From Escherichia phage T4: a DNA stretch of 64,000 bases. Below are positions 1 through 64,000 of this stretch, piece by piece. How positions within the stretch are numbered: position 1 is the first letter of the stretch; each line of letters starts with the position of its first letter. The translations under genes and the position numbers were made by a program. Under the pieces are notes generated by a model. The model saw only the letters and a program-made list of their open reading frames with translations. It had not been told where the DNA came from and did no database searches. The stretch is from the sequence record OL964735.1. One strand, written 5' to 3'.

Positions 1-772
1 ATGCATCAGTCGGGTCTTCGTCCAAAACAATATTAACTAATCTTTCGTTAGCTTCTTCTATTTCCGATTTTAGCGTTCTAGCTTCTTTTGCCAAATCATC
101 ATACATATTTTGTAGACGAGTAAGGTTGTCACCCGTTAATTTTTTCTGGCGTTCAACATTATCATTATATATTTTAATTTGTTGGATAATACTATCTTTT
201 TTAACATCAAGCACTTGGTTCTGCGAATTTAATTCACGTATTAGTGCTTTATTAAGCTTATCCATTTCAGCTAATGTTCCTACCTCAAGCAGGTCTTCCA
301 CAAGCTTTCTTCGCGCAGGGGTCGACAAACCCATGAAAGGGGTATACCCTGCTGTACCAAGGACAACAATCTGCTTGAAACTGGCATATGACATTCCGAT
401 AAGCTGTTCAAATTCTGCTTGGAAATCTTTACTGCTGGCAGATTCATTAAGACGTGTACCGTTAACGGTGATTTCGAAAACGTTTGGTTTTTGTCCTCTT
501 TTGATATAGTACTTTTTCTCATCATATTCCATCCACAGTTCAACTAAAAGTTCTTTCTTATTTGTGCTGTTTATTAATTGACCTTTCTTTACATCGCGAA
601 ATGGCTTACCAAAAAGCCCAAATGTGATGGCTTCTAGCATAGTAGACTTACCACCGCCATTTCGTCCAGTAATAAGAGTTTTTTGAACCTTATCTAATTG
701 AATGTCAATCCCATTTTGACCAACTGACATTATATTTTTATATTTTACTCTATTAAGTTTAAAATTCTTCAC
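1..772 (-). CDS. 46: Recombination nuclease subunit gp46 (SbcC/Rad50-like ATPase), N-terminal part only; gene continues past the left window edge
   Basis: Minus-strand frame open from window edge to GTG at 770-772 with AGGA 8 nt upstream; translation VKNFKLNRVKYKNIMSVGQ...TGRNGGGKSTMLEAITFGLFG has a Walker A P-loop; lies directly downstream of gene 47 as in T4. Alternative ATG start at 730. Confidence 0.8.
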   Translation of the reverse strand, partial: MKNFKLNRVKYKNIMSVGQNGIDIQLDKVQKTLITGRNGGGKSTMLEAITFGLFGKPFRDVKKGQLINSTNKKELLVELWMEYDEKKYYIKRGQKPNVFEITVNGTRLNESASSKDFQAEFEQLIGMSYASFKQIVVLGTAGYTPFMGLSTPARRKLVEDLLEVGTLAEMDKLNKALIRELNSQNQVLDVKKDSIIQQIKIYNDNVERQKKLTGDNLTRLQNMYDDLAKEARTLKSEIEEANERLVNIVLDEDPTDA

Positions 773-1032
773 AAAAGATTCCTTTTAATGTATCTTTTAG
801 ACCATTCTATCATATCATCATAATCTAAAAAGTATTCATCAAATTCAGCCATGCAAACAACGCCTTGTGCTGTTTTTGATGTGATATAAATTATTCCAAC
901 ATATCTAGAATCTTCTTCGGTATAATCAATATTTGCTATGAATTCATCATTAATGTCAAATGTCGAAAACTTCACAGTATGCATCCTTAATACAAGATAC
1001 AGCCATATCTCGTAATGATTTAGGTGTGTCAT
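769..1032 (-). CDS. hypothetical small protein (T4 46.1 position); start may be the internal ATG near 984
   Basis: ORF track; packed between 46 and 47. Confidence 0.35.
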   Translation of the reverse strand: MTHLNHYEIWLYLVLRMHTVKFSTFDINDEFIANIDYTEEDSRYVGIIYITSKTAQGVVCMAEFDEYFLDYDDMIEWSKRYIKRNLL

Positions 1033-1219
1033 TATCTAAAATGTTGAAGTTAAAAGATACAGCCCAGTCAGTGCAGACAGTAACCTTTTTAATACAATTA
1101 TCTTCAACCTCTAACGGTTCAAACCAGTATTCAATAATTTCTTTATGACCAATATCATCTTTTACTTCACATTTAAAATGCTGACTCATCATAACATTTT
1201 TAAATTCATCAAAAGTCAT
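956..1219 (-). CDS. hypothetical small protein (T4 46.2 position)
   Basis: ORF track; stop/start overlap with gene 47. Confidence 0.4.
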   Translation of the reverse strand: MTFDEFKNVMMSQHFKCEVKDDIGHKEIIEYWFEPLEVEDNCIKKVTVCTDWAVSFNFNILDNDTPKSLRDMAVSCIKDAYCEVFDI

Positions 1220-2235
1220 TGTGTTGCCTCTACATATAGCTGATTTGCATATTGAATAAGTGCTTCACGGTCAGAATCAGTGATGTCTGGAATTGCATTA
1301 ATATACTCTTCCATTAATGTCTGAAGCGATTGAACTTCAACTTCTTCACTGTCATCTGACTCGACAGAGTTATCAATCTTTGACACAACTCGTAATGAAT
1401 GCACAACTTTTTCTAGTTCAGATTCGAACTTCGTCAGATTTTTGTCTACTTCAGTTACTATAACACGTACTGATAGATTTGTAAAATCTTTATAGTCAAT
1501 TTTTCCTTTAAATGGATAATGAATTCTACGATGCCAGGTAGTATTGTTTGGAATAAATTCCGTTCGTTCTGTTTCTGTATCAAACATCCAGAACCCACGA
1601 GGGTCATTCTCGTCACCTGCGGTTAGTGTCCATGGTGTCCCAATATATCTGACGTTTGCAGCCTCAGAAATAGTATGGAAGTGACCAGACCACACTTCTT
1701 TATAAGTCTTAAGGAAATCGGGTTCAAGACCATGAGATTTCATTCCTTTATAAAAATAAAATCCATTCAGTTCCCAGTGACCAACACAAAAAGAAGCAGA
1801 TGAAGTTTTGATATGCTCAAGAATTTCACCAGTATTTTCTTCGCACATCCAAGGAATCAAATCAATCAAACACCCGTCAAAATCTACTGTAGTAGGCTTA
1901 TCATACACTTTAACATTAGGATATTTAGCCAAAAGCTCAGTAGAAGCATTTGGATGCATTACATTTTTATAGTGGAGATCGTGATTTCCTACAATAGTGT
2001 GTAATGTAATTCCAGCATCATCAAGCGTTTGAACTATTTCACGGGCAAACTCCATAGTTTTATGTGTGATCGCTTTTCGCACATCAAAAATATCACCGTA
2101 TTGAATCCAGGTAGTAATTCCATTTTTCTTAGAATATTCTATCGCTTGCTTAATTCCATCAATTTGAATACCGCGAATCCACTCATCATCAGCTTTAACG
2201 CCTAAATGCCAATCACCTAAATTTAAAATTTTCAT
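1216..2235 (-). CDS. 47: Recombination nuclease subunit gp47 (SbcD/Mre11-like metallophosphoesterase)
   Basis: 339 aa as in T4 gp47; calcineurin-like phosphoesterase motifs (GDWH, GNHD, GHWE/GH). Confidence 0.9.
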   Translation of the reverse strand: MKILNLGDWHLGVKADDEWIRGIQIDGIKQAIEYSKKNGITTWIQYGDIFDVRKAITHKTMEFAREIVQTLDDAGITLHTIVGNHDLHYKNVMHPNASTELLAKYPNVKVYDKPTTVDFDGCLIDLIPWMCEENTGEILEHIKTSSASFCVGHWELNGFYFYKGMKSHGLEPDFLKTYKEVWSGHFHTISEAANVRYIGTPWTLTAGDENDPRGFWMFDTETERTEFIPNNTTWHRRIHYPFKGKIDYKDFTNLSVRVIVTEVDKNLTKFESELEKVVHSLRVVSKIDNSVESDDSEEVEVQSLQTLMEEYINAIPDITDSDREALIQYANQLYVEATQ

Positions 2236-2391
2236 ATATCAAGAACCGTCATTGAAATGCAAAATAAAATTATTGAAATAAATCCATCTGGAGTGCTAAA
2301 GAACCCAATCCAACATGCTCTAGTGAATAGATAAAATGCAAGAAAAAGTATCACATATCCAAGAAATATCATTATATCAAACTCCGTATAA

Positions 2392-2412
2392 AGCTAAAGG
2401 GCCGAAGCCCTT
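2392..2412 (-). terminator. Intrinsic terminator after a-gt
   Basis: GGGC-UUCG-GCCC hairpin followed by UUUAGCUUU. Confidence 0.5.
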
Positions 2413-3614
2413 TATTTTGTAATAATGTCAAACTGTTCTTTAAAGCAGAAGCTTGAATCTTGATGCTGATACAAAAATTCATATGCTTTTTCTCGCTCAC
2501 GGTCATAAAGAGCTCGGTCAGATGACAGTTCTTTAATACGTTCAAATGTTGATTCCATATCATTTTCATCAAACCAAATGATACCGCTATCATGCGAGGT
2601 CAAAGGAGTATTATCAACACGGAATTTTAAATTTTCGCCAGTAGATTTCCAAAATACCGGAATTGTTCCACATGCACCAAGCTCGAGATGAGTATATTCG
2701 AGTGAGCGTTGTAAGTATTTCTGGTTAAGTTTACTCAACTGATATCCAAAGCCAGATTTACTCATTCGTTCAAGCATTTCACTATTAATATAACAATCTA
2801 GGATTTGTGCCGGTTGATTCGGCGCGAGATTCATTTTATCAATCTCACGATTACCGTAATATTCATACGGAATACCTTTTTCCTTAATTGCAATAAAAGC
2901 AGGGGAACGTTCCAGACCTTCCATTACAGTGGATTTACCAGCAGGTTTTAAGAATTTTTCATGAAAATCAAACATCTGGTAAAAACCTTTCCATGTAGTC
3001 GTACGACCAATCCAACGGTTGATATTCATGTTAATTTCAGAAACATCTTTCCAATAAGTTGACCGAACCTTCACAATATCCATAGGAGGCTGAAAATTAT
3101 ATACTGTCGGTGCTTCTTCAATATCATCAAACAGAGAAACAGTTTCTGGATACCATTCTTTCATCAGAACTTTATTAAAATCACCATTATCAGAATGGCT
3201 AAAAATAACATCAGCTCGACGAACAGTTTCTTCTAATCCCAAATTTCGACGCAAAGAAAGAACAGAATGATCATGCTGATAAACTACAACACGAATAGAA
3301 GGTTTAATATTATCTAAAAGTTTTTTATAGTTATTAATCGTAGCTTCTTGAACGGAAGTAGCAGGAACAGAATTAATAATTAGAATATCACAATCATTTA
3401 CTAGCTTAAGTGCTTTATCGTATTCTTTAGCTAAAATAACTGGAATTGAAAATGATTTGTGGTCATGAGAACTTGTACGAGTAAATGATTTATCTTTAGC
3501 ATAAACCAAAGTTACTTCATGACCATTTTTAATAAACCAATCACGTTGCTCGAGTGAGAATTTTGTTACACCACAACCTTCAAGACCTCGAGCCATAAAA
3601 ATGCAAATACGCAT
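2412..3614 (-). CDS. a-gt: DNA alpha-glucosyltransferase (glucosylates hydroxymethylcytosine DNA)
   Basis: 400 aa; N-terminus MRICIFMARGLEGCGVTKFSLEQRDWFIKNGHEVTLVYAK matches my recollection of T4 alpha-gt. Confidence 0.9.
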   Translation of the reverse strand: MRICIFMARGLEGCGVTKFSLEQRDWFIKNGHEVTLVYAKDKSFTRTSSHDHKSFSIPVILAKEYDKALKLVNDCDILIINSVPATSVQEATINNYKKLLDNIKPSIRVVVYQHDHSVLSLRRNLGLEETVRRADVIFSHSDNGDFNKVLMKEWYPETVSLFDDIEEAPTVYNFQPPMDIVKVRSTYWKDVSEINMNINRWIGRTTTWKGFYQMFDFHEKFLKPAGKSTVMEGLERSPAFIAIKEKGIPYEYYGNREIDKMNLAPNQPAQILDCYINSEMLERMSKSGFGYQLSKLNQKYLQRSLEYTHLELGACGTIPVFWKSTGENLKFRVDNTPLTSHDSGIIWFDENDMESTFERIKELSSDRALYDREREKAYEFLYQHQDSSFCFKEQFDIITK

Positions 3615-3672
3615 AGTTTTCCTCTTTTCATTTAATAAATCATGTAAATAATATTTTATTTTCTATAAAACG

Positions 3673-4467
3673 CTACGAATAGGCCCAAACATATCCATAA
3701 GCAATTTTGCTTTTTCCAGATATGCACTTTTTAATATTAGACATGCATCCTTTAACGGATACAGCTGCGTCTTTAATTCTAGGAAATACTCGTAATAATT
3801 TTCCAGTAGTATCATATTGAAATACTGGCACATTTCTTTTCTGAGTTATCCCACGTTTAGATTTAGACATTTTTTGTTTAGTTGCATTAGACATCCTAGA
3901 GGGCTTTCCTATGTTATCAGAATAATAATATTTCCATTGAAATCCTCCAGCGGTTTTCCTTTTACCATCTACACATTGTTTAATTGAAGTTGAACAGCTA
4001 TATGACATATCTTCTGCAGCATCTGTAATACATCTATATTTGCGAATAAAATTTCCATTTAAATCATATTGATAAATTGGTTTTCCAGCATTTCGTCTAG
4101 CGTTAGACATGTATTTTTTATTATCATCATCTTTCCAGAACTCTTTCATGCTTTCCGATATTGAAGAAGATACAGCTGTTTTAATCCATCCATACATTTT
4201 ATTATTTAGTCTTGTTCCGTCAGAACTATAACACATCATACGAATAGCTAAAGCCAATTTAGGAAGTCTATAAATTTTAAATAATAATAAATGCGCGGTA
4301 AAATGTTCTTCTGGTGTCAAAAGAACTAAATTAGTTTTATCATCTGTACCACCCATACATCTAGGAATTATATGATGTGTTTCAGTATAGTATGTCAAAA
4401 GACTTTTATCATTGCCTCTGTTTAGTCCTTTTTCGATCAGTAAATTATATATGTTTAAATAATTCAT
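3673..4467 (-). CDS. mobB: HNH homing endonuclease (free-standing, mob-type)
   Basis: 264 aa; HNH motif ETHHIIPRCMGGTDDKTNLVLLTPEEHFTAH; position between a-gt and 55 as T4 mobB. Confidence 0.7.
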   Translation of the reverse strand: MNYLNIYNLLIEKGLNRGNDKSLLTYYTETHHIIPRCMGGTDDKTNLVLLTPEEHFTAHLLLFKIYRLPKLALAIRMMCYSSDGTRLNNKMYGWIKTAVSSSISESMKEFWKDDDNKKYMSNARRNAGKPIYQYDLNGNFIRKYRCITDAAEDMSYSCSTSIKQCVDGKRKTAGGFQWKYYYSDNIGKPSRMSNATKQKMSKSKRGITQKRNVPVFQYDTTGKLLRVFPRIKDAAVSVKGCMSNIKKCISGKSKIAYGYVWAYS

Positions 4468-4502
4468 TTTAGTTTATTTTACCAAAAAATTTATAAAGCA
4501 AT

Positions 4503-4522
4503 ATAGGAGCCGAAGCTCCTAT
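4503..4522 (-). terminator. UUCG-loop hairpin (possible terminator)
   Basis: AGGAGC-UUCG-GCUCCU with U-rich tail. Confidence 0.45.
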
Positions 4523-4710
4523 CCACATAATACGCCATACAGAGGCTCGTTAGAACTTTTAAATTTTATGCGCTTATATGTTATAGTTCCTTCTGCTTTA
4601 GCTTTATCATGAGCCTCTTTAAAGCGTCTCATCATTTCCTCTCTAGAGGAACGAATTTTATTATAATCTATTTCAGAAGTCGGATGTTCATCTTTCACAG
4701 TTGCCACCAT
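4519..4710 (-). CDS. hypothetical small protein (a-gt.2-like)
   Basis: ORF track; tight packing. Confidence 0.4.
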   Translation of the reverse strand: MVATVKDEHPTSEIDYNKIRSSREEMMRRFKEAHDKAKAEGTITYKRIKFKSSNEPLYGVLCG

Positions 4711-4901
4711 TTTTTGACTTGATAAGAATCAACCCACACTTTCATATTAGGGTCTGCTCTTACAATAGGAGGATTAACTTCTTTGATTGAACTATCACGG
4801 TATTCTTTTTCAGAAATTTTCACGCAAAGATGACCATTCAAAGATTCAGTAAATCCTGCATTAATTTTAAGACGCTTGAATTTTACGTGTGTAAGCATCA
4901 A
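4695..4901 (-). CDS. hypothetical small protein
   Basis: ORF track. Confidence 0.4.
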   Translation of the reverse strand: MMLTHVKFKRLKINAGFTESLNGHLCVKISEKEYRDSSIKEVNPPIVRADPNMKVWVDSYQVKKWWQL

Positions 4902-5184
4902 TCATATCCTCAATCTGCGATCTAGTAGTCTTCCAAAGAATACTGATGAGTTCATCGTTATATGGCTGTTTTAGAATATCCCGACTTTTCTTGATAGCAT
5001 ATTCGTATTGAGCAAAATTATTATTTTCAGCTGCGATCTGAGCGTGCTTATAAAGACGATTCAGTTCGCGTTTGTTTTTAGACAATAACTTATTTGCTTT
5101 TCTTTCTGCTTCAAGACGGTTCTTTTCTTCAATAGAAGAAATAAGCTTTTCCACTTCATCATTAATTTCGGGTTTATCAGTCAT
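4867..5184 (-). CDS. hypothetical coiled-coil protein
   Basis: ORF track; 105 aa, charged and helical. Confidence 0.4.
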   Translation of the reverse strand: MTDKPEINDEVEKLISSIEEKNRLEAERKANKLLSKNKRELNRLYKHAQIAAENNNFAQYEYAIKKSRDILKQPYNDELISILWKTTRSQIEDMIDAYTRKIQAS

Positions 5185-5185
5185 A

Positions 5186-5431
5186 TTATTTCTCTAATAT
5201 AAAATAAAAATCATCATCTGTTAAATGATACCGATAGTTTAATTCTACACCATTAGATTTAAAAGCGGTATCATACGGATTTTCTGGATCAATATCAATG
5301 TCAAGAGCTAAAACTTCCCTGAGATACATTTTAAGTAAATAGGGAATAGCTTCAACTTCAGGTATTTCTTCCAAGAATCCGGAGAGGTTAATCGTTAGCC
5401 TCATATAAAAAATCCAAACTAGGAGAATCAT
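5186..5431 (-). CDS. hypothetical small acidic protein
   Basis: ORF track. Confidence 0.4.
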
Positions 5432-5945
5432 CTACAACACTTTTCTTTTCAGCCCCCGGTGTTCTATAGGTTGATTCTTCGTAATGCGTCATTTTATCAT
5501 AGATGTCTTGAATAAAAGTTTCATCTACTAACGCAACCATATCGTCGTCACGGCTGTCATAGACATTGTGAACGAAGTAACTATATTTCTTTGCAACTTC
5601 CTTACGTTCTTTTTTAATACGTTGGACGAATGCATTAAAACAAGCTTGAGTTATATACGCATGTGGGTTTTTATATTTCGTTTCATCAAAATTGTGAAGC
5701 CCCTTAATAGAAGCTTCTATACCATCTGCAATCATTTCTTGTTTCCAAGACTGGGTGTATCCTGAAAAGTTGAAACGTTTAGATAAGCCTTCTGCAATAA
5801 GCATAATGGCTAATCCGATAGTATCATTCTGACGAACTACTTTATTTGGGTCTTTATTATTTGCTAATTCTGTTTTCCAATCAATAATAGCTTGTAAAAG
5901 CTCTTTATTGTTTACGTAATTATATTTAGGCTTAGTTTCTGACAT
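5388..5945 (-). CDS. 55: Late-transcription sigma factor gp55
   Basis: 185 aa from ATG at 5945 (track start 5951 is a GTG); sequence [58 protein letters not shown] matches T4 gp55. Confidence 0.92.
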
Positions 5946-6027
5946 TTTCACCTCTTAGCTCAATTCATAGATCTATTATATCATAATATTTGAAGACCTA
6001 TCTTAAAGCATAGAGGATGAATCAATT

Positions 6028-6243
6028 TCAAGCATTCATCAGATTAGCCGCTCCAAGAGCTGCATCTAGTGAATCAAATTGGTCAACATATTCAATTAAT
6101 TCGCCGTAATTAGCGTATAACCACCATTGGCTAAATTCATACTCAAGGATGAATCCATTTCCTTCAATTTGAGTTAAACCAATGCCATTTGTATTTACTT
6201 CATACCCAGCGAGACGTAAATCGTTAATAAGAGCTTCGTTCAT
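6028..6243 (-). CDS. hypothetical protein (55.1-like)
   Basis: ORF track. Confidence 0.4.
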   Translation of the reverse strand: MNEALINDLRLAGYEVNTNGIGLTQIEGNGFILEYEFSQWWLYANYGELIEYVDQFDSLDAALGAANLMNA

Positions 6244-6245
6244 AA

Positions 6246-6572
6246 TTATACCTTAGTAATTTTCAGGTCTGCAAATTTTTTCTTGCGTTGATTTTTCATG
6301 CGACGAATAGTTTTATCGGAAATTTCATGCTTTTGATAAGCTTTAGATTCTACACCAAAAGCTTTAACATCAAATTCTGACAAGATATATTGAACCAACA
6401 ATTCACGGACAGTATTGCGTCCAATCTTCTGATCATTCTGTTTCATCGTTTGATGAAGCTCTTTTTCCCATTTATCCAAAATTTGAGGAGTTACAATATC
6501 GCCTTTTTCTAGCAAAGAAACTACTTTATCATATGCGTAAGAATTGATGGCGTTTTTAATTTGAATAGTCAT
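6246..6572 (-). CDS. hypothetical protein (55.2-like)
   Basis: ORF track; 108 aa. Confidence 0.45.
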   Translation of the reverse strand: MTIQIKNAINSYAYDKVVSLLEKGDIVTPQILDKWEKELHQTMKQNDQKIGRNTVRELLVQYILSEFDVKAFGVESKAYQKHEISDKTIRRMKNQRKKKFADLKITKV

Positions 6573-6603
6573 ACATTATCCTCAATTACGTTAAAATTTT
6601 ATT

Positions 6604-6626
6604 ATCCAAAAAGGGCCGAAGCCCTT
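6604..6626 (-). terminator. Intrinsic terminator
   Basis: AGGGC-UUCG-GCCCU followed by UUUUUGG. Confidence 0.65.
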
Positions 6627-6825
6627 AGCTAAACTTTTTGGCACCCTTCCAGCCTTCGTACATCATTGCGACTGACAATGACAAAGCTCCTTCACATGCT
6701 GCATACTTATTATTCCAGAACCAATTTAGAAAAACTTCATCCTCAATACCGTTGTGTTTCATGTTCTGGAAAAATTTGGCGCGTTCTTCAGCAATTCGCT
6801 GCGATAATTTAGATTCAGGATTCAT
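6625..6825 (-). CDS. hypothetical small protein
   Basis: ORF track; followed by terminator hairpin at 6604-6626. Confidence 0.4.
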   Translation of the reverse strand: MNPESKLSQRIAEERAKFFQNMKHNGIEDEVFLNWFWNNKYAACEGALSLSVAMMYEGWKGAKKFS

Positions 6826-7041
6826 TTAAATTTCCCAATTGCCATTTTCATCAATAAATTTAATCCAGTCATTTACTGACCACTTGGTCGTATCGCCTTT
6901 TGGAGTAACATTTAAAGTGTATAGCCCTTGCTTAAAAAGCATGCGTTTGATATTCATATTTTCCTCAGCTGTAACGATAACACTCGTTTGATTTACGTTT
7001 AGCAACTCGTTGAGAAGTATTATAATCAAAATCATCATCAA
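6826..7041 (-). CDS. hypothetical small protein
   Basis: ORF track. Confidence 0.35.
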   Translation of the reverse strand: MMMILIIILLNELLNVNQTSVIVTAEENMNIKRMLFKQGLYTLNVTPKGDTTKWSVNDWIKFIDENGNWEI

Positions 7042-7255
7042 TGTAAACTGATTTTTTCAACTTTCTTACTTCACCGCGTAATTGACGATTTAACTCATCT
7101 TTAACTTCTGAATCAATACCTTTCATTCTACGCCATTTATCTGAGCGAAAAATGTTTTCAACCATATCTTTATGACTTACCCCATCAGGAGCTTTACGCT
7201 TTCCGAAATAGTCATAATCACGCACTTTTAAGTCTTTACGACGATACGTTTTACC
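6965..7255 (-). CDS. hypothetical basic protein (possible nucleic-acid binding)
   Basis: ORF track 6965..7303; internal start MGKTYRRKDLKV preferred; Lys/Arg-rich. Confidence 0.35.
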   Translation of the reverse strand, partial: GKTYRRKDLKVRDYDYFGKRKAPDGVSHKDMVENIFRSDKWRRMKGIDSEVKDELNRQLRGEVRKLKKSVYIDDDFDYNTSQRVAKRKSNECYRYS

Positions 7256-7433
7256 CATGGAGTTTAATTTCCTTAGCAACTGAACTAAATACAGCACGAT
7301 CACAAATCATACGTTTATGTAACTTGAGTATAAGATAGTAAACATCAAAACCATTTACATAAGTAACACGAACAACATTACCATTCACGAGATAATACTG
7401 TCCCTTTTTAATCTCTTTATCAACCACAACCAT
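7251..7433 (-). CDS. hypothetical small protein, first ORF behind early promoter at 7462-7493
   Basis: ORF track; promoter-like element immediately upstream. Confidence 0.35.
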   Translation of the reverse strand: MVVVDKEIKKGQYYLVNGNVVRVTYVNGFDVYYLILKLHKRMICDRAVFSSVAKEIKLHG

Positions 7434-7461
7434 ATCAATTCCTCAAAGGTAATTCATATGT

Positions 7462-7493
7462 TAATAATACCACGGTTTGAACTTGTTGTAAAC
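7462..7493 (-). promoter_or_regulatory. Early (sigma70-type) promoter, minus strand
   Basis: Minus sense TTTTTCACAAAGTT-GTTTAC-(17)-TGGTATTAT: A-rich upstream element, -35 and extended -10. Confidence 0.55.
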
Positions 7494-7570
7494 AACTTTG
7501 TGAAAAATATTTTAGGGAATGATAAGAAAGGAACGATAGCTTAGAATGGTAATATACAGAATGTGAGAAA

Positions 7571-7590
7571 GAAAGGCCCAGAGGGCCCGT
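7571..7590 (-). terminator. Intrinsic terminator after nrdH
   Basis: GGGCC-CUCU-GGGCC followed by UUUCUUUC. Confidence 0.55.
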
Positions 7591-7591
7591 C

Positions 7592-7900
7592 TTAATCTTC
7601 TATGATATCTCTATCATATCCAAGTGAAATGAGAGTTTCTTTGAAGTGTTTAATGTTCTTTTGTCTAGAATCATTAATGAAAATGACTGGATAACGAATG
7701 TTAAGAGATGTGAATCCAGCGCGTTTAGCAAGAGATACAATCAGCGGACGATCATACTCAATCTTACCATTATTTGTAAGAACTTTATAGAAAGTAAAAG
7801 GAGCATTGAGCTCCTTTAGAAGTTTTGTAACTGATTGACATCCAGGACAACGACCTACTTCATCTGGAATTCCATAGACTTCAATCTTATTTTGTTTCAC
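7592..7900 (-). CDS. nrdH: Glutaredoxin-like protein NrdH
   Basis: 102 aa; redox motif CPGC near N-terminus; position beside nrdG. Confidence 0.8.
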   Translation of the reverse strand: MKQNKIEVYGIPDEVGRCPGCQSVTKLLKELNAPFTFYKVLTNNGKIEYDRPLIVSLAKRAGFTSLNIRYPVIFINDSRQKNIKHFKETLISLGYDRDIIED

Positions 7901-7902
7901 AA

Positions 7903-8115
7903 CTATTCCTTACTAAGAGCAGCATTCAGCTTGTTAGTAATTTTATCCAGACGCTCATTGAATTCACTAGAAGATAAGCCCTTTTCTGGAGAAATCAAAC
8001 TAATCACGAAAAATATAGCAATAAAAGGAATAAGGAAAATAGCTCCAACTGCCATAAACAGAAAGAATGTTACAGTTGTAAGAAAATCAGCTAAACCTTT
8101 ACGAAATTTATACAT
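7903..8115 (-). CDS. hypothetical small membrane protein
   Basis: 70 aa with one hydrophobic helix (FLFMAVGAIFLIPFIAIFFVISLI). Confidence 0.4.
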   Translation of the reverse strand: MYKFRKGLADFLTTVTFFLFMAVGAIFLIPFIAIFFVISLISPEKGLSSSEFNERLDKITNKLNAALSKE

Positions 8116-8233
8116 TTACATTTACCTTTAATTGATTAACCAAGCATTGATAAGCACTAAACTATACTGCGAATAAAATTCTGGACCAAAATGAAAAATC
8201 ATATCATTTATAGTATCCATAATGTAATTCAAT

Positions 8234-8704
8234 TTAATCATGTTTCCACACCCCATCGGTATTTGACCAAAGTCGCTGATTATCTGATCCTCGCCACAGC
8301 TTTTTGGTCGGAAGATTTTTCTCATACTTCCCATCAATAATAACATCAACATATTTAAGCATTTCTAGTTGTTTAATATCTTCAAACTTATATCCTGTCC
8401 ACAACCAGATATCTTTCTCCGGAAATCTTGCTTTAACCCAAGAAACTAAATTTGAAATCTCTTCTCGGTTCTGTGGATAAAGTGGGTCACCGCCGGTTAA
8501 GGTAAGGCCTTGGATATACGATTTGCTTAAATGGGACGCAAGTTCTTTAACGGTATTCATAGTGAATAACTGTCCGTTACGAGCATTCCAAGTACTACGA
8601 TTATAACAACCTTCGCATTTATGCAAACATCCAGTGACGAAGAGAACGACCCTACATCCAGGGCCGTTAACGAAATCGCATGGATAAATTCTATCATAAT
8701 TCAT
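8234..8704 (-). CDS. nrdG: Anaerobic ribonucleotide reductase activating protein NrdG (radical SAM)
   Basis: 156 aa from ATG at 8704; MNYDRIYPCDFVNGPGCRVVLFVTGCLHKCEGCYN contains the radical-SAM cysteine cluster and resembles the E. coli NrdG N-terminus. Confidence 0.9.
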   Translation of the reverse strand: MNYDRIYPCDFVNGPGCRVVLFVTGCLHKCEGCYNRSTWNARNGQLFTMNTVKELASHLSKSYIQGLTLTGGDPLYPQNREEISNLVSWVKARFPEKDIWLWTGYKFEDIKQLEMLKYVDVIIDGKYEKNLPTKKLWRGSDNQRLWSNTDGVWKHD

Positions 8705-9326
8705 CTTTATATTTCCAAGTATATCCCTTATGAATAGATTGAATTCCTTTGCAACATTTATAAACAGCAGAATGAAAAAATCCTGCATTTCTTATTTCAG
8801 TTGCTCCAGTTAGTTCTATTGTATTTCCGTCTGGTGAATAGCCAATAACCGTTTTGGTGTTAAAGCGATTTCTAGAACTATTTTTGATATGCTCTTTATG
8901 ATTAGTAGACAAAGTTCTTCCTGTTAGCCCATCAGATATCCTTTTTCCAAAATCATCAGGAAGAGTTACTTTAGACCTAGCTATGCTCATTAGCTTCTTA
9001 GTTTTATCGCTTCTTTTTGCGCCACGCTGATTTTCAAATTTCTTAGCTTTTGCATACGCGTATTGTGAAGAAGTAACTTTTCTATGCTTACTATTACTCA
9101 TTATCCAATATGCATCATACATCTTTCCACCATATATTTTAGCCAATAAATGGTGAGCAGTATAGTGGGCCTTATAAGTTAAAAATACTAAGTTGTCTAA
9201 ATCATCTGAACCACCCATACTTCTTGGAATTATATGATGAAGTTCATACCCGGCTTTAGTTTGACGGGGCTTAGATGGGTGTTCAGCAGAATTAACTAGA
9301 TTTGAATAGATTCTGTCATAATTCAT
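8694..9326 (-). CDS. mobC: HNH homing endonuclease wedged between nrdD and nrdG
   Basis: 210 aa; HNH motif YELHHIIPRSMGGSDDLDNLVFLTYKAHYTAHH; start overlaps nrdD stop and stop overlaps nrdG start. Confidence 0.65.
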   Translation of the reverse strand: MNYDRIYSNLVNSAEHPSKPRQTKAGYELHHIIPRSMGGSDDLDNLVFLTYKAHYTAHHLLAKIYGGKMYDAYWIMSNSKHRKVTSSQYAYAKAKKFENQRGAKRSDKTKKLMSIARSKVTLPDDFGKRISDGLTGRTLSTNHKEHIKNSSRNRFNTKTVIGYSPDGNTIELTGATEIRNAGFFHSAVYKCCKGIQSIHKGYTWKYKDEL

Positions 9327-10597
9327 TGGTGCTTAACCCTATGCATGATTTCTTTATTTTTACCGAGATTAAATCCGCGTTCGTTCGGATTTCCCAAATA
9401 ACCACATGTTCTTCTTATGGTATTCATCTTTTTAGGATCAGTTTCTCCACAAATAGAACAAACAAATCCGTTTTCAGTAGGAGTCATTTCATGGGTACTT
9501 CCACATGTAAAACATTTATCTACTGGCATATTAACACCAAAATAATCTAAATGCTGTGCAGCATAATCCCACACGGCCTCAAGACCTTTTAAGTTATTTT
9601 TCATATCAGGAAGTTCAACATAAGAAATGTGACCACCTGTCGCAATGAAATGATATGGCGCTTCACGAGAAATCTTTTCAAACGGAGTAATATTTTCTTC
9701 TACTGAAACATGGAAACTGTTAGTGTACCAGCCTTTATCGGTAACATCTTTTACGCTTCCATATTTTTCTGTATCGAGTTTACAGAAGCGATAACACAGG
9801 TTTTCAGCAGGAGTCGAATATAAACTAAAAGCAAATCCGGTTCTTTCAGTCCACTGTTTAAGATGAGCATTCATTTTAGTTAAAATTTCTCGTCCAATAT
9901 CACGACCGACAAGAATATTCAATTCGTGAATACCAATGTATCCTAAAGACACTGAACTTCTACCGTTTTTAAATAACTCAATTATGTCGTCATCAGGTTT
10001 AAGACGAACCCCGAATGCACCTTCTTGGTAAAGAATAGGAGCAACAGTAGCTTTAACTCCTTTTAAGGAACTAATTCTACACATCAAAGCTTCAAAACAT
10101 AAATCCATTCGTTCATTAAATAGCTCAACAAATTTCTGTTCATTGAACTGTGTTCCAATATAAGAATCTAACGCGATGCGAGGAAGATTCAGTGTTACAA
10201 CACCAAGATTATTGCGTCCATCAAGAATTTCATTGCCAGTCGAATCTTTCCATACGCTCAAGAAACTACGGCAACCCATCGGAGAAACAGGAACAGATGA
10301 ACCAGTGATAGCTTTATTGTTCTTAGCTGAAATAATATCAGGATACATCCTTTTGCTTGCGCACTCTAGAGCAAGCTGTTTAATATCATAGTTCGGATCG
10401 TCTTTATAAAGATTAACACCTTCTTCAACGAACATAACAAGCTTAGGGAAAATAGGAGTTATCCCATCACGACCAAGACCTTTAATACGATTTTTCAGAA
10501 TTGCTTTCTGAATCATTCGTTCAGTCCAGTCAGTTCCCGTACCAAATGTAATTGTTACAAAAGGAGTCTGTCCGTTTGAACTGAATAACGTGTTCAC
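9323..10597 (-). CDS. nrdD: Anaerobic ribonucleotide reductase NrdD, exon 2 (exon extends a few codons upstream of 10597 to the 3' splice site)
   Basis: C-terminal glycyl-radical motif RRTCGYLG and zinc-ribbon CxxC...CxxC; track start is a GTG inside the exon; exon-1 plus exon-2 ORF pieces total 605 aa as T4 NrdD. Confidence 0.85.
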   Translation of the reverse strand: MNTLFSSNGQTPFVTITFGTGTDWTERMIQKAILKNRIKGLGRDGITPIFPKLVMFVEEGVNLYKDDPNYDIKQLALECASKRMYPDIISAKNNKAITGSSVPVSPMGCRSFLSVWKDSTGNEILDGRNNLGVVTLNLPRIALDSYIGTQFNEQKFVELFNERMDLCFEALMCRISSLKGVKATVAPILYQEGAFGVRLKPDDDIIELFKNGRSSVSLGYIGIHELNILVGRDIGREILTKMNAHLKQWTERTGFAFSLYSTPAENLCYRFCKLDTEKYGSVKDVTDKGWYTNSFHVSVEENITPFEKISREAPYHFIATGGHISYVELPDMKNNLKGLEAVWDYAAQHLDYFGVNMPVDKCFTCGSTHEMTPTENGFVCSICGETDPKKMNTIRRTCGYLGNPNERGFNLGKNKEIMHRVKHQ

Positions 10598-11640
10598 TTC
10601 ATCAATGTGTTCAGTAGAGTTCGCTACTTCTCTACCCGTTTATATGAAACAATGTAATTTGGATAATTGTCATCTAAACACAAATCTTTAATACGACTTG
10701 GGTGGAGTTTTAAATCTTTAGCAGCATCCACAAATGATTTATAGATATTGTCATTTATTTTAACATATTCTGGGACGGGATGAATTGTTATTTTTATATC
10801 TATAACATTTGGATGATTACTAACCTGTTCTTCAGAGCATTTAAGAAATTTTGCAGCTGATTTAAAACTTCTAAATTTATTTCCGGATTTTAAAGCTATA
10901 GAAACAGTCTTTTTAGCCGTTCTACTACCAATATTATTTTTAACATGAGCTTCACTTCTACTATTATTTTTATAATGCTCAATCAATTTCTCTCGTATCT
11001 TATCTTTATGTTTTAAAGATAAGATTTTACCTTTATGGGCATTACTAAGTTTTTGCTTATGTTCTTCTGAATCCGGATATTTGTTAAATTTATATCCACC
11101 TATAGATTTATTAAGAATAAATTCGTTATTAAAATATTTCCTAATAAGCATTTCTTCATGTTTAAGGGCCGATTCATAAGAATCAAAAACTTGAAGAATT
11201 ATCCACTTAGCTTTATAATCTTTAAGCTTTTCTTTAACAAGCTTAGATGACGAATTGTATTCTTTCCAATTTGTATCTTTACCATATATAGTTTTGAATT
11301 TTTTAAAACCTATATAAAAAGACTTATCAGGAAATCTTACCATATAGGTAAATGCTACAGAATTGGCAATTTTTAAGCTTTTTCTTAATTTCCATTTCAT
11401 CGTTTCACCTCGTATTCATATTTATACGAGGATAAACAGCTGCATGTCACCATGCAGTTCAGACTATATCTTCAACTCTTAGAGTTGTCTGCCGTTTCGG
11501 GTCGCTTGACCCTACTCCCTTACATTCATCAGGGATAGTCGTTGGGCATTTACAGCTACTGCTGATTTAGCAACGGATTGTCTCAGTGAGAGTTTCCCGT
11601 TTTAGGCAGATTTTACATGAGCTTGACTTACGTTAACTCA
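10598..11640 (-). mobile_element. Group I self-splicing intron in nrdD (sunY-type); ORF in 3' half, catalytic core in 5' half; boundaries approximate
   Basis: nrdD reading frame is interrupted by about 1.03 kb; an ORF-free, GC-richer structured segment at 11400-11630 lies upstream of the intron ORF; a GIY-YIG endonuclease ORF lies within. Confidence 0.8.
10624..11400 (-). CDS. I-TevII: Intron-encoded GIY-YIG homing endonuclease I-TevII
   Basis: 258 aa; GIY-YIG-type N-terminus (SFYIGFKKFKTIYG); located inside the nrdD intron. Confidence 0.85.
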   Translation of the reverse strand: MKWKLRKSLKIANSVAFTYMVRFPDKSFYIGFKKFKTIYGKDTNWKEYNSSSKLVKEKLKDYKAKWIILQVFDSYESALKHEEMLIRKYFNNEFILNKSIGGYKFNKYPDSEEHKQKLSNAHKGKILSLKHKDKIREKLIEHYKNNSRSEAHVKNNIGSRTAKKTVSIALKSGNKFRSFKSAAKFLKCSEEQVSNHPNVIDIKITIHPVPEYVKINDNIYKSFVDAAKDLKLHPSRIKDLCLDDNYPNYIVSYKRVEK

Positions 11641-12173
11641 TAAGCTTGGAATGCATCGTATACGTCTTTTTCTGTTTTAGATTGAGCATAATTCAACGCA
11701 TCAGCGATTTGCCATTTTTCTGCATCCTCAATATGTTTTGCATAGGTGCGTTTAACATAAGGAGAAAGTACTTTATCTACATTCGCAAAAGTCGTTCCGC
11801 CGTATTGGTGAGAAGCAACTTGCGCAGTAATTTGTGCCATAATTGCAGTAGCAACTCCAATTGATTTAGGAGTTTCAATCTGCGCATTACCAAGCTTAAA
11901 TCCGTTTTCAAGCATTCCTTTTAAATATACTAAACAGCAATTAGTAAATGGAAGAGCAGGGGAATAATCAATATCATGCACGTGAATAATTCCGCTTTCA
12001 TGCGCTTTCATAATAAAAGACGGGACCATATTTTTGGCAATGTGTTTAGACACAATACCAGCCATAAGGTCCCGTTGAGTTGGAAAAACACGAGAATCTT
12101 TATTAGCATTCTCGTTTAAAAGGTCTTTATTAGTTTTATGAATTAATCCTTCAATTTCTTTTTCAATTGTCAT
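11628..12173 (-). CDS. nrdD: Anaerobic ribonucleotide reductase NrdD, exon 1 (3' end lies slightly upstream of the in-frame stop at 11628)
   Basis: N-terminal 181-codon open frame MTIEKEIEGLIHKTNKDLL..., continued by the downstream exon. Confidence 0.85.
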   Translation of the reverse strand: MTIEKEIEGLIHKTNKDLLNENANKDSRVFPTQRDLMAGIVSKHIAKNMVPSFIMKAHESGIIHVHDIDYSPALPFTNCCLVYLKGMLENGFKLGNAQIETPKSIGVATAIMAQITAQVASHQYGGTTFANVDKVLSPYVKRTYAKHIEDAEKWQIADALNYAQSKTEKDVYDAFQAYELT

Positions 12174-12643
12174 TTTAAACTCTTTCTAAGCTGCTTCTTG
12201 AATGAAGCTATTAATTGTGTTTTGGTGTCAGATTCATTATATTCAAATCCTCTTTGAAGCATCTCGGCCATCATTTCCTCTTTTCCTAAACGAGAAAATT
12301 CCTTTGATTTATCTCCAACAAAGTTAGGGTGAATATTATTTTGGGTGTAATCGGATTTTAAATAAGTAAGTAAATTTTCTAACCATTCAAGATAATCAAC
12401 ACCTTGTCCCTTTAAGCCAGAACGATTAAATTTATGCTTCATTTGACCTTCTGCAGCATTGCATAGATTACAAAGCAATCCACGCACCTTTCCTGCTTTT
12501 GGTCCATTTAATTCATGGTCATGGTCGAGGTGATTAGCTTGAACATCAGGATTTAGTTCTCGTTGGCAAATTAAGCATTTACCGTTTTGTGCATCATAAA
12601 ATTTCTGTTTTTCTTCTTTGTATAATTTGCCAGTCAATAACAT
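12170..12643 (-). CDS. 49: Endonuclease VII (Holliday junction resolvase / packaging debranching enzyme)
   Basis: 157 aa; zinc-binding CLICQ...HLDHDHELNG...CNLCN pattern typical of T4 endo VII. Confidence 0.9.
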   Translation of the reverse strand: MLLTGKLYKEEKQKFYDAQNGKCLICQRELNPDVQANHLDHDHELNGPKAGKVRGLLCNLCNAAEGQMKHKFNRSGLKGQGVDYLEWLENLLTYLKSDYTQNNIHPNFVGDKSKEFSRLGKEEMMAEMLQRGFEYNESDTKTQLIASFKKQLRKSLK

Positions 12644-12684
12644 AATAAACCCTTACCTTAAATAGATAAGGGTATTTATTATTT

Positions 12685-13170
12685 TCAAGTATTGTAAAAC
12701 ATTTGATGCAATCGCTTATATTGCTGAATCATTCGGTCAGAAAAAGAAATTTGAGTTTCAAGCCATTCAATGTACTCTGCGGCAGCTTGCATTAAATTTC
12801 CTTCATAGCCATCGTTATTTTCTTGTGCAGCTAATTTAGCTAATGCGTATGAAATACGTTCACCTTGAAAATCGGCTTTAGGCTTCTGAACAACTTGATT
12901 AGTTCGCTCTACAACTTCTTCAATTTCGCCATTTTCTACTGATTCAGTATTCCACAAACACCAATACGTAATTGGCTTATCGTAGATGTTAATAATCTTT
13001 CCATCAGAAAGTTCAATTTCAATAATTCCAGTGTCAGGCTCTATATCATCTTCACATTCTTTTACAAGTTCACGAACTTTAAAGACAGTACCTGCACTAA
13101 GTTCCGGCCAGTAATTACACAGCCCTGTATCAGCACGATTAATTCTAAACCATTTATCTACTGTAATCAT
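12685..13170 (-). CDS. pin: Pin (inhibitor of host Lon protease)
   Basis: 161 aa from ATG at 13170 (track start 13188 is TTG); position between 49 and nrdC. Confidence 0.6.
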   Translation of the reverse strand: MITVDKWFRINRADTGLCNYWPELSAGTVFKVRELVKECEDDIEPDTGIIEIELSDGKIINIYDKPITYWCLWNTESVENGEIEEVVERTNQVVQKPKADFQGERISYALAKLAAQENNDGYEGNLMQAAAEYIEWLETQISFSDRMIQQYKRLHQMFYNT

Positions 13171-13328
13171 GTCCCATCTCCATATCAATTAAGTCATTTA
13201 TCGTTGGTTCATTATACACCGTTTCTTCATCAGTGTAAACCGGTTCTTCCGGCTCTGGCTCTACAGTTTCCCATCTAGCCGCCCACCAAGGTTTTATAGC
13301 GTAATCCATTCTCGTACTGTCTGAGTTA

Positions 13329-13514
13329 CTACACGTTCTCGAAGCTCAACCAGTTCAACCGATATTGGCATTTACCATCTTGCACCCAGTCTTCTATTTC
13401 GATAGGTTTAAGATAGTCGGAAAAATCGAAATCATAGTTTTCCGAAAATGCATCATGGTCTTCAATGATTTCGCTCAGAACTGCATCAACATCTAATTTA
13501 TTTTCAATATTCAT
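13329..13514 (-). CDS. hypothetical small acidic protein
   Basis: ORF track. Confidence 0.35.
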   Translation of the reverse strand: MNIENKLDVDAVLSEIIEDHDAFSENYDFDFSDYLKPIEIEDWVQDGKCQYRLNWLSFENV

Positions 13515-13717
13515 TTTTCACACCACCAACTGCTTACTTCAAAATCGGGTTCGCCATGTTCCCAGAACCAGGGGCCGATAGGAATCCACTTACCTTCATC
13601 GGTGACGTCATATTCTTCGGATTTAGCTAACCAAATCATGTATTCATAGAGTTTATATTCCAGGTCGCCTTCTGTTCCATCGCCTAGAAAAATAATTTGT
13701 TCATTTAATTCTATCAT
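13511..13717 (-). CDS. hypothetical small acidic protein
   Basis: ORF track; overlapping stop/start with neighbours. Confidence 0.4.
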   Translation of the reverse strand: MIELNEQIIFLGDGTEGDLEYKLYEYMIWLAKSEEYDVTDEGKWIPIGPWFWEHGEPDFEVSSWWCEK

Positions 13718-13977
13718 TTAAAGTATTCCCGCAATTGGTCAAATCCACCAATATGACTTCCATCAGGAGCAAATACCTGAGGCATTGTTAAGCCGATTTG
13801 AGTATCACGACCTAGTTTAGTCAGAAGCTCAGCAATTTTCTCATCATCAAAAACACCTTTTTCCGGCATAATGTTGATAAATTCAAACGGCTGTTTCTTC
13901 ACAGTCAAAAGACGTTTTGCATTATCGCAATACACACATTTATGAATGTTGCTATCATAACCATATACTTTAAACAT
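13714..13977 (-). CDS. nrdC: Thioredoxin/glutaredoxin NrdC
   Basis: 87 aa; active-site CVYC near N-terminus. Confidence 0.85.
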   Translation of the reverse strand: MFKVYGYDSNIHKCVYCDNAKRLLTVKKQPFEFINIMPEKGVFDDEKIAELLTKLGRDTQIGLTMPQVFAPDGSHIGGFDQLREYFK

Positions 13978-13978
13978 A

Positions 13979-14221
13979 TTATTCCTTAATTCCTAGTACT
14001 TGTTTAAAAGTCTCGTCGTAATCAAGACTTTGGCCCGTTTGTTCTTTATGCTTGTATATAATATCACTTACTTCTGATAGCATATTTTTATATGAACGAG
14101 TTAAAGCAGATTTAAGCACGCTGTATCTATCAGGAAATTTACCGTGTTCATTATAATAAGCTATTGCTAATTCACGGACTGCCTTTTCAGCAGTCTCCAT
14201 ATATTCTTTACGCTTTGTCAT
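13979..14221 (-). CDS. hypothetical protein (nrdC.1 position)
   Basis: ORF track 13979..14362; internal start [13 protein letters not shown] preferred to avoid the 155-nt overlap. Confidence 0.35.
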
Positions 14222-14522
14222 TTTCTTCTCGGTCAAATCGGTGTTTACAATGGCGACATTTATAACGAAGATTATTAGTCTGCCAATGGACCAATTGCAC
14301 CTGTTCAGTTCCACATTCAGGGCAATTAGGAACGTTTTTAGAAGCCCTTTCGCGACGTTCAACCATGACCATTACAGAATCCCAATTAACAGGAGGGCTA
14401 TAATCATCACAACCATAAATCTTTCCACGCATTTCCAGATCGTCTTCTTCACCAGCCATAATAATTTTAATTAGACTAGAATTACTTGAAGCTGCAATGT
14501 CTTCTAATAGACGCTTTTTCAT
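14208..14522 (-). CDS. hypothetical protein with C-terminal zinc ribbon
   Basis: 104 aa; CPECG...CRHCKH. Confidence 0.45.
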
Positions 14523-15445
14523 TTCAATACCTCAATAGCATTACGTAAACCATTTGCTTTGGCGGTTAAATCCTTAAGAACTTTAGTATGCTCTTCAATC
14601 TGTTTTTCAACTTCAATCAAACGGGTACTGAGATATTCGCGTTCTTCTTTCATAGTATCATTCCCATGATTGGGCTTTGGCGTAGGTTTAAATTTATTAG
14701 GGTCCTTTAACTTAATAACAACTTTAGTTTCAAACAGTGAAAGACCATAATTCGTATTATCATCAAAGGATTCAACTACGTCCATTTTAGACAATAACGT
14801 ACGAAGATTATAAGTCAAAGAACGAATCGTTTTATTATGTTTATTAGCTTCACATGGTTTCATATATGGAAGATTTTTATATATTTCATGCGGAGCACAA
14901 ACAATAATTAACAATTCAAATGGTCCATTCTGTGATGATGGAATGAATTTAGCCGTAACCCAATCTTTTACATTTACATTAATAGTACGATCATCGCCAT
15001 GACAAAACAGTCTACGAGAATGCTTAAAAAGCATATTCACATTATTATTAAATTCGTGTGAAAACTCACTGGCAAATTTTTCTTTACTATCTTTAGAAAA
15101 CCATTCTTCTAAATAAGTTCTTTTCACGTCGTTAATAATATTAAATGTAACAACATTATCATTTGATACATTAGTCTCAATGTAGCTTGGATACATAAAT
15201 TTTTTAACATTATTAACAGCTATCACAGAAGATAGTAATCGGGAACGTTTGAACCACTCGAGCAAAGAACCAAGAGAATGTGAATACGCATTTTGTGTAT
15301 CTTTACAAATATGGTTTTCCCATCCAATATAGTCTAAAAAATCACGAAGAATATTATTGATTACTTCTCTATGTCCTTTCTGATAATCACGATGTTTAGT
15401 AATAAGACTGTCAAAATAATCAATATAATGTTTACGAGTTTTCAT
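14519..15445 (-). CDS. hypothetical protein, member 1 of a 4-gene tandem paralog array with C-terminal coiled coil
   Basis: 308 aa; N-terminus MKTRKHYIDYF; heptad-like C-terminus [31 protein letters not shown]. Confidence 0.5.
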   Translation of the reverse strand: MKTRKHYIDYFDSLITKHRDYQKGHREVINNILRDFLDYIGWENHICKDTQNAYSHSLGSLLEWFKRSRLLSSVIAVNNVKKFMYPSYIETNVSNDNVVTFNIINDVKRTYLEEWFSKDSKEKFASEFSHEFNNNVNMLFKHSRRLFCHGDDRTINVNVKDWVTAKFIPSSQNGPFELLIIVCAPHEIYKNLPYMKPCEANKHNKTIRSLTYNLRTLLSKMDVVESFDDNTNYGLSLFETKVVIKLKDPNKFKPTPKPNHGNDTMKEEREYLSTRLIEVEKQIEEHTKVLKDLTAKANGLRNAIEVLK

Positions 15446-15499
15446 GTTCTTCTCACTTGGTTAATGATTTATACTCCGAGCCATCCTTGGCTTTAAATT

Positions 15500-16501
15500 T
15501 TACTTAATTAACTGCAAAGCTTGTTCTAGACGATCAAGACGATTAACGGATTCTTCCCAAATCTTTTTAGCCTGCTCATATTCTTTCTGCGCTTTATTAG
15601 AAATTTCTAGAACTTCTTTATAAGCTTTTTCTAGTGCAATAACTTCTGGACGAATTTCTATCGGTTCAGGTGAATCATCAAGACATTCCATTAGTTCCTC
15701 AAGGGTAGTTTCTTCTTTAGGAGTATTCACAATTTCATCACATTTTTGTTGGTAAATTTCTTTACTAGTAGGTGAATAAGCACATTTCACTTCACGAAGG
15801 CTAATTACGAGTTTATATCCTTCCCAACCGCATATATTCTTAAAAGGATATGTATGAATATTTTCTACTGTTTCCATACAAAGTAATGCGGTCTCTAATT
15901 GACGAGTTATAGTGCTAGCAATTGAGAAAAATTTATTAATATTCTTTTGGTTAGTTTCTGGTGTAAAAAATCCATAATTCACAAAAATAGATACTTTATT
16001 TTTATCAAGTTCATATTCTTTTATGATAATCATATCAGAAGCCAAAGGATGAATTTGACGATAATCGCCATAACATAATTTAGAAGCTGATTTTAGAATT
16101 TGCTTCTTGAAAAGTCTGAAATTACTAATCCAACGACGAGTAAAAATATTCTCAGGGTCTTCTTTATTATTGAGATGATAAGAATTAACATCACCGAACC
16201 AATTATATCCTACTACATCTTTAGTTCGTTTAATTTCTTTCCCAAAATTACCAAGAATATCCCGATTAACCAAATATGAAAGAAGACGAGACTCTTTAAA
16301 GGTTTTCTTGATAACATCTTTATCTACACGGCTAGAAATTTTACGAATTTCATGAATAAATTTAGTAGAAGAAACAATACTTGCATCAACACTATTGAGC
16401 CACTGATTGATAATAGAAAGAACGCTATTTTGGCCAAACATCGGTATAGCTTTATCATCAATAACGCTATTGAATGATTTGATATATTCGTTACGAGTCA
16501 T
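15500..16501 (-). CDS. hypothetical protein, paralog 2 of coiled-coil array
   Basis: Start moved to ATG at 16501 (MTRNEYIKSF) behind GAGGAG and promoter-like element; internal block RRWISNFRLFKKQILKSASKL resembles paralog 3. Confidence 0.5.
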   Translation of the reverse strand: MTRNEYIKSFNSVIDDKAIPMFGQNSVLSIINQWLNSVDASIVSSTKFIHEIRKISSRVDKDVIKKTFKESRLLSYLVNRDILGNFGKEIKRTKDVVGYNWFGDVNSYHLNNKEDPENIFTRRWISNFRLFKKQILKSASKLCYGDYRQIHPLASDMIIIKEYELDKNKVSIFVNYGFFTPETNQKNINKFFSIASTITRQLETALLCMETVENIHTYPFKNICGWEGYKLVISLREVKCAYSPTSKEIYQQKCDEIVNTPKEETTLEELMECLDDSPEPIEIRPEVIALEKAYKEVLEISNKAQKEYEQAKKIWEESVNRLDRLEQALQLIK

Positions 16502-16529
16502 ATTAATCTCCTCAGTAGAAAGTAAGAAC

Positions 16530-16559
16530 ATTATACCACATCCTTGTGGCAAAGTAAAC
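16530..16559 (-). promoter_or_regulatory. Early promoter, minus strand, driving coiled-coil paralog 2
   Basis: GTTTAC -35, 18-bp spacer, TGTGGTATAAT -10, then GAGGAG and ATG. Confidence 0.55.
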
Positions 16560-17581
16560 TAGTTCAGTGCATTTAGTGCATTGTTCAGTTTAGAACGTTG
16601 CTTTGTCAGATTTTGAACCCTTGACTGAGCTTGTTCTAACGCCTTTTCAGCTTCTAGCACTTCATTGGTCGCTTTAACTAATTCAGCATCTACTGCCTTA
16701 AGAGACTTCTCAATCGCATCCGCGTGCCATTTTTCAACAGGTTTAAGACTTGGATTTTCAACAGGAAGAAAATTCACTTTATTGAATTTCCATGCATCTT
16801 TATTACCTGAGCTATACATCCAAAATTTAGGATCGTTTGATAAGTAATTAGATAAATTTAAGTTATCTTGCACTTCTTGCTTTTTCTCTTGTGTGACTTC
16901 GTCCTTTCTCAAAAATTCATATTTAAATGAAACGATCATATCAAGTTCATATGATGTTGTATCTAACTTAAATCGTTCAAAACGAGGTAAAATCTTAGAT
17001 TGAACAGCAGCAACAACATCCATATACTTAAATGCTTCTGTCAACTGCGATTTAAGGCATTCGCAAATTGAAAGAGAATTTTTTGTATTAGGTTTAAAGC
17101 TAATTCGTGCAGTTCTATTATTTTCTTTTAACGGTCTTACTTCCATCTGAAGAGTATAACCATCAAATTTCAGATTCTTTAAGTTAATGTCAGAGCCTTT
17201 TAATCGACTAGCAGTAGACAAAATTTGCTTTAATTGTCTACGGAACAGAGCAATAAATCTCCATTCAATACGATAATGATTTGGATTGAAAAATCCAGAT
17301 GATAAATCGACCTTACTTTGACCAACGCCTTGAACAAATAGAGGATTTTTATAATCAATAGTTTTACAGAAATCGGTGAGCTGTTCACGAGCAGTCATTT
17401 GAGTAATATACCCTGCTTTACTAAAATTACGCACCCATTCACTGCTATTCGTATACTTAAAGTGATGAATAACACGATTAACTTTATCAGGGTCTAAATT
17501 ATTTTCACACAAAAATGTCATAACATCACGAGTATAGCTGGCATTACGAACCATATCTTCAATTTGAGAACGAGTTTTCAT
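16559..17581 (-). CDS. hypothetical protein, paralog 3 of coiled-coil array
   Basis: 340 aa; MKTRSQIEDM N-terminus; block YRIEWRFIALFRRQLKQILSTASRLKG; C-terminal coiled coil. Confidence 0.5.
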   Translation of the reverse strand: MKTRSQIEDMVRNASYTRDVMTFLCENNLDPDKVNRVIHHFKYTNSSEWVRNFSKAGYITQMTAREQLTDFCKTIDYKNPLFVQGVGQSKVDLSSGFFNPNHYRIEWRFIALFRRQLKQILSTASRLKGSDINLKNLKFDGYTLQMEVRPLKENNRTARISFKPNTKNSLSICECLKSQLTEAFKYMDVVAAVQSKILPRFERFKLDTTSYELDMIVSFKYEFLRKDEVTQEKKQEVQDNLNLSNYLSNDPKFWMYSSGNKDAWKFNKVNFLPVENPSLKPVEKWHADAIEKSLKAVDAELVKATNEVLEAEKALEQAQSRVQNLTKQRSKLNNALNALN

Positions 17582-17589
17582 GGTGTTCC

Positions 17590-18504
17590 TTAAGATTTAA
17601 GTAAATCAACAATTTTAATTAACTTTTCACGCTCAGATTTAGCTTTACTACTCAATCCAGATAGTCTGAAAATTTCATCATCATATTGTTGAATAGAAAT
17701 ATTCAGCTCTTCAATTTGCTTATTAAAATAATCAATTTGTTCAGAATGTTTTTCGTTACTACGAACTGGTACAGGTTTTGTAGGCAATTTAGTTGAACTG
17801 GATTCATTCGGGCGATAAATTAAAATGCAATTTGAACCAATCGGGCATTTAGCACCAGATGAATATTCTAACGTTCCAGCTTCTTTTAAAACTTCAAAAG
17901 CTAAACAGAGATGATGCCCCATATTAACATAATCAGTAGAGCGAGCTCTGATGTAATAATCATCTCCACGAGTGCTAAATTTAAAGCATTTAAGGTCTTC
18001 TGTATTATTAGTTTTAAAAATCATTTGTTTATCTAGACCTTTAGCCAATCGAGCACCTAATGCTAATAATCGTCGTTGATTTTCCCACAAATCTGCGATC
18101 ATTTGGTCAAATGATAATTTCGGCATTAGCCGACCATAAAGGTCATATCCTTTATTATAATTGCGAAGGATTTCACTCGCATTAATACGAGACAACGCTC
18201 CAATTTTATTAAGGGCTTTCATAATACGATTAGATAAACTCATTCCAGACCCGTTTGTTCGCTGTAAATGTTTTTCTAATCCAAATCCAATATCAACTTT
18301 AAATTTATCTAAAATTTCAGCATGAACATCTCTGTCAATAACATTCAAATCCAAAGTTGGGTTAAATCTATGAAAAAATTTATCTGGCTCTCCACGACGT
18401 AAAACAGTCCATTCATTCATCATTTTTTTATTAACTAAAGATTTAATTACTGCGTTGACATTATTAATTACTACTGACATATTTTCCTCACTCAATTTTA
18501 CCAA
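17590..18504 (-). CDS. hypothetical protein, paralog 4 of coiled-coil array
   Basis: 304 aa; C-terminal coiled coil EQIDYFNKQIEELNISIQQYDDEIFRL. Confidence 0.45.
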   Translation of the reverse strand: MVKLSEENMSVVINNVNAVIKSLVNKKMMNEWTVLRRGEPDKFFHRFNPTLDLNVIDRDVHAEILDKFKVDIGFGLEKHLQRTNGSGMSLSNRIMKALNKIGALSRINASEILRNYNKGYDLYGRLMPKLSFDQMIADLWENQRRLLALGARLAKGLDKQMIFKTNNTEDLKCFKFSTRGDDYYIRARSTDYVNMGHHLCLAFEVLKEAGTLEYSSGAKCPIGSNCILIYRPNESSSTKLPTKPVPVRSNEKHSEQIDYFNKQIEELNISIQQYDDEIFRLSGLSSKAKSEREKLIKIVDLLKS

Positions 18505-18889
18505 TTACGCGGAATAAGATTGAACAGACTATATAAGTACCACATATAGATTGAACTAATGCCATTCCAAAGAACCAAACAATATTATCAAACCATGTCT
18601 GTTTTACGTCGAAAGGACGTAAACTTACAGTAATATTATCACCTTTTTCTATTGAAGAATACATCTCTGGGGAAATATATTCACTAAATCTATAACCGTC
18701 TTTGAGTTCATATACAGCAATAAACGATAAACTAGACCCCTTTCCTTGAGTTCCTGTAAGGGTATTAACTACAGTAACATCATAATCTTTATAATGCATA
18801 TAATCATTAATTGCGTAATAACCATATGCAATTACTATACATAAACAACATATCAATAAATTCAATCTTTTAATTATCAACTGTTTCAT
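18488..18889 (-). CDS. hypothetical membrane protein
   Basis: 133 aa; N-terminal TM helix (LLICCLCIVIAYGYYAI) and C-terminal hydrophobic segment. Confidence 0.45.
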   Translation of the reverse strand: MKQLIIKRLNLLICCLCIVIAYGYYAINDYMHYKDYDVTVVNTLTGTQGKGSSLSFIAVYELKDGYRFSEYISPEMYSSIEKGDNITVSLRPFDVKQTWFDNIVWFFGMALVQSICGTYIVCSILFRVIGKIE

Positions 18890-18944
18890 AATAATCTCAA
18901 TTAAAAGGGCTTAGAACCATTATACCATCCTTGGTATAAAGCGG

Positions 18945-19472
18945 TTATGCGAGTACCGTATTTAACCGTTCTTCAAACTTCCGAAGAGTGTTCTGGCGTT
19001 CAGCTCTTTGCTTTTTGTAAGTTTCAATACGCTCTGAAATGAGAGTGTATCGTTCATTTACTGATTCTTTCATAAAATCAGGAATTTCACGAGAAGCTTT
19101 AATCTCGTCAAATTTATCAATAACAGCTTGCTCTTCAGCAATTAAGTTATCATACATCAAAATATCTTTCTTGATGAACTCAATATCTTCTTGAGTTACA
19201 CGAGATAATTTAGATGCTTTATCCTTTTTGTACTGTTCGTTAGTATCACGAGACCAGTGTAATGTACGATTTTTATTCGTATTCTTGTAAATTTCTACAA
19301 TACCAATCTCATCGATAATAACGATCCAATTCCAACGGGATTTGTAAATTTGTCCTCCATTAACAGTGATTTCACCTCCGATTGAGATGTCATTAAAGAA
19401 CTTGCTTTGTGCTTCTGATTTAAATTTACCATCGTTGTAATTTACCAGGTTGAAAATATCTTTAGCGTTCAT
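18945..19472 (-). CDS. hypothetical coiled-coil protein
   Basis: Start moved to ATG at 19472 (MNAKDIFN) behind GGAGGAA; the track start lies inside the promoter-like element. Confidence 0.45.
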   Translation of the reverse strand: MNAKDIFNLVNYNDGKFKSEAQSKFFNDISIGGEITVNGGQIYKSRWNWIVIIDEIGIVEIYKNTNKNRTLHWSRDTNEQYKKDKASKLSRVTQEDIEFIKKDILMYDNLIAEEQAVIDKFDEIKASREIPDFMKESVNERYTLISERIETYKKQRAERQNTLRKFEERLNTVLA

Positions 19473-19498
19473 TTTGTGTTCCTCCGTAGTTGATAGTT

Positions 19499-19530
19499 GT
19501 ATAGTACCACAGAGGAACGGTCTTGTAAAC
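19499..19530 (-). promoter_or_regulatory. Early promoter, minus strand
   Basis: GTTTACA...TGTGGTACTATACAACTATCAAC conserved block. Confidence 0.5.
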
Positions 19531-19532
19531 AA

Positions 19533-19847
19533 CTAAAAGAAACTTCTTTCACAATTTTTTCCACTGAACCAAGCGCTCACTGCTTTCTTAGTTTCAGGAG
19601 CAGTGTTATCCATAAACCATTCAAAGGCAGCCTTTTTATGATTCTGGAGGGCTTCTCGGGCTTTAATCTGCTCACGGTCTATTAACACTAACATATGAGC
19701 CTTTCTTGTCACCAGGGGCTTCTTATGATTTTTTGAATACTCCCAATCATTTGTCCATCGCATCGTTGTTGCGAATTGAAATACAGCTTCTTTAATCTTA
19801 GTTTCGTAAATTTCACGAGCCTTTGAGTATAACATCATTACCTCCAT
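19533..19847 (-). CDS. hypothetical protein
   Basis: ORF track; 104 aa. Confidence 0.4.
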   Translation of the reverse strand: MEVMMLYSKAREIYETKIKEAVFQFATTMRWTNDWEYSKNHKKPLVTRKAHMLVLIDREQIKAREALQNHKKAAFEWFMDNTAPETKKAVSAWFSGKNCERSFF

Positions 19848-19937
19848 TTACCAGTTTAATTCTAGTCATCTTTTTGATGGCAGTCCATATAATCTATTTC
19901 TGAACTGCCTTTTTGTCTTAGAAGGCCTCTTATGAAT

Positions 19938-20918
19938 TTATTTCAGAAGAGTAACCGTAGCGATTTCTTCCCAACCGTTTTTGTCGGTCATAATAAAGTC
20001 AGCAAGATAAAGTGCAGTACGCAGTGAAACATTACGTAAACGGTTAACATTGACTTTCATCCATGATAATGCTTTATAAGTTTCTTCATCAGAAAGACCA
20101 CGCTTTTGCATCATGTCGGTTGAAAGAATAACATCTTCAACCCTGACCATAATTTCTTCATTAGTGTGAACACCCAAATCCAAATAAACTGAGCGGGACA
20201 CTAATGCTTGTAAATGTGGAGCAAGTTTAGTACCACGGTCTAATTCGCGGTCAATGTCAACGTTTGTGATAAAAACAATTGTTCCTTTAAATTCAAACTC
20301 ACGCTCAATGCCTTTTTCTTCTAAGTAAGAAGATGCAGTGCTCCAGCAGACTTTACGGGTCTCTCCAGTGTCCAGAGCAGCTTTCAGAAGATTAAGAATG
20401 TCCATATCAGAGAAAACATCCACATCATCAATCAAAAGGACAGAATTCTCTTCACGATTATTCCAAAGCTGTTCATAAAGACCGATACCAGAGATTTTAC
20501 CGTTAATGCTTTTATACTCAATGTATCCAATATCATTTGCTTTATTCAAAGCTTTATCTAAAGAATATGTTTTACCAATACCCGCCGCACCAGAGATAAT
20601 TAATGAACGAATATTTCCGTTAATAATACCATTCGTCATCATTCCCATAACATTAAATCTTTTATTAATGCGGGTTTTCATATCTTCATATGATTCTTTA
20701 ACTTCTTCAACTTTTACACCATCATATGAAATGTCTGATTTGTAAACCCAAACACCGCGACGTTTACCGTCAATTTCAACAAAAACTTTACCATCTCCTT
20801 GTGCATCTACCGGAGCATTATCAGGGAACCATTCACCTAAGAGCTCAAAAGTTCCAGAGATTTCTTTACCGAAGTAGATACCCTTATTGATAGTTACAGT
20901 TTTCATTTTATTCTCCAA
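19938..20918 (-). CDS. P-loop NTPase (AAA-like ATPase)
   Basis: 326 aa; Walker A GAAGIGKT and Walker B-like LLIDDVD; preceded by promoter-like element at 20939-20970. Confidence 0.55.
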   Translation of the reverse strand: MENKMKTVTINKGIYFGKEISGTFELLGEWFPDNAPVDAQGDGKVFVEIDGKRRGVWVYKSDISYDGVKVEEVKESYEDMKTRINKRFNVMGMMTNGIINGNIRSLIISGAAGIGKTYSLDKALNKANDIGYIEYKSINGKISGIGLYEQLWNNREENSVLLIDDVDVFSDMDILNLLKAALDTGETRKVCWSTASSYLEEKGIEREFEFKGTIVFITNVDIDRELDRGTKLAPHLQALVSRSVYLDLGVHTNEEIMVRVEDVILSTDMMQKRGLSDEETYKALSWMKVNVNRLRNVSLRTALYLADFIMTDKNGWEEIATVTLLK

Positions 20919-20938
20919 ATCCGTATCAGTTGATAGTT

Positions 20939-20970
20939 GTATAGTACCATAAAGCTTTATGCTTGTAAAC
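20939..20970 (-). promoter_or_regulatory. Early promoter, minus strand, upstream of the P-loop ATPase ORF
   Basis: TTTTTTCACAAAACGGTTTACA...ATGGTACTATACAACTATCAACTGATA. Confidence 0.5.
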
Positions 20971-20990
20971 CGTTTTGTGAAAAAATTTTG

Positions 20991-21018
20991 AAATAAAAAA
21001 GGGAGCCCGAAGGCTCCC
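20991..21018 (-). terminator. Intrinsic terminator after the nucleotidyltransferase ORF
   Basis: GGGAGCC-UUCG-GGCUCCC followed by UUUUUUUAUUUC. Confidence 0.7.
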
Positions 21019-21020
21019 TA

Positions 21021-22031
21021 TCATTTATAATAACTTCGATGGTTTTCAAGATAAACCCTCTCAAGGAAGTCATCCCAGAAACTCATGTCTACTTTTTGCT
21101 GCATACCGTTCTTAGAAGCTTCAGTAGATGCTGCTTCTACTTGATCGACCACATCTTCCAAAAACTCTTGAACGGTTTTAAATGGATGCTTACCCAACTT
21201 CACGTCGAGAATAAATGGAGCATCTTGGAGTGGATAAACCAAGTCACCAGTTTTGTAAATTTCCAATAGTTGAAGTCCACCACGACAAGCATGGCTCAGA
21301 GCTTTCCAGTCAATGCCTTCATTGGCTTCGGCCTTACGAGCACGTTCGCCGTATTCAGCATCTAATTTGTTCAGTGACTGCTTAAGCTCAATAAGAGAAA
21401 GCGTTGTCTGATATTTACGACCCAACACTGTGTAAAACGTTTGTGGGCCTGTTTTCTCATGATTATGGAACACCCATTCACAGAATTCGTTTTCTGGAAG
21501 ACGATGCTTAATATCTTCAACTTTAGTACGACGCTGCTTAATGGAACCATCTTCTTGGTAATCAACCCATTGCTCAGGGATTTGATTAACTACTTTCAAT
21601 ACATCGCGTAATGCAGCCAAACGAGAACCCTTGACGCCGTATTTAGAAGCTTGCTTGCGGACATATCCTAAATATGATTTCATGTTAGTCGTATAAAAAC
21701 GAGAACGGTTGTCTTGAATAAACTTCCACACATCAGGCAAATCGGATTTAACCACTAGTTCAGGTGGAGTGTGGAGCATATCCAATGCTACAGTTTCACC
21801 ATCTGCTGCTAATTTAAAGAAATACTTAAGACTATACAATTCGTGGTCAATATCATCTTTAGTGTTTTTAGATGATGTGTTGTTGGTATTTTTACTCATG
21901 TGCTCTTTGACGTTTCCAATAAGAATATCGCGAGCAGGAGGAACAAAGATTTCTTTAAAATCTACATCAGATTCTGGAGTAGAAGTTCCATAAAGATGAC
22001 TACCAAAATAAGACTTAACTACAGTTTTCAT
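21021..22031 (-). CDS. Predicted nucleotidyltransferase (Pol-beta superfamily fold)
   Basis: Motif GSHLYGTSTPESDVDF fits the hG[GS]x(9-13)Dh[DE]h NTase signature; start taken as ATG at 22031 behind AAAGG. Confidence 0.5.
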   Translation of the reverse strand: MKTVVKSYFGSHLYGTSTPESDVDFKEIFVPPARDILIGNVKEHMSKNTNNTSSKNTKDDIDHELYSLKYFFKLAADGETVALDMLHTPPELVVKSDLPDVWKFIQDNRSRFYTTNMKSYLGYVRKQASKYGVKGSRLAALRDVLKVVNQIPEQWVDYQEDGSIKQRRTKVEDIKHRLPENEFCEWVFHNHEKTGPQTFYTVLGRKYQTTLSLIELKQSLNKLDAEYGERARKAEANEGIDWKALSHACRGGLQLLEIYKTGDLVYPLQDAPFILDVKLGKHPFKTVQEFLEDVVDQVEAASTEASKNGMQQKVDMSFWDDFLERVYLENHRSYYK

Positions 22032-22794
22032 TATTAGACCTTTCATAATCTTCATTAAATTGTACAATCAATCGATGATAATTAGATTTTGGATATCCTA
22101 ATTTACTTATATAAGTTCCGAATGACCCACGTTTAGGTCTATTTAATTTAATCCATAACTTATAAAGTAAGTCATAGTCTTGCCAATGTTTACCAGTTCT
22201 TTGTCTAATTTTAGATGAATTTGATTGTTTCTTTTTAGTTTCAAAATTATTCAAAGATTTTTTGACTGCAGCAGAGTGTTTTTCTTTAACTCCCGGTCGT
22301 TTAAAAGCAGCTTTCACCCCTTTAGATATTTTTTCTTTAACTTCCGGTTTGTTTTGTGCTTCTAACTGGGATTCTGAAATTTTAGCCCTTATTTCAGGAA
22401 GACTTAATGTTATCGAACGTTTTTCTCTGTATTCATTAGACTTCCACATTTCTTTCATTGTATTAGAATGTATTTTTGAAAATTTTTCTCTAACTAACTG
22501 ATATCCTCTTGAAGTTAATTTGAGATTTCTTCCTAAAGAATCTTCTCCAAAATTATAAAATGACCACCATGCATAAATTAATCCAGGCGAATTGTAATGA
22601 ATTTTAGCTAAAAGCCAATGGGCTATAAAATGCTCTCTAGCTGTTAATAAAACTAGATTATCAGAATCATCATTACCACCAATACAAGATGGAATAATAT
22701 GATGCTTTTCCGTATAAAAATTTAATTTAGATTTATCTAATTTTCTGAGTTTTCCTTTCTTAATTAAATTATTATATACTTTAGTATAATTCAT
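22015..22794 (-). CDS. mobD: HNH homing endonuclease (free-standing, mob-type)
   Basis: 259 aa; EKHHIIPSCIGGNDDSDNLVLLTAREHFIAH. Confidence 0.7.
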   Translation of the reverse strand: MNYTKVYNNLIKKGKLRKLDKSKLNFYTEKHHIIPSCIGGNDDSDNLVLLTAREHFIAHWLLAKIHYNSPGLIYAWWSFYNFGEDSLGRNLKLTSRGYQLVREKFSKIHSNTMKEMWKSNEYREKRSITLSLPEIRAKISESQLEAQNKPEVKEKISKGVKAAFKRPGVKEKHSAAVKKSLNNFETKKKQSNSSKIRQRTGKHWQDYDLLYKLWIKLNRPKRGSFGTYISKLGYPKSNYHRLIVQFNEDYERSNNENCS

Positions 22795-22868
22795 TGGTTC
22801 TTCGTCTCATTTAATTTTGCTTTGCATTTATAACACATGTCTGTTCCACTTGAAATAAACATATTTCC

Positions 22869-23414
22869 TCACTTTGAAATCATAGTTGGAATAACAGAAT
22901 CAAGATAAGTCTTTAGTGCAATAGCTTCGTCTTTGTTTAATGTAATGATATGTGATCGAAAATCATCAATTTGACGAATAGATACTACATCTCCCTCTTC
23001 ATAGCATTTTGAAACATTTAAAATAGTTTCATCATTCTGATTACAGGAGTTAGTAATAATAGCATTACATTTTTTAAACCATTTTAAATTATGTTTTCTT
23101 TTAGTAGAATCATAAAAATATTTAATGTTAGTTATAAAATTATCCCAATTATTAATTGATAAGCACATTGACTCGCTTTTAATATTAAATCCTGGGCATG
23201 AAGAATAAAAATGAATTTTATGCTCATCATTAATGCTTACAATTTTATCAGTGTAAGCATATTCAATTTGGGTTAAACGAACAATTTCGCTAGGCGTAAA
23301 ATATAACATGTCATCTTCTTGCGTCAAACGATACATGTTATTTACTTTTTCTATAGCCAATTCACCAAAAAGTGGACTAACTTCTAATACTAGTCGTTTC
23401 GCCTCGCTCATCAT
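22869..23414 (-). CDS. hypothetical protein
   Basis: 181 aa ORF behind promoter-like element at 23545-23576. Confidence 0.45.
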   Translation of the reverse strand: MMSEAKRLVLEVSPLFGELAIEKVNNMYRLTQEDDMLYFTPSEIVRLTQIEYAYTDKIVSINDEHKIHFYSSCPGFNIKSESMCLSINNWDNFITNIKYFYDSTKRKHNLKWFKKCNAIITNSCNQNDETILNVSKCYEEGDVVSIRQIDDFRSHIITLNKDEAIALKTYLDSVIPTMISK

Positions 23415-23544
23415 TACATACTCCTCTGAATCATATTAATAATGTTATTCACCAGATTATAAGTAAACATTGGGTAATTATATTGAATCATCACATATAT
23501 AACAAACAAAACTTTCATTCTCTTCTCCTTGGCAGTTGACAAGA

Positions 23545-23576
23545 TTACTATACCATAATCTTGTCAACTTGTAAAC
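23545..23576 (-). promoter_or_regulatory. Early promoter embedded in a 12-bp inverted repeat
   Basis: GTTTAC -35, TATAGT -10, flanked by CAGTTGACAAGATT / AATCTTGTCAACTTG dyad. Confidence 0.5.
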
Positions 23577-23741
23577 CATTAAATGACGTTTTCGATAAAA
23601 TTTTGAAGCTTTGTATGAGCATCAACCATGATTTTCATTTCTTCCTTGGCAAAAGCTGTGCCTCTTTCCCGAGAAGAACATTCATAGTCAGAAACTGCAT
23701 TAGCATATTCTTCAATTAGCTTCATTAAAAACATCTGTTTT

Positions 23742-23936
23742 TCAGTTTTCATTATTCCACCTAATCATTTCAAGATATTGAACTAACTTAGCTTTGGATT
23801 TATCCAAATCCCTTTTAGCTGCTTCTATACCGTCGTATGAATATCCTTCACAATGCTCAACTGCTAATTGATATGAATCTATTTCAATATCATGCGCTAA
23901 TTTAATGATTTTTTCAAACTGTTCGCGTGTTAGCAT
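23742..23936 (-). CDS. hypothetical small protein
   Basis: ORF track. Confidence 0.35.
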   Translation of the reverse strand: MLTREQFEKIIKLAHDIEIDSYQLAVEHCEGYSYDGIEAAKRDLDKSKAKLVQYLEMIRWNNEN

Positions 23937-23938
23937 AC

Positions 23939-24157
23939 TTAAACTCTCGTATTATGATCGATAATTTCATCAAGAAACATATCTAACGCTTCTACAGCAT
24001 TATTAACTTTAGCTTCAAATTCTTCAATACCTGATAAGGCAAAGTTAATGCGTTCCTCATCTGCTTTACGAATTAAAGCTACCAATTCCTTAATTTTATC
24101 CGCTTGTTCGATACTAATCATTATTCCACCACATATGAAAGAGAGAATATTGCACAC
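23939..24157 (-). CDS. hypothetical small protein
   Basis: ORF track. Confidence 0.35.
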
Positions 24158-24309
24158 GCCATGTGAGTTGCAACTTCATCACACATATTATAACGTTTCT
24201 TAAGAAGTTCTACAAGTTCTTCACTAGTAACTTCATCCATGTCGACGAAAAAATCACCATTAATGATGACGTAGATATTTCCTTCTTGATTGAGTGCTTC
24301 AATTTTCAT
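24121..24309 (-). CDS. hypothetical small acidic protein
   Basis: Start moved to ATG at 24309 ([11 protein letters not shown]) behind GGAGAA; track start lies in the promoter-like element. Confidence 0.35.
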
Positions 24310-24335
24310 GATGTTCTCCTCTTTATCCGATGGTT

Positions 24336-24367
24336 GTATAGTACCACAGCTCAAACGGAAAGTAAAC
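24336..24367 (-). promoter_or_regulatory. Early promoter, minus strand
   Basis: GGTTTAC...TGTGGTACTATACAACC. Confidence 0.5.
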
Positions 24368-24377
24368 CGGTAAAATG

Positions 24378-24401
24378 AAAAAAAGTCTCCCGAAGGAGAC
24401 T
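24378..24401 (-). terminator. Intrinsic terminator after rI.-1
   Basis: AGUCUCC-UUCG-GGAGACU followed by UUUUUUCAUUUU. Confidence 0.65.
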
Positions 24402-24405
24402 AATG

Positions 24406-24792
24406 TTATTCGAGGGAAAGAAGATACTTACTCTGGTAAAACATTCCAGTAATATCATCTATCGTGCTTTGGATGGCTGGAGGCATTTCTTTATAAATGC
24501 TGTTAGATTGGTCTAGTATGCGATCAATCATTTTAATTGTGTCGGTAGGAAGTTTACTGGCATCTGGAATTGAAGGCGTGTATTTTCGACCAGAATACCC
24601 CAAATATTGCTCACCAAATTTATCAATCAAATCTGGCAACTCGGAAAAAATAAAATCGTATGCTTTGTGTCTAGCATAACTTTTAGTTTCAAAATGTGCA
24701 GAATGAAAATAAGCTTGTGCAGCCATTAATAAACCTAAGTATTCATCTGCCTTTGAAGGTTTTCCACTTTGTGAAAAGTCGCTGAATTTCAT
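24406..24792 (-). CDS. hypothetical protein (rI.-1 position)
   Basis: 128 aa; immediately downstream of rI; terminator hairpin follows. Confidence 0.5.
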   Translation of the reverse strand: MKFSDFSQSGKPSKADEYLGLLMAAQAYFHSAHFETKSYARHKAYDFIFSELPDLIDKFGEQYLGYSGRKYTPSIPDASKLPTDTIKMIDRILDQSNSIYKEMPPAIQSTIDDITGMFYQSKYLLSLE

Positions 24793-25082
24793 TCAGTCTC
24801 CAATTTAATGTTCATAATTCTAGCGTATGATTGTGCCATCTCCGCGCCTCGCTCTATACATTCAAAATCAGAAGAGCACGGGTCATTTTTATAGGTCGTT
24901 CTCATAAAACTATAGAATTGTTCAGACGATTCTACGCTTTTATTTTCAAAAAGCATATAAACGTGCCTAATACCAGATTCCATAAATTTATCAAAATGAG
25001 GATCGACATTCGCTTCAATCGATGGAGATAAAACAAATGACAATCCTAGCATGGCAAAAAGTGCTGTTGCTTTTAAGGCCAT
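24789..25082 (-). CDS. rI: Lysis-inhibition regulator RI (periplasmic antiholin)
   Basis: 97 aa; N-terminal signal-anchor MALKATALFAMLGLSFVLSPSIEA; matches T4 RI. Confidence 0.85.
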   Translation of the reverse strand: MALKATALFAMLGLSFVLSPSIEANVDPHFDKFMESGIRHVYMLFENKSVESSEQFYSFMRTTYKNDPCSSDFECIERGAEMAQSYARIMNIKLETE

Positions 25083-25094
25083 AAAGGCCTCCTA

Positions 25095-25307
25095 TCATTT
25101 TTGTCCTGTATTTACTTTGTGCCGATGCACGGCCTTAACTTTATCAAGGTATTTTTCAAAATTTCGCAATCTAGTATAGTCTGCCGGAGATTGGTTGAGT
25201 GATACTTCTCGACGCAAAGCTGAAATGATATTTCCAACTTCCCTACGAATTTCATCTAATTGAAGAACAGTAAGATTGCGAAGTTGCTTTTCAGTTAATT
25301 GTAGCAT
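25095..25307 (-). CDS. hypothetical protein (rI.1 position)
   Basis: ORF track; 70 aa. Confidence 0.45.
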
Positions 25308-25349
25308 ATATACCCCTTTAGTTAGATAAACCTATTTATAACTTTTGCA

Positions 25350-25931
25350 CTAACCGAGCTTTTTAGTTAATTCATTCCAATGTTTTCTACACAAAGAAAC
25401 ATAAATTTCATCACCAATACAAATTTGATTACCTTCTTTAACTGGTGTTCCATCTTCCATTAATCGAGCTGTCATAATCGCTTTTTTACCACAATGACAA
25501 ACTGCTTTTAGTTCAATAAGTTTATCTGCAATCGCTAAAAGTTCTTTAGAACCTTCAAATAATTTTCCAGCGAAATCAGTCCTTAGCCCATAAGCCATAA
25601 CAGGAACATTATATGTATCAACAATTCGGCTCAATTGATGCACCTGTTCAGTTTTTAAAAACTGAGCTTCATCTACAAATACGCAATGAATATCTTTTTG
25701 TGCTTCAGCCCATTTATAGAACTCGAAAATATCCATATCATCTGTAATAATATTCGCTTCCTGCTTAATTCCAATGCGAGAAACGACTTCACAGACAGAA
25801 TCGCGAGTATCAATAGCAGGCTTAAGAACTAATACACTCATTCCACGTTCTTTATAATTATGTGCAGCAGTCAAAAGAGAAGCAGATTTTCCAGCATTCA
25901 TTGCTGCATAAGTAAAAATTAAACTCGCCAT
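25350..25931 (-). CDS. tk: Thymidine kinase
   Basis: 193 aa; P-loop MNAGKS, zinc-ribbon CHCGKKA...C; matches T4 Tk. Confidence 0.9.
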   Translation of the reverse strand: MASLIFTYAAMNAGKSASLLTAAHNYKERGMSVLVLKPAIDTRDSVCEVVSRIGIKQEANIITDDMDIFEFYKWAEAQKDIHCVFVDEAQFLKTEQVHQLSRIVDTYNVPVMAYGLRTDFAGKLFEGSKELLAIADKLIELKAVCHCGKKAIMTARLMEDGTPVKEGNQICIGDEIYVSLCRKHWNELTKKLG

Positions 25932-25932
25932 C

Positions 25933-26121
25933 TTAGTCCTTAGTTAAATTTTCTAAATATGTTTCTAAATCATTTTCAGCTTTATCGATAGATTTTACTA
26001 ATTCGTAATATGTTTCGGCATCTCCATATTCAGAAGATATTTCAAAAGACAAATCCTTTTCTAAACTAATAATTTCACCAACTAAAAATAATATTTCGTT
26101 CTTTTGTTCGCGAGTAATCAT
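25933..26121 (-). CDS. hypothetical small acidic protein (tk.1 position)
   Basis: ORF track. Confidence 0.4.
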   Translation of the reverse strand: MITREQKNEILFLVGEIISLEKDLSFEISSEYGDAETYYELVKSIDKAENDLETYLENLTKD

Positions 26122-26309
26122 AAGGAATTTATATAATCAATGAGTTCTTGTTCTTTATTATCGAATTCTTTAGAAAGTTCTTCGTACTCGTTTGCGCTAA
26201 AAGGACCGCATTCATTACAAACTTTTTCCAATTCACTATTTTTATCCATAACTTCGTGGATAAGAGAAAAGAGTGTGTCTTTTTGTTCTTTGCTTAAACT
26301 CATAACCAT
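26118..26309 (-). CDS. hypothetical small acidic protein (tk.2 position)
   Basis: ORF track. Confidence 0.4.
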   Translation of the reverse strand: MVMSLSKEQKDTLFSLIHEVMDKNSELEKVCNECGPFSANEYEELSKEFDNKEQELIDYINSL

Positions 26310-26527
26310 GTCACCTTTAAGCAGTATTCTTCTACATGCTGTTTACGACCTTTCTTATCAATAAAGGTATATTCAACGAATGTTCCAATGTAGTCTTTAT
26401 CTACATCATGTGGACTATTAATTGGACATTTAGTGCGACAAATGCGTTCCCATTGACGAATAATTACTGCCTTATTCTTTGGGTCATATGGATGTGGATA
26501 ATGTATATTCATAATAATGGTTCCCAA
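26300..26527 (-). CDS. hypothetical small protein (tk.3 position)
   Basis: ORF track. Confidence 0.4.
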   Translation of the reverse strand: MGTIIMNIHYPHPYDPKNKAVIIRQWERICRTKCPINSPHDVDKDYIGTFVEYTFIDKKGRKQHVEEYCLKVTWL

Positions 26528-26976
26528 TCAACAATCACAATTTCTAATTTAGAGGAATATGTATCTAAAATCCCCTCAATAATATCCCAGTTCCCTTTAC
26601 CTATGCCTGCACCAATCCTAGGCATATAGATTGTAGGTTTAATCAGTTTATTTTCACCAAACTCATTTAATTCTAACATACAATTCATTAAAGCGGAATA
26701 CTCAAAATTTGGCCCTGGTTGAAATTGAGTATAAAGATTGAAGCAGTAAGCTTTATGAGTCCTAAAGTATTTTTCATAGACTGAGTAAGAACCGAGTTTA
26801 GTTACATCACCCCATTCAGTCTGTAATTTATCAGCTTCCAAAATTTTAGGGAAAGCTTTGGTTAATTGACCCGCTACGCCTGAACCCATAGTATGAAAAC
26901 AATTACATCCATGTGCAATATTTTTACCTTCAGCGAAAAGGGCGACAATATCGCCCTTGATATATTTTACAATCAT
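26509..26976 (-). CDS. Macro-domain protein (predicted ADP-ribose binding/processing)
   Basis: 155 aa; KGDIV...NIAHGCNCFHTMGSGVAGQL and PRIGAGIGKG resemble the macro-domain N-terminal and glycine-rich phosphate-binding loops. Confidence 0.5.
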   Translation of the reverse strand: MIVKYIKGDIVALFAEGKNIAHGCNCFHTMGSGVAGQLTKAFPKILEADKLQTEWGDVTKLGSYSVYEKYFRTHKAYCFNLYTQFQPGPNFEYSALMNCMLELNEFGENKLIKPTIYMPRIGAGIGKGNWDIIEGILDTYSSKLEIVIVDWEPLL

Positions 26977-27320
26977 CTAGTACTCAATCCTCGATTATAA
27001 GAATCTACCAAACGGTCAACCATTGAATGACAAGCGGCTTTATCTTTCTCCTCCGCAACTGAACATTCTAAGGTATTCCACTTTTTAGCATATCGTTTTA
27101 ACAATGTATCGTTTTTGTATCTGCTTGATTTATCTCTTTCTCCGTCTTTATATGCATATATTAATTTCTGTGCAAATTCAGCTTGGCATGCCTTATTTTT
27201 CCCACAATAATCTGCCGCAGTGCGGTTTACATATTCTCTAATTTCAGTATATGATGTATCTGCTGACGCAGAAGCAGAAAATGAAATTAATCCTATACAT
27301 AAAACCAAAATTTTAGTCAT
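26973..27320 (-). CDS. vs: Secreted protein with cleavable signal peptide (T4 vs position)
   Basis: 115 aa; MTKILVLCIGLISFSASASA then mature part with 4 Cys; named by position only. Confidence 0.4.
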   Translation of the reverse strand: MTKILVLCIGLISFSASASADTSYTEIREYVNRTAADYCGKNKACQAEFAQKLIYAYKDGERDKSSRYKNDTLLKRYAKKWNTLECSVAEEKDKAACHSMVDRLVDSYNRGLSTR

Positions 27321-27858
27321 TTACTATTTCCAAAAGTTTATTATTTTTAAGGTAATTAGCCTTTTCTAGGACTTCAGAAGCATATTTAGAACCTGCTTTA
27401 ACATTCCATCCCGAATTATAAGAGGATATTGCTTTTCTTATATCGCCCTTATGTATATTTAACCAATAAGAAAGTTCAATGTACGCCCAGGAAGCTGAAT
27501 TGGATCGTTTATTCAACATTCTTTTTATTTCAGCATCGGTCATATTATAACCAAGTTCCTTAACTCTTGCTCGCATAGTAGGCAAATAATTTTGGAACAT
27601 TCCGTAGGCGTGATGCTTTGGTTTAGATTTTAAATTAACTCCGCCAGAGCTTTCTTGCCATAAAATGGCAGCCATTATATGACCTAATCCGCTCTTGTGG
27701 ATATTTTTGTGTGTTTTATATTTTCCATCCTTAGAAAATTGTTCCCCGAATTGATACGCGTAACGCATGTTATCGAGTTGGACATTACTGAAAGTATGCT
27801 CGGAGCTATGTGCCATCATTGAAATGGCCAATAGACCAGCGAGTAGTGCTTTTCTCAT
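27313..27858 (-). CDS. Periplasmic lytic transglycosylase-like protein (SLT domain)
   Basis: 181 aa; signal peptide MRKALLAGLLAISMMAHS; catalytic-region pattern ILWQESSGG...AYGMFQ. Confidence 0.5.
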   Translation of the reverse strand: MRKALLAGLLAISMMAHSSEHTFSNVQLDNMRYAYQFGEQFSKDGKYKTHKNIHKSGLGHIMAAILWQESSGGVNLKSKPKHHAYGMFQNYLPTMRARVKELGYNMTDAEIKRMLNKRSNSASWAYIELSYWLNIHKGDIRKAISSYNSGWNVKAGSKYASEVLEKANYLKNNKLLEIVND

Positions 27859-27865
27859 GCTTACC

Positions 27866-28327
27866 TCATTGAGTTTTAATTACTGCTTTAGAAGCCTTTC
27901 CTGGTAAACGACGACTGTTGATAATTGCCATCCTACATTGAAGTGACGGGTCTTTGAACTTCTCGTTAGGTTTACAAACTGTAAATCCAAGCCAAAGATT
28001 TCCATCTGTGATTTCTAAACGTCCAGGACGATATTCAACCCCATCAATAAAATCCTCGTCAATGTCAGGACGCGGAGGCATACTCAGGAATTCATTAACT
28101 TCTAAAACATGGTCTTTTATTTTATGGAATAATTCAAAAACGTATGTCTCATCAATCTCCCGTTGAATTGCGCGATCAAGAAGATGTTGAGAATATTTTA
28201 GATGAAACGATGAGACTCCTGCTGCTTTTGATGCCTCACGAATCTCATTGTTAATTTGACGAAACTCCGACTCAAAGTGACGACGAAGCTTATTTCGACG
28301 GATAAAAACTTCTGTATTGATAGTCAT
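27866..28327 (-). CDS. regB: RegB site-specific endoribonuclease
   Basis: 153 aa; sequence and position as T4 RegB; TATAAT/GTTTAC promoter at 28355-28384. Confidence 0.85.
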   Translation of the reverse strand: MTINTEVFIRRNKLRRHFESEFRQINNEIREASKAAGVSSFHLKYSQHLLDRAIQREIDETYVFELFHKIKDHVLEVNEFLSMPPRPDIDEDFIDGVEYRPGRLEITDGNLWLGFTVCKPNEKFKDPSLQCRMAIINSRRLPGKASKAVIKTQ

Positions 28328-28354
28328 GTTATTCTCCTCTTAACTGATAGAAAA

Positions 28355-28384
28355 ATTATACCACAGTCAAGAGGAAAAGTAAAC
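28355..28384 (-). promoter_or_regulatory. Early promoter for regB
   Basis: GTTTAC -35 and TGGTATAAT extended -10. Confidence 0.6.
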
Positions 28385-28386
28385 AG

Positions 28387-28707
28387 TTATTCTTTAAATC
28401 TAATCAATTTATTCATAGACTTTGAAACTTCGGCACGAACCTCATGTAGATTTTTGAGCTGTTCAAGACGCTGCGTATAGTAAGCAATTTCATCTTCTTC
28501 GAGACAGTCCTGCGAATCTTCTTTAAGATAACGTGCATAGTCCTGGAAAGCGTTACGGACTACTTCCTGGAAGTCATCAAGACTTTGAATTTTCTTAGGA
28601 GCAACAGATACACGACGAGGGGCAGTATAATACTCATAACCAAACCCTGCGCTTAATTGAGCCATTAGTATTTTTCCTCTGGTTGGAACACTGCACGACA
28701 AGCCCAC
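28387..28707 (-). CDS. hypothetical protein (vs.3 position)
   Basis: ORF track; 106 aa. Confidence 0.4.
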
Positions 28708-28931
28708 ATACTGGCTTCTTTGAGTTTCGTTTTAGCAATAGTTAACTGATCGAGACTTTCAGCATAATTCTTCGCGAATTCACAGTCTTCGCAATTATCT
28801 AGTGCTTCCCAGAATTCATCATATAAAGCATCAAAGATAAGTCCTAAACGAACTTCAGCGTCTTTAATAGCATTTACTTTACCGATTTTCTCTTCAGTAT
28901 GTGGTTTATAACCCTTAATATCTTCAATCAT
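28665..28931 (-). CDS. Small acidic protein at vs.4 position; candidate Acb2-type cyclic-nucleotide sponge
   Basis: Track ORF 28665..28967 starts at TTG; ATG at 28931 gives 88 aa ([14 protein letters not shown]...); assigned by gene order and size, not sequence-verified. Confidence 0.4.
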
Positions 28932-29145
28932 ATTTGACTTCCTCACCAGTACATAAATCGTATTCAACTAAACGAATAGGTTCATGAATGCCATAGCCTT
29001 GAACAGAAATTTCTGTCGTAGGATAAATTCCATCAATATCACCCATATTCCACGCTTCATTAAATTGCTGTTCGCCTGAGTTACTAAACCACTCGGCGAA
29101 AGCATTTAGCACATCTTCAGAACCTTCAATAATTATCTTTGCCAT
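28924..29145 (-). CDS. hypothetical small acidic protein (vs.5 position)
   Basis: ORF track. Confidence 0.4.
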   Translation of the reverse strand: MAKIIIEGSEDVLNAFAEWFSNSGEQQFNEAWNMGDIDGIYPTTEISVQGYGIHEPIRLVEYDLCTGEEVKYD

Positions 29146-29507
29146 TACAAACTTTCAGTAAAGGTACGAGCGATAACGTCGCGCTGCTGTTCCGGAGTCA
29201 GAGAGTTAAAGCGAACTGCATAACCGGATACACGGATGGTCAGCTGCGGATATTTTTCCGGATGCTTAACTGCATCTTCCAGAGTTTCACGACGCAGAAC
29301 GTTAACGTTCAGGTGTTGACCACCTTCAATTTTAACTGTAGGTTGTGGCTCAATTTCAATTTCACGGGCATGCAAACCATAGAAAATTTCTGGGTCTACA
29401 AAAGAGTCCTCTTTAAAGGTTTTAGAGACAATAATTCGTGCTTGAATACCATCTTCAAAATAAATAGTACCTTTATGTGTGCCTTCAAGAATTTGATATG
29501 CTTTCAT
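29145..29507 (-). CDS. GrcA/YfiD-like glycyl-radical cofactor protein
   Basis: 120 aa; C-terminal [59 protein letters not shown] has the glycyl-radical fingerprint RVSGY; the 3' half of the gene (about 29150-29350) is GC-rich with enterobacterial codon usage. Confidence 0.75.
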
Positions 29508-29514
29508 ATAAACC

Positions 29515-29844
29515 TCAATTAGAAAATAAATTTATCCAAGATTGTTCTTTAATTAAAAATGGCTCAGAATCATATGCCATTAAACTTTGCGTAATTAATC
29601 CTTTAAAAGGTCCATCAATAAATTCCATGGTAAAATATGGAATTTTATTCATTAGCCGTGCATTAGGAGCAGTGCACAAAACTCTGCATCCTTTGAATAC
29701 GCCTTTTTGTAATTTGTATTGCTTGGGATAAAATTCGCTCAAAATGTTATTTTTTGCCAAAATTTCAAAATGATTCACCAATTTATTTTTAATAGTTTTT
29801 GGCGAAAAATAAAGATATTCGAAAAGCTGAGTGTCTGTCATCAT
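29515..29844 (-). CDS. hypothetical protein (vs.7 position)
   Basis: ORF track 29515..29895; internal ATG ([10 protein letters not shown]) preferred. Confidence 0.35.
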
Positions 29845-30491
29845 TGCATTCCGATTACGAAAAACTGTGGACGAGTAATACCACCAATGCAACATTTACT
29901 ATTACAGCAGTAGTGTACGGTGTCAATATGGACACTATAAATCTTATCCATATCAGGAGATTTGACAGGCTCATCAATTATATACAAAATTCGCGAAAGC
30001 TTTAAACCTCTGAACTTGCTTCCTTTATTACCAATAAAACTGCGTACAGAATCAGTAAATAAACGAAAACGTATATCATCATTAGAATAACGCGAAAATT
30101 CCTTTTTGATGTTATTTGCAGAAATTTTAGCATAAGCTGAAGTATTAGAAAGAACAATAACTGTTCCGCCATCATACAACCAATTAGCAGCAAAGTTAGT
30201 CACAGCAATTGATTTACCGGATTGACGTCCACCATCTAGTCGAAGTGTACAATACTGTTTAAGTAAGTCTTCAAATGGCGGGATATATTCGTTTTTACAA
30301 ATTTCTTCTACTCTAGCATCAGAATGGTGTGTAAAAGCATTCATCAGGGATAGATAAGGACCAGTTAAAAATGTTCTCATTTCTTCTCTATAAGTTTGGG
30401 CCATTCCGTGGCGCATGAATTGTCCATTTCTGTATTTACCCATTACCGCGCTTGGGCTCGACCTTATTACAGGTTGGCGGGAATCCCTCAT
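29841..30491 (-). CDS. P-loop NTPase-like protein (vs.8 position); start uncertain
   Basis: Walker A DGGRQSGKS and Walker B-like ILYIIDEP. Confidence 0.4.
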   Translation of the reverse strand: MRDSRQPVIRSSPSAVMGKYRNGQFMRHGMAQTYREEMRTFLTGPYLSLMNAFTHHSDARVEEICKNEYIPPFEDLLKQYCTLRLDGGRQSGKSIAVTNFAANWLYDGGTVIVLSNTSAYAKISANNIKKEFSRYSNDDIRFRLFTDSVRSFIGNKGSKFRGLKLSRILYIIDEPVKSPDMDKIYSVHIDTVHYCCNSKCCIGGITRPQFFVIGMQ

Positions 30492-30517
30492 ATAATCATG
30501 AGGTCCAGGTTGTTCCC

Positions 30518-30883
30518 TTATGCATAAATCGCCTTACCGTAGTATTTGTACCAAGTAGGACGTTGTGCAATTTTTTCATCTAAACGAGCTTGTGATATAG
30601 CAATAGAAGCTTCATGGGGAATATAATCACCACGGAATTCCTGAGGAATATCACTAATATCCTGGACTGTAGTATCCTTGATATTAAAACCACGTTTTAA
30701 ACATTCAGCTATAAGCTCAATTTGACGTTTACGTAAGAACTCGAGCTTATCGTAAAAGAATGTAACATGACCTGCGCCAAGGATAAAAGTAGGACTGATT
30801 TTAAAATCACGAACACGTTTACCGTTAGCAACATGCTTACGAACTGCACCAAAAACACGCGGCAATTCACGATATTCAGCCAT
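30518..30883 (-). CDS. denV: Endonuclease V (pyrimidine-dimer DNA glycosylase), ORF lacking the canonical N-terminal 17 codons
   Basis: 121 aa [40 protein letters not shown]... matches residues 18-138 of T4 EndoV; in-frame TAA six codons upstream of the ATG. Confidence 0.8.
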
Positions 30884-31197
30884 TAAGTGTTGGTCAGTTT
30901 ATCTTTAATTGCTTTAGCTGCTTCGATAGCCGCTTGCTGAAGGTCATCCATAGACATGCCGAACTTAGAAGCAAAGTTATCAATTTTCTTTTCGACGGCA
31001 TTCAAAGGCTTGGCCTGTTTACCTTCATTAGCGCCAGGAAGAGCGAGAATACGCTCTCTGTCAATATAAAGGCTTACAAGTTTCTTACGGTCTTTATCGG
31101 GCAAATCATGAAATGAATGGGCCTTTTTATTTACAGCGGCTTCTAATTTACCTGCGCCCACTCGCGCTTCGGCAATAAATTCTTGATATGTTTTCAT
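30883..31197 (-). CDS. ipII: Internal head protein II
   Basis: 104 aa; N-terminal capsid-targeting sequence [11 protein letters not shown] shared with ipIII; stop overlaps denV ATG (TAATG). Confidence 0.8.
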
Positions 31198-31249
31198 ATG
31201 TTTCCTTTAAATGTAAATATTTTTATTATTCTATCCTAGAATTGTGATA

Positions 31250-31278
31250 ATATATTCACAATTCTAGGAGTTGTAAAC
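31250..31278 (-). promoter_or_regulatory. Early promoter upstream of ipII
   Basis: GTTTAC -35 with AT-rich -10. Confidence 0.4.
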
Positions 31279-31312
31279 TGCTTTTATTTAAGCGTCCCAA
31301 GTATAAGCTTTA

Positions 31313-31894
31313 TTAAGAATTACCACGGGCTGCATTAGCAACGGCGTAAGCGTACTGAATATTAGCGTCTTTAAACTTACCTTTAGAGGTATCTATTTCT
31401 GCCTTAAAGCCGCCTTTAGTCATAACATCGGCAAATTCTTTACGGAAAGCCATTGCATCAAGACCTTTCCATGATGATTTATGCTTGGCAAATTCAAGAC
31501 CTGCGAAGTTGACAGCTTTAGCCAATTTATTATCAATGACCCATTTACCGGCTTTAGGCACAAACTTCGGGCCTTTCTGTTTAGAGAACAGTTTTAAATT
31601 CCAGCGGCGAAGGTCTGCATCAGCTTTAACAAATTCTGAGTCTAAGTTACTAGCAACAACATCTTCAATATGAGCAAATTTAAGTCCGTCAACTTCAATA
31701 TTTAAATCGGTACGCCAGCGAAGTCCTTCCCAAGCGAAGGCTTTAAAGTCGGAAGCCTTTGTAGCTAAGTACCGTTCAATAGGAGCTGTTTTAGGGTCAA
31801 AGCCGTTTCCTGATCGGTAGGTCCACTCATCTTTGTTAATGCCTTTGGCCTTTACTACAGAAGCTTCGGCAATAAATTCTTGATATGTTTTCAT
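31313..31894 (-). CDS. ipIII: Internal head protein III
   Basis: 193 aa; N-terminal [11 protein letters not shown] capsid-targeting sequence. Confidence 0.85.
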   Translation of the reverse strand: MKTYQEFIAEASVVKAKGINKDEWTYRSGNGFDPKTAPIERYLATKASDFKAFAWEGLRWRTDLNIEVDGLKFAHIEDVVASNLDSEFVKADADLRRWNLKLFSKQKGPKFVPKAGKWVIDNKLAKAVNFAGLEFAKHKSSWKGLDAMAFRKEFADVMTKGGFKAEIDTSKGKFKDANIQYAYAVANAARGNS

Positions 31895-31947
31895 ATGTTT
31901 CCTTTAAATTATTTTAATTAGTAATTGTCTATTCAAGTAATTGTGAA

Positions 31948-31978
31948 TATACTATCACAATTCCAAGAGAAAGTAAAC
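31948..31978 (-). promoter_or_regulatory. Early promoter upstream of ipIII
   Basis: GTTTAC-(17)-TGATAGTAT. Confidence 0.45.
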
Positions 31979-31982
31979 AGCT

Positions 31983-32951
<969 letters not shown>

Positions 32952-32970
<19 letters not shown>

Positions 32971-33143
32971 TCAGTGATAAAGTTATTTAAATTTTGAGCA
33001 TATTTCTTTTCATCAAAAATCTTTTGCTGTCTGCGTAACCGCCATGGCATTTCAATGAACATACGCCATATTCCTGATAATACTGCTGCTGTAAAAATAT
33101 TAACAAGTATAGTTAAAAGAATCCAATCGCCTATTCTGTCCAT
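32952..33143 (-). CDS. small membrane protein, paralog family (C-terminal ECRKLK)
   Basis: 63 aa; one TM helix; C-terminus NFITECRKLK. Confidence 0.45.
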
Positions 33144-33439
33144 TGGATTTTTATAAAAAAGTAAAATACGAATGATGATATAGGAAGACTAATGATATAC
33201 CACAGAAGAACCTTCTTATCTGTGAACCAATCAGCATTCGTTAACTTAGCGCGACCATTTTGAATACACACGAATTTATCATCTGTTACAGTAAATGGCT
33301 TAGCTGCTTGATATCCCATTCTAAACTCCCTAATTAATCGTTTCTTTGTATCTTCGGAACAACCATTCCAATCAACTCTATCAACTGGAATGCCATCATC
33401 CCCATCATCTAAATCATACCAGCGAGTTTTTAAAATCAT
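33131..33439 (-). CDS. hypothetical membrane-anchored protein
   Basis: 102 aa; C-terminal TM helix LLWYIISLPISSFVFYFFI. Confidence 0.4.
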   Translation of the reverse strand: MILKTRWYDLDDGDDGIPVDRVDWNGCSEDTKKRLIREFRMGYQAAKPFTVTDDKFVCIQNGRAKLTNADWFTDKKVLLWYIISLPISSFVFYFFIKIQWTE

Positions 33440-33798
33440 TTAATTTTCCTGCAATCAATCACAAACTCTTTCATTGATTCATTTTCAATATAAGACATGT
33501 AGCTATTATATTCTTTTAATTGTATTTTGTAATCCTTTTTTCTTTGCCAATTTATTTTAAAATTATCATAATGAAAATATAAAATGATACCAAAGAATGA
33601 AAACAATGAAATAATTTTAGTATAACAAAGCTCGCTCCAAACTTCTATTATATCTACTGTACCACTGATTTTTAAAATAAAACAGTCAATTAATAGTCCA
33701 ATAAGACTACCTGTAAGAGCTGCAGCCAACGCCACAGCAAAAATTAAAAATGACTCAGAAAACGAATATTTGACTTTATTTAGCTTTGGCTTTTGCAT
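33436..33798 (-). CDS. small membrane protein, paralog family (C-terminal DCRKIK)
   Basis: 120 aa; two TM helices; C-terminus KEFVIDCRKIK. Confidence 0.45.
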   Translation of the reverse strand: MQKPKLNKVKYSFSESFLIFAVALAAALTGSLIGLLIDCFILKISGTVDIIEVWSELCYTKIISLFSFFGIILYFHYDNFKINWQRKKDYKIQLKEYNSYMSYIENESMKEFVIDCRKIK

Positions 33799-34193
33799 CG
33801 TGATTCCTTAACAAATTTCATAATTTCATTAAATTCATACTCAGCAAGTTTAAGCTGGTGTTCCTTTTTAATCTTTTTGCACTGGGCTTTCCAATCACGT
33901 ACGCGTTTACGATAATGTCTTCCTTGATACCAGTATCCTATCCAATTTACGGGTACTAATAAAAATGGAACTACCAATGGAAGAGTTAGCATTAACATAA
34001 TTATTACGCCAGAATCAATATCAGTCATAACATCTAAAACACCTCCAATAATCAATAGAATTACAAATGATATAGCTATCACAGGACCTATTAATACATC
34101 AGTAGAAATTATCTGGCGCTTTAATTCATACTTCAAAGGTTTACTTGGAAGGTATAGTGATGGCTTTGACATATTCTCTACATTCCTTAACAA
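33780..34193 (-). CDS. small membrane protein, paralog family
   Basis: 137 aa; two TM helices; C-terminus MKFVKESRCKSQS. Confidence 0.45.
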   Translation of the reverse strand: MLRNVENMSKPSLYLPSKPLKYELKRQIISTDVLIGPVIAISFVILLIIGGVLDVMTDIDSGVIIMLMLTLPLVVPFLLVPVNWIGYWYQGRHYRKRVRDWKAQCKKIKKEHQLKLAEYEFNEIMKFVKESRCKSQS

Positions 34194-34749
34194 ATTTTTC
34201 TAGTAATAAATCACTTTCAAAATTAGGATTTTCCACTAATTTATCAAAAAGATCATCAACAATATTCAAGATATTTCTTTTACTAAGAATACGTTTATTT
34301 TCATGCTTCGTTTCAGAATCAACTATAAGAGTAAAGAAATATTTCTTTCCCTGAAATTTTACCGTAGTATCAATATAAAATAAATTTGACTTTTGTAAAT
34401 TACGTTTAAACCATGCGTCACTTAAACTATAAACACCGAGATAATCAAAATCGTCGTTTAAATAACAAACTGACCATTCAGGAGAAATGAAATCAGTAAA
34501 TTCAACATCAAAATCACATGTCAATGAATGAATTGATTCAATACTGTTAATAAGTATTCCAGGACGTATTAAAGACTTTTTACCTCTGGAAAATCTTCCA
34601 GAAAGACTTTCATCAGTTTCATATGAAGAACCCCAATAATAATTACGTCCTTTTGCCATATGTTTAAGAGCATTTAGTAATTGGTCTGGAACATCAACGT
34701 GTCTTTGGAACTCTTCAAACATTGAATTGAAATCACTTTGCATTTTCAT
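34141..34749 (-). CDS. hypothetical protein
   Basis: ORF track; 202 aa. Confidence 0.45.
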   Translation of the reverse strand: MKMQSDFNSMFEEFQRHVDVPDQLLNALKHMAKGRNYYWGSSYETDESLSGRFSRGKKSLIRPGILINSIESIHSLTCDFDVEFTDFISPEWSVCYLNDDFDYLGVYSLSDAWFKRNLQKSNLFYIDTTVKFQGKKYFFTLIVDSETKHENKRILSKRNILNIVDDLFDKLVENPNFESDLLLEKFVKECREYVKAITIPSK

Positions 34750-34770
34750 TCCTATTTACTCCAAGTAATA

Positions 34771-34785
34771 GGGGGCCGAAGCCCC
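34771..34785 (-). terminator. UUCG-loop hairpin (RNA structure; weak terminator at best)
   Basis: GGGGC-UUCG-GCCCC without a clean U tract. Confidence 0.35.
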
Positions 34786-34791
34786 TTATCA

Positions 34792-35385
34792 TTATTTCAG
34801 AGAATTAATATATTCCTGAACATCGGCAGAGGTAGTTTCAACCCCAGAAATATTACCATTAAAGGTTTCAACTCGAGCAAGAGTATCTTCAATATCAACC
34901 TTAGTCAGTGCTGCAATTTCAACTACATCATCAGCAGTACTAATTCCAAGGGCATTTGCTGCACGAGTTTCACGGATATATTCCAATTTAACTGCAAGTT
35001 CTTGGCGAGCATCATCTAACTCAACTACTTTCTTGGCGATTTCAATTCGCATTTCAGCATAACCATCAGCTTTAGTAGTCAGCTGTTCAGCTGTTCGACG
35101 ATATAGCAAGCCGAGTTTAGCATGCATTGTTACATCTTGACCTTCGGAAAGAAGCTTGCGAATTTCACGCTCTTTTGATTCGGCCTGTTTATTCTTTTCA
35201 ACAATAAGTTCACGAATACGTTTTTCTTCATTAATAGATTTAACAGAAGCAGTTTTTAGGTCTTTAATTTTATCAAGTAGTTTTGCTGCTGCAGCAGTAT
35301 ACTGTTCTTCAACAGATAGATTTTTAGCCATTGCAGAACCAAGTTTAGTGCGAATAAACTCAACAATTTTCTTCAGTGTGTTCAT
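34792..35385 (-). CDS. hypothetical coiled-coil protein (weak PspA/IM30-like character)
   Basis: 197 aa; predicted long alpha-helical coiled coil throughout. Confidence 0.4.
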
Positions 35386-35447
35386 AGTATTTCCTTAGGT
35401 TGGTATAATTAGATAATATAATATCACGTTTCTAATAGATTGTAAAC

Positions 35448-35783
35448 TTATTCTTCGTCTAGCTCGTCGATAAAGGCGTTGATGGCCTCGATAATGGCAT
35501 CATTGATAGCCAATAAAATAAAATCATCGTCAGTACCTTTAGAAGATTCTAAAGCATTGATATATGCTTGGTTGACGAGTTCCCAAGCCTTTTTAAAATA
35601 AGGAGCTTCATCATCAGGACAAATATCCCGCACGCCTTCAAAGATACGTTTGGCATAATCTAACACCCATTGTACAGGCATGTTTTGAGAACGTTCGTTA
35701 AACTCTTTAAAGTCCTTAGATTCAAAAAGCTCTTCAGGATAATTATTTCTATTACAAAAAGCTTTACTAAAGTTACGTTTCAT
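35448..35783 (-). CDS. hypothetical acidic protein
   Basis: ORF track; promoter-like element at 35806-35839. Confidence 0.4.
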   Translation of the reverse strand: MKRNFSKAFCNRNNYPEELFESKDFKEFNERSQNMPVQWVLDYAKRIFEGVRDICPDDEAPYFKKAWELVNQAYINALESSKGTDDDFILLAINDAIIEAINAFIDELDEE

Positions 35784-35839
35784 AATGTTTTCCTCATTTG
35801 TATAGGCTCATAATATCTCAATCATGAGCCTATGTAAAC

Positions 35840-36103
35840 TTATTTCATATTATTGAAATATTCTTCTGCGATTTCGTCGTTATCATGGTAAACTTTAGAA
35901 GACAGTTTAACATAACTTTCAGCAGTGAACATGTTAATCACAACCTTTACAGTATACCACTGACCGTCTTCATTACCCATTACTGCGTAAGTTTCAAACA
36001 TCGGATGGTCAGGACCGATAACTTTAATATCATTCACCGTACGACCGAAATCTTCTGAAACACATTTCATAAAGAAGTTGAAAAGTTCACCGTAATTATC
36101 CAT
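35840..36103 (-). CDS. hypothetical protein
   Basis: Start moved to ATG at 36103 (MDNYGELFNFF) behind GGAGA; promoter-like element 36145-36176 upstream. Confidence 0.4.
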   Translation of the reverse strand: MDNYGELFNFFMKCVSEDFGRTVNDIKVIGPDHPMFETYAVMGNEDGQWYTVKVVINMFTAESYVKLSSKVYHDNDEIAEEYFNNMK

Positions 36104-36144
36104 TTTATTCTCCAAGTTATTTTCTGTATCAGTAGTTGATAGTT

Positions 36145-36176
36145 GTATAGTACCATGGAAGAACAAGGATGTAAAC
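36145..36176 (-). promoter_or_regulatory. Early promoter, minus strand
   Basis: TTCACAAAACTGTTTACA...ATGGTACTATACAACTATCAACTACTGATAC. Confidence 0.5.
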
Positions 36177-36305
36177 AGTTTTGTGAAAAAATTTTTAAAA
36201 AGTTTTAGGGAATTCTAGGGCGGAGAGGGGCAATTAAAAGATAGGATAATATATTATAAAGGGTATAAACTAAATGATGCCTAGAGAGGTCTGGAAAGGC
36301 TTAGA

Positions 36306-36337
36306 TACCAAAAAGCCCCAACCTTTCGGTCGGGGCT
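36306..36337 (-). terminator. Intrinsic terminator closing the tRNA/stable-RNA transcription unit
   Basis: Minus-strand hairpin GCCCCGACC-GAAA-GGTTGGGGC followed by UUUUU. Confidence 0.6.
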
Positions 36338-36387
36338 AAGCCTTGCGGCAACCTTGTCGGGGTTCCACCTGCCAAGGCAAGTGTTTG

Positions 36388-36533
36388 TACGAAACGCCGG
36401 GATTCGAACCCGGTTATTAAGTAGTTGACGCTACTCAATATTTTTAAAAGGCCATATCTCAACCATATCCGAACGTTCCGTCAAAAACGCTACTCGGCTT
36501 ACGGCAAAGATATTTCCTCGAATCGATAATTTG
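36388..36533 (-). ncRNA. Small stable RNA with tRNA-like 3' domain (T4 species-1/2 RNA-like); boundaries approximate
   Basis: ORF-free, GC-richer segment with T-arm-like CCGGGTTCGAATCCCGG near 3' end; between tRNA-Arg and terminator. Confidence 0.35.
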
Positions 36534-36650
36534 GTGCGCCGTTTCTGCTGTGATGTAAGAGGGCATCAATAAACGCAAAGATTATTAACGCAATTCCTTA
36601 CTCAGGGAACATCAGTCCGACGACTTACCGGTAGCGACCCGGTTTCTCAT
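36534..36650 (-). ncRNA. Small stable RNA (T4 species-1/2 RNA-like); boundaries approximate
   Basis: ORF-free structured segment ending in GCGCACCA on the minus strand, immediately downstream of tRNA-Arg. Confidence 0.3.
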
Positions 36651-36651
36651 T

Positions 36652-36726
36652 TGGTATCCCGCCCTGGGATCGAACCAGGACCGCAAACTTAGAAGGATCG
36701 TATGCTATCCATTACACCAGCGGGAC
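36652..36726 (-). tRNA. tRNA-Arg (anticodon UCU), CCA encoded
   Basis: Minus-strand GTCCCGCTGGTGTAATGGATAGCATACGATCCTTCTAAGTTTGCGGTCCTGGTTCGATCCCAGGGCGGGATACCA; cloverleaf with T-arm CCTGG-TTCGATC-CCAGG. Confidence 0.8.
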
Positions 36727-36731
36727 GTAAT

Positions 36732-37397
36732 TTAAAATTTCATTTTTCGACCTTTAAACCATCCTTCTGGAATTGGGTCAGTTTTCTTAATACGTTTAGA
36801 AACTTTTTCATCTAATGAATGAATCCACATCATACCGAATTGGGAATTCTTTTCACCTTTCTGGTGATTATTTTTGGCGTGAGATTCTTTCATTTTATTA
36901 ATAGTTTCAGGAGTATGATGCTTATTTAGAAATCTGCTATTATTTAAAAATTTTTCCCTGTATTCAGGAGTTGACCACAAACGTTTAAATACATTTGAAC
37001 CAATTTTACGATATTTTTCTTGAAGTAAAATATCATTTTCAAAACGTGACTTAAACGATTTAGCTCCTTTTAAGCTAGCATCTTTCTTCTGGTTTAGCAT
37101 TCCAGGAATATTTACATGATCCCATCCACCTTCACCGCCAAGTTTTAAATTATACACATCTGGTCTATTTAAAAACTCTTCTGTGACAATATTTTTCTCG
37201 GCTTCAAGCATAGATTCTTTATCGTCAAAATACTCTAATATTTCTTTAGAAAAATTTTCTATACCATATTTATCTTGGGCTCTTTTTAATAATTTACCAG
37301 AACCCATATATCCATCATCTAAATTTTCGGTAGAATGCACACCAATATAAATTTTATTATTAATTTTATTTGTTATTTTATAAGTGTAATAGAACAT
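36732..37397 (-). CDS. segB: GIY-YIG homing endonuclease SegB, inside the tRNA cluster
   Basis: 221 aa; [34 protein letters not shown]...NLKLGGEGG. Confidence 0.8.
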   Translation of the reverse strand: MFYYTYKITNKINNKIYIGVHSTENLDDGYMGSGKLLKRAQDKYGIENFSKEILEYFDDKESMLEAEKNIVTEEFLNRPDVYNLKLGGEGGWDHVNIPGMLNQKKDASLKGAKSFKSRFENDILLQEKYRKIGSNVFKRLWSTPEYREKFLNNSRFLNKHHTPETINKMKESHAKNNHQKGEKNSQFGMMWIHSLDEKVSKRIKKTDPIPEGWFKGRKMKF

Positions 37398-37438
37398 AAA
37401 TATCTCCTATTTCTAAGAGTATTTATGTTCTCAAAATA

Positions 37439-37512
37439 TGACCCAGACCAGATTTGAACTGGTAACCTTTCCCTTATGAGGGGACTGCTGCTAACCATTG
37501 AGCTACAGGGCC
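37439..37512 (-). tRNA. tRNA-Ile (anticodon CAU, presumably lysidine-modified), CCA not encoded
   Basis: Minus-strand GGCCCTGTAGCTCAATGG...CTCATAA anticodon loop...ACCAGTTCAAATCTGGT; 1 nt from tRNA-Thr. Confidence 0.7.
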
Positions 37513-37513
37513 T

Positions 37514-37589
37514 TGGTGCTGATTGACGGAATCGAACCGCCGACATCCTCATTACAAGTGAGGTGCTCTACCTACTGAGCTAAATCAGC
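37514..37589 (-). tRNA. tRNA-Thr (anticodon UGU), CCA encoded
   Basis: Minus-strand GCTGATTTAGCTCAGTAGGTAGAGCACCTCACTTGTAATGAGGATGTCGGCGGTTCGATTCCGTCAATCAGCACCA. Confidence 0.85.
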
Positions 37590-37596
37590 AAAATTA

Positions 37597-37683
37597 CGGA
37601 GGCGATAGGATTTGAACCTATGAGTCGCCGGAGCGACTGCCGGTTTTCAAGACCGGTGCATTAAACCACTCTGCCACGCCTCC
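37597..37683 (-). tRNA. tRNA-Ser (anticodon UGA), long variable arm, CCA not encoded
   Basis: Minus-strand GGAGGCGTGGCAGAGTGG...CCGGT-CTTGAAA-ACCGG...GGTTCAAATCC...CGCCTCCG. Confidence 0.85.
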
Positions 37684-37685
37684 AG

Positions 37686-37759
37686 TCTCCATACAAGGAT
37701 TTGAACCTTGGACCTCCTGATCCCAAATCAGGCGCTCTACCAAACTGAGCTACACGGAG
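37686..37759 (-). tRNA. tRNA-Pro (anticodon UGG), CCA not encoded
   Basis: Minus-strand CTCCGTGTAGCTCAGTTTGGTAGAGCGCCTGATTTGGGATCAGGAGGTCCAAGGTTCAAATCCTTGTATGGAGA; 2 nt from tRNA-Ser. Confidence 0.8.
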
Positions 37760-37769
37760 TAAATTAAAT

Positions 37770-37843
<74 letters not shown>

Positions 37844-37848
37844 AAATT

Positions 37849-37935
37849 TGGTGCGAGAAGTGGGACTCGAACCCACAAGGAAATCATTCCGCAGCATTTT
37901 AAGTGCTGTGCCTTTACCAATTTGACCATTCTCGC
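37849..37935 (-). tRNA. tRNA-Leu (anticodon UAA), long variable arm, CCA encoded
   Basis: Minus-strand GCGAGAATGGTCAAATTGGTAAAGGCACAGCACTTAAAATGCTGCGG...GGGTTCGAGTCCCACTTCTCGCACCA. Confidence 0.85.
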
Positions 37936-37936
37936 G

Positions 37937-38009
37937 CTGGGAATAAAGGACTCGAACCTTTGCATCTAGCAGTCAAAGTGCTATGCCTTACCAACTTGGC
38001 TAATTCCCA
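37937..38009 (-). tRNA. tRNA-Gln (anticodon UUG), CCA not encoded
   Basis: Minus-strand TGGGAATTAGCCAAGTTGGTAAGGCATAGCACTTTGACTGCTAGATGCAAAGGTTCGAGTCCTTTATTCCCAG; 1 nt from tRNA-Leu. Confidence 0.8.
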
Positions 38010-38106
38010 ATTATTAACAAAGGCTCTCTAACAAGAACCCTTGATGATAGAGGGTATTAATCAGTGCGGTATGAGTTAATAATAACAAATAATTCTTAAA
38101 GCATAT

Positions 38107-38400
38107 TTACCATTTATGATGATACGTATTTACGATACATTCAAGACCCAAAGGATTCTTGAAAATATCATATTCAAGAGGACCTTTTTCTGTTTCAATA
38201 AAGAAATCAAAATTTACTGTATTAAATTTACGGTCTTCCTTTACTAATTTAACTTGAGAAGATGAACGATCAATGTAAACCTTTTCAACTTCAAAACACG
38301 TTAAAATGCCATAATCATCAATCAAGGCTTTAGCTGCTTCTTGATCATATTTATATCCATTTTCAACGGATGATACTTTCGCATAAAGAATCATCATCAA
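38107..38400 (-). CDS. hypothetical protein
   Basis: ORF track; 97 aa. Confidence 0.4.
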   Translation of the reverse strand: MMMILYAKVSSVENGYKYDQEAAKALIDDYGILTCFEVEKVYIDRSSSQVKLVKEDRKFNTVNFDFFIETEKGPLEYDIFKNPLGLECIVNTYHHKW

Positions 38401-38807
38401 CCTCTATCAACAATAGCATGAGTATGGGCATTTACGATTTGCCACCAGTCGAAACGATTGGAACCATAATCTGGTTTATTTTCATTTTCTTTAATGATAT
38501 CACGCAGTTTATCTTCTGTTTCAGCATACGCAATTAAATCATCATATCCACCACAAGGATAATAATTATCACCTGCGAATAAAAGAAAATTTACCTTAGA
38601 TGGATTTACGTAATAATGGTCTTTAGGATATTTAGTTCCTCTCCAATCAGTTACTTCAACATAACGGTAAGAAAATCCATTTTTACTTTCAATCCAACTC
38701 CACGCTTCAAAAGGAGTATTAAAAACTTTATCAGGTATTAAATTACCTTCAAAATGAGAAGGATTTGCATAATCCCCGGCATAAACATAATATTCGTTAA
38801 TACTCAT
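38397..38807 (-). CDS. hypothetical protein
   Basis: ORF track; 136 aa. Confidence 0.45.
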   Translation of the reverse strand: MSINEYYVYAGDYANPSHFEGNLIPDKVFNTPFEAWSWIESKNGFSYRYVEVTDWRGTKYPKDHYYVNPSKVNFLLFAGDNYYPCGGYDDLIAYAETEDKLRDIIKENENKPDYGSNRFDWWQIVNAHTHAIVDRG

Positions 38808-38993
38808 TTATTCACCTTTAGAAATTTTATCCATAACGATAGCAATTAAACCAATTAAAAATGCTACTACAAGTGAAAACACATTTTCTGCTGTAGTTAA
38901 TAATCCGCATATAAATCCAACAAACATTGAAAAACTAAAAGCAGAAGCAGAAATTGCAATAGCAACATTTCGAATTAATTCACAGCGTTTCAT
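38808..38993 (-). CDS. hypothetical small membrane protein
   Basis: 61 aa, hydrophobic helices; promoter-like element 39019-39050 upstream. Confidence 0.4.
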   Translation of the reverse strand: MKRCELIRNVAIAISASAFSFSMFVGFICGLLTTAENVFSLVVAFLIGLIAIVMDKISKGE

Positions 38994-39018
38994 TTTATTC
39001 TCCTCAGTAGTTGATAGG

Positions 39019-39050
39019 GTAATAGTATCACAGCTAAAACCCTATGTAAA
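39019..39050 (-). promoter_or_regulatory. Early promoter, minus strand
   Basis: TTCACAAAGTTGTTTACA...TGTGATACTATTACCCTATCAACTAC; -10 flanked by 6-bp dyad. Confidence 0.5.
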
Positions 39051-39069
39051 CAACTTTGTGAAATATTTA

Positions 39070-39357
39070 TTACAAAAGATTTTTAGCAATAATCTTGAGA
39101 TGTGCCGCAGAAATGTGTTTAGCTTTAAACAACGCAGTTTCTTCAGCAGGAGAGATAACGATTGTAGCACCATCCTTTTTAGCAGACCACCCATCACCTA
39201 GGTAAACAGTACCTTTGATTTCTTCGCCATCAACCAGACTAATCATTGGTTTACCTTCTCGTCCTTTATTTGCTTTAATAACTTCAGAAGTAAGAGTAGC
39301 TTCGGTAATGGTAGAAACCGGGGTAGTTGTAGAAGTAAATTCTTTAAATGTTTTCAT
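39070..39357 (-). CDS. ipI: Internal head protein I (injected; known in T4 as inhibitor of the GmrS/GmrD restriction system)
   Basis: 95 aa; N-terminal MKTFKEF capsid-targeting-type leader; size and position as T4 IPI. Confidence 0.8.
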   Translation of the reverse strand: MKTFKEFTSTTTPVSTITEATLTSEVIKANKGREGKPMISLVDGEEIKGTVYLGDGWSAKKDGATIVISPAEETALFKAKHISAAHLKIIAKNLL

Positions 39358-39386
39358 TTTTATTTTCCTAATTAATTTTGATGAGG

Positions 39387-39418
39387 TAATAGTATCACTA
39401 CCTCATCAGTATGTAAAC
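39387..39418 (-). promoter_or_regulatory. Early promoter for ipI
   Basis: TTCACAAAGTTGTTTACA...GTGATACTATTACC with 8-bp dyad GATGAGGTA/TACCTCATC flanking the -10. Confidence 0.5.
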
Positions 39419-39430
39419 AACTTTGTGAAA

Positions 39431-40127
<697 letters not shown>

Positions 40128-40128
<1 letters not shown>

Positions 40129-40853
40129 TATAGTACCTTTAGTGTATTTTTAATTTTAGAAAAAAGTTCTTCAAGAGAACCATCGTTTGTAATTACTAAA
40201 TCGCCATCACGAATTGGCAATCCAGCTTCTGTAATATGTGTATCATTGGATTTTTGACCAGGACGAACTACATGAATTACTGTAGCACCCATCGCCCTAG
40301 CCGCATCCATTTCATGATCTTGACGGGTATCAGGAACGATATAATAATCATAACCTGAGTTAAATTTATCAAGATAATCTAAAGCAAATAATTTTACCCA
40401 GTACATGCGGTCGAAGTTATTAACAATCAAATCCGTACCTAGGGCTTGCATCAGACGACGGACTGACCATTGATCTTCAATATTATTTATAACGTCAGTA
40501 ATCTTATTAAATGCTACGAAATTAACTGATTCTTTTCCTTCGTCATCAAAAACAAACACACCTTTAATTGGGCTTTTACCATTAAGATAACAAAATGCTT
40601 GTTCCATAATCGTGATTACTTCTAATTTAGTCAGATTTAAATTAGTCTCACGATCATAGTCAATTCCTTCAAACTCTTTACGAGTTAAGCAAGGATAGTC
40701 AGTGTTTGCTGCAAATACTCCCCATGCATAAGCCAATGCATCCTTAATAGGACCAGCAAGTTGGTATTTAACTGCAGAATAATTGCTCATGATAAAATCA
40801 GCAGTAGTATCTTTTCCACTACGCTTTACACCGCTTAAAAAGATTAGTTTCAT
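40128..40853 (-). CDS. 1: Deoxynucleoside monophosphate kinase gp1
   Basis: 241 aa from ATG at 40853; P-loop MKLIFLSGVKRSGKDT. Confidence 0.9.
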
Positions 40854-40902
40854 GTGTTTCTCCTCAAATTTAATTAAGATTATAACACACAAAACTGAAG
40901 CA

Positions 40903-41433
40903 TTAAACTTCTGCTATAATTTTACCATCTTTTTCTACTTGAAAATAGGTGTAAGGAATTGTTGCAGTACATACTAAAGCCGGGTCTGAATCTTCCGTGT
41001 AGCTAAATTCTACTTCAGATAGGTCAGAAACCCAAGGCTTATAAAAATTTATTGACATCACGATTTCAGTTTTGCTATTATCTAAGATGTAAAGCGTAAT
41101 GTACTCAGGACCTGTTTTTTGGGCAGTATTTTCACCTGTAAGATAGTTGCTAGTTCCTAGCATCCATTCATACATTCCTATCCACGACTTAAGTTCTTCA
41201 TCAACTATAAATCTCACAATGAGTGGATCATACTCAAATGTAACACCTGGACGTTGTGCTCGGCCCAGTCCAAACGGCCCAGTCACGGTATCAGTAACAG
41301 GTATTCTAATTCCTGGAATAGGAACTGACTGAGCATTTAAAGTAAAAGCAGATGTAGTATTACTATGTGGTATTGATACTACAAAGTTAGTTGTATTTGC
41401 TTGGTTAAAAATTTGTTGCAGAGCTTGCGACAT
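40903..41433 (-). CDS. 3: Tail completion / sheath stabilizer protein gp3
   Basis: 176 aa from internal ATG (MSQALQQIF); position between genes 1 and 2. Confidence 0.75.
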   Translation of the reverse strand: MSQALQQIFNQANTTNFVVSIPHSNTTSAFTLNAQSVPIPGIRIPVTDTVTGPFGLGRAQRPGVTFEYDPLIVRFIVDEELKSWIGMYEWMLGTSNYLTGENTAQKTGPEYITLYILDNSKTEIVMSINFYKPWVSDLSEVEFSYTEDSDPALVCTATIPYTYFQVEKDGKIIAEV

Positions 41434-41539
41434 ATATTCCTCATAATGCTTTATAACTGTTGGTGGTATAATGGGTCTAAGTCCCTTCCATTCAATTCCA
41501 TTTAGAACAAACAACAGAAAAGAATGGAAGATAATAGAA

Positions 41540-42364
41540 TTAGATATTTGACCAGACTTTGTTTGCAGAGAAACGTTTTCCTTTTGAAACGAACTGCTGA
41601 AGTGGCATCAACACAACGTTCGCCCAGTCTTTCGGGGCGATTTCAACAAGGCTACCCATAATATTACCAGGTATATATGCCTTAATCATTTGGTCTGCAC
41701 CCCTAAATCCTTTCACTTGACTCCAATCAATTTTTAATTTCGTTTTATTAGTAATAGTAGGTGTATTTGCATATTGCTTTAAAAGCTCTTCTAGGAATTG
41801 CTGACGAGCTTTAGGTGGAATATAGTGCAAGTTTAATCCGTACATTAAATTATGCTTACCTAAACCAAGGTAAATTATCAAAGGAAATTTATCCCAGTAA
41901 GGAAGAGTTTCCTTGTGTTTAGCATCATAAGCAAAAGCATATATTCGTCCCGGCTGCGGGCGAACAACTTTATGTCCTTTTACTTGCTTAATAGTTTCAG
42001 CAAACCACTTTCTGGTTTTATTATTAATTGCTGCGCCTTCATTACGAATTTTATCACGCAATGTTTGTCTGAATGAATTTATCATAAGCAGTTGTCTTTC
42101 TTGCTTATTGAGTTTATTCATTGGTTTTGATTCAAGTTTTTGAATCTTTTCAGCCGTTTTAATTCCTGAAGCATATTTTGACATTGCTGAAGTAAACGTA
42201 GAGTATTTGATTCCTCTTTCTTCAGCAAATTGCTTTCCTGTCATTCCTTTTGCTTTGGCCTTTTTATATTCAAGACCTATCTGAATCCATTTCTTTTCGT
42301 TTAATGATTGCTTAACCTTTGGAACTTGGGGAGTGCTTTCATTAATTATTTGAAAAATAGCCAT
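41540..42364 (-). CDS. 2: DNA end-protector protein gp2
   Basis: 274 aa; T4 gp2 length and position. Confidence 0.85.
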
Positions 42365-42816
42365 TATGCCCCCTTAAAGCCAAGAGCTCGTAATCCATCT
42401 TCTGTTAGAATTCTAAATTTTATTCCACGCTTTTCAGCTAAAGATTGTGCTGCTTTCCATTTGTCAGTGTTCACAGACCAGGTATAAATTTCATTCATAA
42501 ATCTTTTCTTCGCTGCGGTCGTTAGATGTGCTGGTTTAACTGGTGGTTGTGTTTCTTTTTTAGGTTTTATTTCAATAAAAAATTCTTGTCCAGAAGAATC
42601 TTTCATCCAAATATCCATGAAGTATCTACGTTTTTTCCCTTCTGCATTACAAAAATAAGGAATTACTGCTGTTTCACTACCCCATGCAATAATTTCTGGA
42701 TTTTTATCTAACCATTCAAAAAAGAATTTTTCCCAATTTGATCTATACGTAATTTTTTTAGGGTCACCTCTATACTTTGATATATTTTTAGGAACCCATT
42801 TTCCAGAATATGCCAT
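42364..42816 (-). CDS. 4: Head completion protein gp4
   Basis: 150 aa; T4 gp4 length and position; late promoter 42844-42851 upstream. Confidence 0.85.
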
Positions 42817-42828
42817 TGGATTCTCCTT

Positions 42829-42836
42829 ATAAATAG
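42829..42836 (+). promoter_or_regulatory. Late promoter TATAAATA for gene 53
   Basis: Exact TATAAATA about 28 nt upstream of the gene 53 ATG. Confidence 0.7.
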
Positions 42837-42843
42837 ATAATAT

Positions 42844-42851
42844 ATTTATAA
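42844..42851 (-). promoter_or_regulatory. Late promoter TATAAATA (minus strand) for gene 4
   Basis: Plus-strand TATTTATA = minus-strand TATAAATA, about 28 nt upstream of gene 4 start. Confidence 0.65.
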
Positions 42852-42863
42852 ACAGGAGGGCCC

Positions 42864-43454
42864 ATGCTCTTTACATTTTTTGATCCGATTGAATATGCGG
42901 CCAAAACGGTGAATAAAAACGCGCCGACTATTCCTATGACAGATATTTTTAGAAACTATAAAGACTATTTTAAACGCGCTCTTGCGGGATACCGCTTACG
43001 TACTTATTATATTAAAGGTTCACCACGCCCGGAAGAATTAGCAAATGCTATATATGGAAATCCACAGCTGTATTGGGTTTTATTGATGTGTAATGATAAT
43101 TATGACCCGTATTATGGATGGATTACTTCGCAAGAAGCTGCTTATCAAGCATCTATACAAAAATACAAAAACGTAGGTGGAGACCAAATAGTATATCATG
43201 TGAATGAGAACGGTGAAAAATTTTATAATTTAATATCATACGATGATAATCCATATGTTTGGTATGATAAAGGCGATAAAGCTAGAAAATATCCTCAATA
43301 TGAAGGAGCGCTTGCTGCGGTCGATACGTATGAAGCTGCTGTTCTTGAAAATGAAAAACTTCGTCAAATAAAAATAATAGCAAAATCAGACATCAATTCA
43401 TTTATGAACGACCTTATACGTATAATGGAGAAATCTTATGGAAATGATAAGTAA
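42864..43454 (+). CDS. 53: Baseplate wedge protein gp53
   Basis: 196 aa; T4 gp53 length and position. Confidence 0.85.
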   Translation: MLFTFFDPIEYAAKTVNKNAPTIPMTDIFRNYKDYFKRALAGYRLRTYYIKGSPRPEELANAIYGNPQLYWVLLMCNDNYDPYYGWITSQEAAYQASIQKYKNVGGDQIVYHVNENGEKFYNLISYDDNPYVWYDKGDKARKYPQYEGALAAVDTYEAAVLENEKLRQIKIIAKSDINSFMNDLIRIMEKSYGNDK

Positions 43455-45165
43455 TAACCTTAATTGGTTTGTCGGTGTTGTTGAAGATAGAATGGACCCA
43501 TTAAAATTAGGTCGTGTTCGTGTTCGTGTGGTTGGTCTGCATCCACCTCAAAGAGCACAAGGTGATGTAATGGGTATTCCAACTGAAAAATTACCATGGA
43601 TGTCAGTTATTCAACCTATAACTTCTGCAGCAATGTCTGGAATTGGAGGTTCTGTTACTGGACCAGTAGAAGGAACTAGAGTTTATGGTCATTTTTTAGA
43701 CAAATGGAAAACTAATGGAATTGTCCTTGGCACGTATGGTGGAATAGTTCGCGAAAAACCGAATAGACTTGAAGGATTTTCTGACCCAACTGGGCAGTAT
43801 CCTAGACGTTTAGGAAATGATACTAACGTACTAAACCAAGGTGGAGAAGTAGGATATGATTCGTCTTCTAACGTTATCCAAGATAGTAACTTAGACACCG
43901 CAATAAATCCCGATGATAGACCGCTATCAGAGATTCCAACCGATGATAATCCAAATATGTCAATGGCTGAAATGCTTCGCCGTGATGAAGGATTAAGATT
44001 AAAAGTTTATTGGGATACCGAAGGATATCCGACAATTGGTATTGGTCATCTTATCATGAAGCAGCCAGTTCGTGATATGGCTCAAATTAATAAAGTTTTA
44101 TCAAAACAAGTTGGTCGTGAAATTACAGGAAATCCAGGTTCTATTACAATGGAAGAGGCGACGACTTTATTTGAGCGTGATTTGGCTGATATGCAACGGG
44201 ACATTAAATCACATTCTAAAGTAGGACCAGTCTGGCAAGCTGTCAACCGTTCTCGTCAAATGGCGTTAGAAAATATGGCATTTCAGATGGGTGTTGGTGG
44301 TGTAGCTAAATTTAACACAATGTTAACTGCTATGTTAGCAGGAGATTGGGAAAAAGCGTATAAAGCCGGTCGTGATTCATTGTGGTATCAACAAACAAAA
44401 GGCCGTGCATCCCGTGTTACCATGATTATTCTTACGGGGAATTTGGAATCATATGGTGTTGAAGTGAAAACCCCAGCTAGGTCTCTATCAGCAATGGCTG
44501 CTACTGTAGCTAAATCTTCTGACCCTGCTGACCCTCCTATTCCAAATGACTCGAGAATTTTATTCAAAGAACCAGTTTCTTCATATAAAGGTGAATATCC
44601 TTATGTGCATACAATGGAAACTGAAAGCGGACATATTCAGGAATTTGATGATACCCCTGGGCAAGAACGATATAGATTAGTTCATCCAACTGGAACTTAT
44701 GAAGAAGTATCACCATCAGGAAGAAGAACAAGAAAAACTGTTGATAATTTGTATGATATAACCAATGCTGATGGTAATTTTTTGGTAGCCGGTGATAAAA
44801 AGACTAACGTCGGTGGTTCAGAAATTTATTATAACATGGATAATCGTTTACATCAAATCGATGGAAGCAATACAATATTTGTACGTGGAGACGAAACGAA
44901 AACTGTTGAAGGTAATGGAACTATCCTAGTTAAAGGTAATGTTACTATTATAGTTGAAGGTAATGCTGACATTACAGTTAAAGGAGATGCTACCACTTTA
45001 GTTGAAGGAAATCAAACTAACACAGTAAATGGAAATCTTTCTTGGAAAGTTGCCGGGACAGTTGATTGGGATGTCGGTGGTGATTGGACAGAAAAAATGG
45101 CATCTATGAGTTCTATTTCATCTGGTCAATACACAATTGATGGATCGAGGATTGACATTGGCTAA
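43438..45165 (+). CDS. 5: Baseplate hub / cell-puncturing device with lysozyme domain gp5
   Basis: 575 aa; N-terminus MEMISNNLNWFVGVVEDRMDPLKLGRVRVRVVGLHPP; internal lysozyme domain MAEMLRRDEGLRLKVYWDTEGYPTIGIGHL paralogous to gene e; C-terminal VxGxxxxx beta-helix repeats. Confidence 0.95.
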   Translation: MEMISNNLNWFVGVVEDRMDPLKLGRVRVRVVGLHPPQRAQGDVMGIPTEKLPWMSVIQPITSAAMSGIGGSVTGPVEGTRVYGHFLDKWKTNGIVLGTYGGIVREKPNRLEGFSDPTGQYPRRLGNDTNVLNQGGEVGYDSSSNVIQDSNLDTAINPDDRPLSEIPTDDNPNMSMAEMLRRDEGLRLKVYWDTEGYPTIGIGHLIMKQPVRDMAQINKVLSKQVGREITGNPGSITMEEATTLFERDLADMQRDIKSHSKVGPVWQAVNRSRQMALENMAFQMGVGGVAKFNTMLTAMLAGDWEKAYKAGRDSLWYQQTKGRASRVTMIILTGNLESYGVEVKTPARSLSAMAATVAKSSDPADPPIPNDSRILFKEPVSSYKGEYPYVHTMETESGHIQEFDDTPGQERYRLVHPTGTYEEVSPSGRRTRKTVDNLYDITNADGNFLVAGDKKTNVGGSEIYYNMDNRLHQIDGSNTIFVRGDETKTVEGNGTILVKGNVTIIVEGNADITVKGDATTLVEGNQTNTVNGNLSWKVAGTVDWDVGGDWTEKMASMSSISSGQYTIDGSRIDIG

Positions 45166-45175
45166 TATACTTCCA

Positions 45176-45694
45176 ATGAGCGCTGATTTAGGAGAATCCA
45201 TGGAAGGTTCTTCTATCGACGTCACCTTTACCGCTCAATTAGAAACAGGTGAAACGTTAGTATCTATAAATATAACTAGTTACGAAGAAACTCCTGGGGT
45301 TTTAGTAGAAGAAAATCGCTTATATGGAACATATGAATCTGTATTTGGTTTCGGAAATGACGCGTTGAAATATCGTTTAGGCGATGAATTTAAAACTGCT
45401 GCTTCATGGGAAGAACTTCCTACTGATTCTGATACTCAGTTGTATTTGTGGAAAGCTCCTCAAAACCTCCAGAAGACATTCACTTACGAAGTAACATTAA
45501 TATATGACTACCAAGAACAAAGTGAATCTGGGGGTTCTGGCAGTAATTCTAGGTCATCTTCTGATACTACTGAACCGACAGATCCTCCTGCTCCAGTAAG
45601 AAAAACTCTAGTTAAAAATTATACTAAAACTATAGTTGGAAATTGGAGTCGTTGGGCTAATAAACTGAGAAAATATGCCTATGCAAGACCATAA
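45176..45694 (+). CDS. hypothetical protein (5.1 position); start uncertain
   Basis: ORF track 45137..45694; ATG after the gene 5 stop preferred. Confidence 0.45.
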   Translation: MSADLGESMEGSSIDVTFTAQLETGETLVSINITSYEETPGVLVEENRLYGTYESVFGFGNDALKYRLGDEFKTAASWEELPTDSDTQLYLWKAPQNLQKTFTYEVTLIYDYQEQSESGGSGSNSRSSSDTTEPTDPPAPVRKTLVKNYTKTIVGNWSRWANKLRKYAYARP

Positions 45695-46271
45695 ATATTT
45701 TTATTTGTATTCAATAACTAATAAAACAACAGAAAAAATTTATGTAGGCGTCCACAAAACTTCAAATTTGGATGATGGGTATATGGGTTCTGGCGTTGCC
45801 ATTAAAAATGCCATTAAAAAATATGGCATAGATAATTTTTATAAGCATATTATAAAATTCTTTGAATCTGAAAAAGCTATGTATGACGCAGAGGCAGAAA
45901 TAGTCACAGAGGAATTTGTTAAATCTAAGAAAACTTATAATATGAAACTAGGCGGTATCGGTGGCTTCCCAAAACATAACACAGCGGGTGCTAAAAATGG
46001 ATTTTACGGTAAATCTCATTCGCGTGAAACTAGATTGAAAATTAGCATTAAATCGTCTAGAAAAAGAGGGCCTAGAGGGCCTAGAGGTAAAACTCTGAAG
46101 ATGTGTGGCGCCAATAACCCAAGGTATGGCAAAATAGCCCCTAATGCTAAATCTGTTATTATCAACGGCGTTTTATATAAAAGTATTAAAATCGCAGCTA
46201 AAGCTCTTAATATAAATTATAGTACCTTAAAGGGGCGAGTTAAAGCGGGGTATTATAAATGTCAGGATTAA
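45675..46271 (+). CDS. segC: GIY-YIG homing endonuclease (SegC-like)
   Basis: 198 aa; [31 protein letters not shown]...NMKLGGIGG, nearly the same catalytic block as segB. Confidence 0.7.
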
Positions 46272-46552
46272 GTTATGATAAGTGTGTTACTGCTGGCCAT
46301 GAAGCGTGGCCTCCAACAGTTGTGAATGCTACACAAAGTAAAGTATTCACTGGAGGAATTGCTGTTCTCGTAGCAGGCGATCCAATTACAGAACATACAG
46401 AAATTAAAAAGCCGTATGAAACACATGGCGGAGTGACACAACCTAGAACTTCTAAGGTATATGTCACTGGAAAGAAAGCTGTTCAAATGGCTGATCCAAT
46501 ATCATGCGGTGATACTGTGGCTCAGGCATCATCTAAAGTATTCATTAAATAG
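46259..46552 (+). CDS. 5.4: PAAR-repeat spike-tip protein gp5.4
   Basis: 97 aa; PAAR-like repeats ([18 protein letters not shown]...[14 protein letters not shown]). Confidence 0.8.
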
Positions 46553-46560
46553 GATTTAAA

Positions 46561-48543
46561 ATGGCAAATACCCCTGTAAATTATCAATTAACAAGAACAG
46601 CAAATGCTATTCCCGAGATATTCGTCGGGGGTACATTTGCTGAAATAAAACAAAACCTCATTGAATGGCTTAATGGCCAAAATGAATTTTTGGATTATGA
46701 TTTTGAAGGCTCAAGATTAAACGTTCTGTGTGACCTTTTAGCTTATAATACATTATACATTCAGCAGTTTGGTAATGCTGCTGTGTATGAAAGCTTTATG
46801 CGTACTGCTAACTTACGAAGTTCAGTTGTTCAAGCTGCACAAGATAACGGATATTTACCTACTTCAAAATCCGCTGCGCAGACCGAAATTATGTTAACAT
46901 GCACTGACGCATTGAATAGGAATTACATTACTATTCCTCGCGGAACTCGCTTTTTAGCATATGCAAAAGATACTTCTGTTAATCCATATAACTTCGTTTC
47001 TACCGAAGACGTTATTGCTATTCGTGATAAAAATAACCAATATTTTCCGCGTTTAAAATTGGCCCAGGGACGTATAGTAAGAACTGAAATCATTTATGAT
47101 AAATTAACACCTATTATCATTTATGATAAAAATATTGATAGAAACCAGGTTAAATTATACGTTGATGGAGCGGAATGGATTAACTGGACGAGAAAGTCAA
47201 TGGTTCATGCTGGTTCAACATCAACGATTTACTATATGCGTGAAACTATTGATGGAAACACTGAATTCTATTTTGGTGAAGGTGAAATTTCTGTTAATGC
47301 TTCTGAAGGAGCTTTGACCGCTAATTATATCGGAGGTCTTAAACCTACTCAGAACTCTACGATTGTTATTGAGTACATTAGTACTAATGGTGCTGACGCG
47401 AACGGAGCAGTCGGATTTTCATACGCAGATACATTAACAAATATAACTGTCATCAATATTAATGAAAATCCAAACGATGATCCAGATTTTGTTGGGGCAG
47501 ATGGAGGCGGTGATCCAGAAGATATTGAGCGTATTCGCGAATTGGGTACTATTAAACGCGAAACCCAACAACGATGCGTAACTGCGACTGACTATGATAC
47601 ATTCGTTTCAGAGAGATTTGGTTCTATTATTCAAGCTGTTCAGACTTTCACTGATTCTACTAAACCTGGGTATGCATTTATTGCTGCTAAACCTAAATCA
47701 GGATTGTATTTAACTACCGTACAGCGTGAAGATATTAAAAATTATCTCAAAGACTATAATTTAGCTCCTATTACGCCATCAATTATTTCTCCTAATTATC
47801 TTTTTATTAAGACTAATTTAAAAGTCACATATGCTTTAAATAAACTGCAAGAATCCGAACAGTGGCTTGAAGGTCAAATAATTGATAAAATTGATCGCTA
47901 TTATACCGAAGATGTAGAAATTTTTAACTCGTCTTTCGCTAAATCTAAGATGTTGACATATGTAGATGATGCAGATCATTCTGTCATTGGTTCATCAGCG
48001 ACTATTCAAATGGTTCGTGAAGTACAAAACTTCTATAAAACGCCTGAAGCGGGTATTAAATACAATAATCAAATAAAAGATCGTTCTATGGAATCTAATA
48101 CGTTTTCATTTAATTCTGGACGAAAGGTTGTAAATCCTGATACTGGTTTAGAAGAAGATGTATTATATGACGTTCGTATAGTATCAACAGACCGAGATTC
48201 TAAAGGAATTGGTAAAGTTATTATTGGTCCATTTGCTTCTGGCGATGTTACAGAAAATGAAAACATTCAGCCGTATACAGGCAACGATTTTAACAAATTA
48301 GCAAATTCTGATGGACGCGACAAATACTATGTTATCGGTGAAATAAATTATCCAGCTGATGTGATTTATTGGAATATCGCTAAAATTAATTTAACATCTG
48401 AAAAATTTGAAGTTCAGACCATTGAATTATATTCTGACCCAACCGATGATGTTATCTTTACTCGCGATGGTTCACTGATTGTATTTGAAAATGACTTACG
48501 TCCACAATACTTAACTATCGATTTGGAGCCTATATCACAATGA
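46561..48543 (+). CDS. 6: Baseplate wedge protein gp6
   Basis: 660 aa; T4 gp6 length and order. Confidence 0.9.
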   Translation: MANTPVNYQLTRTANAIPEIFVGGTFAEIKQNLIEWLNGQNEFLDYDFEGSRLNVLCDLLAYNTLYIQQFGNAAVYESFMRTANLRSSVVQAAQDNGYLPTSKSAAQTEIMLTCTDALNRNYITIPRGTRFLAYAKDTSVNPYNFVSTEDVIAIRDKNNQYFPRLKLAQGRIVRTEIIYDKLTPIIIYDKNIDRNQVKLYVDGAEWINWTRKSMVHAGSTSTIYYMRETIDGNTEFYFGEGEISVNASEGALTANYIGGLKPTQNSTIVIEYISTNGADANGAVGFSYADTLTNITVININENPNDDPDFVGADGGGDPEDIERIRELGTIKRETQQRCVTATDYDTFVSERFGSIIQAVQTFTDSTKPGYAFIAAKPKSGLYLTTVQREDIKNYLKDYNLAPITPSIISPNYLFIKTNLKVTYALNKLQESEQWLEGQIIDKIDRYYTEDVEIFNSSFAKSKMLTYVDDADHSVIGSSATIQMVREVQNFYKTPEAGIKYNNQIKDRSMESNTFSFNSGRKVVNPDTGLEEDVLYDVRIVSTDRDSKGIGKVIIGPFASGDVTENENIQPYTGNDFNKLANSDGRDKYYVIGEINYPADVIYWNIAKINLTSEKFEVQTIELYSDPTDDVIFTRDGSLIVFENDLRPQYLTIDLEPISQ

Positions 48544-51500
48544 CAGTAAAAGCACCTTCAGTCACTAGTCTCAGAATTTCCAAGTTATCCGCAAATCAGG
48601 TGCAAGTACGCTGGGATGACGTTGGTGCTAATTTCTACAAAATAGTAGAAATCGCTGAGACAAAAACAAACTCGGGGGAAAATCTCCCGAGTAATCAATA
48701 TCGTTGGATTAATTTAGGATATACAGCAAATAATAGTTTCTTTTTTGATGATGCTGATCCATTAACAACATACATTATTAGAGTAGCCACAGCTGCGCAA
48801 GATTTTGAGCAGTCTGATTGGATTTATACCGAAGAGTTTGAAACTTTTGCTACAAATGCTTATACATTTCAAAACATGATTGAAATGCAATTAGCCAATA
48901 AATTCATTCAGGAAAAATTTACTCTTAATAATTCTGATTATGTTAATTTTAATAATGATACTATAATGGCTGCATTGATGAATGAATCATTCCAATTCAG
49001 CCCATCGTATGTTGATGTTTCATCAATAAGTAATTTTATTATTGGTGAAAATGAGTATCATGAAATACAAGGTTCTATTCAGCAAGTATGTAAGGATATT
49101 AACCGAGTTTATTTGATGGAATCAGAAGGAATTCTATATCTTTTTGAGCGCTATCAACCTGTAGTTAAAGTATCCAATGATAAAGGACAAACCTGGAAAG
49201 CTGTAAAGCTCTTCAATGACCGTGTAGGATATCCTTTATCTAAGACAGTATATTACCAATCTGCGAACACAACATACGTTCTAGGATACGACAAGATTTT
49301 CTATGGCCGCAAATCTACTGATGTTAGATGGTCAGCCGATGATGTCAGATTTAGTTCTCAGGATATAACATTTGCTAAACTTGGCGACCAATTACATCTA
49401 GGATTTGATGTAGAAATTTTTGCCACTTACGCGACTTTACCAGCGAATGTATACCGCATTGCAGAAGCTATTACTTGCACCGATGATTACATTTACGTTG
49501 TCGCCAGAGACAAAGTTAGATACATAAAAACGAGTAATGCACCTATAGATTCTGATCCATTATCTCCAACATATTCGGAAAGACTTTTTGAACCTGATAC
49601 CATGACTATAACCGGAAATCCTAAAGCAGTATGCTATAAAATGGATTCTATCTGTGATAAAGTTTTTGCTCTTATTATTGGTGAAGTTGAAACATTAAAT
49701 GCTAATCCTAGAACATCAAAAATAATTGATTCCGCTGATAAAGGAATATATGTTTTAAATCATGACGAAAAAACATGGAAAAGAGTTTTTGGTAATACCG
49801 AAGAAGAAAGAAGACGTATTCAACCCGGATATGCGAATATGTCAACTGACGGTAAATTAGTTTCTCTGTCTTCGAGTAATTTTAAATTTTTAAGTGATAA
49901 TGTTGTTAATGACCCTGAAACTGCAGCAAAATATCAGTTAATTGGCGCTGTTAAATATGAATTTCCTCGTGAATGGTTAGCTGATAAGCATTATCATATG
50001 ATGGCATTTATAGCGGATGAAACATCTGATTGGGAGACTTTTACTCCTCAACCAATGAAATACTACGCAGAACCATTCTTTAACTGGTCTAAAAAATCTA
50101 ACACACGTTGTTGGATAAACAACTCTGATAGAGCTGTGGTAGTTTATGCTGATTTAAAATACACTAAAGTTATAGAAAATATTCCGGAAACATCACCAGA
50201 TAGATTAGTTCATGAATACTGGGATGATGGTGATTGCACTATAGTAATGCCAAATGTCAAATTCACTGGATTTAAAAAATACGCATCAGGAATGCTTTTC
50301 TATAAAGCCTCCGGTGAAATAATTTCTTACTATGATTTTAACTATCGTGTGAGAGATACAGTAGAAATTATTTGGAAGCCAACTGAAGTATTTTTAAAAG
50401 CATTTTTACAAAACCAAGAGCATGAGACTCCTTGGTCACCAGAAGAAGAGCGTGGATTAGCTGACCCTGATTTAAGACCATTAATTGGCACAATGATGCC
50501 TGATTCTTATTTGTTACAGGATTCGAATTTTGAGGCATTTTGCGAAGCATATATTCAGTATCTTTCTGATGGATATGGAACTCAATACAATAATTTACGA
50601 AATTTAATTCGTAACCAATATCCACGAGAAGAGCACGCATGGGAATATTTGTGGTCAGAGATATATAAAAGAAACATTTATTTAAATGCTGATAAACGCG
50701 ATGCTGTTGCGAGATTCTTTGAATCACGTAGCTATGATTTTTATTCTACTAAAGGAATTGAAGCATCATACAAGTTTCTTTTTAAAGTTCTTTATAATGA
50801 AGAAGTTGAAATTGAAATTGAATCTGGGGCTGGTACTGAATATGATATAATCGTTCAATCTGATTCTTTGACTGAAGATTTAGTAGGACAAACGATTTAT
50901 ACGGCAACAGGAAGATGTAATGTTACTTATATAGAAAGAAGCTATTCTAATGGTAAATTGCAATGGACCGTAACTATTCATAATCTTTTGGGACGATTAA
51001 TTGCTGGTCAAGAAGTTAAAGCAGAAAGACTCCCTAGTTTTGAAGGCGAAATTATTCGTGGGGTTAAAGGAAAGGATTTGCTTCAAAACAATATAGACTA
51101 TATTAATAGAAGTAGATCATACTATGTAATGAAAATTAAATCCAATTTACCTTCTTCCCGCTGGAAATCTGACGTTATTCGTTTTGTTCATCCAGTAGGA
51201 TTTGGATTTATAGCAATTACCCTTTTAACAATGTTTATTAATGTTGGTTTAACTCTTAAACATACAGAGACTATAATTAATAAATACAAAAACTATAAAT
51301 GGGATTCTGGATTGCCTACTGAATATGCCGACAGAATAGCTAAATTAACTCCAACCGGTGAAATTGAGCATGATTCAGTAACAGGCGAAGCAATTTATGA
51401 GCCTGGCCCAATGGCTGGTGTAAAATATCCTCTTCCTGATGACTATAATGCTGAAAATAATAATTCAATATTTCAAGGTCAATTGCCGTCTGAACGACGT

Positions 51501-51638
51501 AAATTAATGAGTCCTTTATTTGATGCATCTGGAACAACATTTGCGCAATTTAGAGATTTAGTTAATAAACGTCTAAAAGATAATATAGGAAATCCAAGAG
51601 ACCCTGAAAATCCAACACAGGTTAAAATAGATGAATGA
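48540..51638 (+). CDS. 7: Baseplate wedge initiator gp7
   Basis: 1032 aa; T4 gp7 length and order. Confidence 0.9.
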   Translation: MTVKAPSVTSLRISKLSANQVQVRWDDVGANFYKIVEIAETKTNSGENLPSNQYRWINLGYTANNSFFFDDADPLTTYIIRVATAAQDFEQSDWIYTEEFETFATNAYTFQNMIEMQLANKFIQEKFTLNNSDYVNFNNDTIMAALMNESFQFSPSYVDVSSISNFIIGENEYHEIQGSIQQVCKDINRVYLMESEGILYLFERYQPVVKVSNDKGQTWKAVKLFNDRVGYPLSKTVYYQSANTTYVLGYDKIFYGRKSTDVRWSADDVRFSSQDITFAKLGDQLHLGFDVEIFATYATLPANVYRIAEAITCTDDYIYVVARDKVRYIKTSNAPIDSDPLSPTYSERLFEPDTMTITGNPKAVCYKMDSICDKVFALIIGEVETLNANPRTSKIIDSADKGIYVLNHDEKTWKRVFGNTEEERRRIQPGYANMSTDGKLVSLSSSNFKFLSDNVVNDPETAAKYQLIGAVKYEFPREWLADKHYHMMAFIADETSDWETFTPQPMKYYAEPFFNWSKKSNTRCWINNSDRAVVVYADLKYTKVIENIPETSPDRLVHEYWDDGDCTIVMPNVKFTGFKKYASGMLFYKASGEIISYYDFNYRVRDTVEIIWKPTEVFLKAFLQNQEHETPWSPEEERGLADPDLRPLIGTMMPDSYLLQDSNFEAFCEAYIQYLSDGYGTQYNNLRNLIRNQYPREEHAWEYLWSEIYKRNIYLNADKRDAVARFFESRSYDFYSTKGIEASYKFLFKVLYNEEVEIEIESGAGTEYDIIVQSDSLTEDLVGQTIYTATGRCNVTYIERSYSNGKLQWTVTIHNLLGRLIAGQEVKAERLPSFEGEIIRGVKGKDLLQNNIDYINRSRSYYVMKIKSNLPSSRWKSDVIRFVHPVGFGFIAITLLTMFINVGLTLKHTETIINKYKNYKWDSGLPTEYADRIAKLTPTGEIEHDSVTGEAIYEPGPMAGVKYPLPDDYNAENNNSIFQGQLPSERRKLMSPLFDASGTTFAQFRDLVNKRLKDNIGNPRDPENPTQVKIDE

Positions 51639-52635
51639 TTCAAGTGTTATCTATCGTGCGATAGTTACTTCAAAATTTAGAACAGAAAAAATGTTGAATT
51701 TTTATAATTCAATTGGAAGTGGTCCGGATAAAAACACTATCTTTATCACATTTGGAAGATCAGAACCGTGGTCATCAAATGAAAATGAGGTGGGCTTTGC
51801 CCCACCTTATCCAACCGATTCTGTATTAGGCGTAACTGACATGTGGACGCATATGATGGGAACAGTAAAAGTTCTTCCATCAATGCTTGATGCTGTTATT
51901 CCTCGCAGAGATTGGGGAGATACTAGATATCCGGATCCATACACATTTAGAATTAACGATATTGTAGTGTGTAACTCAGCTCCTTACAACGCTACTGAAT
52001 CAGGCGCTGGTTGGTTAGTGTATCGTTGTTTAGATGTTCCTGATACCGGAATGTGTTCAATAGCATCTTTAACTGATAAAGATGAATGCCTTAAGTTAGG
52101 TGGAAAATGGACTCCTTCTGCTAGGTCAATGACTCCGCCTGAAGGTCGAGGAGATGCTGAAGGAACAATTGAACCCGGAGACGGGTATGTGTGGGAATAT
52201 CTATTTGAGATTCCGCCTGATGTATCTATAAATAGATGCACGAATGAATATATCGTGGTTCCTTGGCCTGAGGAATTAAAAGAAGACCCGACTAGATGGG
52301 GATATGAAGATAATCTCACTTGGCAACAAGATGATTTTGGATTAATTTACCGTGTTAAGGCAAATACTATCCGTTTTAAAGCATATTTAGATTCAGTTTA
52401 TTTTCCTGAAGCTGCATTGCCAGGAAATAAAGGATTTAGACAAATATCAATAATCACGAATCCTCTTGAAGCTAAAGCTCATCCAAATGACCCAAACGTT
52501 AAAGCTGAAAAGGATTATTATGACCCAGAAGATTTAATGAGGCATTCGGGTGAAATGATTTATATGGAAAATAGGCCACCTATTATTATGGCAATGGATC
52601 AAACAGAAGAAATCAATATTCTGTTTACATTTTAA
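51631..52635 (+). CDS. 8: Baseplate wedge protein gp8
   Basis: 334 aa; followed by terminator and late promoter. Confidence 0.9.
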   Translation: MNDSSVIYRAIVTSKFRTEKMLNFYNSIGSGPDKNTIFITFGRSEPWSSNENEVGFAPPYPTDSVLGVTDMWTHMMGTVKVLPSMLDAVIPRRDWGDTRYPDPYTFRINDIVVCNSAPYNATESGAGWLVYRCLDVPDTGMCSIASLTDKDECLKLGGKWTPSARSMTPPEGRGDAEGTIEPGDGYVWEYLFEIPPDVSINRCTNEYIVVPWPEELKEDPTRWGYEDNLTWQQDDFGLIYRVKANTIRFKAYLDSVYFPEAALPGNKGFRQISIITNPLEAKAHPNDPNVKAEKDYYDPEDLMRHSGEMIYMENRPPIIMAMDQTEEINILFTF

Positions 52636-52640
52636 ATTAA

Positions 52641-52667
52641 GGGAGCCCATGGGCTCCCTTTTTCTTT
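52641..52667 (+). terminator. Intrinsic terminator after gene 8
   Basis: GGGAGCCC-AU-GGGCUCCC hairpin followed by UUUUUCUUU. Confidence 0.7.
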
Positions 52668-52674
52668 ATAAATA
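52667..52674 (+). promoter_or_regulatory. Late promoter TATAAATA for gene 9
   Basis: Exact TATAAATA 25 nt upstream of gene 9 ATG. Confidence 0.7.
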
Positions 52675-52698
52675 CTATAAACTCATAAGGAAACCGCT

Positions 52699-53565
52699 AT
52701 GTTCATTCAAGAACCAAAGAAATTGATTGATACCGGCGAAATTGGTAACGCTTCTACTGGTGATATCTTATTCGACGGTGGTAATAAAATTAATAGTGAT
52801 TTTAACGCAATTTATAATGCGTTTGGCGATCAGCGTAAAATGGCAGTAGCAAATGGCACTGGAGCAGATGGTCAAATTATCCATGCTACTGGATATTATC
52901 AAAAACACTCTATTACAGAGTACGCAACTCCAGTGAAAGTTGGCACTAGACATGATATTGATACCTCTACTGTAGGTGTTAAAGTTATCATTGAAAGAGG
53001 CGAACTCGGCGATTGTGTTGAATTCATTAACTCTAATGGATCAATATCAGTTACTAATCCTTTGACAATTCAAGCTATTGATTCAATTAAAGGTGTTTCA
53101 GGTAATTTAGTAGTAACTAGCCCATATAGTAAAGTTACTTTACGCTGTATTTCATCTGATAATTCTACGTCGGTTTGGAATTATTCTATTGAAAGTATGT
53201 TTGGACAAAAGGAATCACCAGCTGAAGGTACATGGAATATTTCTACATCTGGATCAGTTGACATTCCATTATTTCATCGTACTGAATACAATATGGCTAA
53301 ATTGCTAGTTACGTGCCAATCGGTAGATGGAAGAAAAATTAAAACAGCAGAAATAAATATTCTTGTGGATACTGTTAATTCAGAGGTAATTTCTTCTGAA
53401 TATGCTGTCATGCGAGTTGGGAATGAAACCGAAGAAGACGAAATCGCTAATATTGCATTTAGTATTAAAGAAAATTATGTAACGGCGACTATAAGTTCTT
53501 CAACTGTCGGTATGAGAGCAGCAGTTAAAGTTATCGCTACGCAGAAAATCGGGGTGGCTCAATAA
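52699..53565 (+). CDS. 9: Baseplate wedge / long-tail-fiber connector gp9
   Basis: 288 aa. Confidence 0.9.
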   Translation: MFIQEPKKLIDTGEIGNASTGDILFDGGNKINSDFNAIYNAFGDQRKMAVANGTGADGQIIHATGYYQKHSITEYATPVKVGTRHDIDTSTVGVKVIIERGELGDCVEFINSNGSISVTNPLTIQAIDSIKGVSGNLVVTSPYSKVTLRCISSDNSTSVWNYSIESMFGQKESPAEGTWNISTSGSVDIPLFHRTEYNMAKLLVTCQSVDGRKIKTAEINILVDTVNSEVISSEYAVMRVGNETEEDEIANIAFSIKENYVTATISSSTVGMRAAVKVIATQKIGVAQ

Positions 53566-55373
53566 TGAAACAAAATATTAATATCGGTAATGTTGTAGAT
53601 GATGGTACCGGTGACTACCTGCGTAAAGGTGGTATAAAAATAAATGAAAACTTTGATGAGCTTTATTATGAACTCGGTGATGGTGATGTTCCATATTCAG
53701 CCGGTGCCTGGAAAACTTATAATGCTTCATCAGGACAAACATTAACAGCAGAATGGGGAAAATCATACGCTATTAATACATCTTCTGGAAGAGTGACTAT
53801 AAATCTTCCAAAGGGTACAGTTAATGATTACAACAAGGTAATTAGAGCTAGAGACGTATTTGCTACATGGAACGTCAACCCAGTTACACTAGTAGCTGCT
53901 TCCGGCGATACGATTAAAGGGTCTGCAGTACCAGTTGAAATTAATGTTCAATTCAGCGATTTAGAACTAGTGTATTGTGCCCCAGGACGTTGGGAATATG
54001 TCAAAAATAAACAAATTGACAAAATTACCAGTTCAGACATTAGTAATGTAGCTCGCAAAGAATTTTTAGTTGAAGTTCAAGGACAAACAGACTTTTTAGA
54101 TGTTTTCCGTGGAACTAGTTATAATGTAAATAACATCAGAGTAAAACATCGTGGTAACGAATTGTATTACGGCGATGTGTTTAGCGAAAACAGCGATTTT
54201 GGCTCTCCAGGCGAAAATGAAGGAGAACTGGTTCCTCTTGATGGATTTAACATTCGATTAAGACAGCCTTGTAATATTGGTGACACTGTTCAAATTGAAA
54301 CATTTATGGATGGTGTATCACAGTGGAGAAGTTCATATACAAGACGTCAAATTAGATTGTTAGATTCAAAATTAACGTCAAAAACTTCTTTAGAAGGAAG
54401 CATTTACGTTACTGATTTATCAACAATGAAATCAATTCCATTTTCTGCTTTTGGATTAATTCCAGGAGAACCTATTAATCCTAACTCTCTTGAGGTTCGT
54501 TTTAACGGGATTTTACAGGAATTGGCTGGCACAGTTGGAATGCCATTATTTCATTGTGTTGGTGCCGATTCAGACGATGAAGTAGAATGCTCTGTTTTAG
54601 GTGGAACTTGGGAACAATCTCATACCGATTATTCAGTTGAAACTGATGAAAACGGCATACCAGAAATTTTACATTTCGATAGAGTATTTGAGCATGGTGA
54701 CATTATCAATATCACCTGGTTTAATAATGATTTGGGTACATTATTAACAAAAGATGAGATTATTGATGAAACTGATAATCTCTATGTATCGCAAGGACCT
54801 GGAGTAGATATTTCTGGTGATGTAAATTTAACAGACTTCGATAAAATTGGTTGGCCAAATGTAGAAGCAGTTCAATCTTATCAACGCGAATTTAATGCTG
54901 TTTCAAATATCTTTGATACGATTTATCCTATTGGAACTATATATGAAAACGCTGTTAATCCAAATAACCCTGTTACATATATGGGATTCGGCTCATGGAA
55001 ATTATTTGGGCAAGGAAAAGTTTTAGTTGGATGGAATGAAGATATTTCGGACCCTAACTTTGCTCTAAATAACAACGATTTAGATTCGGGTGGAAATCCT
55101 TCACATACCGCAGGTGGAACAGGTGGTTCTACTTCTGTTACATTGGAAAATGCTAATCTTCCTGCAACTGAAACAGATGAAGAAGTTCTAATAGTTGATG
55201 AAAATGGATCAGTCATTGTTGGTGGGTGTCAATACGATCCAGATGAATCCGGTCCAATTTACACTAAATACCGTGAAGCTAAAGCATCTACTAACTCTAC
55301 TCACACTCCGCCAACATCAATAACTAACATTCAACCATATATTACAGTTTATCGTTGGATAAGGATTGCATAA
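53565..55373 (+). CDS. 10: Baseplate wedge / tail pin protein gp10
   Basis: 602 aa. Confidence 0.9.
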
Positions 55374-56032
55374 TGAGTTTACTTAATAATAAAGCGGGAG
55401 TTATTTCCCGCTTAGCCGATTTTCTTGGTTTTAGACCTAAAACTGGCGACATTGATGTAATGAATCGTCAATCAGTCGGGTCAGTGACAATATCTCAATT
55501 AGCGAAAGGATTTTATGAACCAAACATAGAATCAGCTATTAATGACGTTCATAATTTTTCTATAAAAGACGTTGGCACAATTATTACTAATAAAACTGGT
55601 GTTTCTCCTGAGGGTGTTTCTCAAACTGATTATTGGGCATTTTCTGGAACTGTAACAGACGATTCTCTTCCTCCGGGTTCTCCTATTACGGTATTAGTAT
55701 TTGGTCTTCCAGTTTCAGCAACAACTGGAATGACGGCAATTGAGTTTGTTGCAAAAGTTCGCGTTGCACTACAAGAAGCTATTGCGTCATTTACTGCTAT
55801 CAATTCATATAAAGACCATCCAACTGATGGTAGTAAATTAGAAGTTACTTATTTAGATAATCAAAAACATGTATTAAGCACATATTCTACATATGGAATA
55901 ACTATTTCCCAAGAAATTATATCTGAGTCTAAGCCTGGCTATGGTACATGGAATTTATTGGGCGCACAAACTGTAACTTTAGATAATCAGCAGACTCCTA
56001 CAGTATTTTATCATTTTGAGAGAACAGCATGA
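55373..56032 (+). CDS. 11: Baseplate tail pin / short-fiber attachment protein gp11
   Basis: 219 aa from ATG overlapping the gp10 stop (TAATG); [17 protein letters not shown]. Confidence 0.85.
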
Positions 56033-57612
56033 GTAATAATACATATCAACACGTTTCTAATGAATCTCGTTATGTAAAATTTGATCCTACCGATACGAAT
56101 TTTCCACCGGAGATTACTGATGTTCAGGCTGCTATAGCAGCCATTTCTCCTGCTGGAGTAAATGGAGTTCCTGATGCATCGTCAACAACAAAGGGAATTC
56201 TATTTCTTGCCACTGAACAGGAAGTTATAGATGGAACTAATAATACCAAAGCAGTTACACCAGCAACGTTGGCAACAAGATTATCTTATCCAAATGCAAC
56301 TGAAACTGTTTACGGATTAACAAGATATTCAACCAATGATGAAGCCATTGCCGGAGTTAATAATGAATCTTCTATAACTCCAGCTAAATTTACTGTCGCC
56401 CTTAATAATGCGTTTGAAACGCGAGTTTCAACTGAATCCTCAAATGGTGTTATTAAAATTTCATCTCTACCGCAAGCATTAGCTGGTGCAGATGATACTA
56501 CTGCAATGACTCCATTAAAAACACAGCAGTTAGCTATTAAATTAATTGCGCAAATTGCTCCTTCTGAAACCACAGCTACCGAATCGGACCAAGGTGTTGT
56601 TCAATTAGCAACAGTAGCGCAGGTTCGTCAGGGAACTTTAAGAGAAGGCTATGCAATTTCTCCTTATACGTTTATGAATTCATCTGCTACTGAAGAATAT
56701 AAAGGCGTAATTAAATTAGGAACACAATCAGAAGTTAACTCGAATAATGCTTCTGTTGCGGTTACTGGCGCAACTCTTAATGGTCGTGGTTCTACGACGT
56801 CAATGAGAGGCGTAGTTAAATTAACTACAACCGCCGGTTCACAGAGTGGAGGCGATGCTTCATCAGCCTTAGCTTGGAATGCTGACGTTATCCACCAAAG
56901 AGGTGGTCAAATTATCTATGGAACACTCCGCATTGAAGACACATTTACAATAGCTAATGGTGGAGCAAATATTACGGGTACCGTCAGAATGACTGGCGGT
57001 TATATTCAAGGTAACCGCATCGTAACACAAAATGAAATTGATAGAACTATTCCTGTCGGAGCTATTATGATGTGGGCCGCTGATAGTCTTCCTAGTGATG
57101 CTTGGCGCTTCTGCCATGGTGGAACTGTTTCAGCGTCAGATTGTCCATTATATGCTTCTAGAATTGGAACAAGATATGGCGGAAACCCATCAAATCCTGG
57201 ATTGCCTGACATGCGTGGTCTTTTTGTTCGTGGTTCTGGTCGTGGTTCTCACTTAACAAATCCAAATGTTAATGGTAATGACCAATTTGGTAAACCTAGA
57301 TTAGGTGTAGGTTGTACCGGTGGATATGTTGGTGAAGTACAGAAACAACAGATGTCTTATCATAAACATGCTGGCGGATTTGGTGAGCATGATGATTCTG
57401 GGGCATTCGGTAATACCCGTAGATCAAATTTTGTTGGTACACGTAAAGGACTTGACTGGGATAACCGTTCATACTTCACCAATGACGGATATGAAATTGA
57501 CCCAGAATCACAACGAAATTCCAAATATACATTAAATCGTCCTGAATTAATTGGAAATGAAACACGTCCATGGAACATTTCTTTAAACTACATAATTAAG
57601 GTAAAAGAATGA
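56029..57612 (+). CDS. 12: Short tail fiber protein gp12
   Basis: 527 aa. Confidence 0.9.
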
Positions 57613-59072
57613 CAGATATTGTACTGAATGACTTACCATTCGTTGACGGCCCTCCTGCAGAGGGCCAGAGCCGCATTTCCTGGATTAAAAACGGCGAAGA
57701 AATATTAGGAGCTGACACACAGTATGGAAGTGAAGGCTCAATGAATAGACCTACGGTTTCTGTACTAAGAAATGTTGAAGTTCTTGATAAAAACATTGGA
57801 ATACTTAAAACATCTTTAGAAACCGCAAATAGTGATATTAAAACAATTCAGGGCATCTTAGATGTATCTGGTGATATTGAAGCTTTGGCCCAAATAGGTA
57901 TCAATAAAAAGGATATTTCTGACCTCAAAACGCTAACCAGTGAACACACAGAAATATTAAATGGAACTAATAATACGGTTGACAGTATTCTTGCCGATAT
58001 TGGTCCATTTAACGCCGAGGCCAACTCTGTATACAGAACGATCAGAAATGATTTACTGTGGATAAAGCGTGAACTTGGACAATACACTGGTCAAGATATT
58101 AATGGTCTTCCTGTTGTAGGAAATCCTAGTAGTGGAATGAAGCATCGCATTATTAATAATACTGATGTCATCACTTCGCAGGGAATACGTTTAAGCGAAT
58201 TAGAAACAAAATTTATTGAATCTGATGTAGGTTCTTTGACCATTGAAGTTGGTAATCTTCGTGAAGAGCTTGGACCGAAACCACCATCATTTTCACAGAA
58301 CGTTTATAGTCGTTTAAATGAAATTGACACTAAACAGACAACAGTTGAGTCTGACATTAGTGCTATTAAGACCTCAATAGGATATCCAGGAAATAATTCG
58401 ATTATCACGAGTGTTAATACAAACACTGATAATATTGCATCTATTAATTTAGAGCTAAATCAAAGTGGAGGTATTAAACAGCGTTTAACCGTTATTGAAA
58501 CTTCCATTGGTTCAGATGATATTCCTTCGAGTATTAAAGGTCAAATCAAAGATAATACAACTTCAATCGAATCTCTAAATGGAATCGTCGGTGAAAACAC
58601 TTCATCTGGCTTAAGAGCGAATGTTTCATGGTTAAACCAAATTGTTGGAACTGATTCTAGCGGTGGACAACCTTCTCCTCCTGGGTCTCTTTTAAACCGA
58701 GTTTCTACAATTGAAACTTCTGTTTCAGGCTTGAATAACGATGTTCAAAACCTACAAGTAGAGATTGGTAATAACAGCACAGGAATTAAAGGGCAAGTTG
58801 TAGCGTTAAATACTTTAGTAAATGGAACTAATCCAAACGGTTCAACTGTTGAAGAGCGCGGATTAACCAATTCAATAAAAGCTAACGAAACTAACATTGC
58901 ATCAGTTACACAAGAAGTGAATACAGCTAAAGGCAATATATCTTCTTTACAAGGTGATGTTCAAGCTCTCCAAGAAGCCGGTTATATTCCTGAAGCTCCA
59001 AGAGATGGGCAAGCTTACGTTCGTAAAGATGGCGAATGGGTATTGCTTTCTACCTTTTTATCACCAGCATAA
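57609..59072 (+). CDS. wac: Fibritin (neck whiskers)
   Basis: 487 aa; segmented coiled coil; C-terminal foldon [27 protein letters not shown]. Confidence 0.95.
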
Positions 59073-59076
59073 CATG

Positions 59077-59092
59077 GGGCCGCAAGGCCCCA
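59077..59092 (+). terminator. Stable GNRA-loop hairpin after wac (possible weak terminator or mRNA stabiliser)
   Basis: GGGGCC-GCAA-GGCCCC; no strong U tract follows. Confidence 0.4.
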
Positions 59093-59103
59093 AAGGATTT
59101 TAA

Positions 59104-60805
<1,702 letters not shown>

Positions 60806-60846
60806 TAAATATTATAAACTAATTAAAGCCCGGATTAGGAGAAGTC

Positions 60847-63987
<3,141 letters not shown>

Positions 63988-64000
63988 TATTAAAGCATAT

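Follow-up and report, generated by a model that had tools for sequence, protein, structure and literature searches.

The nrdD gene of bacteriophage T4, formerly called sunY, is interrupted by a textbook self-splicing intron that has been known, together with its homing endonuclease I-TevII, since the 1980s and is among the best studied; the original GTP-labelling work on it is reportedly that of Gott, Shub and Belfort in 1986. The td intron, with I-TevI, and the nrdB intron, with I-TevIII, are likewise T4 group I introns in genes of nucleotide metabolism. The open reading frames (ORFs) of td and nrdB are said to be looped out of helix P6a, an observation attributed to Shub et al. in 1988. The nrdD intron is unlike both: its ORF follows the complete core, in the interval from P9.1 to P9.2, and its 3' splice site is remote. 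The td core shows about 81% identity to the nrdD core over P7-P9 (query positions 99-214). The endonuclease ORFs of td, nrdB and nrdD are alike in having a late or middle promoter and a hairpin that sequesters the ribosome-binding site (RBS), and I-TevIII is an HNH enzyme (PMC2988022), unlike I-TevII, which is assigned to the GIY-YIG family.

Group I introns with cores related to that of T4 are also found in the nrdD genes of Vibrio phage F88 and Escherichia phage nieznany. Their insertion sites differ from that of T4, as exon 1 comprises 389 amino acids in F88 and 294 in nieznany, compared with 179 codons in T4. In both phages the ORF lies between two matched halves of the core, unlike in T4 nrdD; it is annotated as an HNH endonuclease in F88 and as a hypothetical protein in nieznany.

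The DNA analyzed here is a window of 64,000 nucleotides from Escherichia phage T4 (record OL964735.1), and all features described below lie on its minus strand. All 1501 bases of positions 10400-11900 are shared, with 100.0% identity, by a dozen records of bacteriophage T4 and T4-type phages, including AF158101.6, NC_000866.4, T4T, RB55 and RB59. The gene order in the T4 records is 49 (endonuclease VII), nrdD exon 1, the intron with I-TevII, nrdD exon 2, mobC and nrdG. In these records nrdD is annotated as a joined two-piece coding sequence with I-TevII between the pieces, and the I-TevII entry reads 'DNA endonuclease encoded by group 1A intron in nrdD; GIY-YIG family'. Near nrdD, T4 reference coordinates are obtained by adding 34212 to the window coordinate, with orientation unchanged, which places the intron at positions 44815-45847 of AF158101.6 and NC_000866.4; the element of those records is the same as the one described here in sequence, length (1033 nt) and gene order. 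We are therefore practically certain that the element is the T4 nrdD group I intron of subgroup IA, encoding the homing endonuclease I-TevII, and no evidence contradicting this identification was found. Elsewhere in the source sequence, away from the intron, a comparison with every T4 record revealed three unexplained gaps of about 100 nt each.

The limits of the intron were established by comparison with relatives that lack it. In most of the 695 phage records matching the flanks, the match is limited to two pieces that add up to 468 of the 1501 query bases, and the insertion must therefore be 1033 nt long. A three-way MAFFT alignment smeared the intronless sequence over the start of the intron, and the junction was thus taken directly from the sequences and confirmed by in-silico splicing. 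In the intronless phage teqhad the junction reads …GCTTATGAAT/ATGAAGTAAAT… (the slash marks the insertion site), while the window has …GCTTATGAGT on the side of exon 1 and ATGAAGTGAAC… on that of exon 2. Differences in the bases next to the junctions leave no room for sliding either boundary, and the intron therefore occupies positions 11635-10603, its first nucleotide being U11635 and its last G10603. Exon 1 (12173-11636, 538 nt), whose end was set by the alignment to teqhad and by the in-silico splice, holds codons 1-179 and the first base of codon 180. Exon 2 (10602-9323, 1280 nt including the stop codon) starts with A10602. The ligated RNA is expected to read …UAUGAGU/AUGAAGUG… across the junction.

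When 12173-11636 is joined in silico to 10602-9323, a sequence of 1818 nt is obtained with 605 codons plus a stop and no internal stop codon; precise excision of the intron thus restores the nrdD reading frame. The protein reads …QAYE/YEVNTLF… across the junction, and it aligns over residues 1-605 with the crystallized anaerobic ribonucleotide reductase of T4 (PDB 1H78 and related entries), with identity across the junction. Two differences from the PDB chain were detected. Residue 83, outside the intron, is Tyr here and Asp in both PDB 1H78 and AF158101.6, and residue 580 is Gly here and Ala in the PDB chain. We take the latter to be the engineered glycyl-radical-site mutant (G580A) made for crystallization.

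These results bear on several points raised by the earlier note, which had read the region by eye and had proposed that a group I intron splits nrdD. That the split gene is nrdD is borne out by the two-piece annotation of the T4 records and by the 605-aa product of splicing. The limits proposed for the intron, 10598-11640, do contain it, but they exceed it by 5 nt on either side. The note had left the exact splice junctions open, and they did need fixing; the alignment to an intronless nrdD that it had suggested, together with the in-silico splice, settled them and yielded the 1033-nt insertion. The stop of the NrdD frame at 11628 was found as described: the exon-1 ORF (12173-11628, 181 aa) consists of the NrdD N-terminus and two intron-encoded codons, and is closed by a TAA at 11630-11628, 6 nt inside the intron. 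On the other side, the downstream nrdD frame is open from the TAA at 10642-10640, and an in-frame GTG at 10597 begins a 424-aa ORF with the remaining part of NrdD; the true start of exon 2, at 10602, lies upstream of this GTG. The remark that the stretch near 10597-10620 contains a GTG but no ATG holds for in-frame codons, but an out-of-frame ATG is present at 10602-10600.

A scan of the whole window with Rfam at the gathering threshold produced a single Intron_gpI (RF00028) match, at 11671-11440 on the minus strand. This match scores 105.3 bits (gathering score 50) with an E-value of 2.8e-26, covers the full model (positions 1-253) and is far beyond chance. The covariance search on the minus strand that had been suggested earlier was thus positive, and the intron claim is further sustained by the U·G pair at the 5' splice site, by the terminal G and by the absence of the element from about 625 of the 695 related records. 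The ORF-free segment upstream of the endonuclease gene (11401-11635) has 43% G+C, compared with 27% in the I-TevII ORF and 35% in the window; it is the ribozyme core, as its richer G+C content had led the earlier note to suspect.

The model alignment and a helix map place the core at 11610-11440, and all helices from P3 to P9 were located, including P7, the guanosine-binding helix. Upstream of the core, P1 (11642-11616) is formed by the exon sequence UAUGAGU (11642-11636) and the internal guide GCUCAUG (11622-11616). Its 7 base pairs include the U11636·G11622 wobble at the 5' splice site, and exon 1 ends in U11636. The two strands of the core helices are 11610-11605 and 11493-11488 for P3, 11601-11596 and 11577-11572 for P4, 11591-11588 and 11584-11581 for P5, 11571-11570 and 11547-11546 for P6, and 11564-11561 and 11556-11553 for P6a. 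P7 pairs GACUA with UAGUC (11540-11536 and 11466-11462), P8 lies at 11487-11482 and 11478-11473, and P9, with a GUGA loop, at 11457-11451 and 11446-11440. Two additional hairpins, P7.1 (11535-11531 and 11520-11516) and P7.2 (11512-11508 and 11503-11499), are placed between P7 and the 3' strand of P3. Such a pair of hairpins is said to define subgroup IA, a criterion attributed to Michel and Westhof in 1990, and the intron belongs to this subgroup.

After P9 come, in this order, the P9.1 hairpin, the ORF, the P9.2 hairpin and a 3' terminal tail. With the ORF placed after the complete core, between P9.1 and P9.2, about 800 nt separate the 3' splice site from the catalytic centre. P9.2 (10636-10613), which pairs GGUAGAG with CUCUACU and has a predicted folding energy of -7.1 kcal/mol (RNAfold), holds the stop codon of I-TevII. 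The tail (10612-10603) is GAACACAUUG, and its last base, G10603, is the terminal nucleotide of the intron (omega-G). Two base pairs between U10605 and U10604 of the tail and A11458 and A11459, the last two bases of J7/9, make up P9.0, an interaction that was first defined on the T4 nrdD (sunY) intron (Michel et al. 1990). P10 is weak, with at most 3 bp detected by eye.

About 46 records of other phages have a diverged allele of the intron at this insertion site, a figure obtained by subtracting the 24 T4-type records from the 70 that contain at least 80% of the core; examples are those of Salmonella phage pSe_SNUABM_01 and Shigella phage SHSML-52-1. The 695 related records are accordingly distributed into 24 with the T4 type, about 46 with the variant type and about 625 without intron. 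Such a patchy distribution, in which about 70 of 695 records have an intron at the site, fits a mobile element. The diverged allele has the same architecture as that of T4, with a core, a hairpin containing TATAAATA and GAGG, an ORF for a homologous endonuclease, P9.2 and a tail. It differs in having a longer P7.2 region, a shorter P8, an endonuclease of 256 aa and many compensatory changes.

The core of the diverged allele is about 73% identical to the T4 core, and the comparison is informative about the fold. All 7 pairs of P1 are identical in both alleles, and P7 is also invariant between them. Relative to pSe_SNUABM_01, 14 double compensatory changes were found in P3, P4, P6a, P7.1, P7.2 and P8, of which P7.1 and P7.2 have 2-3 each; 6 further pairs are altered on one side. 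Nine pairs that appeared 'broken' fall at indels misplaced by MAFFT in P8, P9.1 and P9.2. Direct inspection of the variant revealed that P8 (CAUC/GAUG) and P9.2 are intact and that the hairpin sequestering the RBS is re-formed. The variant P9.2 is GGCAUGA/UCAUGCU, with 4 of its 7 pairs altered on both sides with respect to T4. P9.0 shows compensation as well, as J7/9 changes from AA to AU and the tail from UU to AU. Altogether, the compensatory changes support the group I fold, in a comparison that involves two allele types only.

One observation could have suggested that the ribozyme had been lost in the diverged allele: a multi-locus Rfam scan yielded no match for it, whether the gathering threshold or a cut-off of E 0.01 was applied. 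This possibility was rejected, as the misses in the multi-locus scan are an artefact of the speed filter, and a search of the diverged allele alone (locus positions 480-900) gave an RF00028 match of 70.6 bits.

Other explanations for the interruption of nrdD were considered. In Aeromonas phage Aeh1 the nrdA gene is split by mobE, and one could imagine, in parallel, that nrdD was divided by a free-standing homing-endonuclease gene, leaving two genes that are translated separately and whose products assemble later, without RNA splicing. Many relatives in GenBank are indeed annotated with two nrdD coding sequences (nrdD-A and nrdD-B, or 'NrdD-like … large subunit' twice), and the stop of the exon-1 frame 6 nt beyond the junction and the in-frame GTG at 10597 could be read in the same way. 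However, the GTG is not preceded by a Shine-Dalgarno sequence, a full-length group I core (105.3 bits) abuts the break, the insertion is bounded exactly by the U·G pair and the terminal G, and crystallized T4 NrdD is one chain of 605 aa, continuous over the junction. Moreover, the nrdD intron has been reported to be self-splicing and mobile (PMC2988022; PMC1865063). We thus regard a split gene as very improbable, and the two separate nrdD genes of many GenBank phage records as an annotation error.

Still less credible is that the break is an artefact of sequencing or assembly, or foreign DNA in a dead nrdD pseudogene. The three gaps of about 100 nt found elsewhere in the window might raise such a suspicion, but a dozen independently deposited T4-type records agree with the window at 100% of the 1501 bases around the intron, about 46 records of other phages have a diverged element with compensatory changes in this position, and excision restores a perfect ORF. 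The interruption might also be handled after transcription by other means, either by ribosomes that bypass it or as an intein removed from the protein. T4 offers a precedent for bypassing, since a 50-nt gap is skipped during translation of gene 60. The gap in nrdD is, however, of 1033 nt, with numerous stop codons and a separately framed ORF of 258 aa; the frame of exon 1 continues for two codons before it reaches a stop, and therefore no in-frame fusion of the intein kind is possible; and the match of the segment to a ribozyme model has an E-value of 2.8e-26. Of all the alternatives this one strikes us as the most far-fetched. In sum, split gene, artefact, bypassing and intein are all excluded: by the ribozyme match, by boundaries set exactly at the U·G pair and the terminal G, by the covarying allele and by a crystal structure with a single chain. 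The group I intron is the explanation adopted below.

The I-TevII gene (11400-10624) encodes 258 aa plus a stop and spans nt 236-1012 of the intron. An I-TevII-like ORF of 258 aa with its own GAGG site had been anticipated by the earlier note, and both were found; its location 'in the 3' half' is right as to the 3' position but too narrow, as the ORF spans the 3' three quarters. The product is I-TevII by identity to T4 records, and it matches PHROG 314, 'homing endonuclease', with an E-value of 7.9e-29. All its Pfam matches fall just under the curated cut-offs: SegE_GIY-YIG (PF19835) scores 21.6 against 25 bits, NUMOD1 22.5 against 22.8 and NUMOD3 18.8 against 20.4. PF01541 did not match I-TevII in the Pfam search, no PDB chain was matched by its sequence even at E 10, and phmmer detected no similarity between I-TevI and I-TevII. 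Homologues of I-TevII are scarce, with only 3 clusters among 5.8 billion proteins. One of these clusters is the endonuclease of the variant allele (P0002), which is 56% identical to I-TevII and has PF19835 and PF07453 in precomputed annotation; its target specificity may have shifted.

Residues 17-31 of I-TevII read F-T-Y-M-V-R-F-P-D-K-S-F-Y-I-G, so that the first triplet of the motif is TYM, not GIY. In an alignment of four sequences, Y19, Y29-I30-G31, E82 and N97 are invariant, and E82 and N97 stand at the positions expected for the catalytic Glu and Asn (the corresponding set in I-TevI is R27, E75 and N90). After YIG the same alignment contains no invariant Arg; Lys33 and Lys34 are found there. 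The structure model, built from the four-sequence alignment, has a moderate pLDDT of 65.5. The predicted catalytic domain (pLDDT 70-85) would consist of strands at 16-22, 28-34 and 65-72 and helices at 53-59 and 75-88. The best structural match of the I-TevII model is the catalytic domain of I-TevI; Foldseek E-values for the model are about 0.6. The moderate scores of the model are due to the shallow alignment. Fold, motif and literature together support the view that I-TevII is probably a GIY-YIG enzyme, with a GIY-YIG-like fold. I-TevII is listed as active on nrdD, and its intron as mobile, in Table 1 of PMC2988022 and in PMC1865063.

The signals for I-TevII expression are located immediately upstream of its ORF. 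The GAGG ribosome-binding site (11411-11408) is separated by a 7-nt spacer from the ATG at 11400, and it is carried by the 3' arm of the P9.1 hairpin (11431-11408; arms 11431-11424 and 11415-11408). The 5' arm and the loop of the same hairpin contain TATAAATA (11426-11419), the T4 late-promoter motif. The segment 11445-11390 has a predicted folding energy of -15.8 kcal/mol, with GAGG paired (z -4.4; none of 200 shuffles folds as well), and in the variant allele both TATAAATA and a hairpin that sequesters the RBS are kept, the latter with -19.1 kcal/mol. The late-promoter motif is not enriched in the window, where 12 copies were found versus 11.7 expected. At such chance frequency, assignment of a late-promoter function rests on published primer-extension data, by which middle and late promoters of all three T4 intron endonucleases have been mapped (PMC2988022). 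A regulatory scheme in which a hairpin sequesters the RBS and transcripts from a late promoter free it was worked out for I-TevI, and a similar one is described for I-TevII (PMC2988022; PMC1865063).

A further element shares bases with both the I-TevII RBS and the late promoter, at the 3' end of the latter. This sequence, TATGAATACGAGGTGAA (11420-11404), agrees with the exon junction (TATGAGT/ATGAAGTGAA) in 14 of its 17 nucleotides and may thus mimic the homing site. When the flanks of the ORF were fused and aligned locally with the homing site, a score of 12 was obtained, compared with 7.3 ± 1.5 for shuffled sequences, and 18 of 1000 shuffles reached 12. According to PMC3984707, which summarizes Loizos et al., intron sequences flanking the ORF resemble the I-TevII target and are cut likewise. 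An autoregulatory operator has been shown for I-TevI and only proposed for I-TevII in a 2010 review (PMC2988022). A tentative interpretation is that the mimic is a putative operator through which I-TevII might repress its own synthesis; we would put the chances of a working operator at somewhat less than even.

The mechanism that we propose is built upon the T4 identity of the element, its group I core and exact junctions, the restored NrdD, the hairpins with their covariation, and the GIY-YIG-like fold predicted for the endonuclease, all of which come from this analysis. Codon 180 of the nrdD precursor transcript is interrupted by 1033 nt, of which the first 200 or so form the P3-P9 catalytic core with the IA-specific hairpins P7.1 and P7.2. 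In P1 the last bases of exon 1 pair with the internal guide, so that the U·G wobble marks the 5' splice site. An external guanosine would attack after U11636. P9.2 and the two base pairs of P9.0, between the tail and J7/9, would then bring the remote 3' splice site back onto the core, permitting that exon 1 attacks after the terminal G10603 and that the exons are ligated, in a transesterification of two steps. The joined message would be translated into the 605-aa anaerobic ribonucleotide reductase. Looping-out of the I-TevII ORF between P9.1 and P9.2 would leave the core undisturbed. Self-splicing enters this scheme from the literature, the T4 nrdD intron having been described as self-splicing (PMC2988022).

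Late-promoter use, endonuclease activity and homing are likewise drawn from the literature or inferred. In early transcripts, the RBS of I-TevII would be locked in the P9.1 hairpin. The late promoter lies inside P9.1 and would give rise to transcripts that lack the 5' arm, and I-TevII would therefore be made late in infection. Upon mixed infection, I-TevII would cut intronless nrdD alleles near the insertion site, and double-strand-break repair would then copy the intron into the cut allele.

The nrdD intron and I-TevII are long established, and finding them has no value as a discovery. They serve instead as a positive control, in which the reading by eye was right and computation recovered junctions, fold and product. 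For three decades, this intron and its endonuclease have been models for group I catalysis, 3' splice-site selection and intron homing.

When the window was compared with the T4 reference, AF158101.6, the nrdD gene was found to carry Tyr (TAT) at residue 83 (position 11927), where both the reference and the crystallised T4 NrdD (PDB 1H78) have Asp (GAT). Around this codon, the window is 100.0% identical to resequenced T4 records (T4T, MT984581 and others). The Asp83 of the old reference is probably an error or a clone variant. At 8194, in the interval from nrdG to 55.8, the window has one T more than AF158101.6, and some 50 other positions scattered over 1-48979 differ from the reference by single-base substitutions or 1-nt indels. 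Newer T4 records, compared over 7000-20000, are 100.0% identical to the window except at the gaps of about 100 nt described below; because of this identity, the differences from AF158101.6 within that interval look like known reference errors.

Sequence comparison also revealed that three blocks of the T4 reference, each of about 100 nt, are absent from the window. One is a block of 102 nt within gene 49.3 (about T4 47938-48039; window junction 13625/13626), and another comprises 100 nt within gene 49.2 (T4 47572-47671; junction 13359/13360). The remaining block, also of 100 nt, includes the 5' end of denV and the 3' end of ipII (T4 65319-65418; junction 30897/30898). The blocks in genes 49.3 and 49.2 are present in all the T4-type records listed. 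Because their sizes are near-round, the three absences look like an artefact of editing, masking or assembly rather than natural deletions.

Genes for homing endonucleases other than the intron-encoded I-TevII were also detected. A free-standing HNH endonuclease gene, mobC (8694-9326, minus strand; PHROG 655, E 4e-43; MobC in the T4 annotation), sits between nrdD and nrdG and overlaps each of them. A 2010 review (PMC2988022) enters 'ND' for the activity of MobC and calls its target 'unknown'. The T4 tRNA gene cluster (36655-38009, minus strand), in which eight tRNAs were detected with Rfam, harbors the GIY-YIG homing endonuclease gene segB between tRNA-Arg and tRNA-Ile, matching the T4 annotation.

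A diverged allele of the nrdD intron was found in about 46 phage records, belonging to Mosigvirus and to some Tequatrovirus. In two phage loci with this allele, L003 and L006, it lies at 530-765 and 1301-1562, respectively. Its core is 73% identical to that of T4, and its endonuclease 56% identical. The diverged allele gave no Rfam match when scanned together with several loci; searched alone against the Rfam group I model (RF00028), it scored 70.6 bits. In many phage records, the nrdD locus is annotated as two nrdD genes.

Related group I cores were detected in three other phages. That of Campylobacter phage A145 (positions 1444-1718 of its locus; 70.6 bits) is compact, and its record carries no annotation. 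The cores of Vibrio phage F88 (1494-2246 of its locus) and Escherichia phage nieznany (1499-2236 of its locus) scored 38.6 and 39.7 bits with Rfam, under the gathering threshold of 50 bits. In both, an ORF is placed between the two matched core halves, annotated as an HNH endonuclease in F88 and as a hypothetical protein in nieznany. Like the T4 intron, the F88 and nieznany cores split nrdD, but they do so elsewhere in the gene.

Follow-up and report, generated by a model that had tools for sequence, protein, structure and literature searches.

Dsr1, a bacterial immune enzyme of the SIR2 NADase type, is overcome by phage T4 via its gene nrdC.5 (Srikant et al., eLife 2022; PMC9391042). As described in that article by Srikant, Guegler and Laub, nrdC.5 is an early, non-essential gene that restores infection of dsr1-carrying Escherichia coli: when it is expressed, a T4 deletion clone again plates on MG1655 with dsr1 from ECOR17, and plasmid-borne nrdC.5 alone suffices for rescue on dsr1+ cells. 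The published link is one of genetic complementation; in the passages on nrdC and Dsr1, nrdC.5 is treated as a lone uncharacterised gene, without a mechanism, a domain architecture or a family relationship, and nrdC.3, nrdC.4 and nrdC.6 go unmentioned. Our literature searches found no published biochemistry of NrdC.5–Dsr1 binding or inhibition, and no published defence phenotype for nrdC.3, nrdC.4 or nrdC.6. A natural mechanistic model for direct binding by NrdC.5 is offered by DSAD1 of an SPbeta-type phage, which neutralises DSR2, a defence-associated sirtuin NADase with a virion-protein sensor (PMC10973363, PMC11087589); tests for similarity to DSAD1 in sequence or fold were negative. Within T4 itself, the dmd-tifA-adfA ‘anti-TA island’, the anti-OLD protein gp49.2, IPI and IPIII are likewise early or injected, dispensable, host-range-determining and clustered in accessory regions, and gp49.2 is encoded about 1 kb from the genes described here. 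These are, however, unrelated small proteins that do not constitute a paralogue family, and we saw no sequence relationship between them and nrdC.3–6.

The locus lies in a 64,000-nucleotide stretch of Escherichia phage T4 DNA (record OL964735.1; hereafter the window), for which the original prediction, made from the sequence alone, had proposed four consecutive, related minus-strand ORFs of unknown function. All four are present and are 100% identical to T4 nrdC.3 (14519..15445, 308 aa; phrog_1435, E 8e-101), nrdC.4 (15500..16501, 333 aa; phrog_1435, E 6e-168), nrdC.5 (16559..17581, 340 aa) and nrdC.6 (17590..18480, 296 aa), the last being the most divergent member. Each is preceded by a Shine-Dalgarno sequence, GAGGAG in the case of nrdC.4. 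One boundary had to be corrected: the TTG at 18504 was rejected as the start of nrdC.6, as it lacks a Shine-Dalgarno sequence and overlaps nrdC.7, and the true start is the ATG at 18480, which follows a GAGGAAA Shine-Dalgarno sequence and agrees with homologues beginning MSQAIN. The description of these ORFs as unnamed genes without a function is outdated for nrdC.5, since the ORF at 16559..17581 is the very gene for which PMC9391042 reports the anti-Dsr1 effect.

Existing classifications keep these proteins apart. In Pfam, nrdC.5 corresponds to DUF7235 (PF23882), which it matches with 420.6 bits against a gathering cut-off of 30; the other three proteins gave no match to it. PF26897 covers nrdC.3 and nrdC.4 (precomputed by Pfam on nrdC.4 homologues), and PF26899, likewise precomputed, covers nrdC.6. 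PHROGs 1435, 2351 and 2257 together already contain all four proteins. Pfam and PHROGs thus maintain three separate families of unknown function, which we unite here in a single superfamily built on a shared architecture. Searches of Pfam, NCBIfam, PADLOC and the PDB yielded neither a functional domain nor a solved fold for any of the four. The label ‘thioredoxin’ is widespread on their GenBank homologues and appears to have been propagated from the ‘nrdC.x’ gene names; a thioredoxin or glutaredoxin identity was rejected, as there is no corresponding Pfam or NCBIfam match and no CxxC motif in the four translations.

All four proteins appear to follow one layout, in which a helical N-terminal region, a conserved helix pair and a ββαββ unit are joined by a disordered linker of variable length to an amphipathic C-terminal heptad helix, roughly 50 residues long. 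Their profile alignments register on a motif that had been described as an internal basic block; this block is real and corresponds to a conserved helix pair found in all four proteins, each encoded on the minus strand: FSHEFNNNVNMLFKHSRRLFCHGD in nrdC.3 (aa128–151, 14993..15064; from the alignment), WISNFRLFKKQILKSASKLCYGD in nrdC.4 (aa124–146, 16064..16132; from the profile alignment), FIALFRRQLKQILSTASRLKGSD in nrdC.5 (aa109–131, 17189..17257; model helices 105–115 and 117–128) and MIADLWENQRRLLALGARLAKGLD in nrdC.6 (aa127–150, 18031..18102; model helices 124–133 and 135–145). The MKTR-type N-terminus that had been noted in three of the proteins is invariant as M(K)TR..I across the nrdC.3, nrdC.4 and nrdC.5 families (T3, R4, I7) and absent from nrdC.6. 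At the other end, AlphaFold2 models, which cover nrdC.5 and nrdC.6, place single long helices at aa281–339 (annotated as aa281–340, 16562..16741, minus strand) and aa242–295 (17596..17757, minus strand), following disordered linkers at aa224–280 and aa227–241, respectively; for nrdC.3 and nrdC.4, heptad tests put the helix at approximately aa266–308 (14522..14650) and aa285–333 (15503..15649), also on the minus strand. In the last 49 residues, the hydrophobic occupancy of the a/d positions is 0.79, 0.79, 0.93 and 0.86 for nrdC.3, nrdC.4, nrdC.5 and nrdC.6, values attained by 6, 28, 0 and 1 of 5000 shuffles, which supports the C-terminal coiled coils that had been proposed for all four. The two models, which are of moderate confidence (pLDDT 67.5 for nrdC.5 and 76 for nrdC.6), also have the same order of elements according to DSSP, namely a helical N-terminus, the helix pair, a ββαββ unit, the linker and the long C-terminal helix.

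At the level of single sequences, the similarity is slight: paralogue identity across the family is 10–25%, and nrdC.3 and nrdC.4, both of which fall into phrog_1435, form the sole significant BLASTP pair (24% identity over 271 aa, E 0.002). Given that most BLAST pairs are non-significant and that coiled coils push scores up, one might attribute the similarity to chance or to the compositional bias of AT-rich coding and coiled-coil sequence, but we regard this as very improbable. A first comparison of nrdC.5 with the nrdC.3/4 profile gave 83.8% and E 7.8e-6, hhalign with richer profiles gave 97.3% probability and E 1.9e-11, and significance is kept when the coiled coil is cut off (93.5%, E 2.3e-7); reversed-profile controls fail, and the alignments are full-length and collinear. 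For nrdC.3, nrdC.4 and nrdC.5, chance and bias are already refuted by these profile comparisons. The connection of nrdC.6 to this family is less direct, and this protein could instead be unrelated, having arrived at a globular domain with a C-terminal coiled coil by convergence, in which case the array would hold three paralogues rather than four. Pairwise BLAST detected no similarity between nrdC.6 and the other three, direct profile comparisons (E 0.0015 and 0.035) lie near the noise, with reversed-profile controls as low as E 0.0085, Pfam and PHROGs place it in a family of its own, and its N-terminus is not of the M(K)TR type. We nevertheless consider convergence unlikely, as a bridge family from Kanagawavirus matches both sides, the two alignments being in register at the helix pair: nrdC.3/4 with 95.4% and E 1.8e-8 (87.9% and E 3.2e-6 with the coiled coil removed) and nrdC.6 over its full length with 93.5% and E 2.2e-7, as opposed to E values of at least 0.15 in the reversed-profile controls. 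Without the coiled coil, the match between the bridge family and nrdC.6 spans 33 columns (E 7.4e-5). IME523 gp085 scores about 27 bits against each of the three HMMs. Further points in favour of homology are the identical order of secondary structure elements in the models, the adjacent, syntenic position, and an end motif, L..A[LI]..LK, which occurs in 4 of the 135 ORFs of the window, exactly nrdC.3–6, although this pattern was picked post hoc. Moreover, the nrdC.5 and nrdC.6 models share four full-length matches in BFVD, to proteins of Mineola, Cronus, PM2 and PS2 (E 1e-8 to 1e-3). The TM-scores to these shared targets are low (0.3–0.48), probably owing to a different placement of the long helix.

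In our searches, the family was found only in T4-like phages, that is, in the Straboviridae genera examined and in Marfavirus, whose own record assigns no family. Copy number varies between genera: T4 has four copies, Mosigvirus and Dhakavirus have three, and Kanagawavirus and Marfavirus have one, adjoining nrdC.2. The profile comparisons and the Kanagawavirus bridge bear out an expanded, diverging family. A recent burst in copy number was rejected, as each paralogue has orthologues in several genera and pairwise dN/dS values, calculated over the whole gene for T4 against each Tequatrovirus orthologue, range from 0.04 to 0.33 for nrdC.3–6 with two outlier pairs set aside; the expansion is old and stably kept. 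Most values are 0.16–0.29 for nrdC.3, nrdC.4 and nrdC.5 and 0.04–0.16 for nrdC.6, compared to at most 0.09 for gp49 and nrdC.10, which speaks for genuine, maintained genes, and nrdC.6 is 95–99% identical across most Tequatrovirus records. One outlier (0.82) is a near-identical nrdC.3 pair whose changes are too few for interpretation (dS 0.019); the other (0.56) is a hybrid ORF of phage Manna that was wrongly paired with nrdC.4. As gene-wide dN/dS stays below 1, there is no arms-race signature at the whole-gene level. The Manna ORF is a natural in-frame head/tail hybrid of nrdC.6 and nrdC.4, and nrdC.3 occurs in two allele classes.

The placement of the array in an accessory early region agrees with published data: a genome-reduced T4 without the nrdC.1–6 block is viable (PMC9825161), the four proteins being dispensable on laboratory E. 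coli, and the RNAs of all four genes are early and their proteins detected, with nrdC.3 early at both levels and nrdC.5 classed as early for RNA and middle for protein (PMC9697503 supplement). A consensus scan placed one promoter-like site 5' of nrdC.4 (16530..16558, minus strand; TTTACT-17-TATAAT with an upstream TG) and another 5' of nrdC.7 (18873..18900, minus strand), in a region where such sites show no excess over shuffled sequence. The former resembles a T4 early promoter. The latter possibly serves nrdC.7, nrdC.6 and nrdC.5, which are separated by gaps of 7–8 nt and, judging by this spacing, may be co-transcribed.

The original prediction had further proposed a role in host interaction or counter-defence. 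For nrdC.5, this is borne out by the anti-Dsr1 genetics of PMC9391042, and it is this result that turns nrdC.3, nrdC.4 and nrdC.6, for which we infer an equivalent role, into testable counter-defence candidates. In our preferred reading, for and against which we see the chances as evenly balanced, the four old paralogues are early inhibitors with which the phage arms itself in advance against immune proteins of the host. Their globular part, which diverges fast, would select the target, Dsr1 in the case of NrdC.5 and other immune proteins in those of NrdC.3, NrdC.4 and NrdC.6, and would presumably bind it directly. The conserved C-terminal coiled coil may oligomerise the inhibitor so that it engages oligomeric immune complexes multivalently or, alternatively, serve as a shared docking element. 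In this way, the immune protein would be blocked ahead of the late proteins that trigger such sensors. More speculatively, and with rather low confidence, the family might represent a retargetable scaffold, in which a conserved coiled-coil tail, used for oligomerisation or docking, carries heads repeatedly re-specified against various members of a single receptor class, the capsid-detecting sensors of the Dsr1 or Avs7 type, the four heads of T4 covering receptor diversity and natural hybrids such as the Manna ORF providing the raw material for new specificities.

Paralogues at 10–25% identity can differ entirely in function, and it is conceivable, if on balance doubtful, that NrdC.5 alone acts in counter-defence and that the other three use the same scaffold in different early roles, for instance in taking over the host, in competing with other phages or in metabolism or regulation within a particular niche. 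Their strong divergence, the much slower evolution of nrdC.6, which is unlike that of a typical arms-race gene, and the silence of the literature on a defence phenotype would fit such a division; yet they have their architecture, timing, dispensability and location in common with a proven counter-defence gene, and no alternative functional domain emerged from the databases searched. In addition, the neighbouring gene 49.2 has a homologue in T6 that inhibits OLD, so the region carries further counter-defence genes. A different objection concerns NrdC.5 itself, which might counter Dsr1 indirectly by masking or delaying the phage trigger or by buffering NAD+ loss. The published evidence consists of genetic rescue (PMC9391042), what the Dsr1 sensor recognises in phages of the Drexlerviridae is the major capsid protein (PMC13581612), and the nrdC.5 model weakly matches tail-completion, tail-terminator and connector proteins (E 0.009–0.04). 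We still think an indirect effect rather unlikely, as plasmid-borne nrdC.5 rescues by itself according to the same source, no enzyme-like domain or similarity to NAD-pathway proteins was found, and direct binding requires no extra partner. The timing of early RNA and middle protein, which precede the bulk of late capsid synthesis, is compatible with both models.

As paralogues of a proven anti-Dsr1 gene, nrdC.3, nrdC.4 and nrdC.6, long-standing orphan genes of the best-studied phage, would gain a hypothesis that is directly testable. For annotation, the ‘thioredoxin’ label on nrdC.3–6 homologues is unsupported. The merging of three DUFs provides a larger alignment and natural variants for studying how NrdC.5 blocks a SIR2 NADase, among them the single-copy ancestors, the two nrdC.3 allele classes and the in-frame hybrids. 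Finally, should the heads prove target-specific, the family could serve as bait for new host immune proteins.

The 4.6 kb around the array match phage T4, with 100% identity to T4T and to several T4 records and 99.9% to the RefSeq T4 genome, in which the four minus-strand ORFs are annotated as nrdC.3, nrdC.4, nrdC.5 and nrdC.6. They are flanked by nrdC.2 and nrdC.7, a small membrane-protein gene, inside the nrdC-mobD accessory block. In the window, nrdC.3 (14519-15445), nrdC.4 (15500-16501) and nrdC.5 (16559-17581) stand as originally drawn. The start of nrdC.6 (17590-18480) has to be moved: it is most likely the ATG at 18480, which yields 296 aa and replaces the TTG at 18504, since this ATG is preceded by a GAGGAAA Shine-Dalgarno sequence and all nrdC.6 homologues begin with MSQAIN or MSVVIN, while the TTG lacks a Shine-Dalgarno sequence and would make the gene overlap nrdC.7. 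Because of a one-nucleotide difference, RefSeq T4 nrdC.6 (7353-8180 of locus L001) comprises 275 aa, without the C-terminal helix present in the window and in relatives. No Rfam match for RNA elements was found in the region, and its DNA repeats are solely microhomologies of 14-23 nt. Promoter-like sites are no commoner than in shuffled sequences, so that promoter calls are at best suggestive.

All four proteins end in coiled coils, as originally predicted. In their last 49 residues, the hydrophobic occupancy of the heptad a/d positions is 0.79 in nrdC.3 and nrdC.4, 0.93 in nrdC.5 and 0.86 in nrdC.6, values that were matched by 6 (nrdC.3), 28 (nrdC.4), 0 (nrdC.5) and 1 (nrdC.6) of 5000 shuffles. 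Common to all families is also the C-terminal ending L-x-x-A/I-[LIM]-x-x-L-K, represented in relatives by LLRAIQALK and LLHAMQELRK; among the 135 window ORFs of at least 60 aa, this pattern, which was derived post hoc, occurs in four, namely nrdC.3-nrdC.6.

The proposed paralogy was borne out by all-against-all BLASTP for nrdC.3 and nrdC.4 (24% identity over 271 residues, E 0.002), the remaining pairs being insignificant; for these, pairwise BLASTP is too insensitive. PHROGs places nrdC.3 and nrdC.4 in phrog_1435, nrdC.5 in phrog_2351 and nrdC.6 in phrog_2257, and Pfam divides them among three families, each of unknown function (PF26897, DUF7235/PF23882 and PF26899). Word-indexed homologue searches gave matches confined to each subfamily, and a related-locus search with nrdC.4 returned five near-identical loci and nothing more. 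An exhaustive HMMER search of 1.84 billion protein cluster representatives with the nrdC.3/4 profile yielded 10 matches, one of them a Marfavirus-type member (P0233); nrdC.5 and nrdC.6 were absent from these. By profile-profile comparison, the nrdC.5 alignment matches that of nrdC.3/4 with 83.8% probability (E 7.8e-6) over 256 collinear columns, rising to 97.3% (E 1.9e-11) with richer alignments that include Mosigvirus, Dhakavirus and Marfavirus-type members. Removal of the coiled coil leaves a match over 148 columns (93.5%, E 2.3e-7), and the best E in reversed-profile controls is 0.0085.

For nrdC.6, direct profile comparisons are weak (E 0.0015 against nrdC.3/4 and 0.035 against nrdC.5); both alignments are collinear and registered on the same motif, a conserved helix pair. 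A bridge is provided by a single protein of 335-338 aa whose gene adjoins nrdC.2 in Kanagawavirus phages (IME523, CIP9, Kosakonia 305 and PEi26). Its profile matches nrdC.3/4 in the N-terminal half (95.4%, E 1.8e-8) and nrdC.6 from the helix pair to the C-terminus (93.5%, E 2.2e-7); the two alignments agree where they overlap, on the helix-pair motif, and no reversed control does better than E 0.15. By itself, IME523 gp085 reaches about 27 bits with each of the three family HMMs. Once the coiled coil is cut off, 33 columns (E 7.4e-5) are left of the match between bridge and nrdC.6.

AlphaFold2 models of nrdC.5 (pLDDT 67.5) and nrdC.6 (pLDDT 76.1) show the same order of elements. Predicted N-terminal helices are followed in both by the helix pair, which carries the ‘basic block’ of the original prediction (residues 105-128 in nrdC.5, 124-145 in nrdC.6), a ββαββ unit (145-219 and 166-222), a low-confidence linker (224-280 and 227-241) and a single long C-terminal helix (281-339 and 242-295). 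In BFVD, the two models share four full-length, uncharacterised targets from other T4-like phages: Klebsiella Mineola (E 7e-5 for nrdC.6 and 1e-8 for nrdC.5), Erwinia Cronus (3.5e-5 and 1.8e-8), Pectobacterium PM2 (8.7e-8 and 8.6e-7) and Serratia PS2 (1.5e-3 and 1.8e-4). The nrdC.6 model also matches a Kanagawavirus bridge protein (E 1.6e-8). The TM-scores to BFVD targets are low (0.3-0.48) and the rmsd large, which limits the weight of the fold evidence and which we attribute to the freely oriented long helix. Separately, the nrdC.5 model gives weak, partial BFVD matches to tail-completion, tail-terminator and head-tail connector proteins (E 0.009-0.04). The ββαββ unit may be producing fold noise here; since Dsr1-type sensors detect virion proteins, the matches could also point to mimicry.

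Two readings compete with common descent of all four proteins. That their similarity is a matter of chance would agree with the insignificant BLASTP pairs, and is hardly credible next to the profile matches and their reversed controls. That nrdC.6 alone is not homologous to nrdC.3/4/5 would agree with its weak direct comparisons and the 33 columns left without the coiled coil; given the concordant bridge alignments and the shared order of predicted elements, we assign this a small probability and consider nrdC.6 probably a true homologue of the family.

In tblastn searches of 50,697 phage records, nrdC.3 was found in 653, nrdC.4 in 553, nrdC.5 in 581 and nrdC.6 in 741; the names are almost all those of enterobacterial phages, and T4-like phages account for every record inspected. 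Some host labels are odd: near-identical proteins are filed under Enterococcus faecalis and Bacillus cereus, and some ‘Pseudomonas phages’ are about 95% identical to T4. Copy number varies by genus, from four in T4 to one, adjoining nrdC.2, in Kanagawavirus and Marfavirus. Mosigvirus JK36 has nrdC.6-, nrdC.5- and nrdC.3-like genes, and Dhakavirus Bp7 has nrdC.6-, nrdC.5- and nrdC.4-like genes. The Shigella phage SP18, a Gaprivervirus, has the gene set of Bp7, with the nrdC.5-like gene (6038-6942 of its locus, L007) split into two ORFs (170 and 125 aa), both of which match nrdC.5 (phmmer E ~1e-11); this reflects either a pseudogene or a sequencing error. The paralogues thus go back to old duplications and have been retained.

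Pairwise dN/dS values between the T4 genes and their Tequatrovirus orthologues are mostly 0.16-0.29 for nrdC.3/4/5 and 0.04-0.16 for nrdC.6, compared with no more than 0.02 in endonuclease VII and 0.09 in nrdC.10. Thus, all four genes are under purifying selection, and three evolve several-fold faster than their neighbours. Of two outliers, one (0.82) is a near-identical nrdC.3 pair with a dS of just 0.019, too few changes for interpretation, and the other (0.56) pairs nrdC.4 with a hybrid ORF of Salmonella phage Manna that is not a true orthologue. Within Tequatrovirus (loci L005, L006 and L009 among the orthologues), nrdC.3 falls into two deeply diverged allele classes, one with at least 89% identity (about 139 records) and one with about 60% identity and saturated dS (near 1.1; several hundred records); the flanking nrdC.6 holds 95-99% identity. 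Natural in-frame hybrids (Manna, L009 6215-7252; homologue proteins P0121 and P0056) point to recombination in the array. The Manna hybrid joins an nrdC.6 head (aa 1-270) to an nrdC.4 tail (aa 251-333) at a DEI microhomology, also seen as DNA repeat D3, and P0056 joins nrdC.5 (aa 146-272) to nrdC.3 (aa 134-308). In Shigella phage Sf25, nrdC.6 bears an internal 82-residue duplication (aa 177-259).

In Pfam, NCBIfam and PADLOC searches of the four proteins, no functional domain scored above threshold, the matches being weak ones to coiled coils. We rejected the label ‘thioredoxin’, found on many GenBank records and spanning many nrdC.3-nrdC.11 homologues: there is no Pfam or NCBIfam match to thioredoxin or glutaredoxin and no CxxC, and the label was apparently propagated from the nrdC.x gene names. 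Nor is nrdC.8 (18945-19472, 175 aa) supported as a fifth family member; it has a helical C-terminus, no profile similarity to the family and a weak heptad signal (0.64, matched by 165 of 5000 shuffles), and its one link by fold is a weak BFVD match of the nrdC.5 model to a 175-aa protein of Klebsiella phage KPV15 (E 2.9e-4). A 2026 DRT1 paper counts nrdC.8 among ‘nucleotide reductases’; no reductase domain was found in it with Pfam or NCBIfam. Further along, nrdC.10 (19938-20918, 326 aa) shows weak similarity, below threshold, to P-loop AAA and STAND-type NTPase families (AAA_14, nSTAND3) and to clamp-loader PHROGs. At 13250-13760 (49.1, 49.2 and 49.3), two stretches of RefSeq T4, of about 100 and 91 bp and neither a multiple of three, are missing from the window. 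They fall in genes 49.2 and 49.3, with junctions near 13360 and 13615-13626, and may reflect a strain variant or editing of the window. In each of the 15 best-matching T4-type records listed, the 49.1-49.3 region aligns in three pieces that span 713 bases where the window has 511. The T6 homologue of 49.2, a neighbour of the array, is a published inhibitor of the OLD defence.

The array had been proposed to act in host interaction or counter-defence. For nrdC.5, the core of this idea is already in the literature, since the phenotype is published. In Srikant, Guegler & Laub (eLife 2022; PMC9391042), a T4 clone with compensatory deletions does not infect ECOR17, deletion of ECOR17 dsr1 restores its infection, plasmid-borne dsr1 protects MG1655, and nrdC.5 expression restores plating. 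Dsr1 contains a SIR2 domain and is presumed to deplete NAD+; the sensor that it shares with Avs7 recognises the major capsid proteins of certain phages (PMC13581612). Others have likewise shown that nrdC.3, nrdC.4 and nrdC.6 are early for both RNA and protein and nrdC.5 early for RNA and middle for protein (PMC9697503 supplement), and that nrdC.1-6 is among the large fragments lost from viable genome-reduced T4 (PMC9825161). The literature search yielded no later paper on how NrdC.5 works, and none on its paralogues.

We propose, as a reading with an even chance of being correct, that the proteins encoded by nrdC.3-nrdC.6 are made early and inhibit host immune proteins, as a pre-loaded set. 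In each, a divergent globular head would choose the target, Dsr1 for NrdC.5 and other immune proteins for the remaining three, and the conserved coiled-coil tail would oligomerise the inhibitor or serve a common docking function. Direct binding of NrdC.5 to Dsr1 would be modelled on DSAD1, the SPbeta-type phage inhibitor of the sirtuin NADase DSR2 (PMC10973363, PMC11087589). Counter-defence could instead be limited to nrdC.5, which carries the published phenotype; we consider this less likely. Slightly less likely still is that NrdC.5 counters Dsr1 indirectly, which would fit the genetic interaction, as would direct binding of the DSAD1 kind.

While the genes were annotated and the nrdC.5 phenotype was known, we found no description of the union of three unknown-function families into one superfamily, of the common architecture or of the single-copy ancestral arrangement. 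Nor did we find described what the proposed family of inhibitors implies: nrdC.3, nrdC.4 and nrdC.6 become candidate counter-defence paralogues.

Follow-up and report, generated by a model that had tools for sequence, protein, structure and literature searches.

The site at positions 23531-23580, on the minus strand of the 64,000-nucleotide stretch of DNA analysed here (the window), is the early promoter of bacteriophage T4 ahead of mobD.2, with a stem-loop overlapping it. The stretch is 100% identical to T4, and the site lies between mobD.2a and mobD.2. We put at roughly three in four the probability of this reading as a whole, in which the hairpin acts in RNA read through from upstream, most likely as a transcript-boundary element. 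The inverted repeats are real and far beyond chance, and the arrangement of promoter plus stem-loop is ordinary for T4, having been known since 1986.

The mobD.2 promoter and the T4 early class

The mobD.2 promoter has GTTTAC at -35 (23571-23576; phage Lutter has a 'promoter' annotation on its orthologous 30 nt) and an extended -10, TGG-TATAGT (23547-23555), that fits TGn plus TAnnnT. The spacing of a T4 early promoter, TTTACA-N17-TATAGT, is present. The stop codon of mobD.2a (23579-23581) is 2 nt upstream of the -35, and the upstream sequence attttatcgaaaacgtcatttaatg, which overlaps the end of mobD.2a, is A/T-rich and lacks the TTTCACAAA motif of five other sites. Within the spacer is the 5′ arm, AGTTGACAAGATTA (23569-23556), of a perfect 14-bp inverted repeat. 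The loop between the arms is TGGTATAG, and the 3′ arm, TAATCTTGTCAACT (23547-23534), has as its first base the last base of the -10 and holds the predicted start at ~23540 (~57,953 in NC_000866). A predicted leader of ~22 nt leads to the ATG at 23518, preceded by a RegB-like Shine-Dalgarno sequence (GGAGAAGAGAA; with the ATG, 23516-23528), and both the orientation and the Shine-Dalgarno fit an early promoter. The cassette thus runs from the upstream stop codon through promoter, start-site region and Shine-Dalgarno to the ATG and occupies the entire intercistronic gap. RNA from 23520-23585 folds at -22.8 kcal/mol, with a z-score of -5.45. It belongs to the very strong sigma-70 promoters of T4's early class and would be used by unmodified host RNA polymerase right after infection.

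Compilations of T4 early promoters (Pe) are those of Wilkens and Rueger and of Miller et al. 2003, with a review by Hinton (2010, PMC2988021). These promoters have GTTTAC at -36 to -31, TGn and a -10 of TAnnnT and stand ahead of early genes on the counter-clockwise strand, all as found here. They also have an UP region that is A-rich at -40 to -44 and A/T-rich over about -40 to -60; the mobD.2 site differs in nothing essential, its -10 being TATAGT and its UP region weak at best, with no TTTCACAAA. The pattern GTTTAC-N15-TGnTAnnAT matches 11 times in the window, always on the minus strand, and never in 100 dinucleotide shuffles. A generic sigma-70 scan lacks discrimination, with 85 sites in the window and 80 in shuffled sequence. 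The mobD.2 site, with its TATAGT, is a 12th promoter, and ipII (31278) and e.7 (35839) are two further ones without the TG. The initial annotation was correct in reading these sites as minus-strand early promoters, which match the published consensus. Its proposal that at least twelve of them share one motif holds for GTTTAC and the extended -10 (11 strict matches plus the mobD.2 site) but not for the A-rich upstream stretch: TTTCACAAA-N3-GTTTAC is present at only five promoters (7488, 20965, 36171, 39046 and 39413; 0.02 expected) and so is a feature of a subset. Early promoters also precede e.6 (35418-35447), nrdC.4 (16530-16559) and gene 55.6 (7464-7505, bearing the TTTCACAAA upstream element). 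Those of mobD.5 (24367-24338, feature 24338-24401) and nrdC.10 (20970-20941, feature 20926-21019) each follow an intrinsic terminator, at 24401-24384 (UUCG loop, T run) and 21019-21000, respectively. Rfam finds nothing at the promoters, its matches in the window being tRNAs and the nrdD group I intron only.

Stem-loops around the -10 element

An inverted repeat enclosing the -10 had been noted at three or more sites, and this is borne out: the stem is 14 bp at the mobD.2 promoter (23576), 10 bp and perfect at 39418 and 7 bp at 39051, with more elsewhere. At the ipI promoter (39379-39418) the arms 39408-39397 and 39390-39379 flank the -10 and pair over 12 bp if one G·U is admitted. At the trna.4 promoter (39007-39051) the arms are 39045-39039 and 39020-39014, the 5′ arm falling just beyond the range 39003-39035 originally given for this dyad. 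Further dyads are found at the promoters of e.7 (35802-35839; arms 35833-35821 and 35814-35802 around the -10), ipIII (31939-31978; 31962-31955 and 31946-31939), ipII (31234-31278; a 14-bp stem, 31269-31256 and 31247-31234), regB (28332-28384; 28378-28364 and 28346-28332, spacer with Shine-Dalgarno) and nrdC.8 (19478-19530; 19518-19506 and 19490-19478), the spacer of the last being paired with ACUACGGAGGAAC, Shine-Dalgarno included. The e.8 promoter (36132-36176) has no embedded stem. Arm sequences are unrelated between promoters (AGTTGACAAGATTA, TCCTAGAATTGTGA, TGATGAGGTA, ATAGGCTCAT, ATAGGGT), and arms of 7-15 bp and loops of 5-18 nt vary from one promoter to the next.

Among 33 T4 early promoters, 11 have a stem with a score of at least 7 bracketing the -10, against 1.8 when the flanks are shuffled (maximum 7 in 500 shuffles), and seven have a score of at least 10, against 0.07 expected; in these shuffle tests paralogous promoters within the 33 are non-independent data points. 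The segment from -36 to +36 folds with z < -3 at 13 of the 33, as do 4% of control windows. Some 60% of T4 early promoters have no embedded structure, and the hairpin is therefore not required for promoter function. An intrinsic terminator lies upstream of 1 of the 17 promoters with an embedded stem and of 5 of the 16 without, an apparent trend.

Stem-loops of this kind were annotated in T4 as early as 1986. GenBank X04567.1, covering the 58.3-65.5 kb early region, lists inverted repeats A-D, at ipIII, ipII, denV and ORF 61.9 (regB), with the -10 in the loop of the upstream gene's 'put. stem-loop structure; pot. transcription terminator', a geometry identical to that seen here. The ipIII, ipII and regB stems above are its 'inverted repeat A/A′', 'inverted repeat B/B′' and 'imp. 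inverted repeat D/D′', and at denV and regB the ribosome-binding site is in the 3′ arm. The mobD region lies outside this record, and the mobD.2 site adds one more example to the group. AT-rich stem-loops have also been described at the IP-gene promoters of T-even phages.

Promoter-early stem-loops (PeSLs) were named by Krisch's group in RB49/phi1 (Arbiol et al. 2010, PMC2839356) and described in PST/T4 and nt-1/KVP40 (Comeau et al. 2014, PMC4122927). As here, a PeSL consists of an intercistronic stop codon, an AT-rich region, an early promoter, a stem-loop, a Shine-Dalgarno and an ATG, with the stem-loop often in the stretch that separates the -35 from the -10, or over the -10, and is found in hyperplastic regions beside small variable ORFs, relatives having chimeric cassettes. 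The mobD.2 site has this order (stop 23581-23579, stem 23569-23534, ATG 23518) and this setting, being surrounded by the mobD.1-mobD.5 ORFs, with two extra ORFs in RB6. A promoter of the RB49 type has the same geometry of stem and -10; RB49 stems are, however, made of G-runs and C-runs on near-perfect TTGACA/TATAAT promoters, whereas those of T4 are AU-rich and variable and accompany GTTTAC promoters. According to the figure legend in PMC4122927 the PST/T4 stems lie immediately upstream of the promoter, whereas about one-third of the T4 early promoters here have the stem around the -10. Termination or attenuation by a PeSL stem-loop has been demonstrated, with a reporter, for one RB49 stem-loop only.

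Comparative evidence and alternative explanations

The predicted mobD.2 start lies inside the 3′ arm, and the hairpin would therefore form only in RNA read through from upstream. The nearest upstream source of such RNA would be the mobD.5 promoter at 24367, and a terminator scan finds no intrinsic terminator between it and the mobD.2 promoter. There the hairpin would pause or attenuate transcription arriving from upstream, or shield the 3′ end of the preceding message. The scan, which does find the terminators at 24401-24384 and 21019-21000, reports no intrinsic terminator at the mobD.2 stem; as a candidate terminator this stem was rejected, being AU-rich and followed by GCCAAGGAG with no U run. 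The embedded hairpins in general are poor candidates for classical intrinsic terminators, as they are AU-rich and none has a U run behind it.

Motif and stem elements are conserved in relatives, and the differences between relatives and paralogs are consistent with RNA pairing. With G·T pairs admitted, the sense-strand stems gain 35 bp and the antisense-strand stems 7 bp. Both changes in the mobD.2 stem of RB6, T2 and Lutter are A-to-G opposite T; the dmd promoter hairpin, paralogous to that of mobD.2, differs from it by two compensatory and two wobble changes, and in RB6 the dmd hairpin has an additional C-to-T opposite G. In three diverged lineages the regB promoters each pair the spacer with the Shine-Dalgarno in an 11-15 bp stem of their own, formed from different sequences. 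Independent stem substitutions are few, five single changes that keep pairing and one, in T2 nrdC.8, that breaks it. The G·U asymmetry and the compensatory changes favour an RNA-level role for the stems. Scans of IMG/VR returned 4 loci for MobD.1, 11 for RegB and 5 for Dmd, mostly near-identical to T4, which is enough for regB and too few for formal covariation statistics at the mobD.2 site. The regB promoters were compared by folding each lineage separately, since indels mis-register the lineages and make pair counts from MAFFT/RNAalifold unreliable. The diverged dmd loci of Mizar, KMB38 and DK-13 are uninformative, as dmd there abuts the upstream gene with no intergenic promoter.

The dyads could instead be selected in DNA, as recombination sites or cruciforms through which cassettes and small genes are shuffled, deleted and circularised, as in the PeSL shuffling model, the RNA hairpin being a by-product; we regard this as unlikely. 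Crossovers within or beside the stem-loop and mini-circles have been reported for PeSLs (Arbiol et al. 2010, PMC2839356). Chimeric promoters occur in RB6 (25652) and T2 (5187), joining a trna.4-type 5′ half to an ipI-type leader 3′ half with the crossover in the -10 or loop region; in L018-L020 the regB cassette is similar to that of T4 denV, and the two extra ORFs of RB6 lie between mobD.1 and mobD.2, beside the promoter discussed here. The chimeric cassettes are at the ipI/trna.4 locus of RB6 and T2, none being found at mobD.2. The stem is lost in them, however, so that recombination destroys the dyad rather than requires it. Homologous recombination needs only the shared promoter sequence, not the dyad, and the arms, differing among cassettes, add little homology. 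G·T is tolerated on the sense strand only, and the A-to-G and C-to-T changes would be A·C mismatches on the other strand of a cruciform. Taken together, the share of promoters with the -10 in a stem, the sense-only G·U pairs, the terminator trend and the predicted masking of ribosome-binding sites (below) argue that the stems act in read-through RNA and not solely as recombination sites.

An operator was among the proposals of the initial annotation; a shared one, at which a dimeric phage or host protein covering the -10 would silence early promoters some minutes into infection, is very improbable. Repressor sites classically have this geometry, with the dyad centred on the -10, and the mechanism of early-promoter shut-off is described in the literature as incompletely understood, but the proposal is contradicted by the arms themselves: no half-site sequence recurs, and arm sequence, arm length and loop length all differ between promoters. 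The ~60% of early promoters that are dyad-free are nonetheless all shut off, and relatives preserve pairing, including G·U, rather than sequence.

The leader box ACAACTATCAACTAC is exact at 19486-19500 (nrdC.8) and 36132-36146 (e.8), matches at 13 of 15 positions at 20926-20940 (nrdC.10) and, as the variant TACCCTATCAACTAC, at 11 of 15 at 39007-39021 (trna.4), always at a fixed offset behind the -10, which upholds the leader conservation first noted at about 19487, 20927, 36137 and 39005. Counted freely across the window, the 10-mer CTATCAACTA shows no enrichment (7 occurrences against 6 expected); the leader box is non-random in its fixed position right after the -10, not in its free frequency. 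Against chance, for which the initial annotation had named shuffled sequence as the comparison for dyads and downstream conservation alike, the dyads stand, as does the leader box in its fixed position, and the free 10-mer does not. The information content across the 33 T4 early promoters is ~0.5-0.7 bit per position from -3 to +7 (consensus aCTATCAAcT), and the predicted +1, 7 nt past the -10 and inside the 3′ arms, is an A at 12 of 14 sites. The leader box would extend from about -6 to +9 relative to this start, its transcribed part being +1 to +9, and is within the open-complex region of RNA polymerase; it therefore does not constitute conservation beyond the polymerase contacts, as had been claimed. 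Additional consensus positions around the start site are part of the extended T4 early-promoter consensus in the literature, and the box belongs to that consensus as its start-site and initial-transcribed portion, in which -1 is a pyrimidine, +1 an A and the discriminator rich in A/T.

A 5′-terminal structure or processing site on the promoter's own transcript, formed by hairpin or leader box and controlling stability, had also been suggested. The partial transcription of the leader box, and the conservation of some leaders right up to the ATG, would suit a 5′-terminal element. With initiation at the usual distance from the -10, however, the predicted start (23540) is inside the 3′ arm, the transcript would be missing all of the 5′ arm and half the 3′ arm, and a 5′ hairpin is geometrically excluded. 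Promoters with the full leader box are, moreover, unstructured (z of +0.9 at 36110-36180; -0.6 to +1.3 for the class). The suggested nuclease processing site is real in that the 3′ end of the conserved leader, GGAGAAUAAAA, at the Shine-Dalgarno, is the known RegB/S1 cleavage site, but the leader box is not that site. The endoribonuclease RegB, with S1, targets GGAGRAYARAA in the translation initiation regions of early genes, inactivating early mRNAs, with no particular sequence required 5′ of GGAG (Durand et al. 2006, PMC1702504). Here the leaders end in GGAGAATAAAA, the consensus being exact at 39003, 36113 and 20916 and 10-25 nt downstream of the leader box, and the mobD.2 sequence at 23528-23518 is a candidate RegB site that departs from the consensus at one base, the Y position, and is predicted to lie largely unpaired. 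A terminal element of the promoter's own transcript is accordingly scarcely credible.

That the repeats arose by chance in AT-rich intergenic DNA, an idea that the undiscriminating sigma-70 scan and the unenriched 10-mer might encourage, is refuted by the specific motif count (11 against 0 expected), the stem-score shuffles and the folding z-scores, and opposed by the fixed offset of the leader box and the conservation of the elements in relatives.

Predicted masking of ribosome-binding sites and transcript origin

At the regB, nrdC.8 and denV promoters a stem equivalent to that of mobD.2 would instead conceal the ribosome-binding site and RegB site. Predicted accessibility of the Shine-Dalgarno is on average 0.34 for read-through RNA as against 0.66 for RNA from the promoter itself, and masking in read-through RNA is predicted at 9 of the 33 promoters (regB, nrdC.8 and seven others). 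None is predicted for the mobD.2 Shine-Dalgarno, which has a probability of being unpaired of 0.72 in read-through RNA and 0.62 in its own; being unmasked in both transcripts, it is outside the reach of this mechanism. In T4 gene e, soc, 49 and I-TevI, long transcripts have the ribosome-binding site masked, and it becomes free when transcription starts at a promoter inside the hairpin; the internal promoter is late or middle. Promoters at regB, nrdC.8, denV and others share with these genes the promoter within a hairpin and an RNA structure set by the origin of transcription; they differ in that the internal promoter is early, and at mobD.2 the Shine-Dalgarno is outside the stem. The additional regulatory layer that the downstream conservation had been taken to imply is only partly right, and all of it has already been described.

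As a discovery this is small, since both the T4 early-promoter consensus and promoter/stem-loop cassettes are in work from 1986, 1994, 2010 and 2014. Of possible interest to T4 specialists are the finding that about one-third of early promoters have the -10 in a stem, the G·U pairs confined to the sense strand, the terminator trend and the predicted masking at 9 of 33 promoters. Tentatively, and as a possibility we would not favour at present, the hairpins in ~40% of T4 early promoters might be a genome-wide device that marks transcript origin. If so, read-through RNA would be structured at each cassette and RNA from the cassette's own promoter would be open, the structure hiding the ribosome-binding and RegB site or capping the 3′ end of the upstream message after RegB cleavage some nucleotides further downstream. 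Each early gene's translation and its sensitivity to RegB would then be set by the promoter from which its RNA originates, and the principle of gene e, soc and 49 would be carried from late promoters to the whole early class.

Early promoters and their leader sequences

The sequence surrounding the mobD.2 promoter element (23531-23580, minus strand), located between the mobD.2a stop codon (23581-23579) and the mobD.2 ATG (23518), is 100% identical to that of bacteriophage T4 (T4T, RB55, RB59 and other T4 records). The whole window aligns with T4T, starting at ~34,200 of T4T; its first 42.8 kb, running from gene 46 to gene 4, is the counter-clockwise block of early and middle genes, and clockwise baseplate genes follow. 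The pattern GTTTAC-N15-TGnTAnnAT has 11 matches in the window, every one on the minus strand, and none in 100 dinucleotide shuffles of the window. With TGG-TATAGT, the mobD.2 promoter is a twelfth member, and the promoters of ipII and e.7, which lack the TG, are two more, bearing out the repeated minus-strand promoter described in the initial annotation. All are positioned directly upstream of an annotated early-region gene, namely 55.6 (7493), nrdC.4 (16559), nrdC.8 (19530), nrdC.10 (20970), mobD.2 (23576), mobD.5 (24367), regB (28384), ipII (31278), ipIII (31978), e.6 (35447), e.7 (35839), e.8 (36176), trna.4 (39051) and ipI (39418), all minus strand. As reviewed, the T4 early consensus has GTTTAC at -36 to -31, an A-rich UP sequence at -40 to -44 and a GT-rich sequence before -12, and T4 early promoters form an 'uber' UP/-35/TGn/-10 class 'with additional regions of consensus'. 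The window sites are T4 early promoters; the mobD.2 site has all the sequence features of one but a strong UP element, and the 30 nt orthologous to it carry a 'promoter' annotation in the related phage Lutter. The A-rich upstream stretch TTTTCACAAA that had been taken as shared is real, with 5 promoter sites versus 0.02 expected, and is present at these five only.

For 33 promoters, those of the window plus those from the remaining T4T early regions, information content is found in the UP region (-59 to -38), then in the -35, TGn and -10, in a separate block from -3 to +7 (aCTATCAAcT, ~0.5-0.7 bit per position) and in a conserved Shine-Dalgarno sequence, GAGGAG. Exact copies of the leader box ACAACTATCAACTAC lie at 19486-19500 and 36132-36146, with matches of 13 of 15 positions at 20926-20940 and 11 of 15 at 39007-39021, so leader conservation does occur, at a fixed offset, at the four sites originally named. 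Taken freely, a leader-box 10-mer shows no enrichment across the window; it departs from chance in its constant placement directly after the -10. With the +1 placed at the usual distance, 7 nt after the -10, it is an A in 12 of the 14 window promoters. The leader box would then cover ~-6 to +9, taking in the discriminator, the start itself (T at -1, A at +1) and the bases transcribed first, and so would lie inside the polymerase footprint rather than beyond the polymerase contacts, as had been proposed. In its 3' part the conserved leader holds GGAGAATAAAA, with exact copies at 39003, 36113 and 20916; this is the published cleavage site of RegB/S1, the endoribonuclease activity that inactivates early mRNAs by cleavage, and a RegB-like site is present 5 nt past the stem at the mobD.2 promoter. 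The suggested nuclease processing site is therefore found in this 3' part and not in the leader box itself.

Five or six early cassettes are near-identical over ~95 nt, from AAAATTTTTTCACAAAAC through TGGTACTATACAACTATCAACTACTGATACGGATTTGGAGAATAAAATGAAAA (window 36103-36176 and 20906-20970; ~27065 in L004, and ~47101 and 43687 in L005, both further T4-region sequences), differing in the 15-nt spacer between the -35 and TGn; repeats of this length could give rise to deletions or duplications. A perfect 14-nt palindrome with a HindIII site, CATAAAGCTTTATG, is common to the promoter of nrdC.10 (20950-20963) and one near frd.3 (L005 ~26868-26881; T4T ~146,888). It is located in the spacer, overlapping the TG of the extended -10, and its arms abut with no loop. 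Relative to T4T, the window is also missing three segments, of 100, 102 and 100 bp, at 13359/13360, ~13615-13625 and 30897/30898. The third takes with it the ipII stop codon, the first ~50 nt of denV and the entire denV early promoter, a member of the same family (GTTTAC-ATCTCCTGTAGGTA-TGA-TACTAT-AGACCTATCAACTACAGGAGAAC) with a leader box and a stem pairing spacer with Shine-Dalgarno sequence. In a search of the phage collection, all matches listed cross junction 30897/30898 in two pieces, so that none of the listed records shares the deletion. The three absences have the look of an edit made to the window rather than of natural variation.

Inverted repeats around the -10

At the mobD.2 promoter the -10 is enclosed by a perfect 14 bp stem (23569-23556/23547-23534) with the loop TGGTATAG. 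Stems around the -10, described in the initial annotation for this site, trna.4 and ipI, are present at eight window promoters, the others being those of ipI (39408-39397/39390-39379; 10 bp perfect, 12 with one G.U), trna.4 (39045-39039/39020-39014; 7 bp), e.7 (35833-35821/35814-35802; 13 bp, one G.U), ipIII (31962-31955/31946-31939; 8 bp), ipII (31269-31256/31247-31234; 14 bp), regB (28378-28364/28346-28332; 15 bp, two G.U) and nrdC.8 (19518-19506/19490-19478; 13 bp, with G.U pairs), all minus strand. A score of >=7 for a stem around the -10 was obtained for 11 of the 33 promoters, versus 1.8 with shuffled flanks (maximum 7 in 500) and 1.9 when 3' halves were swapped between promoters, and a score of >=10 for seven, versus 0.07 expected. 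The dyads are thus commoner than in shuffled sequence and the observation is real. Folding of the -36 to +36 segments gave z below -3 for 13 of the 33 promoters versus 4% of 150 same-strand control windows (Mann-Whitney p = 0.002); for the mobD.2 segment the folding energy is -22.8 kcal/mol (z -5.45).

Possible RNA-level selection and cassette exchange

Allowing G.T pairs adds 35 bp to the stems in the sense strand versus 7 bp in the antisense strand, where base composition predicts near equality. Both changes in the mobD.2 stem in the relatives RB6, T2, Lutter and those in IMG/VR are A-to-G opposite T, and the paralogous dmd-promoter hairpin differs from it by two compensatory and two wobble changes, with an additional C-to-T opposite G in RB6. 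Similar substitutions are an A-to-G opposite T in the RB6 trna.4 stem and a C-to-T opposite G in the stem of the T2 ipI-type cassette; the T2 trna.4-type 5' arm is shifted within the spacer with the stem still kept. The regB promoters of three diverged lineages each have their own 11-15 bp spacer/Shine-Dalgarno stem, with different sequences. There is one pair-breaking change, in T2 nrdC.8. These sequence comparisons point to selection acting on the sense-strand RNA.

The main rival explanation, compatible with an RNA role, is that the dyads serve cassette recombination at the DNA level. Promoters at RB6 ~25652 and T2 ~5187, in the internal-protein locus, are chimeric, with a trna.4-type 5' half (spacer) and an ipI-type 3' half (leader) joined by a crossover in the -10/loop region; their stem is lost, and they are the expected outcome of recombination between cassettes. 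The regB cassette of a diverged lineage (L018-L020 ~340-400; RegB ~68% identical) is close to the T4 denV cassette (L003 30898-30997; ATCTCCTGTA.G ... CT.ACAGGAGAA), a likeness suggesting that cassettes may move between genes. Directly downstream of the orthologous cassette in RB6, the mobD.1-mobD.2 interval has two extra small ORFs (10587-11040), which fits a hyperplastic region.

Possible roles and relation to known cassettes

The transcription start is predicted to fall inside the 3' arm; both arms would therefore be present only in read-through RNA from upstream, and the 5' hairpin originally proposed for the promoter's own transcript is discounted. A terminator scan found no intrinsic terminator between the upstream promoter P(mobD.5), at 24367, and the mobD.2 site, and RNA reading through from P(mobD.5) would enter the hairpin. 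Our best guess is that the hairpin may act there as an attenuator, a pause site or a protector of the 3'-end of the upstream message.

Masking of the ribosome-binding site is predicted elsewhere in the set: mean Shine-Dalgarno accessibility is 0.34 in read-through RNA versus 0.66 in the promoter's own RNA, and at 9 of 33 sites, including regB, nrdC.8 and modB, the sequence is masked in read-through RNA only. The predicted values at mobD.2, 0.72 and 0.62, respectively, argue against masking there. All the embedded stems lack a U run after them and are rich in A and U, and the mobD.2 stem accordingly fails as an intrinsic terminator. Six early promoters have a canonical T4 terminator (UUCG tetraloop plus T run) 14-31 nt upstream (24384-24401 and 21000-21019 in the window, with equivalents in L004 and L005), its T run merging into the UP element. 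Among promoters with an embedded stem, 1 of 17 is preceded by such a terminator, versus 5 of 16 among those without, a weak association consistent with stem and terminator being alternative means of dealing with transcripts that arrive from upstream. A shared operator, also suggested initially, is rejected, as stem sequences are unrelated from promoter to promoter.

All of this lies within the published record of T4 and its relatives. In GenBank X04567.1, which spans the T4 early region at 58.3-65.5 kb, the inverted repeats A/A', B/B', C/C' and D/D' are each labelled 'put. stem-loop structure; pot. transcription terminator' for the gene upstream, with the -10 of the ipIII, ipII, denV and ORF 61.9 (regB) promoters in the loop, the same geometry as at mobD.2, and a ribosome-binding site within the 3' arm at denV and regB. 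Arbiol et al. 2010 (PMC2839356) named such promoter/stem-loop cassettes PeSLs (promoter early stem-loops) and described T-even internal-protein gene promoters with weaker, AT-rich stem-loops; Comeau et al. 2014 (PMC4122927) extended PeSLs to PST/T4, with the consensus TTTACW-N17-TAYWAT. In an RB49-type phage, the promoter TTGACA-N17-TAAGAT has its -10 enclosed by the stem GGGGTA/TACCCC, a geometry identical to that of the T4 sites, and the mobD.2 site has the structure of a PeSL. What is added here is modest and quantitative only: how large a share of T4 early promoters enclose the -10 in a stem, the bias of G.U pairs in the stems towards the sense strand, and a weak tendency for promoters with an embedded stem to lack an upstream terminator.

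Follow-up and report, generated by a model that had tools for sequence, protein, structure and literature searches.

DarG, the antitoxin of DarTG, requires its catalytic Lys80, and the K80A mutant is inactive (PMC5179494). SCO6735 from Streptomyces coelicolor cleaves thymidine-linked ADP-ribose on single-stranded DNA and rescues cells from DarT; activity is lost in the Q85A/E mutants, almost lost in N27S and reduced in G128E. In this enzyme the distal ribose is positioned by the Gln, and an activated water is proposed to start the reaction (PMC9411070). PhiKZ gp104, independently named AdfM, strips DarT2 marks from DNA in vitro (PMC13309987). Adpp of Vibrio phage Gary (KNV71_gp137) converts ADP-ribose-1''-phosphate to ADP-ribose, after which NARP1 rebuilds NAD+ against aRES (10.64898/2026.01.28.702374). 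That phages carry stand-alone ADP-ribose erasers against DNA ADP-ribosylation by toxin-antitoxin defences is real and timely biology.

In phage T4, HIDEN-SEQ of a transposon library on a DarTG2 host yielded tk.4 as the only significant hit, and a clean tk.4 deletion sensitised T4 to DarTG2, whereupon the gene was renamed adfM; the same preprint of November 2025 noted the similarity of Tk.4 to M. tuberculosis DarG and stated that ADP-ribose removal from DNA "seems likely" (10.1101/2025.11.20.689424). RefSeq describes tk.4 as "phosphatase; contains A1pp phosphatase motif", and the smart00506 A1pp match of its orthologues was reported in a comparative genomics study in 2006 (PMC1524935). The macrodomain of Tk.4, annotated about 20 years ago, and its anti-DarTG2 role, reported in November 2025, are therefore already known, and the macrodomain call made from the sequence at the first stage adds no discovery, since both are in the literature. 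A paper with biochemistry of T4 Tk.4 was not found in a full-text literature search.

The window analysed here is the whole stretch of 64,000 nucleotides from Escherichia phage T4 (OL964735.1). A sequence-only reading of the window had placed a 155-aa ORF for a macrodomain protein at 26509-26976 in the tk-regB early region, and we found that this ORF is real: over 3.1 kb, the surrounding sequence matches phage T4 at 100% identity, and T4 annotates the same ORF as gene tk.4 (T4 coordinates 60922-61389; window position = T4 position minus 34413); it also has homologues and a Pfam match. The strand, which that reading did not give, is minus. The order of genes on the minus strand is regB, vs.1, vs, tk.4, tk.3, tk.2, tk.1 and tk, which confirms the placement, and neighbouring genes from vs.1 through tk.1 share overlaps of 4-8 nt. 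The features of the locus, in window coordinates, are as follows.

26509..26976, minus strand: coding sequence of tk.4 (adfM), a single macrodomain; ATG-to-TGA ORF of 155 aa.
26973..26976, minus strand: ATGA, overlap of the vs stop (TGA) and the tk.4 start (ATG), TAGATGATTG; vs is 61386-61733 in RefSeq.
26944..26958, minus strand: N-terminal KGDIV, residues 7-11; first strand-loop, which lines the adenine/ribose pocket in related macrodomains.
26878..26913, minus strand: loop 1, HGCNCFHTMGSG, residues 22-33, with His22 and the catalytic-site Asn25 (codon 26902-26904), then the first glycine-rich turn, MGSG, which binds phosphate.
26725..26739, minus strand: NLYTQ, residues 80-84, with the Gln84 codon at 26725-26727.
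26587..26622, minus strand: loop 2, PRIGAGIGKGNW, residues 119-130; second glycine-rich, diphosphate-binding loop.
26509..26512, minus strand: ATGA, overlap of the tk.4 stop and the tk.3 start, ATTATGAATA; tk.3 is 60713-60925 in RefSeq.

The ATGA overlap between vs and tk.4 suggests that translation of the two genes may be coupled. A consensus scan of positions 25200-29200 gave 15 promoter-like sites, where chance alone predicts 14.9, and 3 terminator-like sites, where it predicts 1.7, and because these counts are no more than chance, we make no claim of a dedicated tk.4 promoter. No promoter features are annotated around tk.4 in the GenBank records.

The Pfam Macro model (PF01661) matched residues 22-132 of Tk.4 with 27.7 bits (gathering cut-off 22), and also matched 62 of the 74 aligned Tk.4 family members. 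AlphaFold2 on the single Tk.4 sequence gave a pLDDT of 38.6 and an unusable fold, and this model was replaced by one made with the 74-sequence alignment, which reached a pLDDT of 95.7 and a pTM of 0.90 and showed alternating strands and helices in a three-layer α/β/α macro fold. Both glycine-rich phosphate-binding loops are present, MGSG at residues 30-33 and IGAGIG at 121-126. A PDB search with the Tk.4 family profile matched five groups with E values from 1e-18 to 6e-14, and hhalign of the family against an alignment of DarG and TARG1 gave a probability of 99.3%. The nearest neighbours of Tk.4 by structure and profile belong to the ALC1-like class (TARG1/DarG/Poa1p/SCO6735), apart from the other macro classes. 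Yeast Poa1p is a phosphatase of a by-product of tRNA splicing. These results confirm that Tk.4 is a macrodomain protein, predicted to handle ADP-ribose. The original macrodomain call was thus right by Pfam, by predicted fold and by the conservation of both loops; the motifs quoted for it are all present in the ORF, with coordinates checked by translation, and neither a non-macro fold nor missing glycine loops, the two outcomes named as speaking against it, was found (G33, G122 and G124 are each kept in at least 259 of 260 sequences). A second macrodomain of the Tk.4 type was absent from the T4 genome.

We aligned 260 Tk.4 family members plus reference proteins with MAFFT, and took the residue equivalences from profile and multiple alignments together with a published structure-based alignment. 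In KGDIV, which aligns with RGNLL of TaqDarG and KGDLF of TARG1, G8 is kept in 250/260 sequences and position 9 is D or N in 259/260. In loop 1, N25 and G33 are each conserved in 259/260 sequences and H22 in 246/260; H22 and N25 align with H24 and N27 of SCO6735, and N25 also with N22 of DarG. Residue Q84 falls in the column that holds the catalytic lysine in DarG (K80) and in TARG1 (K84) and, in SCO6735, the essential Gln85, both by hhalign and by the independent MAFFT alignment, in which Q84 and N25 of Tk.4 pair with Q85 and N27 of SCO6735. Gln occupies this position in 259/260 family members and also in SCO6735 and BT1257, and Lys occupies it in TARG1, TaqDarG, MtbDarG and PhiKZ gp104. Among the T4-like syntenic homologues, one (L029) carries Lys at residue 84. 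Loop 2 is equivalent to G126/G128 of SCO6735 and G117-G121 of TaqDarG; G122 is invariant (260/260), G124 is found in 259/260 sequences and W130 in 252/260, and Lys127 of T4 replaces the consensus Gly of the family. Taken together, the alignments predict an active site of the glutamine type, made up of His22, Asn25, Gln84 and Gly122/124.

This active site separates Tk.4 from the lysine-dependent members of the class. The DarG proteins of T. aquaticus (5M31) and M. tuberculosis (5M3I) have the catalytic Lys80 where Tk.4 has Gln, and DarG has a C-terminal DarT-interacting domain, whereas Tk.4, with 155 aa and a single domain, lacks it. TARG1 (human OARD1) uses a Lys84/Asp125 dyad, and Tk.4 has Gln84 and Gly126 there. 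The NCBIfam DarG model NF048014 scored 30.3 bits on Tk.4 against a cut-off of 250, matching profile positions 2-146 of 338. In T4, no darT gene lies beside tk.4, the adjoining genes being vs and tk.3. In 80 bacterial loci with Tk.4-type genes, no DarT2 match was found by tblastn at E<=1e-3 with one DarT2 query, a search that very divergent DarTs could escape; the bacterial genes are stand-alone, and their neighbours are lineage-specific housekeeping genes. We also considered descent of Tk.4 as an orphan DarG antitoxin from a DarTG operon and rejected it, since Tk.4 lacks the catalytic Lys and the C-terminal domain and has no DarT neighbour; with no DarT2 match near the bacterial Tk.4-type genes in the one-query search either, this descent is unsupported, and "orphan DarG antitoxin" is for Tk.4 a functional analogy, not ancestry. 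A supposedly bacterial homologue from a Bacilli MAG (P0072) was set aside, because its contig, with Rnl1, Pnkp, a Dda-like helicase and a spanin, is that of a T4-like phage and is uninformative on bacterial context.

The Gln of Tk.4 is common to SCO6735 (PDB 5E3B) and its relative BT1257 (PDB 2FG1/2AFC), which are glutamine-type, ALC1-like macrodomains, and the activity of SCO6735 means that a Gln-type member of this class is able to carry out the thymidine-ADP-ribose reaction. The two proteins differ in several respects. Tk.4 is 21% identical to SCO6735 and has the motifs HGCNC..MGSG and YTQ, whereas SCO6735 has HVCND..WGKG and IGQ. The DNA-positioning residues K34 and K89 of SCO6735 are missing from Tk.4, which has S32 in the K34 column and a post-Gln loop that is 5-6 residues shorter than the long mobile loop of SCO6735 and contains no Lys. 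SCO6735 is encoded by a bacterial chromosomal gene, Tk.4 by a phage counter-defence gene.

By sequence, Gary Adpp is the closest biochemically characterised relative of Tk.4 (35% identity over 140 aa, E 2e-23; both in PHROG 335). The Gary homologue, as located by tblastn with Tk.4, is flanked by a PRPS-like and a Nampt-like gene. Homologues of Adps and Namat were absent from the whole T4 genome (best E about 1) and from within 6 kb of about 31 T4-like syntenic loci, so that a role in rebuilding NAD would have no downstream pathway in T4. In an Acinetobacter phage, a homologue with the exact Tk.4 motifs directly follows a Namat-like gene, and the active-site motifs do not separate NARP-adjacent from T4-syntenic members. 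T4-syntenic members mostly have a shorter post-Gln loop than 8 of 9 NARP-adjacent members do, a weak hint of a separate subfamily from a small sample without phylogenetic independence. As a marker of specificity, the length of this loop was tried and rejected: the DNA hydrolase SCO6735 has a long loop too, which leaves loop length as a subfamily marker only.

The family is widespread. A word-indexed search found 203 Tk.4 homologues at E<=1e-3, a full profile scan found 1,235 clusters at 50% identity with E<=1e-30, and tblastn gave matches in 2,846 of 50,697 phage records (about 5.6%). Identity to Tk.4 over the phage records falls into discrete classes, with 156 at 99% or more, 64 at 95-99%, 159 at 80-90% and 2,457 below 60%. 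Among 79 IMG/VR loci, about 31 belong to T4-like phages in which the gene sits between regB and tk as in T4, and 7 others have a Namat-like gene within 6 kb. In one T4-like contig (L042), the flanks are 95-100% identical to T4 over regB, vs.1, vs, tk.3 and tk, and the identity falls to 46-74% exactly over the tk.4 ORF, whose protein is 58% identical. This swapped allele and the discrete identity classes, as read from the sequences, fit allele swapping at a counter-defence locus, a signature of an arms race.

We consider that Tk.4 is probably a glutamine-type, SCO6735-like hydrolase that removes DarT2 ADP-ribose from thymidine in T4 single-stranded DNA. In a cell with the DarTG2 toxin-antitoxin defence, DarT2 is the toxin, which ADP-ribosylates thymidines in single-stranded phage DNA and blocks replication; tk.4 lies in a tightly packed run of small same-strand genes, in a region that the sequence-only reading called early, and its product would hold the ADP-ribose moiety with the two glycine-rich loops and hydrolyse the bond between ribose C1'' and thymine, releasing free ADP-ribose and normal DNA. 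Catalysis would proceed through the Gln-type site as in SCO6735, not through a lysine as in DarG and TARG1. The genetic need for tk.4 was established by others, and our analysis shows the fold, the clade, the replacement of Lys by Gln in the active site and the lack of DarG and NARP features; what the protein does chemically, that it acts on DNA and when it is expressed are what we infer. The genetics, the near-invariant active site, the precedents of SCO6735 and gp104, the lack of metabolic partners and the allele swap argue for this hydrolase and make it the likelier reading; we counted against it that the closest characterised relative, Adpp, is a phosphatase with NARP-adjacent relatives bearing the motifs of T4, that equivalents of K34 and K89 are missing, that identity to SCO6735 is low and that no darT adjacency was found in the bacterial loci searched. 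A test for reversal of DarT-type DNA ADP-ribosylation had been suggested from the sequence, and this matches the genetics of the later preprint, in which tk.4 is the sole T4 gene required against DarTG2. The sequence-only reading had left a choice between an eraser and a sponge for ADP-ribose-containing molecules: the eraser is favoured by the genetic requirement for tk.4 against DarTG2, and the sponge is unsupported because the catalytic-site residues are almost invariant.

The other readings were weighed against the same evidence. Tk.4 may also, or primarily, be an ADPR-1''-phosphate phosphatase like Adpp, or may hydrolyse 1''-substituted ADP-ribose broadly, a single site then acting both on the small molecule ADPR-1P and on thymidine-ADP-ribose in DNA, with protection from DarTG2 as one of its two activities; this and DNA hydrolysis are not mutually exclusive, and we regard it as possible but distinctly less probable. 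It is weakened by the genome of T4, which without Adps or Namat gives the phage no means to convert ADPR back to NAD+, and by the same lack at the T4-like syntenic loci; moreover, the post-Gln loop is shorter in T4-syntenic members, again in a small, non-independent sample, and the sole reported tk.4 phenotype is against DarTG2, a DNA modifier (10.1101/2025.11.20.689424). It is likewise no more than tentative that the Tk.4/Adpp subfamily (HGCNC...YTQ...IGAGxAGGDW) is one broad Gln-based hydrolase of any C1''-linked group on ADP-ribose. If so, the same site would erase thymidine-ADP-ribose and dephosphorylate the ADPR-1''-phosphate from RES-type NAD+ phosphorylases, "AdfM" and "Adpp" would be one enzyme in different genomic contexts, and Tk.4 would blunt two unrelated defences. 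Protection without catalysis, in which Tk.4 binds and inhibits DarT2 or shields its product, has some precedent, since the dead SCO6735 Q85A inhibits DarT in vitro, more than dead DarG or TARG1 do (PMC9411070), and full-length DarG inhibits DarT by contact (PMC5179494). The contact inhibition by DarG, however, needs the C-terminal domain, and the K80A macrodomain alone gives none (PMC5179494), whereas Tk.4 is a bare macrodomain; in addition, H22, N25, Q84, G122 and G124 are near-invariant in the 260 sequences, which indicates selection for the active site, not for a toxin-specific surface, and we judge this reading improbable.

T4 encodes three ADP-ribosyltransferases (Alt, ModA and ModB), and Tk.4 could in principle erase or tune their ADP-ribosylation or RNAylation of host proteins. 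This reversal, brought up in the sequence-only reading, found no support: alt, modA and modB lie about 48-62 kb from tk.4 in the T4 genome and are unlinked to it, and the class is reported to act on Glu/Asp esters, thymidine and 1''-phosphate, while Alt and Mod modify arginine in the classic literature. No growth phenotype without DarTG2 was reported for tk.4 either (10.1101/2025.11.20.689424), and we hold a role on the phage's own marks to be very unlikely. Least likely of all, if by a small step, is that Tk.4 sequesters or degrades immune signals derived from ADP-ribose, such as Thoeris-type cyclic ADPR, because the closest relatives hydrolyse 1''-linked groups, the catalytic residues are conserved and tk.4 was the single hit in a DarTG2 screen (10.1101/2025.11.20.689424). 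Reversal of CmdT mRNA ADP-ribosylation by Tk.4 was also considered and is unlikely, because wild-type T4, which carries tk.4, is still strongly blocked by CmdTAC.

The present analysis refines the known picture in three respects: Tk.4 has Gln, not Lys; the closest relative with characterised activity is a phosphatase of a small molecule, acting against another defence; and two unrelated clades bear the name AdfM. It raises the question of whether this widespread phage family is DNA-specific, ADPR-1P-specific or promiscuous. Net charge and pI were tried as a proxy for DNA binding and dropped, because the proven DNA hydrolase gp104 has a pI of 5.05 (Tk.4, 5.9), so that pI is uninformative.

PhiKZ gp104 and Tk.4 are alike in being stand-alone phage macrodomains, in the name AdfM and in the defence that they target, DarTG2. 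But gp104 is of the DarG clade and the lysine type (E 9e-25 to MtbDarG, with an FPTK motif), whereas Tk.4 has Gln at that column, and BLASTP of gp104 against Tk.4 aligned only 23 residues. The chimallivirus protein enters the phage nucleus by import, and T4 has no phage nucleus. Judged from their sequences, the "AdfM" of T4 and that of PhiKZ are two macrodomain lineages recruited against the same defence. Tk.4 is far closer to Adpp (35%) than to SCO6735 (21%) or to gp104 with its 23-residue patch, and it shares with Adpp the motifs H-x-C-N-C, Y-x-Q, including the Gln, and IG[AC]G[IL]AGG[DN]W. Adpp is likewise a phage anti-defence gene product, but it acts against aRES and Tk.4 against DarTG2; its post-Gln loop is 7 residues longer, and its gene sits between Adps and Namat and its substrate is a small molecule, whereas T4 has neither partner gene.

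The T4-like phage contig IMGVR_UViG_3300010279_000005 (L042) and a second T4-like phage, IMGVR_UViG_2974573495_000001 (L029), both carry a macrodomain gene at the place of tk.4, and a third contig, IMGVR_UViG_3300045988_128797 (L005), carries a Tk.4 variant with 99% identity:

L042, 6001-6465: counterpart of tk.4 (window 26509-26976)
L029, 6001-6450: macrodomain gene in the regB-to-tk slot
L005, 1827-2291: Tk.4 variant

We found that regB, vs.1, vs, tk.3 and tk of L042 were 95-100% identical to their T4 counterparts, whereas the tk.4 stretch reached only 46-74% identity, a drop confined exactly to tk.4, and the encoded protein was 58% identical to T4 Tk.4. The L042 tk.4 is an allele replacement with breakpoints at both ends of the ORF. 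At position 84, the column of the catalytic Lys of DarG/TARG1, the L029 macrodomain has Lys in place of Gln (NLYTKFRPG), and its GIGGLEW loop resembles the loop of DarG/TARG1. In a family alignment made separately, Lys at this position was found in only one of 260 sequences. The first phosphate-binding loop of the L005 protein reads TMKAG, compared with TMGSG in T4, and its Lys replaces a Gly kept in 217 of the 260 family sequences. A 2021 study lists a tk.4 Ser36Gly polymorphism among T4 stocks.

In T4 itself, the following genes of the region and their annotation were considered:

vs.4, window 28665-28931, minus strand: same strand as tk.4 and 1.7 kb upstream of it
tk.3, window 26300-26512: RefSeq product name 'Tk.2'
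mobD.4, window ~23939-24121: 60 aa, RefSeq product 'molybdopterin-guanine dinucleotide biosynthesis protein MobD'

We take vs.4 of T4 to be Acb2, the anti-CBASS sponge. Vs.4 and Acb2 are named together in papers, and if the assignment is true, this block of small genes holds two counter-defence genes, vs.4 and tk.4. Product names in RefSeq NC_000866.4 (segments L084 and L085), those of mobD.4 and tk.3 among them, seem to have arisen from colliding gene names or over-transfer of annotation. The same record gives 'dextranase' as the product of dexA.2 and 'iduronate sulfatase' as that of imm.1.

Stand-alone chromosomal Tk.4-type macrodomains with 35-43% identity were common in several bacterial lineages, for example Desulfobacter, Ruegeria and Hymenobacter (loci L091-L168). 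Their conserved neighbours were lineage-specific (an ArgC-like reductase, an amino-acid ABC transporter, an M23 peptidase), and no DarT adjoining the Tk.4-type genes was found in these loci. On contigs binned as bacterial MAGs or genomes (L001/L089, JBOFGC010000414.1, a 'Bacilli bacterium' MAG; L092; L115), the macrodomain gene adjoins T4-type genes (Rnl1, Pnkp, a Dda-like helicase, a spanin, tk and vs.1-like genes); these contigs are probably mis-binned phage DNA.

Two phages carry a Tk.4 homologue together with PRPS-like (Adps) and Nampt-like (Namat) genes, lying within them or immediately after them:

Vibrio phage Gary (locus L002), L002 positions 4132-7162
Acinetobacter phage vB_AbaM_B09_Aci02-2 (locus L003), L003 positions 905-4474

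The Gary homologue is Adpp, a published ADPR-1''-phosphate phosphatase (10.64898/2026.01.28.702374), and the active-site motifs of the Aci02-2 homologue are exactly those of Tk.4. The name AdfM was coined independently for T4 Tk.4 (10.1101/2025.11.20.689424) and for PhiKZ gp104 (PMC13309987). BLASTP aligned the two proteins over a stretch of only 23 residues, and they belong to separate macrodomain clades, T4 Tk.4 being Gln-type, whereas PhiKZ gp104 is Lys-type and DarG-like.

Follow-up and report, generated by a model that had tools for sequence, protein, structure and literature searches.

A minus-strand gene in a bacteriophage T4 genome stretch is vs.4, encoding the cyclic-dinucleotide sponge Acb2

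A small minus-strand open reading frame (ORF) lies at positions 28665-28931 of the window analysed here, a 64,000-nucleotide stretch of Escherichia phage T4 DNA (sequence record OL964735.1). Going by gene order, the initial annotation placed this ORF in the vs.4 slot, noted that Vs.4 had been reported as an Acb2 homologue, and left the start of the gene in doubt between an ATG and a TTG upstream of it. Is the ORF indeed vs.4, at which codon does it begin, and is its product an Acb2-type sponge for cyclic dinucleotides? We identify the ORF as vs.4 of bacteriophage T4, which today bears the name acb2 (anti-CBASS 2). This identification confirms the initial observation, and we regard it as practically certain.

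Position and start codon of vs.4

The ORF comprises 267 nt on the minus strand, from an ATG at 28931-28929 to a TAA at 28667-28665, i.e., 88 codons and a stop. These coordinates correspond exactly to the annotated vs.4 CDS of the T4 reference genome (NC_000866.4, 63078-63344) and of T4T (HM137666.1, 63066-63332). The whole window aligns to about positions 34213-98520 of NC_000866.4, and a megablast search of its region 27800-29600 against 50,697 phage records retrieved several T4 records at 100% identity, e.g., T4T HM137666.1, MT984581.1, and KJ477684.1, with the reference NC_000866.4 at 99.8% identity. Comparison of the window with NC_000866.4 and T4T found no sequence difference from T4 vs.4; the CDS is identical in all three, and the idea that differences between window and reference alter vs.4 was therefore rejected. 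The claimed gene order of regB, vs.3, vs.4 also stands: in NC_000866.4 the neighbours of vs.4 all lie on one strand, with regB and vs.3 downstream and vs.5, vs.6, vs.7, vs.8, and denV upstream, and the T4T annotation agrees with both the position of vs.4 and this order. The locus contains the following features:

28665..28931, minus strand: vs.4/acb2 CDS, 88 aa plus TAA (ORF and translation, T4 annotation, PDB 7UQ2, PF24729, PHROG 717)
28938..28944, minus strand: Shine-Dalgarno-like GAGGAAG, inside the 3' end of vs.5 (read from the sequence)
28924..28931, minus strand: vs.5/vs.4 overlap of 8 nt, from the vs.4 ATG at 28931-28929 to the vs.5 TGA at 28926-28924 (ORF list)
28663..28667, minus strand: TAATG junction, in which the vs.4 stop (28667-28665) shares one base with the vs.3 start (28665-28663)

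A mechanically compiled ORF list carries the vs.4 frame out to a TTG at 28967, which raises the possibility that the protein is made in a 100-aa form whose N-terminal extension alters its properties. We consider this very improbable. The 100-aa version (28665-28967) arises solely because the list carries each frame out to the earliest codon following a stop that could serve as a start. The TTG has no purine-rich Shine-Dalgarno sequence upstream (context ...CCTATTCGTTTAG), and the extension that it would add falls wholly within the vs.5 CDS. Upstream of the ATG, in contrast, stands GAGG (28944-28941) at a spacing of 9 nt, and the old T4 record X04567 has a ribosome_binding_site annotated beneath the GAGGAAG match. 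Every T4 annotation takes the ATG for vs.4, and the Vs.4 protein that was crystallised and functionally tested begins MIEDIK. The tyrosine of its IKGY motif (Y8) lies equally near the N-terminus in the Acb2 protein of Pseudomonas phage PaMx33, and the published residue numbers (Y8, H11, K23, R79, F82, L29, A66, A73, A77, D61, T68, and others) fit the ATG start only. The TTG-initiated ORF was accordingly rejected, and the doubt about the start is settled in favour of the ATG by annotation, ribosome binding site, and residue numbering: the true start of vs.4 is the ATG at 28931 (MIEDIKGY...).

Both ends of the gene are tightly joined to their neighbours. The vs.5 gene of the window (28924-29145, minus strand) encodes 73 aa, as it does in T4T, where vs.5 is annotated at 63325-63546 and so runs past the vs.4 start. 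In NC_000866.4, vs.5 is annotated with 58 aa due to a 1-base difference (an extra G, window position 29095). It is the 73-aa form, the T4T type found in modern resequencing, rather than the 58-aa form, that produces the 8-nt overlap with the vs.4 start. At the other end, the TAATG junction reads TACTAATGGCTCAA in its context, and NC_000866.4 has the same arrangement, with vs.3 at 62800-63078 and vs.4 at 63078-63344. This packing of overlap and junction is compatible with translational coupling of vs.4 to vs.5 and vs.3.

Transcription, neighbouring genes, and other differences from the T4 references

The vs.4 gene sits in a run of tightly packed or overlapping minus-strand genes from vs.8 to vs.3. 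A promoter scan found no promoter directly upstream of vs.4; the closest minus-strand promoter-like sites lie upstream in vs.8 (30006-29977 and 29926-29898) and downstream before regB (28383-28355). The total of promoter-like sites is not above that in shuffled sequence, and thus the scan by itself says nothing firm. Since no promoter-like site stands right upstream, transcription of vs.4 probably begins at more distant upstream promoters and yields a polycistronic message.

Could vs.5, vs.4, and vs.3 form a translationally coupled anti-defence cassette, with Vs.3, Vs.5, or both also acting against nucleotide-signalling immunity or modulating the Acb2 sponge? We think this unlikely. The one point in its favour is the gene packing, and such packing is common throughout the T4 early regions. 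Pfam searches with these two small proteins, Vs.3 and Vs.5, returned nothing above threshold; a match of Vs.3 to Tex_N (17.6 bits, with the cut-off at 32) was sub-threshold and was treated as chance.

Two other genes nearby are annotated with a domain or motif. The 120-aa product of vs.6 (29145-29507, minus strand) matches the glycine-radical domain PF01228 with its C-terminus (66.8 bits), which makes it a spare part of the GrcA/YfiD kind for glycyl-radical enzymes, with which the NC_000866.4 annotation agrees. Three genes downstream of regB, tk.4 (26509-26976, minus strand; 155 aa) is annotated with an A1pp (macro-domain) phosphatase motif.

Outside vs.4, the window departs from the references in several places. 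In vs.8, at window position 30386, there is a 9-bp in-frame deletion relative to NC_000866.4 (reference 64798-64806); T4T and other modern T4 sequences share it, and it is therefore a peculiarity of the old reference rather than of the window. Three further segments that are present in NC_000866.4, T4T, and the T4 records listed in our searches are absent from the window:

13359|13360: exactly 100 bp missing inside 49.2 (reference 47572-47671)
about 13622-13625: 102 bp missing inside 49.3, with TTTA microhomology (reference 47938-48039)
30897|30898: exactly 100 bp missing (reference 65319-65418), including the stop codon of ipII, the intergenic region between ipII and denV, and the opening codons of denV

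As a result of the third gap, the ipII frame spans 104 aa, and that of denV is not open before M18 (121 aa). Aligned over the gap junctions, the T4 records listed break up into two or three segments, and they contain the additional bases. If the gaps were real deletions, the DNA would come from an unsequenced T4 derivative lacking functional 49.2 and 49.3 and full-length denV. However, the two gaps of exactly 100 bp, which lack microhomology, resemble artefacts of preparation more than deletions that arose naturally. A change of another kind was found in gene 7 (plus strand), where a perfect 7-bp hairpin (TTTCTAC-loop-GTAGAAA, 48632-48651) has its 6-nt loop (48639-48644) inverted relative to both T4 references, from TATTTT to AAAATA, turning Y34-F35 of gp7 into K34-I35. 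This inversion belongs to the quasi-palindrome, or template-switch, class of changes.

Family membership and predicted fold

Searched against all PDB chains with phmmer, the translated ORF matched chain A of 7UQ2, named 'Vs.4', with 88 of 88 residues identical (E=1.9e-57); the 7UQ2 entry contains 6 chains. The two are the same molecule, alike in gene position and start codon as well, and we found no difference in protein or CDS; the adjoining vs.5 is of the 73-aa T4T form. In Pfam, Vs.4 belongs to a single family, PF24729 (Acb2/Tad1 hairpin, Acb2_Tad1_hairpin), with a score of 71.4 bits (E=7.1e-20), far above the gathering cut-off of 27 bits, and the match covers the complete profile (1-58 of 58) and residues 7-83 of the 88. 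In PHROGs, the protein falls into phrog_717 (E=2.3e-32), and PHROG 717 is the family named for Vs.4 homologues by Jenson et al. (PMC10097602).

The next PDB hits were to 'p26' of Pseudomonas phage PaMx33 (8H2J, 8H2X, 8H39, 8IXZ, and related entries), the founding Acb2. This alignment, over residues 4-85, is weak by sequence alone (E ~0.03, ~24% identity in phmmer). The two proteins share a fold and are about equal in length (Huiting et al. 2023; Cao et al., PMC10312549), and the HMMER alignment holds their IKGY motifs in register and conserves the tyrosine and lysine contacts, with T4 Y8 opposite Y11 and K23 opposite K26 of PaMx33 Acb2. In the window protein, the ligand-contact residues Y8, H11, K23, R79, and F82 are all at their published positions, as are T12, L60, D61, T68, and S74, and the hexamer-interface residues L29, F33, A66, A73, and A77 are present too.

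The physical properties of the protein agree with this assignment. The initial annotation described an acidic helical protein, and Vs.4 (88 aa, 10.2 kDa) has a pI of 4.66, with 19 D+E against 12 K+R; a single-sequence AlphaFold2 model of the monomer (mean pLDDT 76.3) predicts two long helices, at residues 13-45 and 50-81, forming a hairpin. Foldseek comparison of this model with the PDB returned the 7UQ2 chains first (E ~1e-10), PaMx33 Acb2 (8H2X/8H2J) next with a probability of 0.99-1.00, and then generic helical hairpins, so the structural comparison is positive like the profile search. Superposition of the model on the crystal chains is moderate (TM 0.57, rmsd ~5 A), which is expected when a single-sequence monomer model is compared with one chain of an interlocked hexamer. 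The proposal that the vs.4 slot holds an Acb2 homologue is thus borne out by the full match to 7UQ2, by PF24729, and by the fold. The identity of the gene, its identity to the crystallised protein, its family membership, and the presence of all functional residues are established here.

Acb2 and Tad1 have this Pfam family, called 'Acb2/Tad1 hairpin domain', in common, and one might ask whether Vs.4 is instead a Tad1-type sponge for the Thoeris signal gcADPR rather than an Acb2-type cyclic-dinucleotide sponge. Tad1 is a larger, multi-domain protein. Vs.4 consists of the hairpin alone, and a match to residues 7-83 of only 88 aa leaves no space for a further domain. Moreover, the top matches among solved structures are Vs.4 and Acb2, with no Tad1 entry in either the phmmer search of the PDB or Foldseek, and crystallographic and ITC data place cGAMP in the pockets (PMC10097602). 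In the literature consulted, T4 Vs.4 is not reported to bind gcADPR. A Tad1-type function for Vs.4 is therefore exceedingly improbable. What Vs.4 does have in common with Tad1, which two publications describe as a Thoeris anti-defence sponge for gcADPR (PMC10680739, PMC12393519), is the helical hairpin domain (PF24729) and the sequestration, rather than degradation, of a signal.

The idea that a small ORF such as this arose by chance in AT-rich phage DNA, or has no function, has nothing but its small size in its favour. It can be dismissed outright, since vs.4 is conserved at 51-100% identity in more than 1,200 phage genomes, has a crystal structure and genetics, and is of a length (ATG-started ORFs of at least 88 aa) found 13 times in window positions 26000-32000 against 0.3 +/- 0.6 times in shuffles, i.e., about 40-fold more often.

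Cyclic-dinucleotide binding and its meaning for T4

For the Acb2-type sponge, the biochemistry has been published for the identical protein. The gene came to light through forward genetic screening of T4 on a type II CBASS (Jenson et al., Nature 2023, PMC10097602), and its product binds 3',3'-cGAMP with a Kd of ~30-31 nM (PMC10097602). The structure, at 2.0 A, is a hexamer with three cGAMP molecules, each ligand lying between two subunits, and the hexamer was found by crystallography and ultracentrifugation with a sequence identical to that of the window (PMC10097602). Stacking on the purine bases involves Y8 and F82, and polar contacts come from Y8, H11, K23, and R79; mutations in the binding site or at the hexamer interface (L29, A66, A73, A77) abolish both cGAMP binding and protection against CapV, which Vs.4 inhibits in vitro (PMC10097602). 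The name Acb2 comes from the parallel study of PaMx33, per a commentary (PMC10449767). Cao et al. (PMC10312549) reported a Kd of ~84 nM for T4-Acb2. The nucleotide binding expected of an Acb2 sponge is thus on record for this protein in two studies (PMC10097602, PMC10312549).

The comparison with PaMx33 Acb2 also bears on which ligands are bound. Both proteins form a hexamer with three cyclic-dinucleotide pockets. Their cyclic-dinucleotide ligands are the same, but T4-Acb2 binds neither cA3 nor cAAG (PMC10312549). The subgroup of Acb2 proteins that binds trinucleotides is defined by an arginine and a threonine in a second pocket (R67 and T74 in PaMx33) together with a kinked pocket helix. Vs.4 has D61 and T68 at these positions, which places it outside the subgroup, and the D61 in place of R67 along with an unkinked pocket helix accounts for the lack of cA3 and cAAG binding in T4 Acb2, whereas PaMx33 Acb2 binds them (PMC10312549). 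A D61R mutant of the T4 protein still did not bind cA3 in ITC (PMC10312549). From D61/T68 and the published ITC, T4 Vs.4 is a dinucleotide-only Acb2.

In the mechanism that follows from this published work, the helical-hairpin Vs.4 assembles as an interlocked homohexamer whose three dimer interfaces serve as pockets, each clamping one cyclic dinucleotide, with 3',3'-cGAMP as the prototype. Y8 and F82 stack on the bases, and Y8, H11, K23, and R79 provide hydrogen bonds and salt bridges. In this way Vs.4 sequesters, without degrading it, the second messenger of bacterial cGAS-like enzymes, such that CBASS effectors, e.g., the phospholipase CapV, stay inactive and T4 can replicate. The tests in the literature, namely cGAMP binding, hexamer formation, and the CBASS sensitivity of a T4 vs.4 deletion, all favour this mechanism. 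The same sponge activity exposes T4 to Panoptes, which fires once its decoy 2',3'-c-di-AMP is soaked up: 14 of 15 T4 Panoptes escapers were mutated in acb2/vs.4, and T4 Acb2, which binds the decoy, is both required and sufficient for the triggering of Panoptes (PMC12657218). The hexamer, the Kd values, the inhibition of CBASS, and the triggering of Panoptes are taken from the literature, and we regard the sponge explanation as nearly certain.

We would like to note that the window also encodes the other anti-CBASS protein of T4, Acb1 (gp57B), at 39431-39889 on the minus strand (PF23474, 202.7 bits; PDB 7T26 'Acb1', E=4e-62). The gene product is labelled 'RNA ligase' in NC_000866.4 and 'hypothetical protein' in T4T. 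Acb1 acts in the same phage on the same signal class as Vs.4, but it belongs to an unrelated family (PF23474; 7T26) and degrades cyclic nucleotides.

The reading of Vs.4 as Acb2 is supported, and it is already known and nothing new: for T4 vs.4/acb2, a crystal structure, measured Kd values, mutant data, and phage genetics have been available since 2023, and the dual role of the gene, as anti-CBASS sponge and as the trigger of Panoptes through its decoy, is likewise published. The locus is useful as a positive control, given that the assignment to Acb2 from gene order alone was correct and that the checks came out clearly positive. By tblastn, 1,235 of the 50,697 phage records encode a vs.4 homologue (51-100% identity), the majority of them from T4-like phages infecting Escherichia, Klebsiella, Shigella, Enterobacter, and Yersinia, and nearly all of these homologues are annotated 'hypothetical protein'. 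With most deposited T4-like genomes still carrying that label for vs.4, transfer of the Acb2 annotation to them would be useful.
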